Notes: generated by a model not told the origin, from the letters alone. Numbered from the stretch's first letter, positions 1 through 54,252 are shown. The stretch is DNA of 54,252 bases from Myxococcales bacterium (GCA_037445065.1 JBBILD010000025.1:1-54252), one strand, 5' to 3'. Program-made: numbers and translations.

Positions 1-1
1 G

Positions 2-1987
2 CGCGTCGTCCTCACAACACTTCTGTCGCTGGCTTTTTTCCAGCCTCTGCCCGTACAGGCCACGGTGTGGACTGTGAACTCCACGAACGACTTGCCCGAC
101 GCCCAGCCTGGGGACGGCGTGTGTGCGGCTTCCAACGGAGCCTGCACACTTCGAGCCGCGGTACAGGAAGCCAATGCTTCGCGTGGCGAGGACGTGATTC
201 AAGTGCCCAGTCTGCAGCCTCGTTTTCGCTTGTTGATTGCCGGTGACGGGGAAGAAGAAGCAGCAACTGGGGACCTAGATCTCACCGACAATGTCGTGCT
301 GGAAGGGAATGGACCTGGGGTGACCACCATTGACGGGAATTTGCTCGACCGAGTTTTTGATGTCTTCCCGCCCGCCACCGTCACGATGCGGAACCTCGTC
401 ATCCAGAATGGCAACGTCGGCGCTGGCGGAGGAGGCATCCGAAACCGAGCGAGCCTGCGCCTGGAAAGTGTGACGATTCAGATGAACACAGTGACCGCAG
501 GCGCAGGGGGCGGCGTCGCCAACCTGCCTGGGGGGCAACTGGTCGCGTTGAACTCCACGTTCTATGGCAACGACGCCGCGACGAACGGCCAAGGAGGTGG
601 ACTCGCCAACCTCAATGACGCAGTCGCCGACTTGGAAAGCGTGACCATTCTCAACAACATCGCTAGTGCCGGGGGCGGCATTCACAACCTGGGCGAGCTG
701 CGAATGCACAACACGATCGTCGCCGGCAGCGCTTTGGGAGGAAACTGTGCAGGGCGCCCGGTTTTGTCTCTGGGCTTTAACCTCGACTCCGGCACAACTT
801 GCCTTCTAGATCGAGACTCCGATTTGAGCAGCGCCGACCCGCGACTTTCCTTGCCGGCTTTCAACGGCGGCCGTTCTTTGACCGCGGCCTTGCAGGCGGG
901 GAGCATCGCGATCGATGCAGGCGACCCGGAGAACTGTCCTTTGGTGGATCAACGCGGCTTCCCGAGACCAGCGGACGGGAACAACGACGGCATTGCGCGC
1001 TGCGATATCGGTGCCTTCGAAGTGAACCCGCCGACACCCACTCCCACCATCACGAGGACTTTTACGCCCACGGTTCCGACTGCCACACCAACGTTGTCAC
1101 CGAGCGCGCCCCCACCCTCTCCCACCGCGACATTGACGCCTCTCCCACCGTCGCCGACTTCTACGCCCACGCGCTCTTTCACACCAACCGGTTCTCCCCC
1201 GCCGTTGGAACCCTCTCCTACCCCTACGGCTGCTGCCACCACGACCTTCACGCCTACGGTTGGATTCCCGCGCTTGGAGGCTGACAGTGTAGCTGGCTTC
1301 CCAGGGCAGGTAGTGAGCTTCGCAGTCCGACTCGCTGAGGCACCACGGGGCATCGCGGCTGCGCAAGCGGTGGTTCATTTCGACGCGGAGTTCGCTCCGG
1401 TGCGGCCCTTGCCCGACGGCTCCCCGGACTGCGAACCGAATCCCTCGCTCGAGCGCAGCTTCCTGGCTCAGTATCAGCCGAGCGGCTGCACGGGCACGAG
1501 TTGTACCGCTGCGAAGGTCTTTCTCTTTCCTGAGCAACCATTATTCGAGGCCATTCCGCCCGGCACGGTGTTGTGGATTTGCACGGTGGCAATTTCACCG
1601 ACAGCGCCGCCTGGAGCATACGCGCTGACGCTTACTGAAATCAGCCTCGTAGACGCCGAGGGTGAGGACCTGACAAACGTGCAGGCGGGCCATGGCGCCA
1701 TCCTGGTGGTGATTCCGACACCCACCTTGACAGCGACGACATCGCCAACGCCGACCGCCACCGACACCCCCACGCCGATTCCGACGCCAACCCCACCATG
1801 CAGCGGCGACTGCAACGGAGATGGCGAGGTGACGGTGGATGAGTTGATCGTCCTGGTCAACATCGCGTTGGGCACGCAACCGGCAGCCGCTTGCCCACCA
1901 GGGGACCGCGATGGAGACGGGTCTGTCACTATTGATGAGATCGTGCTCGCAGTAAGGCTAGCGCTCGAGGGATGCCCGCTTTCGTAA
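2..1987 (+). CDS. Secreted CSLREA/choice-of-anchor-Q beta-helix protein with Pro/Thr linkers, cohesin-like domain and C-terminal dockerin/EF-hand-like domain (5' partial)
   Basis: The frame is open from base 2 (RVVLTTLLSLAFFQPLPVQA-TVWTVNST, signal-peptide-like), so the true start lies off-window. Motifs: CTLRAAVQEAN, GGGI/GGGL repeats, DQRGFPRP..CDIGAFE, PT-rich linkers, and CSGDCNGDGEVTVDELIVLVNIALG..GDRDGDGSVTIDEI at the C-terminus. Confidence 0.85.
   Translation, partial: RVVLTTLLSLAFFQPLPVQATVWTVNSTNDLPDAQPGDGVCAASNGACTLRAAVQEANASRGEDVIQVPSLQPRFRLLIAGDGEEEAATGDLDLTDNVVLEGNGPGVTTIDGNLLDRVFDVFPPATVTMRNLVIQNGNVGAGGGGIRNRASLRLESVTIQMNTVTAGAGGGVANLPGGQLVALNSTFYGNDAATNGQGGGLANLNDAVADLESVTILNNIASAGGGIHNLGELRMHNTIVAGSALGGNCAGRPVLSLGFNLDSGTTCLLDRDSDLSSADPRLSLPAFNGGRSLTAALQAGSIAIDAGDPENCPLVDQRGFPRPADGNNDGIARCDIGAFEVNPPTPTPTITRTFTPTVPTATPTLSPSAPPPSPTATLTPLPPSPTSTPTRSFTPTGSPPPLEPSPTPTAAATTTFTPTVGFPRLEADSVAGFPGQVVSFAVRLAEAPRGIAAAQAVVHFDAEFAPVRPLPDGSPDCEPNPSLERSFLAQYQPSGCTGTSCTAAKVFLFPEQPLFEAIPPGTVLWICTVAISPTAPPGAYALTLTEISLVDAEGEDLTNVQAGHGAILVVIPTPTLTATTSPTPTATDTPTPIPTPTPPCSGDCNGDGEVTVDELIVLVNIALGTQPAAACPPGDRDGDGSVTIDEIVLAVRLALEGCPLS
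1028..1258 (+). repeat. Low-complexity Pro/Thr/Ser linker coding region
   Basis: Translates to PPTPTPTITRTFTPTVPTATPTLSPSAPPPSPT...; a second shorter PT tract lies near 1712-1797. Confidence 0.8.
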
Positions 1988-1999
1988 GGAGGTGTTTCG

Positions 2000-2422
2000 A
2001 TGGCAAGTGTGTTTTCCCGCATCATTGCTGGGGAGCTGCCGGCCCGGTTCGTGTGGAAGGATCACCAATGCGTCGCTTTCCTGTCGATTCATCCGCTGCG
2101 TCCGGGGCACACCTTGGTGGTGCCACGCGAAGAGATCGACCATTGGCTGGATCTACCCCAGCCTTTGCTGAATCATCTCGTCGGCGTAGCGCAAAAGATC
2201 GGGCAAGGCCTACAGCTCGCCTTCAACCCAGCAAAGGTGGGACTGATGCTGGCCGGCCTCGAAGTGCCGCACGTACATTTTCATGTCGTACCAATTGATT
2301 CGGTTCACGACTTGGATTTTGCGCGCCAGGACTTGAACCCGCGCCCAGAAGATTTGGATCGTGCCGCAGACCAGATCCGTGCCGCCCTGCGCTCGCTGGG
2401 CTTGGCCCAGGTGGCGGAATGA
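2000..2422 (+). CDS. HIT family hydrolase
   Basis: SVFSRIIAGELP N-terminus, GHTLVVP and the HVHFH histidine triad; AGGAGG RBS upstream. Confidence 0.92.
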   Translation: MASVFSRIIAGELPARFVWKDHQCVAFLSIHPLRPGHTLVVPREEIDHWLDLPQPLLNHLVGVAQKIGQGLQLAFNPAKVGLMLAGLEVPHVHFHVVPIDSVHDLDFARQDLNPRPEDLDRAADQIRAALRSLGLAQVAE

Positions 2423-2599
2423 CAGGTCCAACAGGTAGCTCTCGGCGGCTGGACTGCTCCGCTTCCTGATCTGGGCAAGCCCAGCGCGACGGAAAGGACC
2501 GTCGCCTTCCTCCTCGCGCGGCTCCGGGTACAAGCGCAGGTTCTGCTGTGCTTGAGGCGGCGGTGGTGCTGCCGCCCTCAGCGCGCGCCTACGCGAAAA

Positions 2600-4084
2600 T
2601 CACTTGCCGTACTTGGTGAGCGTCATCGAGTCGAACAGGCGTGGATCGAGTGGCACGCGCCGGTATGCGGGGGCCTGCGGGTCTGCCCGCAAGCCGCCCA
2701 AGGTCGCCCGTTCCATCTTGATGTTCTCCGCTGCTGCCCAGATCATGGTGCTCGCCGGAAGCCACTCTGGATCCTTCGGGTCTCCGGCCATGTGATTCAC
2801 ACGAGCCTGCATCTGGTAATTGTGGACGAGTTCACCGTTCCAGGAGAACTTCCGGTTCCAGGCCCCATCCCAGGTTTCGGCGTCGATCCAAAGTTCGATG
2901 CGGCCGTACAAGTAGTACTTGTCGCGCGGGATCGCCTCGATGATCCACATGGGGCGCTTGGCGAGCGCGGAGTCCGTGGGTGCCCAAGGAACGCCTTTCC
3001 AACCGGGGAGGTTGTAACCTACGGTCGGCGGGTTGAGGTCGGTCAGGATATTCCATCCTCCGCCAGGCGCTGGGGGAATCGGGATGGGCCCGCTGACCGC
3101 ATTCGGATCTACGAAGCGAAGCGCGTCCTTTTTTCCAATCAGACGCCACTGGAAGTCCTCCGGCTTGCCGTCGAAAAAGAAACCATCATCGCCACTAATA
3201 TCCGAGCCTAAGTAACCGTCAGAGCGGTTGGCCGGGCTTACCGCGCGCACGCGCCGGAGCGCCGGAACGAAGGCCCACACCGAATCGCGCTTGCCTGGGT
3301 CGCGGTAACGCCAAGTTAGTGAAGCCGTGCCTTGGAGATCCGCAGGAGACAACGTGACGCCGAGAAACTGACTTTGGATCCCGAGGGGGTTTGGCTTTCG
3401 GTATTTCGGAGGGACTCCGTCGTAAAATTCGAACCAGCCATTCGCTACGATCCCTCGATCCAAGCCGCGGCGGCTGGTCATGGCAACGAGCGTTCGGTTG
3501 TAGCTGGAGCCCCCGTACCAGTACGCTAGGAACTGGTTCCAGGCGATTTTCACACCGGCTTTCGGGTCCTTGGGGTCAATGATCGGGAACGGAATGCCGT
3601 AGTAAAAGTCGGGCTGTTTCCCTGTGCCCTTCTCGACAATGGTTCCGCGCTCATCCACGTCCAACTGGCCAGCGTTCTTCTCGGTCGCCTCCAGGAACGA
3701 TTTCTCCCACCTCGCGGTTCCGACTGGGTAGGAGACGATTTTGTTTCGGTACTCTCCTTTCGCGTAGTGCTGGTAGATCTCCTCGGGCAACAGGTCCTTT
3801 GCGAGATGCGCGTTCGACTCGGTCAGAATATCCCCGACCTTCAACCCCGGCGCGACTTCCTCCGTTGCCAGTGCGGAATGTGTGCTCAGAAAAACACTGC
3901 TGCAGAGCAGTGCCGCGAGCAACACGCTGCTGTGGCTGCGGCCCTGCCGCCCTTCGCGCGAATGCCTCTGCCATGGCTGGCTCATCTCGTCGGTCAACGC
4001 GTATGCTTTTCCTTGCTCCATTTGGAACGGCTCCTCCCCAGACAAGAGTTTTTGCGTCTTGCTTGCGGCTCCTTCCCAACCCAT
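2600..4084 (-). CDS. DUF1329-like periplasmic/exported protein
   Basis: Motifs GIPFP..DP.AG..IAWN, W.F.PALRRVR and KYYLYG..LWID. The signal-like segment VLLAALLCSSVFLSTHSALA suggests the real start is ATG 3985. Confidence 0.75.
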   Translation of the reverse strand: MGWEGAASKTQKLLSGEEPFQMEQGKAYALTDEMSQPWQRHSREGRQGRSHSSVLLAALLCSSVFLSTHSALATEEVAPGLKVGDILTESNAHLAKDLLPEEIYQHYAKGEYRNKIVSYPVGTARWEKSFLEATEKNAGQLDVDERGTIVEKGTGKQPDFYYGIPFPIIDPKDPKAGVKIAWNQFLAYWYGGSSYNRTLVAMTSRRGLDRGIVANGWFEFYDGVPPKYRKPNPLGIQSQFLGVTLSPADLQGTASLTWRYRDPGKRDSVWAFVPALRRVRAVSPANRSDGYLGSDISGDDGFFFDGKPEDFQWRLIGKKDALRFVDPNAVSGPIPIPPAPGGGWNILTDLNPPTVGYNLPGWKGVPWAPTDSALAKRPMWIIEAIPRDKYYLYGRIELWIDAETWDGAWNRKFSWNGELVHNYQMQARVNHMAGDPKDPEWLPASTMIWAAAENIKMERATLGGLRADPQAPAYRRVPLDPRLFDSMTLTKYGK

Positions 4085-4111
4085 GAGGCCCCCTGCTTAG
4101 CATCAAGATTC

Positions 4112-4134
4112 TTGACAAACAAACGTTAGTTGGA
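4112..4134 (+). promoter_or_regulatory. Sigma70-type -35 box with adjacent palindromic operator (copy 1)
   Basis: TTGACA (4112-4117) is followed directly by AACAAACGTTAGTT; 22/23 identical to 10118-10140. It lies between divergent genes. Confidence 0.75.
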
Positions 4135-4149
4135 ATACATGCTCGCGCC

Positions 4150-4614
4150 ATGCGCATCCAAGACTTCGATACCGCACCGCTCACGCAGCGACAGATTCTC
4201 GAATTCACGTACAAGCATTCCACTGGGCCAGTTGTGGGGCGGTTCCTTGCCGCACTGAAGGAACAGAAGCAAATCTGGGGGCAACGTGTGGCTGGCGGGG
4301 CAGTTGTCGTGCCGCCGTTGGGGTATTCCGAATGGGATGCGAGCACGGCCAAGGAATGGGTTCCCGTTGCGGACGAGGGAACGGTTGTCGGGATTGCCCG
4401 CGTGCGCCAGCCGGTGGAAAGGTTGCACCCGTTCACCGAGCCGTTTGCATACATTCTGGTGCGGCTCGACGGTGCCGATACCGCACTCTTGCACGTGACG
4501 CGCGCAGACTGGGAGCGGGTGGAAATCGGGTCGCGGGTGCGAGCGGTGTGGAAGCCCGATGGCGAACGGGCCGGCAGTATTCTCGATATCGCCGAGTTTC
4601 GCCTCGTCGAGTGA
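4150..4614 (+). CDS. OB-fold (DUF35/ChsH2-like) acyl-CoA-binding protein, Rv3521 N-half-like
   Basis: FLAALKE, VVVPP, GTVV and PFAYILVRLDGADTALLH..RVRAVW; Zn-ribbon cysteines are absent. Confidence 0.85.
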   Translation: MRIQDFDTAPLTQRQILEFTYKHSTGPVVGRFLAALKEQKQIWGQRVAGGAVVVPPLGYSEWDASTAKEWVPVADEGTVVGIARVRQPVERLHPFTEPFAYILVRLDGADTALLHVTRADWERVEIGSRVRAVWKPDGERAGSILDIAEFRLVE

Positions 4615-4642
4615 GACGGCGAGCAAGGAGGAAGATCGCCAA

Positions 4643-5152
4643 ATGCCTGCATTTACAGAACCACCGACAGAACCGATCAAATACGTGGACGCTCATGTCT
4701 GGCTCCCGTACGATTACGTGGCGGGAGATTATCGCGCAGCGTACCTGCGGGCGTTGAAGGAAAAGCGCATCCTCGGTTCGCGTTGCGACCGTACGGGGAA
4801 GGTATTTGTACCACCGGTGTCCTTCTCGCCGCACGCCTTTGCGCCTTGTTCGGAGTTGGTCGAAGTGGCCGATCGCGGCACGGTCACGACCTTTTGCATC
4901 GTGAACATCCCGGTCATTGGGCGCAACCTCGAGCTGCCCTACGTTGCCGCATCCGTGGCCTTGGACGGTGCCGATATCTCGATCTTTGCGCTGATCCAGG
5001 AGTGCAAGCCGGAGGAAGTGCGCATGGGCATGCGCGTCGAGGCAGTGTGGAAGCCAGACGGGGAACGCCACGGGGACCACGAGGACATTCAGTACTTTCG
5101 CCCCACCGGTGAACCAGACGCGCCTCCAGAAACGTATTTGCACAGACTGTAG
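4643..5152 (+). CDS. OB-fold (DUF35/ChsH2-like) protein, Rv3521 C-half-like
   Basis: Start MPAFTE after an AAGGAGG RBS; GKVFVPP, DRGTVTTFCIVNIP, PYVAASVALDGAD, VRMGMRVEAVW. Confidence 0.87.
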   Translation: MPAFTEPPTEPIKYVDAHVWLPYDYVAGDYRAAYLRALKEKRILGSRCDRTGKVFVPPVSFSPHAFAPCSELVEVADRGTVTTFCIVNIPVIGRNLELPYVAASVALDGADISIFALIQECKPEEVRMGMRVEAVWKPDGERHGDHEDIQYFRPTGEPDAPPETYLHRL

Positions 5153-5159
5153 GAGTTCG

Positions 5160-6281
5160 ATGACACAGCTTCGAAACGTTGCGATTGTGAGTTTTGCCCA
5201 GCTGCCGGTCGTCGCCCGCGACGAACACCGGACCGCCATGGAGATGCTCAGTCCGGTGGTGCAGGCCGCCCTGGCAGCCTGCGGTGCCAGCCGGGACGAC
5301 ATTGACTACCAGATTGCCGGCTCCACGGATTACATGGACGGGCGCCCTTTTGGCTTTGTCGCGGCTCTCGATGCCATGGGTTCCTGGCCCCCTCGGCACG
5401 ACAACCATTTCGAAATGGACGCGGCATTCTGCGCTTACTACGCGTGGGTCCGAATGCAAGCGGGTGAGTGTGACACCGCGCTGGTGGTGGCGCATGGGAA
5501 GGTTTCCGAAGGCGAGCCACGGCGGATCATGAATCTCCAACTCGACCCGTATTACCAGGCGCCCCTCGGCCTGGATCCGGTTGCTTCCGCTGCACTGCAA
5601 GCGAGCATGGTGATGGCGCGCTTACAACTCTCCGACCGCGACCTTGCCGAGGTTGCGGCGCGGAACCGTTGCGCAGGAGCGAAAAACCCCGACAACCTCG
5701 TGCGCGAAGCTGCTTCGCCCGAGCAGTTGGCGGCCACGCCGTTCGTGGTGGATCCCTTGCGCGCGGCCTACCTGCCAGCGATTGGAGAGACCGCGTCGTG
5801 CCTGGTTCTTGCCGCCGAAGGGAAGGCGGAACGCATGTGCGAGCGGCCGGTCTGGATCCACGGCGCGCACCACATCTCCGAGCTGCAAAGCTTGGGGGCG
5901 CGCGACTTGTCGCGCAGCGAGAGCACTCGGCTTGCGGCGCAACGTGCATTAGCGATGGCGGGCCTCGACCGTGCCGACCAAGCGGACCTAGTAGAACTGT
6001 CCGCTGCGACTCCGGCCGAAGAGTGGATCGTATGCGAGGCTCTCGGCCTCGATCCGAGGTCTTCCACACCTGTCCTCAATCCCTCCGGCGGACCGCTGTG
6101 CGCCCATCCGATCATGAACACGGGCTTGATTCGCTTGGGTGAGGTGTTTCGGCAGCTCTCCGGCCAAGCTGGGGAGCGGGCCGTGCCCGGAGCCGAACGT
6201 GCCGTCGCGCATGCGACTCAAGGGCACTGCCTGCAGACGAACCTGGTGTTCGTCTTGGGCTCACAGAGGAGGTGGTCATGA
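5160..6281 (+). CDS. ltp4: Thiolase-fold (SCP2-type) lipid-transfer protein, Ltp4-like aldolase subunit
   Basis: GSTDYMDGRPFGF, HFEMDAA, LQLDPY and NPSGG..GLIRLGE resemble actinobacterial Ltp4. Start ATG 5160 follows AGGAG. Confidence 0.8.
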   Translation: MTQLRNVAIVSFAQLPVVARDEHRTAMEMLSPVVQAALAACGASRDDIDYQIAGSTDYMDGRPFGFVAALDAMGSWPPRHDNHFEMDAAFCAYYAWVRMQAGECDTALVVAHGKVSEGEPRRIMNLQLDPYYQAPLGLDPVASAALQASMVMARLQLSDRDLAEVAARNRCAGAKNPDNLVREAASPEQLAATPFVVDPLRAAYLPAIGETASCLVLAAEGKAERMCERPVWIHGAHHISELQSLGARDLSRSESTRLAAQRALAMAGLDRADQADLVELSAATPAEEWIVCEALGLDPRSSTPVLNPSGGPLCAHPIMNTGLIRLGEVFRQLSGQAGERAVPGAERAVAHATQGHCLQTNLVFVLGSQRRWS

Positions 6282-7429
6282 AGCGAGCTGTGGCGGTGGT
6301 CGGAGTAGGCCAGACGCACCACGCTTCTCGGCGCTCTGATGTGAACATTCCCGGCCTGATCCGCGAGGCGGTGGACCGTGCGCTCTTGGATGCTGGGCTC
6401 GATCATTCTGACATTGACGCCGTCGTCCTCGGGAAGGCCCCCGACATGCTCGAGGGCGTGGCGCAGCCCGAGCAGTTCCTGGTTGGTGCTCTGGGTGCGC
6501 ATCTGAAGCCCATGCTACGCGTGCACACCGCTGGTTCGGTGGGAGCCACGACCGCGATCACCGCGGCCACGCACGTTGCTTCAGGGCTGTACGAGCGGGT
6601 CCTTGCCGTCGCGTTCGAGAAGCAGTCGGAGGGCAACGCCATGTGGGCGTTGTCCCCAAATTTACCGTTTACGCCGCCGCTGGTGGCCGGCGCCGGCGGG
6701 TTTTTTGCCCCCTACTGCCGCGCCTACATCACGCGCAGCAAAGCCCCCTTACACATTGGGCCGCTCACGGTGGTCAACGCGCGCGAAAATGCTTCTCGGA
6801 ATGAGTACGCTCATTTGCGCGAGCGCGTGACGATCGAGCAAGTCATGGAGACGCCGATGTTATGGGACCCGATCCGCTTTGGCGAGACCTGCCCCTCCTC
6901 TGATGGCGCGATTGCTTTGGTCCTGGCATCGGAAGATTTGGCCAAGAAAGGCCCGCGCAAACCGGCCTGGATCAAGGCAGGCTTCTCGTTGGCAGAGGCC
7001 ATGTGGGTGCCGGGGCGCGACCAGGTGAGCCCGCGCGCGGGCGCCGAGTGTGCCCGCCTTTGTTACGAGCGCGCCGGGATTACCGACCCGTGGAACGAGA
7101 TTGACACGGCTGAAATTTACGTCCCCTTCTCGTGGTTCGAAGCCATGTGGCTCGAGAACTTGGGTTTCTGTGCCGAAGGTGAAGGGTGGAAGGCGATTGA
7201 TCGCGGCGACACCCGCTTTGATGGACACCTGCCCATCAACCCTTCCGGCGGCGTGCTTTGCACGAACCCCATTGGTGCCTCCGGGATGATTCGACTCGGC
7301 GAAGCTGCCCTGCAAGTCATGGGGCGTGCAGGCGAGCATCAAGTGGAGGGCGCCAAGGTTGCGCTCGGGCACGCTTACGGGGGCGGGGCGCAGTATTTCG
7401 CCATGTGGATCGTGAGCGGCGAACTTTGA
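6278..7429 (+). CDS. ltp3: Thiolase-fold protein, Ltp3-like aldolase subunit
   Basis: GKAPDMLEGV, RVHTAGSVG, EKQSEGNAMWALS, ETCPSSDGA, EIYVPFSWFE and GHAYGGGAQYF; ATGA overlap with the upstream gene. Confidence 0.85.
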   Translation: MKRAVAVVGVGQTHHASRRSDVNIPGLIREAVDRALLDAGLDHSDIDAVVLGKAPDMLEGVAQPEQFLVGALGAHLKPMLRVHTAGSVGATTAITAATHVASGLYERVLAVAFEKQSEGNAMWALSPNLPFTPPLVAGAGGFFAPYCRAYITRSKAPLHIGPLTVVNARENASRNEYAHLRERVTIEQVMETPMLWDPIRFGETCPSSDGAIALVLASEDLAKKGPRKPAWIKAGFSLAEAMWVPGRDQVSPRAGAECARLCYERAGITDPWNEIDTAEIYVPFSWFEAMWLENLGFCAEGEGWKAIDRGDTRFDGHLPINPSGGVLCTNPIGASGMIRLGEAALQVMGRAGEHQVEGAKVALGHAYGGGAQYFAMWIVSGEL

Positions 7430-7446
7430 CAACGTGGGAGGACGTG

Positions 7447-8259
7447 ATGGCAGCGCCAGCAGTGTTGTTCGAGAAACAAGACGGGATCGCCTGGGTGACC
7501 ATGAACCGCCCGGAGGTGCGCAATGCGATCAACCCAGAGATGCTCTGTCGCCTCGCCGACGCATGGGAGGAGATCAATGCTGACCCGAACATCCGCGTTG
7601 CTGTGCTCACTGGAGCTGGAGAGCAGGCCTTTTGCGCCGGGGCAGACTTGAACAAGCTCGTTCGTATGATGCAGGGGCTACGGCCTCCGGAGACCGAGTA
7701 TGACGAGCGGATCCGCAACGACGTGAGCATCATTTATAAGGGGCTGTTGCGCAACTACCGCGTGCACAAGCCGTTGATTGCGGCGGTGCGCGGCTACTGC
7801 ATCGCTGGGGGTACCGAACTGCTGACCACCACTGACATCCGCATCGCGAGTGAGGACGCGCGCTTCGGTTTGGCGGAGGTCAAATGGAGCTTGTTTCCGA
7901 TGGGCGGTTCGACGGTTCGCTTGCCTCGGCAAATTCCGTACTGTTACGCGATGGAGATCTTGCTCACAGGCGAGCAGTTCTCGGCCGCCGACGCGCTCCG
8001 CATGGGGCTCATCAACAAGGTGGTGCCAGCCGATCAGGTACTCCCCGAAGCGAGACGCTATGCGGAGATCATTCGCGACAACGGCCCACTAGCCGTTCAA
8101 GCCGTCAAGCGATCGGTCGTCGAAGGGCTCGATTTGCCGAGCGAGAAAGCCCTCGAACGGGAACTCGAGTTGGGAATTCCGGTGTCTATGTCTGACGACT
8201 GTAAAGAAGGCACCCGCGCCTTCAACGAGAAGCGCAAGCCTGTGTTTCACGGCCGCTGA
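7447..8259 (+). CDS. Enoyl-CoA hydratase/crotonase, EchA19-like
   Basis: TMNRPEVRNA, FCAGADL, IAGGTEL, EVKWSLFPMGGSTVRLPRQIPY, NGPLAVQA. Confidence 0.9.
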   Translation: MAAPAVLFEKQDGIAWVTMNRPEVRNAINPEMLCRLADAWEEINADPNIRVAVLTGAGEQAFCAGADLNKLVRMMQGLRPPETEYDERIRNDVSIIYKGLLRNYRVHKPLIAAVRGYCIAGGTELLTTTDIRIASEDARFGLAEVKWSLFPMGGSTVRLPRQIPYCYAMEILLTGEQFSAADALRMGLINKVVPADQVLPEARRYAEIIRDNGPLAVQAVKRSVVEGLDLPSEKALERELELGIPVSMSDDCKEGTRAFNEKRKPVFHGR

Positions 8260-8264
8260 GTCCG

Positions 8265-9935
8265 ATGCTGGCACACCTCGGGCATTTGTTCCAAACCCTC
8301 GCTGGCGCCTTACCGGAACGTCCGGCCTTTGTCTGGCGTGACCGCGAACTCACCTACGCAGAGTTGCACCAGCGCTCGGCTCGCTTGGCCAATGCGCTGC
8401 TCGACTGGGGGCTGGGCTGCCACACCGAGCGGCAACACTTGCAGCCGTGGGAGTCGGGGCAGGATCACATCGCGCTTTACATGTACAACTGTAACGAGTA
8501 CCTGGAGGCCGCTTACGCCGCATACTACGCCCGGGCTGTTCCGATCAATGTCAACTACCGCTACGTCGAAGACGAGTTGGTATACGTCTTCCGGAACTCT
8601 CGCGCGCGTGCCGTGGTGTACCACGCAGCGTTGGCTCCTCGCCTGGCTGCCATCCGCCACCGACTTTCCGACCTCCAGTTCTTCATCCAGGTTCAAGACG
8701 AATCGAACGAGCCGCTCCTCCCTGGCGCCGTGGAGTACGAGACATTGCTGGCCCAGTATCCGGCGGCTCTCCCCTCACTGTCCTACTCTCCGGATGACCT
8801 TTACATTCTTTACACCGGTGGCACGACGGGGCTCCCGAAGGGAGTGGTCTGGAGACAGGAAGACGTGTTTTATGCGGGGCTCGGTGGTGCTTTGCCGGGT
8901 TTCCCGCGCATCGAATCGGAAGAGCAGCTCATTGATCTAGCAAGGGCGGGGTTCGGAGGGCGCCCCTTGGTGGCGGCGCCCTTTATGCACGGTGCCGGAC
9001 ACTGGACTTGCTTCAACACATTCCACCGCGGCGGCACCGTGATTTTGCCGGACCAAACCAGGCACTTCGATCCACACGACTTCTGGCGCACGGTCGAGCG
9101 ACATCGGGTAGATTCGTTGGGCTTGATCGGCGACTCCTTCGCCTTGCCCCTTCTCGGTGCACTCGAAGAACGAACGTACGACACATCTTCCGTGCGGGTG
9201 GTGGTGAGCACCGCGGCTGTGTTGTCTGCAAGCGTCCGCGACCGGCTGCTCCGCTACTTGCCCGAGGGGGTCATGGTGATCGAAAACATCGGGGCCAGTG
9301 AGGCAGGCTTGCAGGCGATGAGCTTCGATACGCGCTCCGAGTATTCCGGACTTCCCGCCTACCAACTGCGCGACAACACGGTGCTGCTCAACGCGGATCG
9401 CACTGCTCGCCTCGACCCGGATCAAGCGCGTCCAGGGCCAGAAGGCGATATTGGTTGGGTTGCCACCTTTGGCCACATCCCACTTGGCTACTTGGGGGAC
9501 CCACAAAAAACGCAGCAAACCTTCCCGGTGATCGGCGGGGTTCGTTACTGCGTCGGCGGCGACCGGGCTTGTTACGCGGCAAACGGCCAGGTGCTGTTTT
9601 TGGGCCGCGAATCTTCCTGTGTGAACACCGGTGGCGAAAAAGTATACGTCGAGGAGGTCGAGCGGGTTCTCAAAAGCCACCCAGCAATCTACGACGCGCT
9701 GGTCGTGGGTGTTCCCGATCCTCGCTGGGGGCAGCGCGTCACTGCTGTGGTCGCGCTGCGCCCAGGCCACCAGACGCCTGCTCTCGAGGAAATCCGCGAG
9801 CACTGCGGACAGTACTTGGCTGGCTATAAGATCCCTCGTTCCTTGGTGGTGGCACCGCAGATCCAGCGTAGTCCCAGCGGCAAGCCAGACTACGCCTGGG
9901 CCAAACAGTTCGCACGCCAGGTACTGGGCGTGTAG
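8265..9935 (+). CDS. Acyl-CoA synthetase, FadD19-like
   Basis: NVNYRYVEDEL, YTGGTTGLPKGVVWRQED, PFMHGAG, NTGGEKVYVEEVE, SPSGKPDY. Confidence 0.9.
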   Translation: MLAHLGHLFQTLAGALPERPAFVWRDRELTYAELHQRSARLANALLDWGLGCHTERQHLQPWESGQDHIALYMYNCNEYLEAAYAAYYARAVPINVNYRYVEDELVYVFRNSRARAVVYHAALAPRLAAIRHRLSDLQFFIQVQDESNEPLLPGAVEYETLLAQYPAALPSLSYSPDDLYILYTGGTTGLPKGVVWRQEDVFYAGLGGALPGFPRIESEEQLIDLARAGFGGRPLVAAPFMHGAGHWTCFNTFHRGGTVILPDQTRHFDPHDFWRTVERHRVDSLGLIGDSFALPLLGALEERTYDTSSVRVVVSTAAVLSASVRDRLLRYLPEGVMVIENIGASEAGLQAMSFDTRSEYSGLPAYQLRDNTVLLNADRTARLDPDQARPGPEGDIGWVATFGHIPLGYLGDPQKTQQTFPVIGGVRYCVGGDRACYAANGQVLFLGRESSCVNTGGEKVYVEEVERVLKSHPAIYDALVVGVPDPRWGQRVTAVVALRPGHQTPALEEIREHCGQYLAGYKIPRSLVVAPQIQRSPSGKPDYAWAKQFARQVLGV

Positions 9936-10117
9936 CGGTTCGTTAGCGCGCCGCCCTGCGCCGCTCGCTGGCTCCTCGCCGCGAGAACACGTTGCCGGCG
10001 TCAGCCTTCCCTGACGAGCGTCGTTCGTTTCTGCGAGCTCAAGGCTTCGCAGCGGCGATCAGGCGTCCTGCGGCCACCGCAACAAGGCAAGCGACCGCGT
10101 TCAGGGAATCTCACGTG

Positions 10118-10140
10118 TTGACAAACAAACGTTTGTTGGA
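10118..10140 (+). promoter_or_regulatory. Sigma70-type -35 box with perfect palindromic operator (copy 2)
   Basis: TTGACA (10118-10123) is followed by the perfect palindrome AACAAACGTTTGTT (10124-10137), just upstream of the TetR start at 10155. Confidence 0.8.
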
Positions 10141-10154
10141 GTAAGAGTTCGCGC

Positions 10155-10838
10155 GTGAAACGAACGGCGAGACCGGCAAGTAACAGCGAAGAGAAATCTA
10201 CCCGCCAGGCGATCCTCGACGCGGCGGAACGCCGCTTTGCAGAGCGCGGGTTTTCGGGGGTGTCGGTACGGGAGATCGCGGCCGAAGTGGGCCTGAAGAA
10301 CCAGGCCAGCCTCTATCACTACTTCCGCAACAAGCGGGCGTTGTATGAGGCCGTACTGGCCAGGGGAGTGGAGGAACTCGTCCGTCTTGTTGCGGGGGGT
10401 GTGCCGGCAAGCACGAGGGAGGAGTCTCGCTCGGCGGTGGAGCAAACACTCGATCACGTACTCGACTACCTCAGCGCGCACCCCCACTTGCCGCGCCTCA
10501 TCCAACGGGCTGGGGTGGATGACCTGCGGTTTTTCCGCGCCACTGTGGTGCGCTTGCTGCGCCCCCTGTTCCAGCAGGGCCTGGGCGTGTTGGCGATGTC
10601 CGGCGCGCCTTGGCGCCGCGAGGAGCTTCCCTTTGTTGCAGCGGGCATTTACCACATGATCTTCGGTTACTTCGCAAATGCGCAGCTCTTGTCGCTGGTC
10701 GCTGAAGCAGACTGGCTTTCGCCAACTGCAGTCCGGCGCCAGCGCGAGTTTCTCAAGACGGCGATCACGCAGTTGCTCGGCATGCCGCGCGGTGTCGTCA
10801 CTCCGCTACGCGGCGCGACCAACGTACCTAAGGCGTAA
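10155..10838 (+). CDS. TetR/AcrR family transcriptional regulator
   Basis: TRQAILDAAERRFAERGFSGVSVREIAAEVG..SLYHYFRNK helix-turn-helix. Confidence 0.93.
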   Translation: MKRTARPASNSEEKSTRQAILDAAERRFAERGFSGVSVREIAAEVGLKNQASLYHYFRNKRALYEAVLARGVEELVRLVAGGVPASTREESRSAVEQTLDHVLDYLSAHPHLPRLIQRAGVDDLRFFRATVVRLLRPLFQQGLGVLAMSGAPWRREELPFVAAGIYHMIFGYFANAQLLSLVAEADWLSPTAVRRQREFLKTAITQLLGMPRGVVTPLRGATNVPKA

Positions 10839-10853
10839 ACAGGGAGGTGCAGC

Positions 10854-12095
10854 ATGCGACTCGAAGACGTCAATTTGTATGATCTCGATCGTTGGGAGCA
10901 GGGGGTCCCGCATGACATGTTTGCGGTGCTACGCAAAGAGGCGCCGGTCTACTGGCACCCGGAGCCGAAAGGTGGGCGTGGCTTTTGGGCGGTGACGAAG
11001 TATGCGGATGTGGTGCACATCTCCAAGAACCCGCGCCTGTTTTCCTCGTACCGTGGTGGGACCAACATTTTCGATGTTCCGGAAGAGGATCTGCACGTCA
11101 CGCGGAACCTAATGTTGAACATGGACCCACCGCAGCACACGAAGTACCGAAGACTGGTCAGCCAAGGGTTCTCGCCGCGCCGTGTCGCAGCGCTCGAGCC
11201 ACACATCCGCGAACTCACCACCCGCATCCTCGATCAAGTCGCGCCGCGGGGCGAGTGCGACTTCGTAACCGAGATCGCGGCGGAGTTGCCCCTTCAGGTG
11301 ATTGCAGAACTCATCGGCATTCCTCAAGAGGATCGCCACCTCATCTTCGACTGGAGCAATAAGCTCGTTGGTTTTGACGACCCCGAGTTCCGACAAGATC
11401 CGAACAATATGGAGGAAGGTAAACGGGTGGCGGCGGAAATGTGGGCGTACGCGCACCAGTTAGCCGAACGTCGCAAGCGTGAGCCCGGGGATGATTTCGT
11501 CAGCAAGCTCATGCATGCAGAAGTCGAGGGGCGGCGCCTGAGTGAACTGGAGTTCGATTCCTTCTTTTTGCTGCTCGCGGTGGCCGGTAACGAAACTACC
11601 CGGAACCTCATCTCGGGAGGCATGCTCGCCCTGATCGAGCACCCGGAACAGAAGCAAAAGCTGCTTGCGCACCCGGAACTCTTGCCTACGGCCGTCGAAG
11701 AGATGCTGCGCTGGGTGACGCCCGTGATTTGTTTTCGCCGCACGGCCGCAGCGGACACAGAAATTCGGGGGCAAAAAATCCGCGAGGGCGATAAGGTGGT
11801 CATGTTTTACATTTCGGCCAATCGGGACGAGGAGGTGTTTGCCAACCCGGACCAGTTCGACGTGGCCCGTTCGCCGAATGAGCACATCTCCTTCGGGATC
11901 GGGGAGCACTACTGTCTAGGCGCCAACCTCGCTCGTTTGGAAATCCGGATCATGTTCGAGGAGATTTTGCGCCGCTTCCCAGATATGGAGTTGGCCGGTT
12001 CGCTACGGCGCCTGCGCTCGAACTTTTTGTCTGGCATCAAGTCCATGCCCGTGCGTTTCACCCCCGAGCGGCGCCGCACAACCGCCGCTCACTAG
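10854..12095 (+). CDS. Cytochrome P450, CYP125/CYP142-like
   Basis: MDPPQHTKYR, LLAVAGNETTRN (I helix), EEMLRW (ExxR) and FGIGEHYCLG heme motif. Confidence 0.93.
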   Translation: MRLEDVNLYDLDRWEQGVPHDMFAVLRKEAPVYWHPEPKGGRGFWAVTKYADVVHISKNPRLFSSYRGGTNIFDVPEEDLHVTRNLMLNMDPPQHTKYRRLVSQGFSPRRVAALEPHIRELTTRILDQVAPRGECDFVTEIAAELPLQVIAELIGIPQEDRHLIFDWSNKLVGFDDPEFRQDPNNMEEGKRVAAEMWAYAHQLAERRKREPGDDFVSKLMHAEVEGRRLSELEFDSFFLLLAVAGNETTRNLISGGMLALIEHPEQKQKLLAHPELLPTAVEEMLRWVTPVICFRRTAAADTEIRGQKIREGDKVVMFYISANRDEEVFANPDQFDVARSPNEHISFGIGEHYCLGANLARLEIRIMFEEILRRFPDMELAGSLRRLRSNFLSGIKSMPVRFTPERRRTTAAH

Positions 12096-12160
12096 CGGGT
12101 GTGGTTGACCGAGCTCGACGCTCCAGGCAACGTAAGGAAGCGAAACGAGGAGTGCAGGGC

Positions 12161-12352
12161 ATGAAAATCCGCATTGATTACGATCTGTGCGAGGGCAACG
12201 CGGTTTGTATGAAAGTGGCGCCGGAGGTCTTCGTGGTCGGGGAGGACGACCGTGCACGCTTGCTCGACCCGAACCCGCCGGAATCGCTCCGAGCAAAAGT
12301 GGAAACAGCAGTCCGCCGCTGCCCCCGGCAAGCGATTTCCCTAGAAGACTGA
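12161..12352 (+). CDS. Single-cluster (3Fe-4S type) ferredoxin
   Basis: MKIRIDYDLCEGNAVC..APEVF...CPRQAI; directly downstream of the P450. Confidence 0.9.
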   Translation: MKIRIDYDLCEGNAVCMKVAPEVFVVGEDDRARLLDPNPPESLRAKVETAVRRCPRQAISLED

Positions 12353-12391
12353 ACGTACGCGCTCCTCGGATTTGCGGTTTTCGAAGGCAGC

Positions 12392-13312
12392 ATGGAGCGC
12401 GTCCGCGAGCTCGGGGCAAAACTCTCGAATTGGGGGCGCTGGGGTGCGAACGACCAACGCGGCACCCTGAACTTTGTTACCCCAGAGGTCATCCTACGCG
12501 CAAAGCAAAGTGTTCGGCGCGGTGTCGTCTTCAGTTTGGGCTTGCCGATCGGTCCGGATGGCCCGCAAATCGGACAAGGGGGGCGAACCAACCCGCAGCA
12601 CTATATGAGCGCGTTGCATGTCGGCTACGGAGCGGATCCTGGCGGCTTTCGTTACAACGATGATGTGGTGCTCCTGCCACTGCAGTGTGCTACCCAGTGG
12701 GACGCGCTCGCCCACGTTTACTACGGGGACCGCTTGTACAACGGGGCCTCGCCGCAAACGGTTACCTCGAGCGGCGCGAGCTGCAACGCAATCGACGCGA
12801 TCGGCGATGGAATCCTCTCACGCGGCGTACTTTTGGACATCGCGCGCTTGCAAGGCGTCGAACGACTGCCGCCGGGGTTCGCGATCCAGCCTGAGCACCT
12901 TTCTCGTGCCGAACGGGAGCAGGGCGTACGAGTCGAGCCAGGAGACGTGGTCTTGATCCGCACTGGGCATATTACGGTCTTCACGCGGGAACAAAACCGC
13001 GAGGGATACATGCGGCAAATGCCGGGGCTCGGCCTCGCTTGCGCAGAATGGTTGTGGGAGCGCCAAGCCGCCGCCGTCGCCAGCGACACGAATGCGGTGG
13101 AAGTCATCCCGTTCGAAGACCCGAGCACACCCCTACCCTTCCACCTCGTGTGCATCCGGGACATGGGGCTCACCTTAGGCGAGATGTTCGATCTCGAAGA
13201 ACTCGCCGAGGATTGCGCCCGCGAGGGGGAATGGACGTGCCTGCTTGCCGCCCCAGTGCTCAAGGTGCGCGGCGGCGTGGGCTCACCGCTGAACCCGCTG
13301 GCGGTGCGCTAG
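12392..13312 (+). CDS. Cyclase family (kynurenine formamidase-like) metal hydrolase
   Basis: SNWGRWGANDQRGTLN, TQWDALAH, SRGVLLD, GDVVLIRTG, GSPLNPLA. Confidence 0.9.
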   Translation: MERVRELGAKLSNWGRWGANDQRGTLNFVTPEVILRAKQSVRRGVVFSLGLPIGPDGPQIGQGGRTNPQHYMSALHVGYGADPGGFRYNDDVVLLPLQCATQWDALAHVYYGDRLYNGASPQTVTSSGASCNAIDAIGDGILSRGVLLDIARLQGVERLPPGFAIQPEHLSRAEREQGVRVEPGDVVLIRTGHITVFTREQNREGYMRQMPGLGLACAEWLWERQAAAVASDTNAVEVIPFEDPSTPLPFHLVCIRDMGLTLGEMFDLEELAEDCAREGEWTCLLAAPVLKVRGGVGSPLNPLAVR

Positions 13313-13966
13313 CTGGTTCTGGCCGCTTGTCGGACCGTTCGGTCTGCGTACCAACAAGCGCTCGACCCATAGCTGCAACTGGCGCAGCAGTTCCTCCTTG
13401 CTCGCGCGCAGCCCGAGTTCCACCCAGCGGGCCAGGAGCACCTGATCTACCGCACTGAACAGGCGCGCGAGTAGTGCGGGATCCTCATCCACCAGCACTC
13501 CCTCGCGTACACCTTTGCCCATGAGATCGGCCTGCAAGCGATGAATCTCTTCCCAAACCGCCGCCCGCCGTTTGCCGTTGGCTGGACTCACGCTCCAGGC
13601 GCCACCCAGCCGCAAGTGCATCCGTAAAAAATCCGGATGCGCGGTAAAGTAGGTCACGTACGCTTCCATGAGTCGTCGGAGCGCTTCCAGCGCCCCGGCC
13701 GCGCTCGCGGTAGCGTCTCGCACCAACGCCAGAATCTCCTCGCCGCGCCACTGCAGGACCCCCTCTAGCACGGCCTCCTTGCTCGCAAACACGCTGTAAA
13801 TGGTACCCATGGACACGCCGGCTTGGCGCCCGATCTCCTGCATGGAGGCCGACGCAAATCCCTTGTCGGCAAACACCCGCTCCGCGGCCTCAAGAATGTG
13901 CCGGCGGTACACCTCTGCCCGAGCTTGACGCAGTTTGTCCCTCGCAGTTCGCGGCTCGCGACCCAT
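13283..13966 (-). CDS. TetR/AcrR family transcriptional regulator
   Basis: ILEAAERVFADKGFASASMQEIGRQAGVSMGTIYSVFASKE; its 3' end overlaps the cyclase gene by 30 nt. Confidence 0.9.
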   Translation of the reverse strand: MGREPRTARDKLRQARAEVYRRHILEAAERVFADKGFASASMQEIGRQAGVSMGTIYSVFASKEAVLEGVLQWRGEEILALVRDATASAAGALEALRRLMEAYVTYFTAHPDFLRMHLRLGGAWSVSPANGKRRAAVWEEIHRLQADLMGKGVREGVLVDEDPALLARLFSAVDQVLLARWVELGLRASKEELLRQLQLWVERLLVRRPNGPTSGQNQLAHRQRVQR

Positions 13967-13992
13967 GATTCGGCAATATCACCAGATTCGTG

Positions 13993-14050
13993 CATTGACA
14001 ATTCAATGTTCCGAATGATAGTTCGGTGATGCGAATCCGGATTTCGCATC
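13993..14050. promoter_or_regulatory. Divergent promoter region with TTGACA and three consecutive inverted repeats
   Basis: CATTGA-N4-TCAATG (13993-14008, containing TTGACA 13995-14000), CCGAA-N6-TTCGG (14011-14026) and GATGCGAA-N7-TTCGCATC (14028-14050). Confidence 0.6.
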
Positions 14051-14075
14051 GCGCTCGGCAAAGGAGGGTTGGACG

Positions 14076-15200
14076 ATGGAGTTTGGAATCTTTTCCCAAA
14101 TGCACGTACCGCCGTGGGATGATGAGCACTCTCGCTTCATGCGGGAGTTAGAGGTGTCCGAGGCGGTCGAGGCCGCAGGTTTTAAGTACAACTGGGCTCC
14201 TGAGCACCACTTCCTCCAATACTACTCGCACCAGCCTGCGCCGGAAGTATATCTGAGCTGGGTGGCGGCGCGAACCAAACGAATTCATATCGGCACCGCC
14301 ATTGTGAACATTACGGCTCCCGTCAACCACCCGGTCCGTGTGGCTGAGCGCATTGCCACCATGGATCACCTTTCCGAAGGCAGAGTCGAGTTTGGCACCG
14401 GGAGAGGTTCTTCGTCGGCCGAGTGGGCTGGATTCTGCATTCCCTCGGCGGCGGAGACCAAGCCTATGTGGCGCGAATCACTCGAGCAGATTCCTCGCAT
14501 GTGGCGAGAGGAGTCGTACGAGTACGAAGGAAAGTATTTCCGCGTCCCGCGGCGGGTCATTTTGCCGAAGCCGTATACGAAGCCGCATCCGCCGCTCTGG
14601 CTCGCTTGTTCGAGTCCGCACACCTTTGTCGAGGCTGGCGAACTCGGTCTGGGAGCGTTGTGCTTTACCTTCGGAACTCCGGCGGAAATTGCACCGCTGA
14701 TCAAAGCGTACAAGGAAGCGATCGGGCGCTGCACCAACCCGATTGGCGGGTACATCAACAACAACATTGCCGTCACCACCAACATGTTTTGCTTGCCAGA
14801 CGGGGACGAGGCCCGGTATCTGTACGCCAACGCCAAGGTCGAGCGCTTCACAGAGTACTTTTTCCAGTGGCTCGACTCGATCCCCCGCCCGAAGGGCCTT
14901 CCGCAGGAAGGCCCGATCGGTCCTCTTCCTCCGACCACCCCCGAGCAGCTAAAAGCCGGTCTCGCAGTGGGTGGCCGGCAAATCGGTGCCCCGGAAGAGA
15001 TCATTCCGGTTATTCAAATGTACGAAGAGCTTGGCGTGGACCAACTCATCTACGCTCCGCTCACCTTGACGTTGGACCAAAAGCACGTGCTGCGTTCAAT
15101 CGAGACTTTTGGAAAGTACGTACTCCCCAAGTTCGATAAGGACCCTGTGCACAGCACTGTGCGCCAGCGCGAGCAACAGCTTGCGGCGCGCGCCGCATGA
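14076..15200 (+). CDS. LLM class (luciferase-like) flavin-dependent oxidoreductase
   Basis: MEFGIF, WAPEHHF, HPVRVAERIATMDHLSEGRVEFGTGRG, PKPYTKPHPPLW. Confidence 0.92.
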   Translation: MEFGIFSQMHVPPWDDEHSRFMRELEVSEAVEAAGFKYNWAPEHHFLQYYSHQPAPEVYLSWVAARTKRIHIGTAIVNITAPVNHPVRVAERIATMDHLSEGRVEFGTGRGSSSAEWAGFCIPSAAETKPMWRESLEQIPRMWREESYEYEGKYFRVPRRVILPKPYTKPHPPLWLACSSPHTFVEAGELGLGALCFTFGTPAEIAPLIKAYKEAIGRCTNPIGGYINNNIAVTTNMFCLPDGDEARYLYANAKVERFTEYFFQWLDSIPRPKGLPQEGPIGPLPPTTPEQLKAGLAVGGRQIGAPEEIIPVIQMYEELGVDQLIYAPLTLTLDQKHVLRSIETFGKYVLPKFDKDPVHSTVRQREQQLAARAA

Positions 15201-15230
15201 CGTTGAGGAGCGCTTGCCGGCAGGTGCTTC

Positions 15231-16694
15231 ATGGCTGGGCTGGTGGTTGACCGGGTGCTGATCGGCGGAAAATGGGTGGCCGCAGAACGCGGCACCTACC
15301 CCGTTGTGAACCCGGCCACCGAGGAACCGGTGGGGGAGGCGCCCTACGCCAGTGTGGAACAAGCCCGGCAGGCTGCTCAAGCCGCCTCCGAAGCTTTTCT
15401 TCACGGTCCCTGGCCCCGCATGACCGGCGCGGAACGCGGAGCGCGGCTCCGGGATGCAGCGGCTGCCCTTCGCAAAGAAGCGGAGCGGCTGGTGGAACTT
15501 GCCATTGACGAAACCGGGGCGCTGCGACAAGTGGCGGTTTCTCAGCAGGTTGGCGCCGCCATTCAGCGCCTAGAGCGCTACGCGGAACTCGCGGCTGAAG
15601 CTCCGGAAGTGCCGTTTGCACCTCGGAGCGTGGCCTCGCCCCGAGGCGAATTTCTCACCGGTGGCATTGCCGTACGCGAGCCGGTGGGAGTGGTGGCGGC
15701 AATCACCCCGTTCAATTTCCCGATGACCAATTGCGCCGGCAAAATCGGGCCGGCGTTAGCCTGTGGCAACACCGTGGTGGTGAAACCGGCGCCCGTGGAC
15801 CCGTTGTGCGTCGCCGAAATGTGCCGGATTCTGGCTGAGTTCTTACCTCCCGGCACCTTGAACTTCGTGTGCGGCCCAGAGCCGGATGTCGGTGAAGCTC
15901 TGTGCGAGAGCCCTCACGTGGACATGATCTCCTTCACCGGGAGCACAAAGGTCGGGCGCGTGCTGCAGGAGCGCGCCGGTGCCGCAATGAAACGCACGTT
16001 GATGGAACTCGGGGGGAAATCAGCGTGCATCGTATTTGCCGACGCCGATTTCGACGCAGCGTTGCAGGGGGCGATGCAAACGTGGACGTTCCACTCCGGC
16101 CAAATCTGTATCGCCGGCACGCGCCTGCTGATCGAGCGCGGACTGTACGATTCGTTCGTCGGGCAGCTCAAGCAAGCCGCGGCGCGCCTGCCCATCGGCT
16201 CGCCGCGCGATCCGCGCACGGTGGTGGGTCCGTTGGTTTCGGCCGCTCAGCGTGAGCGCGTTGAGTCCTTTATCGCTCTCGGATTGCAAGAAGGGGCGAC
16301 CCTCGCTTGCGGCGGCGGGAGGCCAGCACACCTGCCCAAGGGCTTTTACCTGGAGCCCACTCTTTTCACGGGCGTGCACAATCAGATGACCATCGCGCGC
16401 GAGGAGATTTTCGGTCCGGTCTTGGTCGCGATCCCGTTCGCGGACGAAGCGGAAGCAGTGGCGATCGCCAATGACTCCCCGTACGGCCTGTACGGGTACG
16501 TGTGGTCACGAGACATGGCCCGCGCCATCCGCGTCGCGCGCGCGCTGCGAACGGGTACCGTACAAATCAACGGTTCCCCTCCGCATCCAGAAGCGCCCTT
16601 TGGCGGATACAAACTCAGCGGTGTCGGCCGCGATGGGGGCCGGTGGGGGATGCAAGCGTACTCGGAGTGGAAATTTATTGGCTGGAGGATGTGA
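15231..16694 (+). CDS. Aldehyde dehydrogenase
   Basis: ITPFNFP, SFTGST, MELGGKS, catalytic GQICIAG, EEIFGPV, PFGGYKLSGVGR. Confidence 0.95.
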   Translation: MAGLVVDRVLIGGKWVAAERGTYPVVNPATEEPVGEAPYASVEQARQAAQAASEAFLHGPWPRMTGAERGARLRDAAAALRKEAERLVELAIDETGALRQVAVSQQVGAAIQRLERYAELAAEAPEVPFAPRSVASPRGEFLTGGIAVREPVGVVAAITPFNFPMTNCAGKIGPALACGNTVVVKPAPVDPLCVAEMCRILAEFLPPGTLNFVCGPEPDVGEALCESPHVDMISFTGSTKVGRVLQERAGAAMKRTLMELGGKSACIVFADADFDAALQGAMQTWTFHSGQICIAGTRLLIERGLYDSFVGQLKQAAARLPIGSPRDPRTVVGPLVSAAQRERVESFIALGLQEGATLACGGGRPAHLPKGFYLEPTLFTGVHNQMTIAREEIFGPVLVAIPFADEAEAVAIANDSPYGLYGYVWSRDMARAIRVARALRTGTVQINGSPPHPEAPFGGYKLSGVGRDGGRWGMQAYSEWKFIGWRM

Positions 16695-16700
16695 AGGCTC

Positions 16701-17780
16701 ATGCGCGTACAGGCGGCGGTGCTGAGGAAGTCCGGGCAACCTGTGGAGATCCGCGAGGTAGAGGTGCGCGATCCCGGGCCGGGCGAGGTTCGCGTCCGCA
16801 TGCGTGCCGCTGGGCTCTGCCACTCCGACCTGAGTGTGATTGATGGTACGATCCCCTACCCCACGCCCCTCGTCCTCGGGCACGAAGGTGCGGGCGTCGT
16901 CGAGGCGGTGGGTGCCGGCGTGCGTAGCGTGCGGGAGGGAGACGCCGTCATTCTCTCTACCCTCTCTCACTGTGGGCGCTGCCCTGCTTGTGAGTCAGGA
17001 CACCCTACCCTGTGCCGTAATGCACCAAGCCCGAAGGAGGTGCGCCCCTTCTTACTGGACGGGGAACCGGCGTTTCAGTTTGCCAACGCCTCCGTGTTTG
17101 CGGAGGCGACGCTTGTGCGTGAGGAAGGGGCTATCCCGATCGATGCACGGATTCCATTCGATCGAGCGTGTTTGATCGGCTGCGGCATCGTGACCGGCTA
17201 TGGCGCTGTGGTCCATCGCGCGAAGCTTCGACCCGGCGCCCGGATGGCTGTGTTCGGAGCGGGTGGCATCGGCTTGAACTGCATCCAAGCGGGAGCGTTG
17301 GTTGGGGCAAGCCAGATTGTCGCCGTTGATGTTGTACCCCAGAAGCTCGACTGGGCGCGCCAGTTTGGGGCTACGCACACCGTCAACGCCGCGCAGGACG
17401 ACGCGGTGGCAATGGTGCAAAAACTCTCTGGCGGCGGGGTGGATTACGCCTTCGAGGCGGTCGGCTCGCTCAGCGTCATCCGCCAGGCGCTCGACTGTCT
17501 TGCCCCGGGCGGCACACTCACCATCGTTGGTGTGCCCGCACTGGGCTCGCAGTTTTCGTTTCCCGTCCATCAGCTCTATCAAAACAAAGCGATTCTCGGT
17601 TGCCGCTATGGCGCCGCCCAGCCGCGGGTGGATTTTCCCCTGCTCGCGCAACTGTACTTGGCGGGGCGGTGGAAAATCGATGAGCTGATCACCCGGCATT
17701 ACGCGCTCGCGGAGTTTGCGCAGGCTTTGCACGACCTGCAGAGGGGAGAGTTGGCCAGAGGCGTGTTCACGTTTTCTTGA
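16701..17780 (+). CDS. Zn-dependent alcohol dehydrogenase (MDR)
   Basis: CHSD, GHEGAG, CGRCPAC..C, GCGIVTG, GAGGIG. Confidence 0.95.
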   Translation: MRVQAAVLRKSGQPVEIREVEVRDPGPGEVRVRMRAAGLCHSDLSVIDGTIPYPTPLVLGHEGAGVVEAVGAGVRSVREGDAVILSTLSHCGRCPACESGHPTLCRNAPSPKEVRPFLLDGEPAFQFANASVFAEATLVREEGAIPIDARIPFDRACLIGCGIVTGYGAVVHRAKLRPGARMAVFGAGGIGLNCIQAGALVGASQIVAVDVVPQKLDWARQFGATHTVNAAQDDAVAMVQKLSGGGVDYAFEAVGSLSVIRQALDCLAPGGTLTIVGVPALGSQFSFPVHQLYQNKAILGCRYGAAQPRVDFPLLAQLYLAGRWKIDELITRHYALAEFAQALHDLQRGELARGVFTFS

Positions 17781-17811
17781 GAGATCCCAATCTCAGAAAG
17801 GAGGTCGGAAG

Positions 17812-18882
17812 ATGGGCCGCTTCGGTTATCACGTAATTGACGCAGATGGACACGGTGGCGACCTGCCGCAATGGTGGGAGCGACTTCCCGAACGCTTCCG
17901 CGCGCAGTGGGAGGAACGGCGAGAACGATTGCGCCGCCACTTCGCGAATTTGCCCGGGGTGGGGGTACGCCACACGCGCGGCACAGCCAAAATAGACAGC
18001 CTCGAGCGCGCGGGCATGACCGATCCGAAGGCTCGCTTGGAAGACATGGACCTCGAAGGGATTGACCGCACGGTGATGTTTCCAGGGGGCGCAGGAGAGG
18101 AATGGGCGGGGCTCGACCGCGAGTTTGCAATTGCCCTCTGCCGCACCCTCAATGATGCACGCGCCGAGTTTCTGAAATACGACCCGTACCGGCTCATGTC
18201 CGTGGCCAAACTCCCCATGATCGACCCCGCCGCCGCGGCCGAGGAGCTGCGCCGTTGCGTCACCCAGCACGGTATGGTGGGGATGGTGACTCCTCAACAC
18301 ATCCGTGACAAAAACCTCGACGACCCGAGTTTCGACGTGGTTTGGGCAGAAGCCGAGCGCCTCGGGGTGGCGGTGTGCGTGCACGGTGGCGGCCAAGCGC
18401 TCGACCAGGTACCCATCGGCGTGGACCGTTTTAAGACCCGCCTAGAGACGCACGCCTTTACTCACCCAGTCGGCCAGATGCTGGCGGTGATGAACTTCAC
18501 CGTGGGGGGCATCCTGCACAAGTTCCCGAAACTGCGCGTTGCCTTTCTGGAAGCAAACGTAGGCTGGCTGCCGTTCTGGCTCGAGCGGTTGGACGAACAC
18601 TGGGAGTTGACCCCCGAGCAAGCCCCGAACATTGATCGCAAGCCGAGCGAGTACTTCCTCTCGGGCCGCTGTTTCATTGGCTGTGATCCAGACGAGTCCA
18701 CGATTCCGGCAGTGATCCATGCCTTAGGTGAGGACGTGATCGTGTACGCCTCCGACTACTGCCACTGGGACTGTCGTTTTCCTGACACGGTGAAAATCCT
18801 CGCTGAGCGCAATGACCTGTCGCGTTCGGCCAAGGAGAAAATCCTATCGAAGAACCCGGCCCGGCTCTACAACTTGAACTGA
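17812..18882 (+). CDS. Amidohydrolase_2 family metal-dependent hydrolase/decarboxylase
   Basis: IDADGH, RLEDMDLEGID, VCVH, FPKLRVAFLE..GWLP, ASDYCHWD; AAGGAGG RBS before ATG 17812. Confidence 0.9.
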   Translation: MGRFGYHVIDADGHGGDLPQWWERLPERFRAQWEERRERLRRHFANLPGVGVRHTRGTAKIDSLERAGMTDPKARLEDMDLEGIDRTVMFPGGAGEEWAGLDREFAIALCRTLNDARAEFLKYDPYRLMSVAKLPMIDPAAAAEELRRCVTQHGMVGMVTPQHIRDKNLDDPSFDVVWAEAERLGVAVCVHGGGQALDQVPIGVDRFKTRLETHAFTHPVGQMLAVMNFTVGGILHKFPKLRVAFLEANVGWLPFWLERLDEHWELTPEQAPNIDRKPSEYFLSGRCFIGCDPDESTIPAVIHALGEDVIVYASDYCHWDCRFPDTVKILAERNDLSRSAKEKILSKNPARLYNLN

Positions 18883-18920
18883 CCGACGCAGACTGCCAAG
18901 CAACCGCGCGCAGTGCCCCG

Positions 18921-19568
18921 ATGCCCGAGCCGCGCTTCGATTGGAAAGAGCTTCTCGAACCACGCCAAGCGGCCTTATTGATCATGGAGTGCCAAAAGGG
19001 GGTGGTGCTGCCGTCCGGCCGCTTCGATCAACTGGCGCAAGTGGTGGCCGCTCACGGAACTATTGGCCAGATCGCCCGCCTGAGCCAAGCTGCGCGAGCG
19101 GCTGGCGTTCCGGTCGTGTACCTGACCGCCTCGCGCCGCGCCGATGGCCGCGGGAGCAGCACGAACTGCCCCTTGCTGGCAGGCCGGTGGGAGAACGCGC
19201 CGCTGGTTCCGGGAAGCGAACGGCACTCCATCGTCGAGGAGCTTCGGCCGCACCCGGAGGACTTCGTGATTGACCGTATGCACGGTGTTTCCCCCTTCCA
19301 CGGAACAGAACTCGACGCGCTCCTACGCAATTTGGGAGTTTGCACCGTGGTCGCCACCGGGGTGTCCGTGAACGTGGGAATTCTCGGCCTCGCGATCGAA
19401 GCAGTGAACGCCGGGTATCGTGTCGTCATTCCGCGCCAAGCAGTGGCAGGTGTGCCGCCCCAGTACGCCGAGGATGTACTCCGATACACGCTGCGCTTGC
19501 TCGCGGCGATCAGCAGTGTGGACGAGGTGGCCGCCGCCTGGCAAGGCGCTCGCGGACGACCAACATGA
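18921..19568 (+). CDS. Isochorismatase/cysteine hydrolase family protein (atypical active site)
   Basis: ALLIMECQ, IVEELRP, SPFHGTELDALLRNLGV.TVVATGVS, AVNAGYRVVIP. Confidence 0.85.
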   Translation: MPEPRFDWKELLEPRQAALLIMECQKGVVLPSGRFDQLAQVVAAHGTIGQIARLSQAARAAGVPVVYLTASRRADGRGSSTNCPLLAGRWENAPLVPGSERHSIVEELRPHPEDFVIDRMHGVSPFHGTELDALLRNLGVCTVVATGVSVNVGILGLAIEAVNAGYRVVIPRQAVAGVPPQYAEDVLRYTLRLLAAISSVDEVAAAWQGARGRPT

Positions 19569-20323
19569 AACGCTTTGTCGATCGTACGGTTTTGGTCACT
19601 GGTGCCGCCTCGGGCATCGGGAGAGGAATTGCCGAGCGCTTCCTTGCCGAGGGAGCACGGGTTGCTGCGTTCGATGTTCAAGGGGATGCCTTGGAGCGGC
19701 TGACGGCGGACCTTGCCGTGGACCGCGCGCAGTTGCTGGCGGTTCCGTGTGACGTCACGGAAGCCACTGCAGTGCGCGATGCGGTGGCAGAAGTGGCCCG
19801 CTGGACCGGCGGGATTGATGTGCTCGTCAATGCCGCTGGGATTGGTCGCGCCCGCCGTTTCGAGGAACTCGAGGAAGAGGAATGGGAGCGCACGCTACGC
19901 GTGAATCTATTCGGGCCGTTCTTCGTGACCAAGTACACCCTCCCCCATTTGCTCGGCCGGGCCGGTGCCAACATCGTCAATATCGCTTCGATCGCAGCGC
20001 TGCGCGGCCAGGCCTACAACTCTGCGTACTGTGCCTCGAAAGCAGGCTTGCTGAATTTTACTCGTTCGCTGGCTCTGGAATTCGCCACCCGCGGGCTGCG
20101 CGCCAACTGCGTTTGCCCGGGCGGTGTGAAAACCCCGCTTGTGCAAAACTTCGTTCCCGATGGTTCCATGGAGTCCCACCTGATCGCGTATGCAATGCCG
20201 CCGATTCCCGGAAAATGGGGCAAGCCAGCGGACATTGCCGCTGCAGTGGCGTTTTTAGCTTCCGAGGAAGCGCGCATGATCAACGGAGCGGCCTTGGTCG
20301 TGGATTTTGGCGTGCTCGCCTGA
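19565..20323 (+). CDS. SDR family NAD(P)-dependent oxidoreductase
   Basis: TGAASGIG, VNAAG, YCASK, NCVCPG; ATGA overlap with the upstream gene. Confidence 0.93.
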   Translation: MKRFVDRTVLVTGAASGIGRGIAERFLAEGARVAAFDVQGDALERLTADLAVDRAQLLAVPCDVTEATAVRDAVAEVARWTGGIDVLVNAAGIGRARRFEELEEEEWERTLRVNLFGPFFVTKYTLPHLLGRAGANIVNIASIAALRGQAYNSAYCASKAGLLNFTRSLALEFATRGLRANCVCPGGVKTPLVQNFVPDGSMESHLIAYAMPPIPGKWGKPADIAAAVAFLASEEARMINGAALVVDFGVLA

Positions 20324-20335
20324 CGGACGGGTCTC

Positions 20336-21847
20336 ATGGAACTGCTTACCGAAGTGCTGGCGCGCCACGCGCACGAAACCCCTGAGAAGGTGTACCTGCT
20401 GCACGAAGGACAGCGGGTTTCTTACCGCGAGGTGGAGGAGCGGACGAACCAAGTAGCGCACGTGTTTTTGCAACTCGGCCTCGGAAGAGGAGACCGCGTC
20501 ACTTTAGCCATGGGCAACTCGCTCGCGTACGTGCTTGCCGCGTTCGGGACGCTGAAGGCCGGCGGCGTACTGCACCCACTGAATCCGAGCCTAGGACGCA
20601 GCGAACTCGAGTACTTACTGCGTCACGCAGAACCGCGGCTGGTTGTGGTGGATCCGCAAAGTGCAGCGGGCGTCGTCGAGTTGGCCAGGAGGGTGGCGCC
20701 GCAAGCTGTCGTGGCAAGTTTCGTCACTGCGGATGGCTTGGTGGGTCTCAGCTCCCTTCTCGCCGCTGCACCCACCGATCCAGTGCCTGTGCGCCTCGGC
20801 CCCGACGATGCGTCCACTCTCCTTTACACTTCTGGTACCACCGGAGCCCCGAAGGGCGTGCTGTTCCGGCACCGCAGTACCGGCGCCGCAGGGAAACATT
20901 TCCTCGAAGCCTTGGGAATCGGCCGCGATGATGTGCTGTTGGCAGTGACGCCTTTGTTCCACGGAAACGCGTGGGGTGGCTTGGTGACCGCGTTACAAGC
21001 GGGTGCGAGCTTTGCGTTCCCGCGTCAGTTTTCCGCATCGCAGTTCTGGAACTTGGTGGGCGAAGTCGGTGCCACGGTGCTCTATACCCTGGGCACGATC
21101 CTCGCGATTTTGCTTCAGCAACCCCCTTCCCCAGCAGAGCGCAAGCACAAGCTACGCGTGATTCTCGGCTTGGGCAGCGCGCCCATTCGCACGCAAATTA
21201 TCGAGCGCTTCGGAGTTGCGCACGTGGTCGAATGCTTTGGCTCGACCGACGCCGGAGTGGTCACGATCGAGCCGCTTGGGGCCTCACCCCGGGCGGGCTC
21301 CTGCGGCCCTCCTGTGCCCGGAGTGCAAGTGCGCATCGTGGACGACCTCGGGCAAGACCTGCCACCCGGCCAAGTGGGGGAAATCGCGGTGCGTTCCGCC
21401 CACTGCCTCTCCGAGTACTTCCGCGACCCGGAGCAGACGCGCCAGGCGCTGCGTGACGGTTGGTTTTTCACAGGCGACCTCGGGTACGTGGATGCCGACG
21501 GCTGGCTCTACTTTGTGGATCGCAAGCGGGACGTGATTCGACGGGGGGGCGAGAACGTTTCTTCCCTGTTCGTCGAGAAAGTCTTGCGCGAACACCCCGC
21601 CGTGGCAGAGGTCGCTGTAGTTGGAGTACCGCACCCGGTGCTTGGGCAGGAAATCAAGGCCTTTGTCGTCGCCCGGAGCCCGGTGACTGCCGAAGAATTG
21701 GAGCGCTTTGCAGCCGAACGTCTGGCCAAGTTCCAGGTTCCGCGTCTGTGGGAGTTCCGCGAGTCGCTACCCAAAACCCCGACCCAGAGGGTCGAAAAGT
21801 ACAAGTTGCGGCAGGAGGCTGGATCCTCTGGGCCGTTACTCGGTTGA
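20336..21847 (+). CDS. Acyl-CoA ligase (CaiC/FadD17-like)
   Basis: YTSGTTGAPKG, PLFHGNA, FSASQFW, GWFFTGDLG, DRKRDVIRRGGENVS, PKTPTQRVEK. Confidence 0.92.
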   Translation: MELLTEVLARHAHETPEKVYLLHEGQRVSYREVEERTNQVAHVFLQLGLGRGDRVTLAMGNSLAYVLAAFGTLKAGGVLHPLNPSLGRSELEYLLRHAEPRLVVVDPQSAAGVVELARRVAPQAVVASFVTADGLVGLSSLLAAAPTDPVPVRLGPDDASTLLYTSGTTGAPKGVLFRHRSTGAAGKHFLEALGIGRDDVLLAVTPLFHGNAWGGLVTALQAGASFAFPRQFSASQFWNLVGEVGATVLYTLGTILAILLQQPPSPAERKHKLRVILGLGSAPIRTQIIERFGVAHVVECFGSTDAGVVTIEPLGASPRAGSCGPPVPGVQVRIVDDLGQDLPPGQVGEIAVRSAHCLSEYFRDPEQTRQALRDGWFFTGDLGYVDADGWLYFVDRKRDVIRRGGENVSSLFVEKVLREHPAVAEVAVVGVPHPVLGQEIKAFVVARSPVTAEELERFAAERLAKFQVPRLWEFRESLPKTPTQRVEKYKLRQEAGSSGPLLG

Positions 21848-21896
21848 TTACCCTGCTTGCATTGGTGCTGGCGGCTGGGCCAGAAGAGCGATTGCC

Positions 21897-23555
21897 ATGA
21901 GCTTCACCCTACCGTCAATTCATGACGCACTAGTCGAGCGCTTTCCGGAGCGAGAAGCCATTGTTACCCCGGGCCGCCGTTTGACGTGGGCAAGCTTTGT
22001 GGATCGGACCCGGCGGCTGGCCAGAGTGTTGAATGAGGCCGGCCTCGGCTGTCACCAAGAACGAGCGGTACTGTCACCGTGGGAGTCGGGGCAAGATCAC
22101 CTAGGGATCTACCTGTACAACTGCCCTGAATATTTGGAGGCGATGGCGGCTGCTTTTCGCGCTCGCGTCGCACCCTTCAACGTCAACTACCGGTATGTTG
22201 AAGATGAACTGTTGTACTTGCTCCGCGACGCGAAAACGCGTGCACTCGTTTACCACGCCAGCTTTGCACCGCGCTTAGCCCGCCTGCTTCCGCAGCTCGA
22301 AGGAGTACGACTTTTGCTTCAAGTCGCGGACGAGAGTGGCGAGCCCTTACTGCCAGGGGCGCAGGATTACGAACAGGCTCTTGCTAAAGTGGCGCCCGAC
22401 CCGCTTCCGCTCACTCCCAGTCCGGATGACCTCTACATTGTCTACACCGGTGGTACTACCGGGCGCCCCAAAGGAGTGCTGTGGCGGCAAGAAGATATTT
22501 TCTTTGCTGCCCTGGGCGGACGGATGCCCGGCGGCGAAGCAGTCAGCAGCATTGAGGAATTGGTCGAGCGCGCACAGTACGGAGAGTTTTTGCGCATCCT
22601 TCCGGCGCCGCCCTTCATGCATGGTGCCGGTCATTGGACTGCCTTCATGATGCTTCACCAGGGAGGCACGGTCGTGCTGCCTGCACAGGTCCGCCACCTC
22701 GACCCGGATGACATTTGGCGCACGATCGAGCGCGAGCGCGTGACGTCGCTTTCGATCGTCGGAGACGCGTTTGCTCGGCCGCTGCTCGACCAACTCGAGA
22801 AGGGCACTTACGACTTGTCCAGCTTGCGCGTGCTTGGTTCGGGAGGAGCGCTGCTCTCTCCTGCCATCAAACGAGCCTTCCTCGAGCGCTTGCCCGGGAT
22901 GATGGTAGTGGATGGCTTCGGCTCCTCGGAGACCGGAGCGCAAGGCGCGGCGCCGGCAGCCAGCCCAGACGATGTGACCCCAACGTTTCGGATGGACCCG
23001 GACACCGTGATCCTCGACGAGTCGTGTACGCGCCTGCTCGATCCCAGCGAGGACGCAGTCGGATGGCTCGCACGGCGCGGCTTCGTCCCGCTGGGATATT
23101 TGGGTGATCGGGAAAAAACCGAGCGTACCTTCCCAGTCGTGAACGGGGTCCGCTACGCGGTTCCCGGCGATCGCGCCCGTTACGGTCCGGGTGGCTCCGT
23201 TGTGGTCCTCGGACGCGATTCGGTATGCATCAACACCGGAGGCGAAAAGGTCTTCGCTGAGGAGGTGGAAGAAGTACTCAAGCGCCATCCAGCGGTCTAC
23301 GACGTGCTGGTGACTGGCACACCCAGCGAACGGTGGGGCCAGCAAGTCACCGCCGTCGTTGCCCTACGTCCTGGCCACTCTGCCACCGCCGAGGACCTCC
23401 GTGCCTTCGCCTCCCAGCACCTCGCTCGCTACAAGCTGCCGCGCGCTGTCGTCTTTGTGGAGCGTGTCGAGCGGAGCCCGACGGGCAAACCGGACTACCG
23501 CTGGGCAAGAGAAGTCGCGCTCGAACTTCTCCGCCAGGAGAGCGCCGGATCCTGA
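21897..23555 (+). CDS. Acyl-CoA synthetase, second FadD19-like paralog
   Basis: GLGCHQER..PWESGQDH, NVNYRYVEDEL, YTGGTTGRPKGVLWRQED, INTGGEKVFAEEVE. Probable start is ATG 21897. Confidence 0.9.
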   Translation: MSFTLPSIHDALVERFPEREAIVTPGRRLTWASFVDRTRRLARVLNEAGLGCHQERAVLSPWESGQDHLGIYLYNCPEYLEAMAAAFRARVAPFNVNYRYVEDELLYLLRDAKTRALVYHASFAPRLARLLPQLEGVRLLLQVADESGEPLLPGAQDYEQALAKVAPDPLPLTPSPDDLYIVYTGGTTGRPKGVLWRQEDIFFAALGGRMPGGEAVSSIEELVERAQYGEFLRILPAPPFMHGAGHWTAFMMLHQGGTVVLPAQVRHLDPDDIWRTIERERVTSLSIVGDAFARPLLDQLEKGTYDLSSLRVLGSGGALLSPAIKRAFLERLPGMMVVDGFGSSETGAQGAAPAASPDDVTPTFRMDPDTVILDESCTRLLDPSEDAVGWLARRGFVPLGYLGDREKTERTFPVVNGVRYAVPGDRARYGPGGSVVVLGRDSVCINTGGEKVFAEEVEEVLKRHPAVYDVLVTGTPSERWGQQVTAVVALRPGHSATAEDLRAFASQHLARYKLPRAVVFVERVERSPTGKPDYRWAREVALELLRQESAGS

Positions 23556-23891
23556 CTGCTTGAGGCCAGATTGCCGAGCTGCAGCGCCCAGCAGAGGCCA
23601 CGACTCGGGGCATGCTTCTTCGGTACCGTCGGGTGCTTTCTGCCCGCCTGGTACAGGTCGTGAGTTCCAGAACATGCAAGCATGAGATCGGCACGTTTTG
23701 CCGAGAGTCCGCAAAGCGGAGCTTGCGGCAAAACACGCTGCCGGAGCCGAGCACTGATGTTGGCGCATTGCGGAAGTCGGATCGCACAGCTTAAAAAGTG
23801 TACCATGCTGTTTGTTTCACCGAGAGGGGAGCGAGCAAATCGCAGTTTTGTCCGCTGTCACCCCTCCGCGAGCCAAGAAAGGACGAGACGC

Positions 23892-24590
23892 ATGCAAGCA
23901 TCCGTTAAGAAGCTGATGGTAGGAGCTGTTCTGGTGAGCATGACCGGTTGCGCAGCGTACGAGGCAGCCCCGCGGACGGTAAAGGGAGCCGGCGTTGGCG
24001 CCGCTGCCGGTGCCGCAACCGGTGCAGCGATCGGCGCCATCGTTGGCGGTGGAGAAGGGGCTGGTAAGGGCGCCGCGATCGGCGCGGTGGTGGGCCTGAT
24101 CGGCGGCGGCTTGATTGGGAATTACCTCGACCAGCAGGCGAAGGAGATGCAAGCCATTTTGGCAGAGCAGGACCGCTTGCGCCGCGCGCAAGATCGCCTC
24201 GAGTTAGCCCTCTCCAGCGATATCTTGTTCGCCTCGGGCAGTGCCTCGCTGCAGCCAGGTGCGCGCGATAAAATCCGCCAGCTCGCGAGCGTGTTGAACC
24301 GCTACCCGCGCACGACCGTACAGGTGATCGGACACACCGACAGCCGTGGCAGTGAAGAGTCGAATCTCGAACTCTCCCGCCGCCGAGCACAGTCGGTAGC
24401 CGAAGAGTTGGTGTCGGCTGGCGTGTCGCCCTCGCGCATCACAACCTTTGGGCGGGGAGAATCGAGTCCGATTGCTAGCAACGACACCCCCGAGGGACGA
24501 GCGCAAAACCGGCGGGTGGAAATCATCGTGGAGCCCGACGAGGGTTTGCGCCGCGAGCAGGGTTCGTCGGGCACCGAAGAGCCCCGCTGA
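23892..24590 (+). CDS. OmpA-family lipoprotein with glycine zipper (YiaD-like)
   Basis: Lipobox-like SMTGC, GAAIGA glycine zipper, GHTDSRG, LSRRRA, GRAQNRRVEI. Confidence 0.92.
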   Translation: MQASVKKLMVGAVLVSMTGCAAYEAAPRTVKGAGVGAAAGAATGAAIGAIVGGGEGAGKGAAIGAVVGLIGGGLIGNYLDQQAKEMQAILAEQDRLRRAQDRLELALSSDILFASGSASLQPGARDKIRQLASVLNRYPRTTVQVIGHTDSRGSEESNLELSRRRAQSVAEELVSAGVSPSRITTFGRGESSPIASNDTPEGRAQNRRVEIIVEPDEGLRREQGSSGTEEPR

Positions 24591-24610
24591 GGCAGGTTCG
24601 CTTCTGAGCC

Positions 24611-26158
24611 ATGCTGCGACTGGGGACGCTTTCAGACCTCCCGGCGGCGTGGGCTCGCTTGTGGCCCGAATCTCTTGCTTGCGCCGACCTTGCCTGCCAG
24701 CGCTCCTTCGCGCAGTTGGAGCGCGCATCGAGACGTTGGGCAAACGCGCTCCTTCGCGCGGGCTTGGGTCCCGGCACGCGCGTGAGCCTATGGGCGGGAA
24801 ACAGCCCGCGCTGGCTCGAGCGCGCCTTCGGCGTCTGGCGCGCGGGGGCCACGCTCGTTCCCCTCTCGACCTTCGCCACCGCGCGTGAACTCGAGGAAAT
24901 TCTGCAAAGTGCACAGCCGCAAGCTTTGTTACTCGACGCCTCCGTCGGCCGCCACGACTTGCTGACAGTATGGGAACAGACCCGGCCACATGCTTCGCTC
25001 GCGCACGTAGTCATCCATGACGGAGGTAACGGGCGCCCCCGGGCTCGCGGGTGGCAGGAACGAGACTTCTTGAACACTGGTTCTTCTTTCGAGCTGCCAC
25101 TCCCGGCGCCGCGGAGCGAGGCAGAGGCGCTTCTGCTGTACACTTCGGGAACCACCGGCAAGCCCAAAGGCGTGCGGCTCTCGCATGGCGCGGTTTTGGC
25201 GACCATTGCGCCCACGGTCGAACGTGGCGGGCTGGTTCCGGGTGACCGCTTATACTCCTCGCTGCCGTTGTTCTGGGTGGCAGGCCTGGTCATCCGCGCC
25301 CTACCGACGTTGGCTAGCGGCGCTGCCTTGCTGCTGTCGCCGACCTTTTGCTCAGCTGAGTGCTGGGAAATGTTGCGCCGTTTTCGTGCCAACGGCTTAC
25401 ATTTGCGACCGCCGCAAGTGGCCGCCTTGCTCGCGGATTCTCGGTTCGACCCTGCCCTGTTGCGCCGGGTAACGAAAGGTGGCGGGCGCAGTGCGTGGTA
25501 CGGTGACCACCTGCGGGAAGCGCGCTTGATCACCGGCTACGGGATGACCGAAATGTCCGGCTACGTGACCTGCACCGACCACCGCGACCCGGAGCACATC
25601 CGGGAGGAGTCCATCGGCACCCCTCTTCCTAGCGTCGAGATCCGCATCGTGGATGCAAACGGAAAGGATCTCCCCAGTGCGCAGGTAGGAGAGATCCGCG
25701 TGCGCGGCCCCGGGTTATTCTTGGGTTACGAGGGCATGCCCGCAGGGGCCGGGCTCGATGAGCGCGGTTTCTTTTGCACCGGAGACTTGGGCTTTTGGGA
25801 CCCGGCGGGACGGTTGCGGTTCACTGGTCGCAGCAAGGACCTGCTACGAGTAAAAGGTGTCAATGTTTCGCCGTTGGAAGTGGAGGAGGTCCTTGCTCGG
25901 CACCCGAGTGTGGATCTGGCGTATGTGGTCGGCCTGCCCGTAGACGCACTCGATCAAGAGCTGGTTGCGGTGGTCGTGCCGCGCGCTGGAAGTACTAACG
26001 AAGACAGCTGGCGTGCTTGGTGTGAGCACGAACTGTCCGTCTACAAGCGCCCCGCTCGGTACGTGGTGGTTGCCAGGGAGGAACTCCCCTTTGGCCCCAC
26101 TGCGAAACCGCAGCGCGCCGAAATCGCCCGACTCGCACAACAAAAGCTCGCATCCTGA
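24611..26158 (+). CDS. Class I adenylate-forming enzyme (acyl-CoA ligase)
   Basis: YTSGTTGKPKG, GYGMTE, TGDLG, GRSKDLLRVKGVNVSPLEVE. Confidence 0.9.
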   Translation: MLRLGTLSDLPAAWARLWPESLACADLACQRSFAQLERASRRWANALLRAGLGPGTRVSLWAGNSPRWLERAFGVWRAGATLVPLSTFATARELEEILQSAQPQALLLDASVGRHDLLTVWEQTRPHASLAHVVIHDGGNGRPRARGWQERDFLNTGSSFELPLPAPRSEAEALLLYTSGTTGKPKGVRLSHGAVLATIAPTVERGGLVPGDRLYSSLPLFWVAGLVIRALPTLASGAALLLSPTFCSAECWEMLRRFRANGLHLRPPQVAALLADSRFDPALLRRVTKGGGRSAWYGDHLREARLITGYGMTEMSGYVTCTDHRDPEHIREESIGTPLPSVEIRIVDANGKDLPSAQVGEIRVRGPGLFLGYEGMPAGAGLDERGFFCTGDLGFWDPAGRLRFTGRSKDLLRVKGVNVSPLEVEEVLARHPSVDLAYVVGLPVDALDQELVAVVVPRAGSTNEDSWRAWCEHELSVYKRPARYVVVAREELPFGPTAKPQRAEIARLAQQKLAS

Positions 26159-26559
26159 GCCACCACCACTGAAGCAGGCGCTGCGGCTCTTGGCCCGCCC
26201 CTTTTGCGCACCGACAGCCCTGCCTGTGGCGAGAACGTGCAGCCTGCTCGGGCTTAGAGACCGCGCCGTTGCGGGATCCGGTTCGCAATAGACAAAAGCG
26301 TTTGTTGTCATGCCTCCACCGTAGAGTTGCCAAGGCGGAACGCTCCCAGGTGCTTTCGCACCGAAGCCAACCGGCACCCGTGGGGAGTCATCGTGGCCCC
26401 GTGGAGTCTCACGCGAGGGGTGGTGCTTGCCCTTCTACGAGGTGCATCTCCCCGAACCCGCAAGCGCAGGTCACCGTCACCTAACCCGTTGTCGCTTCAA
26501 AAGCGACGCCACTTGGTGTAAGCGGCTCGGCGGAACCTTTGAACCGCGGAGTGAAAACG

Positions 26560-28188
26560 ATGAACCTGACCGGGAAGGAAGCACTTGCGCGGCGGCCGGT
26601 GCCCAACAGCAGTGACTTTCTGGAACTGTACTCGTTCGAGCGACCGCAACCGGCGCAGCCAGTGGAGCTGTTCGTGGAAGAACTCAAACAACTGGTCCGC
26701 GACCATCCTGTGGATCCGCGACTCGCGGAAGGGCTCAAGTATGGCCAGCTCTCGCGCGACGCCATGCGGCGCTGGATCAAGGAATACTACCACTTCATTC
26801 GCATGGACGCGCAGGGCAGTGCGGCCATGATCGCGCGCTGCAGGCGTCGAGGCTTGTTCTTAGCACTGAGCCAAATCGTGAACCGCAAAACGGGCTTTCA
26901 TCAAGTGACGCGACCAGCGCGCGAATTGTTCCTGCGCTTTGCTGCCGCCTTCGGCCTGAGTCAGGAGGAACTGGAAGCGCATTATCCGTGCCCAGAAACG
27001 CTGCAGGCGCTGTACTCTCGCTTGCAGTTTCAGTTCAGCTCCTTCGAGGAAGGCTTTGTGGTGACGGCCCTCGCCGCCGAGGGCTCCTTGCTCGACGTCG
27101 TCCGCGACGAGCGCCCCTGGCTCTGCCAGCGCGGCATCGCCGAGTACATGAAACGGGCCTACCAGCTCGACGACGACGCGGTGGCCTATTGGAGAGCCTA
27201 CGAGGATTTCCGGAGCTTCGTATGCGAACCCGTGTGGGACATTGTAAAGGAAATTGCCCAAGACGCCGAACAGCAGGCGTTGCTGCGCACGACCCTGCAC
27301 CATTGGCTTCTCCTCTACCAGAACATGCGCCGGGCGTGGGCGGAAATCGCCACCGAAACGTATCCGCTGCCAGAGTTTGTCTGGCCTCCTCCGGGTCGCT
27401 CGTTTCAAAAGGCTGCCGAGCAAACGTACGAAGAACTCGTAGAAGAGTTGGGCGAGTTTTGCCTGGCTCTGCCGCAGCCCAAAGAGACCGCGTTCGGTTT
27501 GCTGCTCTCCGGTAAGGCTTCCTTGGCTGCGGCCAAAGAGCTCATCAAAGACTTCATCCACATGGATGCAACGCGCGCCATTGCCGGACAGTTCAGCCGC
27601 ATTTTCTCTGGCAAGGCCCTGCGCGCGATTTCCCAGGCGTTCGCCACGGAGTCCGGAGGGTATCTCACCCGCAACCACATGGAGATTTGGGCGGATTTTG
27701 CCGAGCAAGCCTGCGGCATCACGCGACAAGAGCTTTTTGAATGGGTGCCACCGACGGAAACGCTGGGCAGCCGTTACGTGGCTCGTTGGTTTCTCGTGCA
27801 CTGCCCACCAGAAGAAGCTATTGCCGCGTTCCACCTCGGTCCACCCCCAGAAGTGAAGCCCAAACTGGGTAAGCGCGCCCTTGGCCTCGGACAAGGCGGG
27901 GCTGCCGGGGAAGGTCTTCTCCAGCACACCCCGGGAAAGCATCCCCTGGCGGCAGCGCTAGAACGGCTTGGAATCAGGTCGGACCTCGCCGACTACTTCT
28001 TCCGGTTGCACCGCGAGATCGAACCGTTCGAACAAGAGGAAGGCTGGGAGTACGTACCGGATGTGCTCGAGACTGCGTTACAACGGCGCGCCTTCAAGCG
28101 CGCATACATCGCCAAGATCCTGGCCGAGTCGCGCAAGGACGAAGCTTTGCTGCGACGCATGAAACAGCTTTCCGGCCTACCCGTTTAA
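26560..28188 (+). CDS. Tandem two-domain PqqC/TenA/CADD-like (heme-oxygenase fold) protein
   Basis: Two related halves: GQLSRDAMRRWIKEYYHF..LFLRFAAAFGLSQEELEAHYPCPET and GKASLAAAKELIKDFIH..NHMEIWADFAEQACGITRQELFEWVPPTET..FFRLHREIE. Confidence 0.65.
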   Translation: MNLTGKEALARRPVPNSSDFLELYSFERPQPAQPVELFVEELKQLVRDHPVDPRLAEGLKYGQLSRDAMRRWIKEYYHFIRMDAQGSAAMIARCRRRGLFLALSQIVNRKTGFHQVTRPARELFLRFAAAFGLSQEELEAHYPCPETLQALYSRLQFQFSSFEEGFVVTALAAEGSLLDVVRDERPWLCQRGIAEYMKRAYQLDDDAVAYWRAYEDFRSFVCEPVWDIVKEIAQDAEQQALLRTTLHHWLLLYQNMRRAWAEIATETYPLPEFVWPPPGRSFQKAAEQTYEELVEELGEFCLALPQPKETAFGLLLSGKASLAAAKELIKDFIHMDATRAIAGQFSRIFSGKALRAISQAFATESGGYLTRNHMEIWADFAEQACGITRQELFEWVPPTETLGSRYVARWFLVHCPPEEAIAAFHLGPPPEVKPKLGKRALGLGQGGAAGEGLLQHTPGKHPLAAALERLGIRSDLADYFFRLHREIEPFEQEEGWEYVPDVLETALQRRAFKRAYIAKILAESRKDEALLRRMKQLSGLPV

Positions 28189-28213
28189 GCTACGCTTGCG
28201 CGTCGCCTGTGGC

Positions 28214-31033
28214 CTACGGTCGCGCCGGGTGCCACTCGTAAAAAGCCACACGGGTCCCGGAAGCCAGTGCCGCGGATCCTTCTGAGAACACAGGACTGCC
28301 CCAGCCTAGATTTCCAACCACCATTCCTTCAACGCTGAACAACATCGGAACAGATTTGTCTGGGTGAAACAGCAAATCGCCGGTGGAATTGTATGCGCGC
28401 CACCCGTCACGCCAGCAAAGCACATAAAGGTTCCCTGAGCGGTCGGCGGCAAGCTCGCTCTCCCACCACGAACGGGGCAAAACCCGATACGTTTGGAGTG
28501 TTCCATCGAGACCATATCCCAGCAACTGACCCAACCCAGAATCGATCACCCATAAGCGTCCTTCGTGCACCAGTGCCGACGCCACGTGGTGCAGGGGCTT
28601 ACCGTCCGCGGCGAGGAGTTGTCGTTGCTCGCCGGACGAAAAACGCACCGCCCCACGCTCGCTAACCAGCACCAGCCGCTCCCCATCGCGCAAAGCGGCG
28701 CGGAGCGAACCCGGCGATTCGATGAACCCCTCGAGTCGGGCTGGCACGAATTGCAACCAGCGGCCACTCGAGTCAATCAGCTCCACGCCGCTGCTATTTC
28801 GAACCGGACGAAAATCGTGCGGATACGGCAAGGGAAAGCCGGGACCGCGTGGACCAGGACCTGCCTGCAGCGACACCAGTTCCCGTGCTGCTGCCGCCCA
28901 CAAGCCTTGCGTTTCTTCCCAGATCAAGCCAGAGACGCGTTCCGCCGTGACCACACTCCCCTTCTGCTCCCAAAAGCCCTCTGCGACTGCACCGAGGCTT
29001 GCCTCGTACGGACGTAAGCCCTCCTCTTCTCCTCGGGGAGCGTGCACCAGAAAGAGATCGAGCGGTTCCCACGTTCCACCGGCCTGGCGGATTTGCCAAC
29101 CAGTCCAACCGAAGGCGAGCAGCGGCAATTCGATGGGATGGTAGCCCTCCTCCAGGTAAACGGTCCGGCCGTTTGCCACATCCGTCCCGTGCAAGCGGAG
29201 AGCCGCCGCCGGAACGAACGACCGAAACTCGTACCCACTGTCCGCCGGAATCCAGAGATGGCCGCGAGCGGCCCCGCCTTGTTCCACCACGCCGAATCGC
29301 GCCCGTAACGCTTCCCAAGGGATTTCGATCTCCCAACCAATGGACGAAACCCCGAGGCTTGGCCATGGTGGTGGGGAAGCCACCTCGCGTATCGCAACGT
29401 CACGGTATAGCCGCCGCCAAGTCGGAAGCAGGAACCGCTCCGCAAACGGCGCCCGAGGCACATACGCAACCGCGTCGTGGCCCTCGCGCAGGGCGACGGC
29501 TGGGAAGAGCGCGGTCTGTGAGGTCAGCACCCCGACGGCGTTCAGCCACCGGTAGCCAGGCAACGCGGCGAGCGAGAACGCTTCCCCTTCGAAGTCGCGC
29601 CCCGGTTCGTTGCGCGGAACGAAGAGGTTCTTTCCCCTGTGAGCTTGGAGCCGCTCGAGCAGGATGAATCCCTGTGCCTCCGGCCGGTTGGCACCGCGTA
29701 GCATGGTCCGCGAGATCACCTGCAGGAAGTGCTGCTGGTTCTGTTCGTATCCCTGCGCCATGAGCACCCAATACGCAGCGATTGCCAACAACCCCGCGGC
29801 GGCATGGCAACTCCACCAGGTAGCAATCGCTCGTCCGAGACCGAGCCCCGCCAGCAAATACAGCGGGCAGAGTAGCGCACCGATGTAAAACTCGTTCGCA
29901 ATGCTCAGTGCCAGGGCAGGGATGTACAGAAACAGAAGCAGCAAAACCGCCATTGCGCTCAGCTCCGAGCGGCAGGTGCGAAGCGCGAGGACCAAACCGA
30001 CCGCCGTGGCTGCCCATGTCACCGGATCCAGTACCGCGTGACCGGTCTGCTCCAATGGCACACCAGGCAAGAGTGCTTGCCGCAAGTAGTTCAGGTTGAC
30101 CGAGAGCTTTGCAACAGTCGAGGAAGCGCCGACGCGCTGGGGATCGAGCGACTCCACGATGTACTGAAACGCCTGCGGACGAGTTGCAAAGAAGCACCCG
30201 AGTGGGATCAGCCCCACTGCGGTGCCCCAGGTAAACCAGCGGATGGCCCGAACCCGCTGTGCCCACACCTCGGGGAATTTCCAGCGCACCACCAGGGCCA
30301 ACAAGGCAGCGTACAGCGGCATCACGTACAAGCCCCAATATGCATGCAACCCGAGCACGAGCCCCAACGCTGCCAGCCCAAAACCCAGCGAAGAACCGTT
30401 GCGCAGACCTGCGACCATTCCTCCCACGACCAGGGGCTGGAGCAAGGGCATCAAAAATTGATGGTAACCGTTGCGGGTCGCCCACAGATGCCACCAGGAA
30501 ATGGCCAGCAAGGATGCTGTCGCCCAGGCAGCTGCGCCCCCGAAGAGCTGCCAGGCACACCAGGCGACGGCCAGCACGGTGGCGACGCTGATCCCAGCAG
30601 CAGCCAGACGCATCGCGAGCATCTCATCCGCGACGAACGAGTTCACTGCGCCGATCACGTAGGACAAAAGCGTGTGGGCGTACCACGCGTACGGCTCGTA
30701 CGGGAAGCCACGCTGCACGAGGGAACTGGCAAACTTCACGAAGTTCAATACTTCGTAGCTGTAACCGGCAGGAACCGTGCGCCAGTGCATGGCCCGAAAG
30801 GAAACCGCTGCCGCGAGGGCGACCGTGAGGCAGAGCCAGGTGAGCCAGCGGGGTGTTGTCGCCGACGGGAGCTTGCGATGCGTGGCGGCAAGCCCGAGAG
30901 CGATCAGTAGCCAGCCGCCGGCAAACCACAGGGACAGCGGACGAACTGGTGCGAGCAAGGTCGCACCAACGGCGAGCGCGGCGGTGAGAACCATCGCCTG
31001 CAAGAGTCGGCTCACGGAGCGCCCCTCCCCCAT
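28214..31033 (-). CDS. Multi-pass GT-C (PMT/ArnT-like, family 39) membrane protein with soluble C-terminal domains
   Basis: About 12 hydrophobic segments in the N-terminal half (AMRLAAAG.., LLAISWWHLWATRNG). The C-terminus has PA14-like (LEEGYHPIEL) and NHL-like (LWVIDSG, AADRSGNLYV) motifs. Start ATG 31033 is inferred. Confidence 0.6.
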   Translation of the reverse strand: MGEGRSVSRLLQAMVLTAALAVGATLLAPVRPLSLWFAGGWLLIALGLAATHRKLPSATTPRWLTWLCLTVALAAAVSFRAMHWRTVPAGYSYEVLNFVKFASSLVQRGFPYEPYAWYAHTLLSYVIGAVNSFVADEMLAMRLAAAGISVATVLAVAWCAWQLFGGAAAWATASLLAISWWHLWATRNGYHQFLMPLLQPLVVGGMVAGLRNGSSLGFGLAALGLVLGLHAYWGLYVMPLYAALLALVVRWKFPEVWAQRVRAIRWFTWGTAVGLIPLGCFFATRPQAFQYIVESLDPQRVGASSTVAKLSVNLNYLRQALLPGVPLEQTGHAVLDPVTWAATAVGLVLALRTCRSELSAMAVLLLLFLYIPALALSIANEFYIGALLCPLYLLAGLGLGRAIATWWSCHAAAGLLAIAAYWVLMAQGYEQNQQHFLQVISRTMLRGANRPEAQGFILLERLQAHRGKNLFVPRNEPGRDFEGEAFSLAALPGYRWLNAVGVLTSQTALFPAVALREGHDAVAYVPRAPFAERFLLPTWRRLYRDVAIREVASPPPWPSLGVSSIGWEIEIPWEALRARFGVVEQGGAARGHLWIPADSGYEFRSFVPAAALRLHGTDVANGRTVYLEEGYHPIELPLLAFGWTGWQIRQAGGTWEPLDLFLVHAPRGEEEGLRPYEASLGAVAEGFWEQKGSVVTAERVSGLIWEETQGLWAAAARELVSLQAGPGPRGPGFPLPYPHDFRPVRNSSGVELIDSSGRWLQFVPARLEGFIESPGSLRAALRDGERLVLVSERGAVRFSSGEQRQLLAADGKPLHHVASALVHEGRLWVIDSGLGQLLGYGLDGTLQTYRVLPRSWWESELAADRSGNLYVLCWRDGWRAYNSTGDLLFHPDKSVPMLFSVEGMVVGNLGWGSPVFSEGSAALASGTRVAFYEWHPARP

Positions 31034-31044
31034 TCGGGAACCGC

Positions 31045-33618
31045 CTACACCTTGCCGGATGCGGGGCGCGCGGCCAGAGAGGCGTCGCACGGGTCTTCCG
31101 GCCAGGCATGCTTCGGGTAACGGCCACGCAGTTGCCGGCGGACTTCTGCGTACCCGTGCTTCCAAAAGCTGGCGAGATCGCTAGTAATTTGCACGGGACG
31201 CCCGTTCGGGGCCAGTAAGCGCAACGTCACCGGGATCTTGCGCGTGCCAATGCGGGGCGTCTCTGCCCACCCGAACGCCTCCTGGACACGCAGGGACAAC
31301 ACGGGGCCGCTGCCTTCGCCATACTCCAGGGGGGCCATGCGGCCCTCTGGAAGTCGCAGGTGACTAGGCGCCTCTCGCTCTAGGATGGGTAGCAGCGGTG
31401 CGGTCAGACAACGCCGCAGCACCGCACCAGCGTCTACCTGCGCCAGCTCATCCACACTCGTACAACGCTGCGCGGCCTCCTCGAGAACCATAACCCACAC
31501 GGCGCTCGGTTCGTGCCAGGCCGCGAACTCTGCCCATCCGAGCCGGGCCAGAAACGACAGGCGATGCGCGAGTTCGCGGTCTGCGCGGGTGAGCCGCAGC
31601 GCACCCCCAGCTTGGTTGCGAAGCGCCGCACACAGTACCGCGGCGGTTTGCGGCCCTGGCGGGGCGGGCCGCGTCGCAGACCAGGCGACCAAGTCGAACA
31701 CGCGGAGTTGTTCCTCTTCGAGGACGCGCCGCTCCGCTCCGTCGAAGTACAAACGGCTTGCGCGCACGGTGGCGTCGGCCAAAAAGCGCTCGATCCATTC
31801 CCACGCGACGGCGCTGGCAACGCGCACCAGCCCTTCTCGGCGCGCTCCGCTCGCGGGCCACTCGACGTCCAAGGCCAGGAACCAGTCTGCTCTCCGAACT
31901 ACGGAAGCGGAACGCAAGCGCACGCCGTGTCCCCCCACCATCAGCCCACGTTCAGGGTCGTCTTTTCGTGTCCGACACAGCCGATCCGGGTATGCCAGCA
32001 GCAAAGTGGCAAAGGCAAGGCTGTCTGCAGGAGGACAAGTGGGGGCCGCCGGCGGCACACCCAACAGGCGGAGCAACTCCCGCCGAGTACGCTCGATGCG
32101 CTGCACCTGGAATGCGGGGAGAGATGCGGAACCTCGCGACCGTGGCGACGATTCTCGCCCCAAGAAAAGGCAGTACGCCTGCGCCCAGGCCCACAAGTCC
32201 GACCCGGCTGAGCCTGCGGGGCCGGCCTCTTGTCGGCCAGCAAAGCCCGGCCCAGCTTCGCTCCACAGCGCCGCCAGCAGCGCAACGTCTTCCGCGCAAC
32301 CTTGCTCGCAAGCGGCTTCGAGCCAGCGCGCAAGGCGCACCTCCACCGGCAAGCGTGCCAAACGCCTGCCCAGATCCGTGATCCTTCCCCGGTCGTCCAC
32401 AGCACCGAGCCGGCGCAACAAGGCGCGAGCGGCTTCCACGCCACTTGCTGGCGGCGGGTCCAGCCAAGGCAAGTTTTGTGGCTCTTCGAGCCCCCAGGCT
32501 GCCACCTGGAGTAGCAAGTCAGCGAGATCAACGCGTAGGATCTCGGGAGCTGTTTGTGGACGCCTATGTTCGAACTCGGCTGCCGTACCCAGGCGCACAC
32601 AAACGCCGGCAGCGGTACGGCCAGCACGACCGCGGCGCTGCTCCGCACTAGCCTGGCTAATACGCATCAAGCGCAGCGTGTTGAGGCCGCGCCTGCGGTC
32701 GAAATAGGCCTCCCGCGCTAACCCGGAATCTACCACCGCAGTGACACCCGGCACCGTAATGGAACTCTCTGCCACGTTCGTGGCGAGAACAATCCGCCGC
32801 TGGCCAACCGTGAAGATGCGCTGCTGTTCGGACAGGGGCTGGCTCCCGTGCAGGTGCAGCAGCTCTAGTCCCCTCGCTTGCACCCACGGTCGAAGATGCC
32901 CCTCCGCCTGCCGGATTTCCCGCATGCCGGGCAGAAACACGAGGGTATCTCCCGTGTGTTCGGGTTGCGCAAAAGCCACCTCCACGGCCGCCGCGATGCT
33001 GGCGCCCAGAGAGGCGCGCGGCGCTCCGCTGTACAGCGTCCGCACAGGGAAACAGCGACCCGGGCAATCTACGACCGCACAATCCGGAAATGCACTCTGG
33101 AAGGATCGGACTTGGATCGTGGCGGAGAGAATCACGACGCGCAGTTCGGGGCGAAGGCTTCGTTGCAGAAAGCGTGCAATAGCGAAGAGCAGGTCGGTTG
33201 CCGCTCTGCGCTCGTGAAACTCATCCAAGACCAGAATTGCGACGCCCTCGAGAAACGGGTCGCGCATCAGGTCTCGCATCACCAGCCCATCGGTGGCGTA
33301 CCAGAGGCGGGTCGTGGGTCCGCCCCGCTGCTCGTGCCGCACTCGGTAACCAACCGTCGAGCCGACGCGTTCTCCGGCCTCGGTGGCAACCCGTGCGGCC
33401 GCGTTCAGGGCAGCGATTCGCCGCGGTTCCACCACCAGCACCGACTTCTCCCCGGCGAGGGCGAGCAGGGCGGGGGGCAAGCGCGTGGTCTTCCCGCTCC
33501 CAGGCTCCGCCCGCACGACCACGAGCGGGTGCGCCTCCACCGCGGCTTTAATCTGCGGCAGATAGGGATCGATCGGTAAGGGTTCTCTCCCAAGTTGCAA
33601 CCGAACCATGTGGCTCAC
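31045..33618 (-). CDS. hrpB: ATP-dependent RNA helicase HrpB
   Basis: AEPGSGKTT, EPRRIAA, DEFHER, LSAT, LATNVAESSIT, QRRGRAGR and the HrpB C-terminal LLAPNGRPVQITSDLASFW..LRGRYPKHAWPEDP. Confidence 0.95.
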   Translation of the reverse strand: MSHMVRLQLGREPLPIDPYLPQIKAAVEAHPLVVVRAEPGSGKTTRLPPALLALAGEKSVLVVEPRRIAALNAAARVATEAGERVGSTVGYRVRHEQRGGPTTRLWYATDGLVMRDLMRDPFLEGVAILVLDEFHERRAATDLLFAIARFLQRSLRPELRVVILSATIQVRSFQSAFPDCAVVDCPGRCFPVRTLYSGAPRASLGASIAAAVEVAFAQPEHTGDTLVFLPGMREIRQAEGHLRPWVQARGLELLHLHGSQPLSEQQRIFTVGQRRIVLATNVAESSITVPGVTAVVDSGLAREAYFDRRRGLNTLRLMRISQASAEQRRGRAGRTAAGVCVRLGTAAEFEHRRPQTAPEILRVDLADLLLQVAAWGLEEPQNLPWLDPPPASGVEAARALLRRLGAVDDRGRITDLGRRLARLPVEVRLARWLEAACEQGCAEDVALLAALWSEAGPGFAGRQEAGPAGSAGSDLWAWAQAYCLFLGRESSPRSRGSASLPAFQVQRIERTRRELLRLLGVPPAAPTCPPADSLAFATLLLAYPDRLCRTRKDDPERGLMVGGHGVRLRSASVVRRADWFLALDVEWPASGARREGLVRVASAVAWEWIERFLADATVRASRLYFDGAERRVLEEEQLRVFDLVAWSATRPAPPGPQTAAVLCAALRNQAGGALRLTRADRELAHRLSFLARLGWAEFAAWHEPSAVWVMVLEEAAQRCTSVDELAQVDAGAVLRRCLTAPLLPILEREAPSHLRLPEGRMAPLEYGEGSGPVLSLRVQEAFGWAETPRIGTRKIPVTLRLLAPNGRPVQITSDLASFWKHGYAEVRRQLRGRYPKHAWPEDPCDASLAARPASGKV

Positions 33619-33694
33619 CGCGATTTCCGTCGCTGCGGGAACGCCTGGCGGGCTTCCTTATGCGATCCGGGACACCGAGTTCCAGTGTGCCGTG

Positions 33695-34252
33695 CTACGG
33701 CGTGCGGGGCACGAAGTATTGATCGCGGTAGAAACGCAGCTCGGCCAGCGACTCGCGGATATCGTCCAGCGCCAGGTGCGCATGCTTTTTTTCCGGCGGC
33801 CGCGGCCCGCGCGGATACCACCGGCGCACCAACTCTTTGACCGTGCTGACATCAATGATGCGATAATGCAGGTACTGGTCGAGTTCGCGCATGTAGCGGG
33901 CGAGGAAGCGGCGGTCCTGCCAGATCGAGTTGCCGCACAGGGGTGCTGAGCGGGGCGCACAGTACTGGCGCACAAACGACAGGGTCCGCTCCTCAGCCTC
34001 GCGCAACGGCACTCCTTCTGCGCGGCAGCGGGCCAATAGCCCGGAGGCACTGTGGTGCTCGCGATTCCACTCGTCCATTGCTTCGTACACCTCCTCCGGG
34101 TGGGCGATGGCGAGCACTGGTCCTTCGGCAACCACCTCCAATTGGTCGTCAGTAATCAAGGTTGCGATCTCGAGAATTTGGTCTCGCTCGGGATCGAGCC
34201 CGGTCATCTCGAGATCCATCCAAACTAAGCGGCGTCCTTCGCCTGCACTCAC
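33695..34252 (-). CDS. orn: Oligoribonuclease
   Basis: LVWMDLEMTGLD, ILEIAT, CGNSIWQDRRFL, HYRIIDVSTVKEL, HLALDDIRES. The start is uncertain (GTG 34252 chosen). Confidence 0.95.
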   Translation of the reverse strand: MSAGEGRRLVWMDLEMTGLDPERDQILEIATLITDDQLEVVAEGPVLAIAHPEEVYEAMDEWNREHHSASGLLARCRAEGVPLREAEERTLSFVRQYCAPRSAPLCGNSIWQDRRFLARYMRELDQYLHYRIIDVSTVKELVRRWYPRGPRPPEKKHAHLALDDIRESLAELRFYRDQYFVPRTP

Positions 34253-34395
34253 AGGTGGCGGCGATAACAGGGAGCCGTGCCGCGCACAACTAAACAGCCT
34301 GCTACTGTAAATCGTGGGCTGTCCCCCGTCGCCCGCCACCTTGCCGCAAGCAGGCTTTGGCAGCGCTCAGGGAAACCGGCGTGGTCGCAGCAGCT

Positions 34396-35298
34396 TCAGC
34401 GTTTTGCCTCTGGCAGCGAGCGCCCCGCCAGTGCTTCGAGGGCGGTCACTAGAGCCTGAACCCCGAGTTCGCCGCCACCGTGAGCCTCGACCGCGGCGAA
34501 AAGCTGATCCACCAAGACAGTTCCTGGTAACGGGACCCCAACCGAGGAAGCCAACTCCGTGGCCAAGCGGAGGTCCTTGCGCTGCAAACGAACGTAAAAC
34601 CCAGGGTTGAAATCGCGCGCCAGTATCTTCGGCCCCTGCTGCCGGAGGTTCCACGAGTCTCCCGAGCCAGCGCTGATGGCTTCCAGAACGCGCTGCACTT
34701 CCACGCCGCTCGCGGCGGCAAGCAACAGGGCCTCACACACCGACTGAAGGGTCAACACACCTGCGACTTGATTGCAGAGCTTGGCGATCTGCCCGCTCCC
34801 GTGCCCGCCGATGTAGGTGATCTTGCGGCCTAACGCGGTAAAGATCGGACGGCACTGCTCGAACACCTCCTCTTTACCACCGACCATGATGGATAACGTC
34901 GCTTGGCGCGCTCCCGTCTCCCCGCCCGACACGGGAGCATCCAGCATCTCGATGCCGTGCACTGCCAGCCGCTGGGCAAAGCTGCGCGTCGCCAGCGGTG
35001 AGATGGTAGACATATCAATCACCACCTGTCCCGAGCGCCCGCCTGAGGCGACGCCGTGATCACCGAACAAAACCTGCTCCACGTCCGGCGTGTCCGGAAC
35101 CATGGTGATCACGACCTCGCAACGCGCGGCAACGTCGGCGGGCGAAGAGGCGGCCTCACCTCCGGCGGTAAGCAGTGGCTCCAGCCGTTGCGGACTGCGG
35201 CTGTAACCCACCACCTGAAACCCGGCGCGTAGCAGGTTGTAACTCATGGGCCGGCCCATGATGCCAAGCCCGATCCAACCGACCCGCTTGATGGTCAT
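34396..35298 (-). CDS. 2-hydroxy-3-oxopropionate reductase / beta-hydroxyacid dehydrogenase family
   Basis: GWIGLGIMGRPM, DMSTISP, DAPVSGG, KLCNQ, KDLRLA. Confidence 0.92.
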   Translation of the reverse strand: MTIKRVGWIGLGIMGRPMSYNLLRAGFQVVGYSRSPQRLEPLLTAGGEAASSPADVAARCEVVITMVPDTPDVEQVLFGDHGVASGGRSGQVVIDMSTISPLATRSFAQRLAVHGIEMLDAPVSGGETGARQATLSIMVGGKEEVFEQCRPIFTALGRKITYIGGHGSGQIAKLCNQVAGVLTLQSVCEALLLAAASGVEVQRVLEAISAGSGDSWNLRQQGPKILARDFNPGFYVRLQRKDLRLATELASSVGVPLPGTVLVDQLFAAVEAHGGGELGVQALVTALEALAGRSLPEAKR

Positions 35299-35311
35299 GG
35301 CGGGGATCCTC

Positions 35312-35716
35312 TCAGCTTTGCGCCGGCTCCGGCGGCTCCACCTCGATGCGTGCCGCTACTGCCCGGCTCGTCCCGAAGAGTTGAAACAACCAAGCGAGCG
35401 GATACTTGCGGCGGATGCGGTGCAGAATCTCGCGAATCTGCTCGCGCGACTCCACCGCACGCGCCTGCCCGCGCAGCGGCCCATCGCCAAAGTCCACTAT
35501 GACTGCTGGGTTGCGGAGCAAGTTCCGGTACCAGTTCGCGTTCGGCCCTTGCACGTGCTGGACGCAAATCTCGCGCGGCCCGGTAACCACGAACCACACC
35601 TTTACCGTTCGCGGCTGACCCGAGCGCCGACCCGTGGTCGTCAGCCGCACAGTGCGCTTGCGTGCATAGGGGGTGAGATCAAAACTCGCCTGAGTTGAGG
35701 CTTGCGGTTGCGCCAC
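35312..35716 (-). CDS. Deazaflavin-dependent nitroreductase (DDN/split-barrel) family protein
   Basis: LTTTGRRSGQPR and WYRNLLRNPAV. Confidence 0.85.
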   Translation of the reverse strand: MAQPQASTQASFDLTPYARKRTVRLTTTGRRSGQPRTVKVWFVVTGPREICVQHVQGPNANWYRNLLRNPAVIVDFGDGPLRGQARAVESREQIREILHRIRRKYPLAWLFQLFGTSRAVAARIEVEPPEPAQS

Positions 35717-35731
35717 GCGCGCTGCCTTCCT

Positions 35732-36745
35732 TCACCCGTTGAACGCCCGTACCACTTCTCGCCAGAACCCGCGGTCTTCCCGATCGAAGGGAAAGTAGAA
35801 ACTAATGCGGTCGAGGTAACCGGTGTACTTCTTCTTGATTTGGTCCACGAGATCGTCGCGGCGCGCAATGACCGCGTAGGCTGCCAGCATGTCGTCGGTG
35901 ATGAGGTCCGCCATTTCGGTCCAGCGCCCTTGCTTGGAAAGCTCTGTGAGGCGCCGCCCGGTTTCACCCCAGCCGTGCGCTTCGAGAACGCCAATATAGG
36001 CCGGGGTGGACGCGTAAAAGGCAATTTGCTGTTTCACCGGCCCTTTTGCCGCCTCCATCTCCTCCTCGTTGCGGCCGGTCACGACAAACGCCGTTGTGGA
36101 AAGCTGAATCTGCTCCCGCTTGCGCCCCGCCTTCTCGAGACCCTTCTGAATGTTGGGCAGAACCAAGGTCTCCAGGTACCGAATCGAATGAAACGGATGA
36201 ATGTGGAAACCATCGCATAGCTCCCCAGCCAGGCGGCACATGTATTCGTTGACCCCAGCAATAAAGATGCGCGGTTTCGGATACGGGATGGGACCGGGAT
36301 TAAAAAAGGGCGTCATGAGCGTGAAGTTGTAAAACTTTCCGACGAAGTTGGGCCTCGTCCCATTCTGCCAGCAATCCCAAGCCGCGTGGATGACTTGGAT
36401 CATTTCGCGCAGCTTGGGTCCCGGGTGCTCCCACTTCACGCCAAAGCGCTTCTCGTTGTGGGCCTTCACTTGCGTTCCGAGGCCGAGAATAAAGCGCCCG
36501 CGGGAAAGCGCCTGCAGATCCCAGGCGGTGTAAGCGAGCACCACTGGGCTGCGCGGAAAAGCGACGGCGATCGCCGTGCCGAGCTCGATTCGCTCGGTGT
36601 GCTCCGCGGCGAGCACGAGGGGCAAAAACGGGTCATGGGCCGCTTCTGCCGTCCACAAACCCGCAAAGCCGAACTCCTCCGCCTCGCGTGCAGCCTTGCC
36701 TGCATCCTCCAATCGGGGCGCCAACAAGCCGGTGTCGAGTTTCAC
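35732..36745 (-). CDS. Probable F420-dependent LLM class oxidoreductase (TIGR03617-like)
   Basis: EAAHDPFLPL, GTAIAVAFPRSP, AWDLQALSRGRFILGLGTQVKAH, FTLMTPFFNPG, QIAFYASTPAY; GTG start after AGGAGG. Confidence 0.88.
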   Translation of the reverse strand: MKLDTGLLAPRLEDAGKAAREAEEFGFAGLWTAEAAHDPFLPLVLAAEHTERIELGTAIAVAFPRSPVVLAYTAWDLQALSRGRFILGLGTQVKAHNEKRFGVKWEHPGPKLREMIQVIHAAWDCWQNGTRPNFVGKFYNFTLMTPFFNPGPIPYPKPRIFIAGVNEYMCRLAGELCDGFHIHPFHSIRYLETLVLPNIQKGLEKAGRKREQIQLSTTAFVVTGRNEEEMEAAKGPVKQQIAFYASTPAYIGVLEAHGWGETGRRLTELSKQGRWTEMADLITDDMLAAYAVIARRDDLVDQIKKKYTGYLDRISFYFPFDREDRGFWREVVRAFNG

Positions 36746-36967
36746 AGCATACCTCCTGATGGCCTCAGCAATGCCCAAGTGCAGGGTTAGTGCAAGTCGG
36801 CTTTGCCCAATGGCGAAGCGCCCACTCCAGGCCTGGGGCCAACGAGTTCACACCGAACTCGCCCGCTCGCTACGGCTCCCCTCTCAGGCGCGGCGACCTT
36901 TCTGCATTCCGCGCGCCGGTGCCCCATGCTAAACGCGGCGCGCGTATGAGCGAGAGGAGGCCGTAGA

Positions 36968-39900
36968 GTGCGGCGCAAGCGGGTCTGGGCGCTCCTCTTG
37001 CTCTGCACCCTGCCATCTCCCTTGTGGGGCGCGTGGTCACAGGCAGCGGCACCGGCAGCGATGTTCCCTGCGCCTGTACCGCCAGCCTCGGTGGAAGGCT
37101 CGATTGCACCAGAGCAGGCTTCCGTTCCACTGGAGGTGCGGGAGGTGTTCCCCGGGCTACCCTTCGACGGGCGTATTCCACCGAACCCGACGGTTGCTGT
37201 AGGGCCGAACCACGTGCTGCTGGTGCACAACGGTGCCCTACGGGTACAGGCGCGCACGGGGGAGGTCCTCTGGGAACAAGAGCTGTTGAGTTTTTTCTCC
37301 CCGCTAGCGCAAAGCGCTGACTTCCTCACCGATCCGCGGGCGATGTTCGATGCAGGTCGCTTCTGGCTCGTGGTGGCGGCACGGCGGCCGAGCCCGCTCA
37401 GCTCGTTTTTTTTTCTCGCCGTGTCCCGCACTGCCGACGCAACCGGCCCATGGTGGCTCTACGCCCTCGACGTGAATTCGCAAGGTAGCTCCGACTTCGC
37501 TGACCTCCCGTCCATCGGCTCCGATGACCGTGCCATTTACCTGACTGCGAACCTGTTCGACCTCGACACCCTGGACTTTCGCGGCGCCCTGATCCGCGTG
37601 CTGCCCAAGGCAGCCGCGCTGCAAGGCGCACCTGTGAGCTGGCACGATTTCCGCGGCCTTTCCGCGGGAGGCACTGCGGCGTTTCACCTGGTCGCCGCGC
37701 AGGCCTGGTCGCCCGCGCCTGCTGGGTACATTGCGGCGACTCGCTTTCCGGCGGCTTGTGAACTCGCAGTGTGGCGGGTGATCACGCCGGAAACCGGAGA
37801 CCCTCTGCTGACCTTGAGGCGAATCCCGGTACAGCCACCGTGCGGGCCCCCGCCCAATGCGGCGCAGCAAGGAAGCTCGGTGCGCATCGAGACCGGCGGG
37901 CCGCGCCTCAACAGCGCCATTTGGCGGGATGATTCTCTGTGGCTCGCCGCGACCGCGGGCTTCGACTGGGGCAGTGGTTTGGCAGCAACGGTGCGCGTTT
38001 GGCAAGTGCATACGGCGGGATTCCCCGCCGTGAATCTCTTGCAGGACTTCTGGCACGGGGCGGCGGGCATTCATACCTTTTACCCCGCTCTTGCGGTGGA
38101 CCCGGCGGGTAACGCGCTTCTGACCTACAACTCGTCTGGCGCGAGTGCGTTCGTGGGGCTGTTTGCCGCTGGTCAGTTGCGCCAGGATGCGCGCAACGCC
38201 TTGGGTGCCCCAATCGGCATCCAGGCCGGACTCGATTCCTATGTGCGGCTCGACTCCCAAGGGCGCAACCGTTGGGGCGATTACAACACCGCAGTGGTGG
38301 ACCCAGTAGACAACTCCTTCTGGGTATTCGGAGAAGTGGCCGACCGCGACAACCAATGGCAAACCGTGTTGGCACGCCTGGCGTTTGCGTTCCCGACTCC
38401 AACGGCCACCCGCACTGGCACCGCAACCGGCACGCCCACCGCCTCTCGCACCGCGACCCCTACCCCGACGCGCACGCGCACACCGCTCCCGTCGGTTACA
38501 CCCTCCTCCAGCGGGACTCCCACCCGGACCGCTACGCGGACCGCTACCCCGAGCCCAACCTGGTCGGCGACTGCTAGTCCCAGTGCTACTCGCTCCCCGA
38601 GTCCCACGAGCACGGCGACTTTCTCTGTCACTCCCAGCCCTACACGGAGCGCCACTTACAGCCCAACGCCGACCGTGACGCCCACCTTCACCGCGACTCC
38701 GAGTCGGACACCCACTGCCACCGCATCGGCCTCACCCTCCGTTACCGCCTCGCCCACCGCGAGCGCAACACCGACGCCCTCTCGCAGTCCTCGGCCCTCA
38801 GCGACGTTCTCCCCGAGCAGCACTTACACCATTACGAGGACACCCACCGTAACCCGAACTCCCAGCCGTTCGCCCAGCCCCACGGCAACGGCAACTCGGA
38901 TTCCCACCCGCACCCACACTCCGACGCGCGAGCCTACTCTTACCGCCACGCCGACCTGGACGGTGACGCCCACCCGCACGCACACGCCCACCCGTACTGC
39001 GACGGGTCCGACGCCAACCCCCTCCCCGACACCTTCTGCTTCTCCCTCGCCAAGCGCGCCGACGAGGACCCCGACCGGGTCGCCGACTTCGTCCCCTACG
39101 CCCACCCCTACCCTCTCGCCGCCGCCGTCCTCGACTCCATCCTTCACCGCTAGCGCGTCCCCCACTCTCTCCCCGACTCTGGAACCCACAGCCACCCCCA
39201 GCGCCACACCCTCTCTTACGGCCACAGCCACCGCTTCACCCAGTCCCTCTCACAGCTCGACACCCTCCGCGACCCCGTCCGCAAGCTGGACGGTTCCTCC
39301 CTCTCCCAGCCCTTCGCGCACAGCCACCGCAAGCGTGAGCCCGTCTGCCAGCGCAACCAACACTCGCACTGTGACGCGGACGCTGTCTGCGACGGTAACT
39401 GCCACTCCCTCTGCGTCACAAAGCGCGCCACCCAGTGCGACCCCAAGTGCCAGCGCGACGCAGACGCCCACTGCCTCCCCGAGCCGTTCTCTGACTGCAA
39501 GCCGCACGCCTACGCTTACCGCAAGCCCCACGGCAACGCCTTCCCGCACGCCGAGTGCGAGCCCCAGTGTCACAGCCAGCTACACGATGACGGCGACCGC
39601 GACCCTGTCTGCAACTCCGTCTGCGAGTCCCTCCCCCACACCGAGCCGCACGACTACGCCCTCTCCCACAGCCAGCCACTCCGCCTCCCCGACTCTCACC
39701 GCGACCCTGACTCCAACTGCGAGCGCGAGCCCGACACCGACGGCGAGCGCTACGCCCACCAAGACACCCTCCCCAACTTCGTCTCCGACTCCCCCGAGTG
39801 CTCGCGCCGATTTCGACGGCGATGGGGTGCTCAGCGAGGCCGACTTGCGGATTTTGTTGCGGCAGATCTTCTCCCCGCAGGCGCTCAGCCGCAGTGCCGA

Positions 39901-39979
39901 CTTGAATCACGACGGGCACGTGTCGGCTGCCGACGTGACGGCCTTCTTGCTCCTGTGGCAGGAGCCTCCGCTCCCCTAA
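36968..39979 (+). CDS. Secreted protein: beta-rich N-terminal domain, about 470-aa Ser/Thr/Pro stalk, C-terminal dockerin-like domain
   Basis: Signal peptide, [12 protein letters not shown] and RWGDY motifs, long TPS tract, and [28 protein letters not shown]. Confidence 0.85.
38393..39798 (+). repeat. Mucin-like Thr/Pro/Ser/Ala low-complexity coding tract
   Basis: About 1.4 kb of degenerate TATP/SPSP/TRTP units with no exact long DNA repeat unit. Confidence 0.9.
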
Positions 39980-40394
39980 CTGGAGAGGCTGCACGGCGTT
40001 GCACCACTGACCTTCCTTTCCGCGGAGGGCTCTGTTCCTGTGGAGCCGCAGCGACTGCGCAACACGCCGCCGGGGAACGGTCTCCCTCTTGAGCGTCTGG
40101 CTGGCAATCGCGGACGGCCGCGTTTTGGATTCTCTCTCGCAACGGCACGCGCCGCCGAGACGTGCAGGCTGCCGCAGAGCAGATCCTGCAACAAAGAACT
40201 CCTTCACCGAAAACCACCCTTCCTTCGTGCTGCAGTTACGACGGTAAAACGCGGAGCCTGGCCTGGGCCTCGGGCAGAGTCCGCTCTCCGCGCCCTACGT
40301 CCTGTTGAAACGGCAGTGGTGGTGTTCGGCGGCTGCGGTGGAGCAGGAGACGCTTTCGCAGCAGATCGGGACGTGAAGCTCCTTGCCCGCCTGA

Positions 40395-41141
40395 CTACGA
40401 GGTCACGGCGGTAAGGTGCAGGGTGCGGGCTTCCCGCAAAACGTCGTCGCTGCTGCCCCCAGCCACGATTCTTCCCTCGTGCAGCAATAGAGCGCGGCTA
40501 GCAACCTGCCGTGCGAATTCCGGCTGATGGGTGGCGAGCACCACACTGCCGCCGCGCCCGGCGAATTCGGTGACCACTTCCGCAATCAGTTCTTGGCGCG
40601 AGGCATCGAGCGCCGAGGTCGGTTCGTCGAGCAGGAGAATGTCCGGCTCGAGCATCAGAGCGCGGGCCAGCGACACGCGCTGCTGTTCTCCCCCGGAAAG
40701 CGTGCGCGGAAACGCATCGCGCAGGTGCGCGAGGTGCAGCCGCTCAAGCCACGCGCAAGCCCGCTCCTCGGCGCGCTGGGCAGGCCAACCCAACGCGTAG
40801 AGCGGCGCCTCGGTGAGGTTCTCGAACACCGTGCGATGGGGGAACAAGTGGAAATGCTGAAACACCATGCCGACCTTTCGCCTGACAGCCACGAATTCGC
40901 GCGCGTGCCGACGTTCCGACATGCCGGGCAGCAAAGCGTGCCCGAGCACCTCGATGCGTCCTGCGTCGAACGGCGTGAGATAGTTGATGGTACGCAGCAG
41001 CGTGGTCTTTCCCCCTCCGGAAGGCCCGAAGAGTGCGACCACCTCGCCGCGCGAGGTCGTAAACGACACGCCGCGCAAAACGGGCCGACCCGCGAACCGT
41101 ACGTGTACCCCTTCGACCCGCAGCGCCAGCCCGTCGTTCAT
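40395..41141 (-). CDS. Polar amino acid ABC transporter ATP-binding protein
   Basis: GPSGGGKTT, GMVFQHFHLFPH, LSGGEQQRV, LLDEPTSALD; ATGA overlap with the permease gene. Confidence 0.93.
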   Translation of the reverse strand: MNDGLALRVEGVHVRFAGRPVLRGVSFTTSRGEVVALFGPSGGGKTTLLRTINYLTPFDAGRIEVLGHALLPGMSERRHAREFVAVRRKVGMVFQHFHLFPHRTVFENLTEAPLYALGWPAQRAEERACAWLERLHLAHLRDAFPRTLSGGEQQRVSLARALMLEPDILLLDEPTSALDASRQELIAEVVTEFAGRGGSVVLATHQPEFARQVASRALLLHEGRIVAGGSSDDVLREARTLHLTAVTS

Positions 41142-42613
41142 CGCTCCCCACTCAATTGTTGCTCGAGACGGCGCGCGAGTCGGGACAATGGCAAGCTCAT
41201 GGCGAGATACAGCGCCGCACACAAGAGACCCGGGACGAGCCAACTGCGCAAGTCTACCGCCGTGATGGTCATCTGCTTGGTGAGTTCCACAACGGTAATC
41301 ACAGAGACGATCGAAGAGTCTTTAAGCAAAGCGATAAAATCATTGGCCATCCCGGGCAGAGCGACCTTCAAAGCCTGCGGCAACACGACGCGCCGGAAGG
41401 TGACCCAGCGCGACATGCCGAGAGCGAGCCCTGCCTCTCGCTGTCCGAGCGACACAGCGCGAAAGCCGGCACGGTACAGTTCCGATTCGTAAGCAGCGTA
41501 GTTCATCCCCAGACCGAGCACCGCCGTGGTGAATGCGTCGAGGGCAATATACGGTGCAAGCCCGTAGTAGAGCACGTAGAGCTGCAAGAGAACGGGCGTG
41601 CCCCGAAAGAGCTCCACGTATCCACGCGCCAGCCCGCGCAAGGCGAGGACGCTGGATTCCGCTCCCGCGCTGACGATGAGGCCGAGGCTCACCGCGACTG
41701 CCATGGCCAGGATCGAGAGCACGAAGGTCACCCCGGCACCGCGCAAAAACAGGCCAAGGTGTGACCAGGTTGCCGTAGAGGCCTCGGCCCGTGAAATTCG
41801 TGCCGCCACCTCCGGCATCGAGAGTCGCCAAGCGCTGAGGATGCGTGCCAGCTCTCCGTCGCTGCTCATCTCCGCCAAGGCCTGGTCTAGCGCTCGCCAT
41901 AACGTTCGATCCCGTGGGCGAACCGCCATCGCATACCCTCCGCCCGGCAAGCGCGCGGCTTCTACTAAGTGCGGGCGCACTAGCCCGTACCGCTCGGCGA
42001 TCACGTGATCGAGCAACACTGCTTCGAGCCGCCGATTCTCGAGGTCAATGAATGGCTCCTCCACGCCATCGTAGAGAACCACGTGCACACCTGGAGTGGC
42101 ACGCAACATCTCGTGCGCAAGCGAGCTGGCGAGTGTACCGACCCGCTGCCCCGTCAAGGCAGCTAGGGACGGCGGCAGCGAGCTGGATGCTTCGCGGCGG
42201 ACCACGAGACTCTCGTAAAAAGCGGCGTAGGGGCGGGTGAGCAAAAAATCCCGTGCGCGCGCAGGGGTAACCTCGATCCCGTTCACGGCCACATCGAAAT
42301 CCCCGCGCACAAGAGCTGAAAGAAGCGTTGCCCAATCGGCCTGCACGAATTCCGCCCGCACACCCAAGCGGCGAGCAACCGACTCCATGATTTCCACCTC
42401 GAAGCCGCGCAGTTGCTCTGCGTTGAGGGGGTCACGGAACACATAGGGCTCTCCACCCTGTAGGTCGCCTCCCCAACGCAGCACTCCAGCCTGGCGCACG
42501 CGGGACAGACTCTCGTCGGACACCGCTGCGTCGTTTCCCTGCGCGGCGCAAGCGGCCGGGGCCGATGCGGTCGCCAGCAAGATCAGGCCGCCAATCGCGC
42601 ACTGCACGAGCAC
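41138..42613 (-). CDS. Fused amino acid ABC transporter substrate-binding protein/permease
   Basis: SBP family 3 domain (GFEVEI, GDFDVAVNG) followed by FRGTPVLLQL, AAYESE, ALGMS and LLKDSS. The start is uncertain. Confidence 0.9.
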   Translation of the reverse strand: MLVQCAIGGLILLATASAPAACAAQGNDAAVSDESLSRVRQAGVLRWGGDLQGGEPYVFRDPLNAEQLRGFEVEIMESVARRLGVRAEFVQADWATLLSALVRGDFDVAVNGIEVTPARARDFLLTRPYAAFYESLVVRREASSSLPPSLAALTGQRVGTLASSLAHEMLRATPGVHVVLYDGVEEPFIDLENRRLEAVLLDHVIAERYGLVRPHLVEAARLPGGGYAMAVRPRDRTLWRALDQALAEMSSDGELARILSAWRLSMPEVAARISRAEASTATWSHLGLFLRGAGVTFVLSILAMAVAVSLGLIVSAGAESSVLALRGLARGYVELFRGTPVLLQLYVLYYGLAPYIALDAFTTAVLGLGMNYAAYESELYRAGFRAVSLGQREAGLALGMSRWVTFRRVVLPQALKVALPGMANDFIALLKDSSIVSVITVVELTKQMTITAVDLRSWLVPGLLCAALYLAMSLPLSRLARRLEQQLSGER

Positions 42614-42764
42614 GCTCCCGAGCCGGGTGCCAACATGCGCAGCCAAGGAGATTGCCGGGCTAAGACAGCAGGAACCCATCAGCGGCGTGCGGTACGCCGG
42701 CAAAAGCAGCCGGGAGCCGAGTTCTGCTCTCCATCGCGGGTCGGCAGCGTAGCGACGATGGCCC

Positions 42765-43763
42765 TCAGTGGGAAGAGGTTTGCGGCAGGAGTCCAGCAGC
42801 CACCAGACCCTGCGTCGGGTCAACTTCGAACCACGCCACGGCGGTCGCCTCTTCTAACAAGACGGGCCACGGCTCCGGAAAGAGCCAGCAGTACAGGCGA
42901 AACCGCTGGCCATCCGATTCAACCGCGCCTAAGGCGAACGACAGGAACGACCCGGTAGCCGGGAGCGGGTGCTCGAGCAGCGCCGGCGCAAAACGACGGA
43001 AGAGTTCCTCGCCCGCCTGCCACAGACGCGCCTTCTCAGGGTCTGCAAGTACCTCTGCAGGCGGCCACGAAGGCAACACCGCGCGCCGCAATTCGATCAG
43101 GGACACACCTTTCTTCGTAGGATCCGCTTGGGGGAGCGGCGGTAAGACCACACACCGCCGTACAGCCTCTTTCGGAGGGACGCCCTCCGGTGGCGGGGTA
43201 GCCAATGCGCTCGGCTGGGCTGCTGGCGCTGCCAGCTCATCGCCGGAAGGCGTCTCTGCATCGGCCACTCGCTCGCCGAGCGTGCTACTTCTCAAGGCGC
43301 CCTCGCTCGCGGCCGCGGCAGGTGCTGGTTCTACTGCGATCTCAGGGGCCGTGGGCGCTTCCACCGGGGTGCGCGACTCTCGTTCGGCGTAAGCTGTCTC
43401 GGCAGGCGAAGGTCCATTGTCCGGATGCCACGGGTCCACCGATGGCAGCGGCGGCGCAGTGGGCCACAACCATTCTGCCTCCTCGCCTTCCGCGCTTGCC
43501 GGGGTTGGCGCGTGTGCCCCAACTGTGGGCACCGGTGCAGTGCTCGAAGCCACGGCTTCTGCCGTCTCGGCCTCCACCGCAAGAGTGGCTCTCCGGCGCC
43601 GTTCTTCCGCCAAACGCATCAGGAACGGAACCAAGCTCAGAAAAAGGAAAGCGCAGGCAACCGCAGCAACTTCCTCCGCGGTCAGCGAAGGGCCGGACAA
43701 GAGCAGCCGTTCCATCGCGCGTGATGAAGCCGATTTCACCGCGACAGGCAAGAAGCCTTGCAT
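42765..43763 (-). CDS. Hypothetical single-pass membrane protein with Pro/Ala/Glu-rich linker
   Basis: TM-like VAAVACAFLFLSLVPFLM followed by a basic RRRR patch, a disordered linker and a globular C-terminus. Start is 43763 or 43715. Confidence 0.55.
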   Translation of the reverse strand: MQGFLPVAVKSASSRAMERLLLSGPSLTAEEVAAVACAFLFLSLVPFLMRLAEERRRRATLAVEAETAEAVASSTAPVPTVGAHAPTPASAEGEEAEWLWPTAPPLPSVDPWHPDNGPSPAETAYAERESRTPVEAPTAPEIAVEPAPAAAASEGALRSSTLGERVADAETPSGDELAAPAAQPSALATPPPEGVPPKEAVRRCVVLPPLPQADPTKKGVSLIELRRAVLPSWPPAEVLADPEKARLWQAGEELFRRFAPALLEHPLPATGSFLSFALGAVESDGQRFRLYCWLFPEPWPVLLEEATAVAWFEVDPTQGLVAAGLLPQTSSH

Positions 43764-44086
43764 CTTGCCTTCGGCACCGCCCGCAGAAGCGCCCTGCCTT
43801 GAAATTTGGGAAGGCTTCGCCTGTCCCCCAGGGAGGCCCGGCCGCCCATTCAGTGATGCTGCTGGCCCTGCGTACGCCCGCACCATGCCCGTGAAGGGTT
43901 CACCGCGAGTGCCGAGTGACGGCTCGTTTTCTGCGCGCCACACCCAGCGAGGGAACGATCGAGTTGCCATCCCAGCAGCTTTGTGCGAACCAGCGCGGCC
44001 TGCGGGGTTTCTATGCGTGGAAGACGACGACTGCCCGCTCTCACCGACAACGCCTTGCCAGGGTGGGACCAGGAAGTGCGGTGGAC

Positions 44087-45949
44087 ATGAACCCCCTCTT
44101 CCACATTTCCTTGGCGCTGATCGCAGGTGTGGTCGCGCACTTGATCGCGGCACGTTTGGCGCTTCCCAGCATTGTTATCTTGCTGCCCACGGGCGTGCTC
44201 ATCGGGCCAGACGGCTTGGGTTGGCTGGATCCGGCACAGTTTCGTGCCGCGCAAGCGGAGTTGGTGAGTTTGGCGGTAACGATCATCCTATTCGAGGGAG
44301 CGTTAGCTTTGCGCGTTCCTTACCTCCGCCAGCAAACCCGCACCCTCGGCATGCTCCTCACTGTGGGCGCACTGATCTCGCTCTTGTGCGGCACAGCGGC
44401 AGCACGGTTCTTCCTCGACATGCCGTGGAATCTGGCTTGGCTCTATGGAGCGATCGTCATCGTGACCGGACCGACTGTGGTCTCCCCCCTGCTCGCCCGC
44501 TTAGCCATAGACCGTCGGGTGCGCGAGATTCTGGTTGCCGAGGGGGTTCTGATCGATCCAATCGGCGCGATCTTTGCGATCGTGCTCGCGGAGTATTTCC
44601 TCGGGCACGCCGGCCCGTGGGCTGCCGGCTGGCTCGTCCTGTTTCGACTCGGTGTGGGCGCCTTCGTAGGCGCGGGAGCCGGGCTCGTTCTTACTGCCGC
44701 GTTGCGTCGCGGCTTGATTCCTGAGCAGCTCCGCAACCCGACTGTGCTCGCAGTGGTGCTGTTTGCAGCAACGCTGGCGAGTCGTATCTCGGCGGAAGCA
44801 GGGCTCATGGCGGCCGTAGCTCAGGGTGTGGTGATGGCCAACGCCGACCTGTACGGCACCGGCCGGTTGCGCGCTTTCAAGGAGGAGCTGACGCTGCTGT
44901 TCTTGGCGTTCATCTTCGTGGCCCTGGCTGCCGGATTGCCTGTGGCCGAAGTCGCCGCCCTCGACTGGAGGGGCCTAGCGGTGGTGGCGAGTCTGTTGTG
45001 GATCGGCCGCCCCCTCGCCGTGGTCGTATCTACCTGCGGTACGGACTTGCGTTGGGGCGAACGCGTGTTTCTCGCGTGGATTTGCCCGCGCGGGATCGTC
45101 GCTGCTTCGGTAGCTGGCTTGTTCGGCTTGCTACTCGCTGAGAAAGGCGTGGCGGGAGCAACGCGTCTCGAAGCGCTGGTCTTTGTTACCGTGGCCGTTA
45201 CCGTGGCCCTTCAGGGACTCACTGCGCCGCTCGTGGCACGGGTGACCGGGGTCAACTTGCCTTCGCTCAACGGTGCCCTGATCGTAGGCGGCGACTTCTT
45301 TGGCAGGTTGGTGGGGCGCTTGCTGGCCGCGCGCGGCCGACAAGTGGTGATCGTAGACAACAACGCCGGCCATTGCGCGGCCGCACAAAGCGCGGGTCTG
45401 GCAGTGTACCGAGGCGACGCGCTCCAAGCCGACACTCTGGATGCTGCCGGGATCCGGTTCGTAGACACGGTACTGGCCTTGACCCGCAATCTCGAGCTGA
45501 ACGATCTTGTCGCACAAGAGGTGCGAGAGCACTTTCGCATCGAGCGGGTGCTGTCTGTCGGTGCAGCCGCGCAAAGAAACGCCGATCGCCCATTCCCCGG
45601 GCGGCTTCCCCACCTCGATGAGGTGAACGCTGCTTTGCGGCACCGCCGCGCGCGTGTGAGGATATACCGGGTGCCGCGGGCAGTGGCCCGCAGGCTGCTC
45701 GCCGACCTGCCCTTTGCGGACGGTGAGGCGGCGGTGCTGCTCGAACGCCGCGGTCGAGTGTTTGTGGCTCGAGAGAACGAAGTACTCGAAGAGGAAGACA
45801 CCGTCATTTGCCTGCAAACGGAGCCCACCTCGAGTCCGCTCGAGCAGGTCCTGGAACTGGTTGCCGACCAACCCGCAGCTTCTCTGGAAGCGGAGAGCAC
45901 GGCACCGTTGCCGGGGCAACCGCGCGGGATGGAAAGCGGCGGAAGCTAA
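44087..45949 (+). CDS. CPA1 (NhaP-type) cation:proton antiporter with TrkA-N/RCK domain
   Basis: ILFEGAL, VTGPTVV, EGVLIDPIG, PRGIVAASVA, LQGLT, then ALIVGG..GDAL. Confidence 0.92.
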   Translation: MNPLFHISLALIAGVVAHLIAARLALPSIVILLPTGVLIGPDGLGWLDPAQFRAAQAELVSLAVTIILFEGALALRVPYLRQQTRTLGMLLTVGALISLLCGTAAARFFLDMPWNLAWLYGAIVIVTGPTVVSPLLARLAIDRRVREILVAEGVLIDPIGAIFAIVLAEYFLGHAGPWAAGWLVLFRLGVGAFVGAGAGLVLTAALRRGLIPEQLRNPTVLAVVLFAATLASRISAEAGLMAAVAQGVVMANADLYGTGRLRAFKEELTLLFLAFIFVALAAGLPVAEVAALDWRGLAVVASLLWIGRPLAVVVSTCGTDLRWGERVFLAWICPRGIVAASVAGLFGLLLAEKGVAGATRLEALVFVTVAVTVALQGLTAPLVARVTGVNLPSLNGALIVGGDFFGRLVGRLLAARGRQVVIVDNNAGHCAAAQSAGLAVYRGDALQADTLDAAGIRFVDTVLALTRNLELNDLVAQEVREHFRIERVLSVGAAAQRNADRPFPGRLPHLDEVNAALRHRRARVRIYRVPRAVARRLLADLPFADGEAAVLLERRGRVFVARENEVLEEEDTVICLQTEPTSSPLEQVLELVADQPAASLEAESTAPLPGQPRGMESGGS

Positions 45950-46067
45950 GGTTGCGGCCCGACACCCCCGTCCAAGACGGTGCCCTAGTTTTCCCGAACC
46001 TCCTATAATCGCCCCTTCTCCGCTTCCGCTCGCCACGCCTTGCCAGAAAGGAATTGAGCAGCGCGCC

Positions 46068-47060
46068 TCACTCCTGAGGAAGAGGCCCGGCCGGCGGCCG
46101 CTCTCTACCCTCGCCATCCTCCAAGGCGGACTGGTGCGACTGGGGCCCGTTGGTCAGGGCCACGTACAGGGAGGGTGGACGTCCTTGCTTCGGAACGCCG
46201 GGGTACAGCGTGAGATGTGGGAAGGGAATCTCGATGCCAGCCTGGTCAAAAGCCTTTTTCAGGCGGCGCAGATACTCCCGCCGCACGTCCCACTGGGAGC
46301 CTGGCAGCACTTTCATGCGTAGGCGCAAGAGTACCGCGCTGTCCTGAAATGCCTCCACGCCTACAACTTCGGGAGCGTCGAGAATGCGCTCGCACCACGG
46401 GCTCTCGTTTGCCATTTCCTGAGCCACCCGCCGCATCACCGCCAGGGCGGTGTCCGGGTCTTCCCGGTAGGCGACCCCGACATCGATTACCGATTGGGCA
46501 AAGCCCATGCTCTTGTTCACCACTGTGGTCACCGACCCGCAAGGTACGAAAATCACTTGCCCGCTGTAGTCGCGCAACCGAACCGTGCGGAGCGTAATTC
46601 CTTCCACGACGCCCGAGTACCCGCCCACTTCGACGATATCGCCGACGCGCAGTTGGCCCTCCAATAGGAGGGCGAAGCCGGAAAAGTAATCTTTCACTAA
46701 GCTTTGTGCGGCAAAGCCAGCGGCAATGCCTGTCACCCCAGCGGCAGTCAGTAGGGGAGCAATCGAAACGCCCAGGATCGACAGAATGCTGATTGCCGCC
46801 ACCGTCCAAATGACAGCCCGCACCACCAGCGTGAGGACGCGCCGAATGGTCTCCACTTGTTTGGCCCCATCGAGATCTGCCTTGGCACGCTTCACTCGCT
46901 CCAGGGCAACTCGAATGGAATGAACCAAGATGGTGCTCGTGAGCAGTGCCAGCCCCACGACCAGTGCGACCCGCAGGGCGTTTGCCGCAAGCTGGATGCG
47001 CCATAGGTTCCAATCGAAAACCGCGAGTTCGCTGCGAATGTTTTGTAGCAATTCCTCCAT
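46068..47060 (-). CDS. MscS family mechanosensitive channel
   Basis: [48 protein letters not shown]. Start ATG 47060 follows GGAG. Confidence 0.92.
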
Positions 47061-47300
47061 GCTCCCCTCCTGCGACGGGAATCCTTGCACGATACCAGCC
47101 GCGAACTGCATTTCATCCCGTCCGTGCCCCTCGCCGGACCGATTCTGCAAGACTGTGCGACACGCGATCCGACCGTACAGCCCGCCGCATCGTGGCGTTG
47201 CATCCGTTCGGACCGCCTCCTGCCAGCGGCGAGTGCCGGCGAAAACTGCGCCCGCAAAACCCTTGCCGCCTCGCTTCGCGTTGTGGCAAGTTCGGGCGCC

Positions 47301-47743
47301 GTGGCTTACGCGATCCAGCGATGCTGCCTGAGCGGTGTGCTCACGTTCCTCGCCGCGTTCGGGGCGATCCCGAGCAAGTCGCTTGCCCTGCAGATTTTCG
47401 TGCGTCCTCCCAGCGGTGGGACCATCACGTTGGAGGTCGAGCCGAGCGACACGATTGCAATCGTGAAGCAACAAATTCAGGACCGCACCGCGATCCCAGC
47501 CGACCAGCAATGCCTGTTTTTCGCGGGGGCGCCGCTGCCCGATGAACGCACCCTGGCCGAGTTGAATATCCAAAAGGAGTCCCCCTCGAATTGCGATTGT
47601 GCCAGAGCCTCGCGCCCAGCGCTGTGCCGGTAGTCGGTTCTGGCCTCACCCTGGTGCTACCGGTGAGCCTGTTTTTTGTGGCCGCCATTCGCAGCCGGCT
47701 GCCGGGTCGAAAGGCTACCGTGGAGCACTCGCTGCGACACTGA
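47301..47743 (+). pseudogene. Signal-peptide-bearing eukaryote-like ubiquitin domain protein, apparent 1-nt frameshift at 47581-47585 (pseudogene or sequencing error)
   Basis: 47388-47582 reads [65 protein letters not shown]. The as-read frame stops at 47633. The shifted frame continues [33 protein letters not shown] to TGA 47741-47743. Confidence 0.8.
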
Positions 47744-48008
47744 TCGAGGCAGCTAGGAACGCGCAGTTCGCACCGCTGCGTTCCGGGGCAGCACGGCTTG
47801 TGGCCTCGGGAACGCGAGGCTGTGCACCTGCTAGCGTGCGCCACACGGGGCTCCCATCGTGGAGCCGCCGCCCTCGGTGGGCCTACCAGCCGGCTCCAGT
47901 TCGAAGCGTCGCCGCGGCCGCGGCGCACCGCACGGAGGACCCGCGACCGCACGTCCTTTCGCCGAGGCGCACGGTCGCCGTCACGGGGAGTGCCAGCGCG
48001 TGCTGCGT

Positions 48009-48551
48009 TCAAACCGGGCCGCGAGCGTACGCGGCATCAAAGGCAGCGTCCAGACCGGGGTTCAAACCGCGCACCTGTTCGGCGACCGCTTTTGCCCAGG
48101 AGAAGTATTTTTGCCGTCGCTCAACCGGCCAGTCGTGCGGAGGCCGCTCCACGATGTCGCGCAGGTTGGCAACCTTGTCGGCAAGCTTCACGAGTTGCGC
48201 TGCGCGACTCAAGGTGGCCACACGCTGCACCTGCCGCTGTTTGCGCTCGTCCGACTCGAGGTTCGCCGGGTCGGTCAACTCCTCGACAATGCGTGCAATC
48301 GTGTCGCCGAACTCTGCACGCAGCTCTTCTGCCGTAGTGTCGGTGTCTTCCAGGGTATCGTGGAGCAAGGCCGCGCAAATAACCAAGATGTCTTGCACGC
48401 CTCCCTCGTTGCACAAGAGATTTGCCACTGCGATCGGGTGGTTGATGTAGGGCGAAGCCTCGACATCCTTCCGCCGTTGGTCGCGGTGCTTGTGTGCACT
48501 GAAAGCGAGTGCCTTCAAAAGAAGCCTGAGTTCTTCCCCGCTGATGGACAT
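48009..48551 (-). CDS. Stand-alone HD-domain (p)ppGpp hydrolase (small alarmone hydrolase, Mesh1/SpoT-HD-like)
   Basis: HRDQRRK..PYINHPIAVA, ALLHDTLEDT, VEELTD, VKLADKVANLRD. Confidence 0.9.
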   Translation of the reverse strand: MSISGEELRLLLKALAFSAHKHRDQRRKDVEASPYINHPIAVANLLCNEGGVQDILVICAALLHDTLEDTDTTAEELRAEFGDTIARIVEELTDPANLESDERKQRQVQRVATLSRAAQLVKLADKVANLRDIVERPPHDWPVERRQKYFSWAKAVAEQVRGLNPGLDAAFDAAYARGPV

Positions 48552-49298
48552 GGCTGCGTAAGAGCAAGGAGTGGTGGCCAAAACAAGTGGCAGCCGCACC
48601 GGCGGTCCACCGGAAACACCGTTGCCGGTCTGCACCAGCGATCGTCCCGCCGCAGAACCCTGCTCTGCGCCCGCTGCTTTGGCATCAGCAATGGTTCACC
48701 CGCCCTCCCTGCTCACACCAGCGAGCGACCGTCGGCGCTGTTCACGCAGGTTGCCTCCGCCTCAGGCGGCCAGCCCACTGCTGCTGTCCACGGGGCGCGC
48801 ACTCCGCAGAGACCCGGTTCGACGGATCTCGAGGAACCGTTCCGCGTGACACAACGACAGAGGCAAACAGAAAATCCGCGACGATACACATTCCCGGCGT
48901 ACAACGACGGTAACAGCCACTGCTCGCACCGCAGGAAGCGAACCCCGCCAACGCGCCCCTTCCCTGTCTCGAGCCGCGTGCTTGAACCCTTGACGCGCAC
49001 GCAACGGCGCTTATCGGGTAAGGGCGTCGCTTCTCCGACGGCCTGCTCCCAGCATTCTACACTGTCCACCTACGAACCGCGGTGTCGCTTAGCCCTCATC
49101 GCGGTGATAGACCCACCCTGCTTGCAGCTTGATCTCGGCAAGGTTCTCTGGTTCTCTATGATACAAGGTTTCCGTATGGAAGGACTAGAAGGGCAAGCCG
49201 CCGCGGTCGGTTCGCGGTGCGCGTTCTCGTTGTTCGATCGAATGCTCGCCTACTCGCGAGCGTAAAATAGAACCGCAAAAAAGAGTTCGGAGCGAGCC

Positions 49299-49559
49299 GT
49301 GTTCAAAATTACAGTTCGGGTAAACGGCAGAGCGGTAAGCCTTGATGAGGCGGAGAGTGCTTTAGAAAAGGCGTTACTGGAAAAGATCGAGGCGTCCTTG
49401 CAGAAAAGAGTGGCCGGCGTTCGGTGTCCCGACCACGATGCAACTCCACGGATCATCCCGAAAGGTCCTACGCTGCGGCGACTCTCTTGGGAAGTGCGCG
49501 CCTGCTGTAAAAGCTTGCTTCAACTAGCCGTGGACAAACTGAAAGGGGAACGTTCCTAA
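49299..49559 (+). CDS. Small hypothetical protein with CPxH and CC motifs
   Basis: 86-aa ORF with protein-like composition, a GGAG RBS and an A-rich upstream region. Confidence 0.55.
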   Translation: MFKITVRVNGRAVSLDEAESALEKALLEKIEASLQKRVAGVRCPDHDATPRIIPKGPTLRRLSWEVRACCKSLLQLAVDKLKGERS

Positions 49560-50290
49560 GCTGACATGGGCCGTTCTCGGCGAGCCTGCTGAAGGGATGC
49601 TCGAACCGAGCCTCCGTAGCTGCTTGCTCCCTGTGCGTCCAGTAGCGACCTGGCTCGCCACTCAGGCGACGCGCACTATGCCGCTCTACCGGCGCATGCC
49701 TCGAAACAGTCTAGCTCGAACGCCGGAGAGCCGAGGCCAGCCGGTGGTGGATCCACCGTTTACGATCTGGGGCGGGCGGCGCCTCGCGGTCCCCCATGCG
49801 CAGCGGCGACATGCATGGAAAGCTTGCGACGCCTGCGTCCCTAACACCGCCGGAGCGCTTGAAACACAGCCTGCCCCGCCGCTCGGCGGCTACCACCAGC
49901 ATGGTTCGATCCCTTACCACTGCGCTGAATACAGATATCTGAGGACAGCTTTAATTTGCGCTCGCAGGGAAACTCGGGTGATCGGCATAGATAAGCGAGC
50001 GGGGCTGACATAAGGACAGCGACCAACCATTCGTGCGATGCGCTTTCGCTCCCGCTGAGCGTTGTCCCAATGCGCTATGGACCCCACCTATGGAGGCTCT
50101 CCAAGCCCCCTTTGTTCGGAGCCGATCCTCAGGGTCCTTGCTGGGTTGCGCGGGTCACGAGCCCGCCCCGCGTCCCCTTAGCTGCGGGGCCGCAGGCGCG
50201 GTTCTCACCGGCGCTTGCCGGGGGCTCTCCCCGGGGGGTAGAAGCGGCACCGCAGTGCGGAAACAGGCCGCAATGGCCTTTCGGGGACGC

Positions 50291-50713
50291 CTACTCGCCG
50301 ATGATCTTGATCAGCACGCGCTTGCGGCGGCGCCCGTCGAACTCGCCATAAAAGATCTGCTCCCAGGGACCGAAATCCAACTTGCCGTTCGTAATCGCCA
50401 CCACCACCTCACGCCCCATCACCTGGCGCTTGTGGTGAGCGTCGCCGTTGTCTTCGCCCGTGCGGTTGTGGTGGTAGCGCTTCGGACTGGGGTCGTATGG
50501 AGCGAGTTGTTCCAGCCAGCGGGCGTAGTCTTCGAGCAGTCCGGGCTCGTCGTCATTGATGAAGACGCTTGCGGTAATGTGCATGGCGTTGACCAGACAC
50601 AACCCTTCCTGGACACCACTCTCGCGGACCGCCCCTTCCACCTCGCGCGTGATGTTCACGAAGCCCATCCGCGCCGGTACGTTCATCACCAGCTCTTTCC
50701 GGTACGAGCGCAT
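50291..50713 (-). CDS. yjbQ: YjbQ/UPF0047 family protein
   Basis: [47 protein letters not shown]. Confidence 0.93.
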
Positions 50714-51195
50714 ATCCCTGCCCTACCAGCGCAGGCGCCTGCCTGTCCAGCGCCCGACGTTGCGCCTGGGTAGTTCAGTGAGCGCTGGAACGATTCCCCC
50801 CTTAGTGCCACGTGCGCACAGACAGAAAGTGAACCCGTCGGGTGGAAGCCAGCACGTTCGGCGACCCGGGCGGACACCGTCTTGCTTGCGAGCCGGCTCT
50901 GGCCCAACCCGGTGTGGGTGAGGCTCTCACCGATGAGTTGGGGCTGTCGAGGCCGACTGCTGAGAACAACGCCTTGGCGCGGGAGGCGTCGAGGTTTCCC
51001 ACGCCGGGAGGCCACGCCGCGTATTCCGCCTTGCCCAAACTTCATTCCGCCGCGCTGTATCGGCAAAGCACCGTACCTAGGCGACACCCGGCGAAGCTAC
51101 GCGAAGACGCGTGAGCGCTGGGACCAGCCTCGTATCTCGTCTGCCCCGGCTGCGACGCTCCCGCCCGCCAAGGCGCCGGCAACCAATCGTACCGA

Positions 51196-52110
51196 TTAGC
51201 CCACCGCCAACCGCATCGCCGCCGTGAGCGAGGGGCGTCCTTGCTCGACGATCGGCCGGTACCGTTTCTTCTCGCAATCCCGCCAGATCGCCGCCGCCGT
51301 GGCCAAACAACGCTTCGTTGCGGCCCGGATTTGCGTCAGGCTTGCCTTCCAACTGCTGAGGTAGAAGCCAGACGCTTGTGCAGTGTCCACGCCGGCCAGG
51401 CTGAGCAGGAAAAACGAAGTCAGTTCGGCTTCGAGTTCCGCTTGGTTCCGGCTGAGCGCTTGGTCTACGCGGTCCACAATTGTGACCTTTCCTCGTTCTT
51501 TCTTCTGGAAATGGAGCTTCACATGCGCGATTTCGTGCGCGAGAGTGGCAAGCCGCTCGGCCGGGCCTAAGCTTGGCTGCACCCAGATCGTGCGGCCGTT
51601 TGTACAGCCCGCCACCATGTAATTGGCCATGGGGCTTCCGTACACAAGTTCGACCCCGGAGCGCCGCGTCCACTCCTCCAGCGCACCCAAAGTCTTGGCG
51701 ATGACTTCCTCCGGTCCTCGAGTGTCGAGCCAGGTTGGCATCGAAAACGGCGGCCCTTCTGTGTCAGAAACATCGTATACTCGCGTAAGGGCGAAAAACC
51801 GGGTGGGCCGCTTGTCCCCGGGCTTCAAAGCCGGAGCGATGATAAAGATCGCTTTCGCGCCGCGTCACACGGTCCGCCCCTCTTTCTCCCACTGTTTGCG
51901 CCCTTTCACAAACGTCGCATCCGGGCGCTGCAACCCGATCAGGATCCGATTCAAGGGCGAGTAGTCACGAAATCCCTTGGCGAACGCGCGTAGCTGCTCC
52001 CGAATCGGGCCCGGATCTGTGGCTAAGCACGTTTCGAGCTTGCGCAGTGCTTGGTCTACCCGGCTGCGTGGCTTGATCAGCTCATTCTGTCGCCGCTTCT
52101 TGGCGGGCAC
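51196..52110 (-). pseudogene. ArdC-like ssDNA-binding plus zincin (HExxH) domain gene interrupted by an in-frame TGA
   Basis: ORFs 51865-52110 and 51196-51828 share a frame: YSPLNRILI..QRPDATFVKG..QW..GRTV*RGAKAIFIIAP..VYDVSDTEG..TLAHEIAH..ELEAE. Confidence 0.85.
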
Positions 52111-52128
52111 GATCGAACCTCCCTCATA

Positions 52129-52182
52129 ATGGAACCTCCTTTCTGCGAGGCATCACTGTAGCATGCACGAAGGAGTTTCCAT
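52129..52182 (-). promoter_or_regulatory. Imperfect inverted repeat/hairpin upstream of the ArdC-like gene
   Basis: ATGGAACCTCCTT (52129-52141) and AAGGAGTTTCCAT (52170-52182) are 12/13 complementary. Confidence 0.5.
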
Positions 52183-52336
52183 CGGAAACCTACAAAACGT
52201 CCCGACTGTCCATGGCCCGATTGAAACTCCTCTCCCTCGCCGGACACAATGCCGTGCGCTGCTCTTTTGTCTGTATTGCGGTGAAGGAGCAGGCGAGCAG
52301 ATGAGCCGCCTGATTCCACGCTGCTTGAACGCGGGC

Positions 52337-54252
52337 CTACGGGTTTTCGGGCAACGTCTCGATGTCTGCCTCGTCCAGCGGCTCGATGACGGCGTTGCGG
52401 ACCCACAATGGATCGAAACCCTCGGCGGATGTGCCCTCGATGTGGATCGTGACCTTCCGCTCGTCCGCCTTGTCCGCAAGATTGGCAATGGCCGGGAAGG
52501 CTTTGAAAATCTGGTCCCTAGTGGCTCGGAACTTAAGACGCAGGATCCTCTCGTGTACTCGGGTGGCTGGGCCTGCGGTCGGCGTTGGAGGGCTGGAAAC
52601 GGTGCCCGCCTGTGCGGAAGCTGCTTCACCGCCTACCACGGGTTGAAGGGGAGAGGCGGGAGCTAGACCCGTGGGCTCCGCGATGGCGGGCAAGGCAGAC
52701 GGCACGATGAGGAATCCGGATTCAAAGTCCACCTCGTCCTCGGCGATCGGCCGTTGGAAGGCGACTCTTTCACGGCTCACTTGGAACTTGCCATCTGGTC
52801 CCGGGGTCGGCGTGATCCCGCTTACGTAGGCAAAGGCTCCTTCGGCAACCCCACGCGCAATGCCCTTTGCAAGAACGGCTGCAGACTCGAGACGCGGTGG
52901 CACGAGGTCGCGGAAAAACGATTCGAGAACCTCGCCGGCCTTGACTCCAAGCACCGGGGCGTCACTCTGCGCAGCCGGCTCTCCCAGCCTCACCCGCTCC
53001 ATGATCTTCCGCGGCGTCACGCTGCCATGCACGCGCGGAGTTCCCACGCTGGTGAGGAGCTCCATGATTCGCTCGTGGACGGTGGTCGCTTGTAAGGGTC
53101 GGCCCCCGCGCTCCACGCGCTCGATAGCGATTTCACCCTGCTCGACACGGGGCAACCACACGGCAGCGTACAGATCGCGAAAGCTTGCTTCCGCAGCCGC
53201 CTCTTCCGTGCGTTTGCGCTCCTTCAGTTGATCTAACTGATCCTTTGTAAGGCGCAGTTGCTGCTTCTTGGCGTCAACCCGCTCGATCGCAATAAGGTAG
53301 CGCACCGCCCGGCGAAGGGCCTCGATCTGTTTCTTGTCAGGGATCGCGAGCCCAAGGCCGTTGCGGTATCGCCTCGGCCGCTCTCCGTATCTCGACAAGA
53401 ACTCCTTAGCCAGGCGTTCCTGCTCCGCCTTGCTTTCCACCGCAAACTCCAGCGGCAGATACGCGACGAGGAAGCGCGGTTCCCCGTCGGGGATATCCTG
53501 GCTCTTGTCGGGCCACACTACGGCACCTGGGTGTCCGGCAAGTCGAGCCTCGAGCATCTCCTTGATCCTCTCGCGGACCGGACCTCGCCCGTGCGCTTGA
53601 GTTTCCTCCCGTGATACCGTCTGTTCCGCATCCTCGATGAGCTTAGTGACGTTGGGGTCCTTCTTGAAACAGTAGCGAACCCCGTCGTAGTGCAGATACA
53701 GGCAGCTATTGCGAAGTTCGGCGAGAGCTGCGGTAGCAGTGATGTTGTCCAGATCTGGGCCCACACAAGCTGCCAGCAGCTCGCTTTCCGTCACTCCGGG
53801 GGGAAGGGCCTCGGCGTCGTCGCTGCCTTTCCGCCGCAGTCCACCGAACGAATACACCAGGATAGCAGTGGCTAGGCGTGTGGCTGGTTTCACGCTCGCC
53901 AACGCAGGCGTCTCGCGGGCCAGCCGCTCGTCAATGTGCTTGGCCCTCGCGTTCGGGCCCTCGATGTCTGCGGTGATGACCGGGTCGTACTCGTTCTGGA
54001 CCCCGAGCTCCTTAAGCATCTTGACCCGGACCTCCACGTCCTTGAGCGGCACATCGGAAGGTCCCAACAGCGGGCCCGCACCGCCGTTCCTCTTGAGCGA
54101 ATGCATGCACGACGCGAGAAACCGGAGCGCGCCCCGTGTCCTTTGGAAGGCATCCAAGGCGGACCACCTCTCGCGCATCACGTCGATCAAAGCGGGGTGG
54201 AACGGGTACGCGGCCCGCATCCGGCCGCGCAGCAGCCGTCCTTCTTCTTCGG
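52337..54252 (-). CDS. DUF499-family AAA+ ATPase (5' part off-window)
   Basis: YPFHPALID..W..FQRTRGALRFLA, RLATAILVYS, YLH...RYCF..PN, RRYRNGL. The frame stays open to the window edge. Confidence 0.85.
   Translation of the reverse strand, partial: EEEGRLLRGRMRAAYPFHPALIDVMRERWSALDAFQRTRGALRFLASCMHSLKRNGGAGPLLGPSDVPLKDVEVRVKMLKELGVQNEYDPVITADIEGPNARAKHIDERLARETPALASVKPATRLATAILVYSFGGLRRKGSDDAEALPPGVTESELLAACVGPDLDNITATAALAELRNSCLYLHYDGVRYCFKKDPNVTKLIEDAEQTVSREETQAHGRGPVRERIKEMLEARLAGHPGAVVWPDKSQDIPDGEPRFLVAYLPLEFAVESKAEQERLAKEFLSRYGERPRRYRNGLGLAIPDKKQIEALRRAVRYLIAIERVDAKKQQLRLTKDQLDQLKERKRTEEAAAEASFRDLYAAVWLPRVEQGEIAIERVERGGRPLQATTVHERIMELLTSVGTPRVHGSVTPRKIMERVRLGEPAAQSDAPVLGVKAGEVLESFFRDLVPPRLESAAVLAKGIARGVAEGAFAYVSGITPTPGPDGKFQVSRERVAFQRPIAEDEVDFESGFLIVPSALPAIAEPTGLAPASPLQPVVGGEAASAQAGTVSSPPTPTAGPATRVHERILRLKFRATRDQIFKAFPAIANLADKADERKVTIHIEGTSAEGFDPLWVRNAVIEPLDEADIETLPENP

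Follow-up and report, generated by a model that had tools for sequence, protein, structure and literature searches.

Ubiquitin gene, leader and genomic setting

The window, by which we mean the whole analysed stretch of 54,252 nucleotides, harbors a gene for a ubiquitin-family protein on the plus strand, located between an MscS-type channel gene and an HD-domain hydrolase gene that are both encoded on the minus strand. In brief, the gene encodes a signal-peptide-like leader, most of a ubiquitin fold directly behind it and, in a second reading frame, the rest of the fold followed by a linker, a hydrophobic segment and a basic tail. The features of the region are as follows:

43916-45949: Na+/H+ exchanger gene with a TrkA domain (Pfam)
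46068-47060, minus strand: MscS-type channel gene (Pfam MS_channel)
47061..47300: intergenic spacer separating the ubiquitin gene from the divergently oriented MscS-type channel gene (ORF list and Pfam MS_channel)
47085-47633, plus strand: ORF with the ubiquitin segment, 182 aa (ORF list)
47301..47387, plus strand: signal-peptide-like leader, 29 codons from GTG, ending S-L-A (sequence features)
47388..47582, plus strand: ubiquitin-fold domain, residues 1-65, beta1 to just short of beta5 (BLASTP, PF00240, AF2)
47511-47513, plus strand: Cys42 codon, within the ubiquitin-fold domain
47581..47585, plus strand: five-C run at the frame break, ubiquitin codon 66, one base fewer than in the in-frame relative P0005
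47582..47602, plus strand: rest of beta5 (P-L-E-L-R-L) and Cys72, with the Cys72 codon at 47600-47602 (shifted-frame translation)
47583..47633, plus strand: out-of-frame ORF tail as sequenced, 16 residues and then a stop (GC, AF2, no family match)
47603..47644, plus strand: 14-residue linker with a V-P-V-V motif (shifted-frame translation, aligned homologues)
47645..47689, plus strand: transmembrane-type hydrophobic segment, 15 residues (maximum Kyte-Doolittle 2.56 over 15 residues, P0002 residue 24)
47690..47743, plus strand: basic tail R-S-R-L-P-G-R-K..., stop TGA at 47741-47743 (shifted-frame translation)
48009-48635, minus strand: HD-domain hydrolase gene (Pfam)

The earlier note had found the ubiquitin segment within the 182-aa ORF and, by hand, had counted 42/65 identities without gaps between 47388-47582 and residues 1-65 of ubiquitin. 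BLASTP against canonical ubiquitin, for which the sequence from the contaminant locus L077 served as reference, gave the same gapless count at E=2e-28. The window protein matched PF00240, ubiquitin, at E=1.3e-19 (70.2 bits, cut-off 25.4) over profile positions 1-63 of 72, and a weak Rad23 ubiquitin-domain match was all that NCBIfam returned for it. AF2 gave a pLDDT of 82-92 across the ubiquitin part. Judged by its sequence, the domain is a true member of the ubiquitin family and much nearer to eukaryotic ubiquitin than ThiS/MoaD proteins are, as had been claimed. The host-like, GC-rich codons described previously were also found: GC is 0.657 for 47001-48000, and by codon position the ubiquitin part has 0.62/0.46/0.79, the pattern of the host genes.

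The leader has the features of a Sec-type signal peptide, and we predict that signal peptidase I cuts it at ubiquitin residue 1. It carries a single Arg near its N-terminus, a hydrophobic core with a maximum Kyte-Doolittle value of 2.2 over 10 residues, S at position -3 and A at position -1, and ubiquitin residue 1 follows immediately; a hydrophobic leader ending in S-L-A at this very residue had been reported before. Of the 72 homologue leaders with 12 or more residues, 68 have a hydrophobic core; in 59 of these 68 the position -1 is occupied by Ala, always adjoining ubiquitin residue 1. We infer that GTG 47301 is the start codon; the alternatives are GTG 47283 and GTG 47340, the latter being the start implied by P0005. 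On reading the sequence upstream of GTG 47301 we saw no clear Shine-Dalgarno sequence. The 47061..47300 region presumably holds the promoters of both divergent genes. A scan of 46900-48100 with the sigma-70 consensus gave 0 promoter-like sites. There are no terminator-like sites on the plus strand, and the sole one on the minus strand lies inside the ubiquitin gene.

The window is probably derived from a Candidatus Binatia bacterium, an organism of soil type. The best named relatives of its aldehyde dehydrogenase are proteins of Candidatus Binatia MAGs (72-75% identity) and of bacterium HR30 (72%), and the locus closest to the ubiquitin gene among the matches listed, L004, also comes from a Binatia MAG. 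The gene content of the window, with many CoA ligases, luciferase-like monooxygenases and a P450, fits this assignment. Pfam domain matches with no sign of interruption were found for 22 of the 26 large window ORFs scanned. An ArdC-like gene 4.3 kb downstream of the ubiquitin gene contains an in-frame stop. The tRNA scan found no tRNA, Rfam gave no family, and PADLOC gave no match for the ubiquitin protein.

Gly-Gly is absent from the product of the ubiquitin gene in either frame, and none of the 35 further window ORFs searched with Pfam has an E1, E2 or JAB domain. This agrees with the earlier view that the protein is not a conjugation tag. Tags of the ThiS/MoaD, Pup and Bil/Bub types are proteins of the cytoplasm with a C-terminal Gly-Gly or its equivalent, and their genes have E1-, E2- or JAB-like genes as neighbours. 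The window gene has the beta-grasp class in common with them and none of these tag features.

The frame break and the anchor beyond it

The ORF leaves the ubiquitin fold at the five-C run. After K-E-S, the ORF frame of the window continues with P-S-N-C-D-C..., whereas P0005 reads K-E-S-T-L-E-L at the same site. P0005 is the closest relative in the protein collection (98% identity, 107 aa, on a 209-kb contig). Its residues 18-88 align with ubiquitin 1-71 at 46/71 identities, and over 65 columns its ubiquitin part is 100% identical to that of the window. It reads straight through the site of the window's break, with ...[27 protein letters not shown] in one frame. Past the break, the shifted frame of the window, translated from 47576, reads [21 protein letters not shown], and residues 4-23 of the frame-shifted translation match P0005 residues 84-103 at 19/20 positions. 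One base is therefore missing in the window at 47581-47585. The change of reading frame at about 47583 is also why the PF00240 match ends at 63/72.

Codon-position GC distinguishes the two frames. Over 47585-47743 it is host-like in the shifted frame only (0.70/0.51/0.72, with 0.69-0.72/0.44-0.52/0.71-0.73 in four host genes), whereas the ORF-frame tail, at 0.53/0.77/0.71, is unlike host genes. This tail (47583..47633) has no Pfam or NCBIfam match, and AF2 gave the product as sequenced a pLDDT below 50 for residues 98-110. As sequenced, the gene lacks a complete beta-grasp including beta5 in one reading frame. The apparent C-terminus at 47582 or 47633 is a frameshift artefact. Of the exported ubiquitin proposed earlier, the leader and the domain thus stand, and a free secreted form ending at 47582 or 47633 does not, because the frame is broken there and beta5 and the anchor lie in the other frame.

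In the aligned short homologues, a [V/I]-P-x-[L/V] motif about 8 residues past beta5 is followed by a hydrophobic helix and then by Arg/Lys. An Arg/Lys-rich tail after the hydrophobic segment is also found in P0058, P0059, L004, L014, L033, L042 and P0084. The shifted-frame tail of the window has the general layout of a sorting signal, that is, motif, hydrophobic helix, basic cluster and stop. IPTL-CTERM and PEP-CTERM domains (TIGR04174/PF18203, TIGR02595) likewise have a short motif, a hydrophobic helix and an Arg/Lys cluster at the C-terminus. Unlike these, the window tail (P0002) matched 0 sorting-domain families, with NCBIfam at E up to 1 and 10 and Pfam up to 0.1, and the Pfam search of 35 further window ORFs showed no exosortase-like gene or exosortase domain. 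P0058, P0059 and L004 matched no sorting-domain model either. The IPTL-CTERM model TIGR04174 has a cut-off of 20.5 bits, which the relatives P0084, L037 and L070 exceed with 33.6, 41 and 28.3 bits, respectively; L042 and L014 fall under it at 17.8 and 16 bits. Since it matched no model, we regard the window tail as a membrane anchor of sorting-signal-like build and not as a member of IPTL-CTERM.

Reading both frames together, the ancestral product would have consisted of a signal peptide, a 72-residue ubiquitin fold with Cys42 and Cys72, a linker and a C-terminal membrane anchor. A C-terminal transmembrane anchor is part of the family design, and the intact protein would therefore be tethered and not diffusible. 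For a protein whose leader is cleaved and whose tail is positive-inside, the ubiquitin fold would by default lie outside the cytoplasmic membrane.

Relatives, the cysteine pair and a wider family

The plan of leader, ubiquitin and anchor is common to P0058 and P0059 (both 139 aa), to the Binatia locus L004 and, without the cysteine pair treated below, to L014, L028, L033, L042, L058, P0063, P0084 and P0101. The model of P0058 has a mean pLDDT of 86; in it residues 2-18 form the leader helix, 27-97 the beta-grasp and 111-131 a C-terminal, transmembrane helix. Foldseek aligned it with solved ubiquitin structures at TM-scores of 0.93-0.97 and an rmsd of 0.5-1.5 Å. In the ESM Atlas, ubiquitin-family proteins of about 130 aa form bacterial clusters with 84, 60 and 54 members, and IPTL-CTERM is present in 87% of the members of the 54-member cluster.

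The six short homologues have no gene in common in their neighbourhoods, except for the related gammaproteobacterial loci L033 and L058. In a tblastx comparison of window positions 40001-54252 with the best 80 loci of the genome scan described below, only the ubiquitin segment matched. A search with the C-terminal half of P0058 returned P0058, P0059 and two weak matches only, with no further two-cysteine members. The short-anchored profile gave 59,897 matches against representative proteins at E up to 0.001. The best 150 of these are polyubiquitin-like, with 4-23 ubiquitin-like stretches each and lengths of 326-2,275 aa, and for that reason the profile gives no count of the subfamily.

Across 76 prokaryote-type ubiquitin domains, Cys is confined to two positions, 42 (in 5 sequences) and 72 (in 4). 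All 4 sequences with Cys72 also have Cys42; these are P0005, P0058, P0059 and L004, the complete members of a two-cysteine subgroup to which the window belongs as well, as it carries both Cys codons, one on either side of the break. The subgroup has Cys in place of Arg42 and Arg72 of ubiquitin, two residues that we take to lie side by side on neighbouring strands. Cys42 and Cys72 are presumably placed diagonally across beta3/beta5 and not directly opposite each other. By analogy with the disulfide of BfUbb, treated below, a Cys42-Cys72 disulfide with a stabilising or functional role can reasonably be proposed. It should be noted that the co-occurrence of the two cysteines comes from a single small clade (branch SH-aLRT 88, together with P0104, in a quick and poorly resolved tree) and hence represents few independent events.

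P0005 has P, F, E and R at residues 8, 44, 68 and 70, and Lys48 is replaced by Ala. Going by these replacements, the subgroup is without the Ile44 patch of ubiquitin (Leu8/Ile44/His68/Val70). For the two-cysteine subfamily, this loss makes it less plausible that the protein acts as a decoy towards ubiquitin receptors of eukaryotes.

Scanned with alignment A1, the species-representative genomes of bacteria and archaea gave at least 559 loci that tblastn confirmed. The best identity among the matches listed is 67%, and the window's own species is not among them. We kept the best 80 loci, read their ORFs and scanned 46 of these with Pfam. In the ORFs of the kept loci, a signal peptide is joined directly to a near-canonical ubiquitin at the N-terminus of the protein. 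The 76 prokaryote-type domains have a median identity to canonical ubiquitin of 64/72, compared with 46/72 for P0005. They retain Leu8 in 55 cases, Ile44 in 55, His68 in 61, Lys48 in 61 and Lys63 in 73. The remainder of the protein, as seen by Pfam and ORF reading, differs:

L003, L006, L011, L024, L027: autotransporter beta-domain anchors
L009, L012, L032, L052, L053: T9SS sorting tails
L037, L070: IPTL-CTERM
L041, L057, L064: S-layer-homology domains
others, among them L002 of Methanothrix: large adhesin-like repeats

Cultured isolates among the kept loci are Novipirellula rosea, Marivivens geojensis, Pedobacter sp. BS3, Neptunomonas antarctica, Ruminococcus albus 8, Cohnella sp. and Vibrio floridensis, and the loci of cultured isolates lie on large contigs (L003, L011, L017, L024, L063, L064, L078). 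Six of the kept loci (L059, L062, L072, L075, L077, L080) are plain eukaryotic contamination with polyubiquitin. A BLASTP search and a phylogeny had been proposed as a check on the window domain. The ubiquitin match was obtained as expected; the domain tree, built by a quick method from 83 rows and 72 columns, is mostly unresolved and does not give the number of transfers from eukaryotes.

The window gene follows these signal-peptide-ubiquitin surface proteins in having a leader, theirs ending in A-x-A, and then ubiquitin residue 1. The short members L004, L014, L028, L033, L042 and L058 have leader, ubiquitin, transmembrane segment and basic tail just as the window does. Unlike the window subgroup, most of the surface proteins are near canonical ubiquitin and have the Ile44 patch, and many combine a long passenger with an anchor of another kind (autotransporter, T9SS tail, SLH). 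With eukaryotic ubiquitin, the window gene shares the fold and most core and loop residues (42/65 for the window, 46/71 for P0005). It differs from eukaryotic ubiquitin in having a signal peptide and an anchor, no GG, Ala for Lys48, Pro/Phe/Glu/Arg for the Ile44 patch and Cys for Arg42 and Arg72. As far as the sequences compared here go, the window gene belongs, as a divergent member, to a large family of exported ubiquitins that has apparently not been described. Our literature search for such a wider family found only the work on BfUbb and BoUbb, and descriptions elsewhere are possible.

BfUbb of Bacteroides fragilis was named as the precedent in the earlier note, and the comparison is apt, since among the relatives that have been studied BfUbb is the closest. 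The literature calls BfUbb the sole bacterial homologue of eukaryotic ubiquitin, or one of few (PMC6194340; PMC5705921). As described in four papers, BfUbb and BoUbb of B. ovatus have a leader that signal peptidase I cleaves exactly at ubiquitin residue 1, are about 63-65% identical to eukaryotic ubiquitin, lack Gly-Gly and conjugation enzymes, and have extra cysteines (PMC3352274, PMC5705921, PMC11467351, PMC11901371). According to two of these, the cysteines of BfUbb form an intramolecular disulfide that it requires for activity and for binding of its PPIase target (PMC11901371, PMC11467351). The same accounts present BfUbb as a free, diffusible toxin with 76 residues and a Cys at its end; its gene lies on a low-GC island, the protein is imported by SusCD, and a periplasmic PPIase is its target (PMC3352274, PMC5705921, PMC11467351, PMC11901371).

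Set against these accounts, the sequence of the window gene appears to share with BfUbb and BoUbb the junction of the leader with residue 1, extra cysteines, and the absence of Gly-Gly and of conjugation enzymes. Unlike BfUbb as portrayed there, it has host-like GC, Cys at both 42 and 72, a C-terminal transmembrane anchor and a frameshift. A free mature protein of about 76 residues ending in Cys, as in BfUbb, is found neither in the inferred window product nor in the one as sequenced.

Origin of the frame break and its meaning

We suggest, with a probability of about 0.55, that the locus holds the gene of an exported, membrane-anchored ubiquitin fold and that the window copy is truly mutated, a decaying accessory gene. 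Signal peptidase I would cut the Sec signal peptide directly ahead of ubiquitin residue 1. The ubiquitin beta-grasp would then lie outside the cytoplasm, tethered via the C-terminal transmembrane helix with its basic tail, and this tail, if it is a sorting signal, may pass the fold on to the cell surface. The fold is probably stapled by the Cys42-Cys72 disulfide. By analogy with BfUbb, which binds a periplasmic PPIase, it may serve as a protein-binding module, and it would not be a conjugatable tag. The loss of one base at codon 66 (about 47583) would put beta5 and the anchor out of frame.

The alternative that weighs most on the nature of the break is that the gene is intact in the organism, the full protein is made, and the base missing at about 47583 reflects a sequencing or assembly error. 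The break does sit in a short C-run, the shifted frame downstream is a well-formed anchor with host-like codon-position GC, and 100% identity to P0005 over 65 columns leaves little sign of drift. The K-E-S-T-L protein reading of P0005, on the other hand, implies coding of the type C-C-A-C-C-C, and hence the loss of a non-C base and not a homopolymer miscount. P0005 is itself truncated elsewhere, as it ends early inside the anchor (...G-S-G-P-S-W-C and a stop), where the window is intact, so that two near-identical genes carry two different lesions. In the ArdC-like gene the lesion is a substitution that creates a stop, not an indel, and 22 of the 26 large window ORFs have Pfam matches with no sign of interruption. 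For these four reasons the break is probably real, and we hold an error to be a serious but doubtful possibility. A programmed -1 ribosomal frameshift on the C-run would give a short product and a full-length anchored one: within C-C-C-C-C, the prolyl-tRNA sitting on CCC could slip back by one base and pair again, and the full-length frame is otherwise open to 47743. Yet the site has no X-XXY-YYZ slippery heptamer, the 111-nt fold (z = -0.24) gives no sign of a structure downstream, Rfam has no match, and in P0005, L004 and every other relative the site is read without a change of frame. We find such a mechanism scarcely credible.

Two further explanations take the ubiquitin segment differently. 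If the ORF were functional as sequenced, it would give a free secreted, truncated ubiquitin, residues 1-65 with 16 unrelated residues, acting as a toxin or decoy. Its leader and domain are real, and BfUbb shows that a secreted bacterial ubiquitin can act as an antibacterial toxin (PMC5705921). The product would nonetheless be without beta5, the central strand of the beta-grasp, which continues in every relative; the Pfam match covers only 1-63 of 72, the tail has a pLDDT below 50 and a non-coding GC by codon position, and the Ile44 patch is lost. We regard this as very unlikely. Eukaryotic contamination, or a chimeric join supplying the ubiquitin segment, has to be considered since real eukaryotic polyubiquitin occurs in prokaryotic assemblies, as in the six loci named above. 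Here, though, bacterial genes for MscS and HD proteins flank the gene inside its 54-kb contig, GC is 0.657 with the host-like codon-position pattern, and both leader and anchor are bacterial; a copy with 98% identity is found on a 209-kb contig, and the same design occurs in the cultured isolates on large contigs (L003, L011, L017, L024, L063, L064, L078). This bacterial context, together with composition, leader and anchor, excludes contamination for practical purposes.

The preferred reading of a decaying gene for an exported, membrane-anchored ubiquitin makes the window copy, being broken, a poor subject of study; the intact L004 or P0058 are preferable. It adds a leader fused exactly to ubiquitin residue 1 in an uncultured phylum unrelated to that of BfUbb, and a tethered form with two cysteines. 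More speculatively, and with the odds clearly against the idea as a whole, exported ubiquitin may be of eukaryotic origin, may have passed from phylum to phylum and may now be a widespread module on prokaryotic cell surfaces. Its identity of about 90% to eukaryotic ubiquitin, the Ile44 patch, Lys48 and Lys63 would be kept in many lineages through conserved extracellular partners, and the Binatia gene would be a disulfide-stapled, tethered and decaying offshoot without the eukaryote-facing surface. If this were true, the partners would be ubiquitin-binding proteins of eukaryotic grazers or hosts, or periplasmic chaperones of the PPIase type like the target of BfUbb. The main yield of the locus is that it points to a large prokaryotic family of exported ubiquitins, apparently not described before, with which the role of ubiquitin outside the prokaryotic cell, and what conserves it without a ubiquitin system, can now be tested.

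Exported ubiquitins in prokaryotic genomes

A scan of contigs from species genomes of bacteria and archaea identified at least 559 loci at which a signal peptide is fused straight to a near-canonical ubiquitin. Among the best 80 of these (L001-L080), the leader-ubiquitin unit forms the N-terminus of surface proteins, and five kinds of anchor were seen: autotransporter, T9SS tail, IPTL-CTERM, SLH and adhesin repeats. Cultured isolates and Methanothrix archaea are among these 80. We did not find a description of a prokaryotic family of signal peptide-ubiquitin surface proteins in the literature searched.

Contaminants, apparently broken copies and a possible variant

Six of the 80 loci (L059, L062, L072, L075, L077 and L080) are contaminants in public assemblies. 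They encode eukaryotic polyubiquitin or a ubiquitin fusion on contigs of 305-3306 bases, and the organisms on record are bacteria, either isolates or MAGs, from Microbacterium, Rugosimonospora, Arthrobacter, Hwanghaeella and Cyanobium.

Further copies of the exported-ubiquitin family look broken or miscalled. An in-frame stop codon lies within the ubiquitin domain both in L001, from a Rhodobacter MAG (after residue 30), and in L051, from a Dyella MAG (at residue 74). Three loci from Actinomycetota MAGs (L056, L068 and L074) may represent a leaderless variant of the family. Here the ubiquitin domain begins at M-Q-I-F, without a leader, and is followed by fibronectin-type-III-containing regions; Pfam confirmed fn3 in L068, the one of the three loci that was scanned. 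In a Candidatus Limiplasma MAG, two large serine recombinases adjoin the short anchored ubiquitin gene of L028 (region 6519-9413), which hints that this gene is carried on a mobile element.

Other features of the window

The window also encodes a secreted protein, and it has further features downstream of the ubiquitin gene:

36968-39979, + strand: 1003-aa secreted protein; signal peptide, globular N-terminal part, linker and dockerin/EF-hand-like C-terminus
48700-50000: stretch between the HD-domain hydrolase gene and the ArdC/HmaC region
51196-52110, - strand: ArdC-like anti-restriction gene; ArdcN and zincin metallopeptidase
52337-54250, - strand: DUF499/HmaC-like AAA+ ATPase gene; PADLOC HmaC, E=8e-50

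In brief, the secreted protein has a Thr/Pro/Ser-rich linker of approximately 470 residues, which accounts for a strongly negative GC skew between 38 and 40 kb, and its C-terminus matches Dockerin_1 (E=2.6e-4). The ArdC-like gene is broken by one in-frame stop codon (...G-R-T-V-stop-R-G-A-K...) and, like the nearby ubiquitin gene, looks to be an accessory gene in decay. The HmaC-like gene is cut by the window end; it may belong to a mobile island, or to a helicase-methylase-ATPase defence system, running past that end. No convincing gene was found in 48700-50000, which may be a degraded island border; the GC content of 49001-50000 (0.593) is the lowest in the second half of the window.

Annotation of exported ubiquitins

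The recorded predicted protein of P0005, a relative of window positions 47340-47660, starts at the GTG equivalent to position 47340, which leaves the leader without its N-terminal part. The annotation of the gene for BfUbb, the secreted ubiquitin homologue of Bacteroides fragilis, also lacked the signal sequence, according to section 8 of PMC5705921. For this reason, exported ubiquitins may be recognised too seldom in gene annotation.
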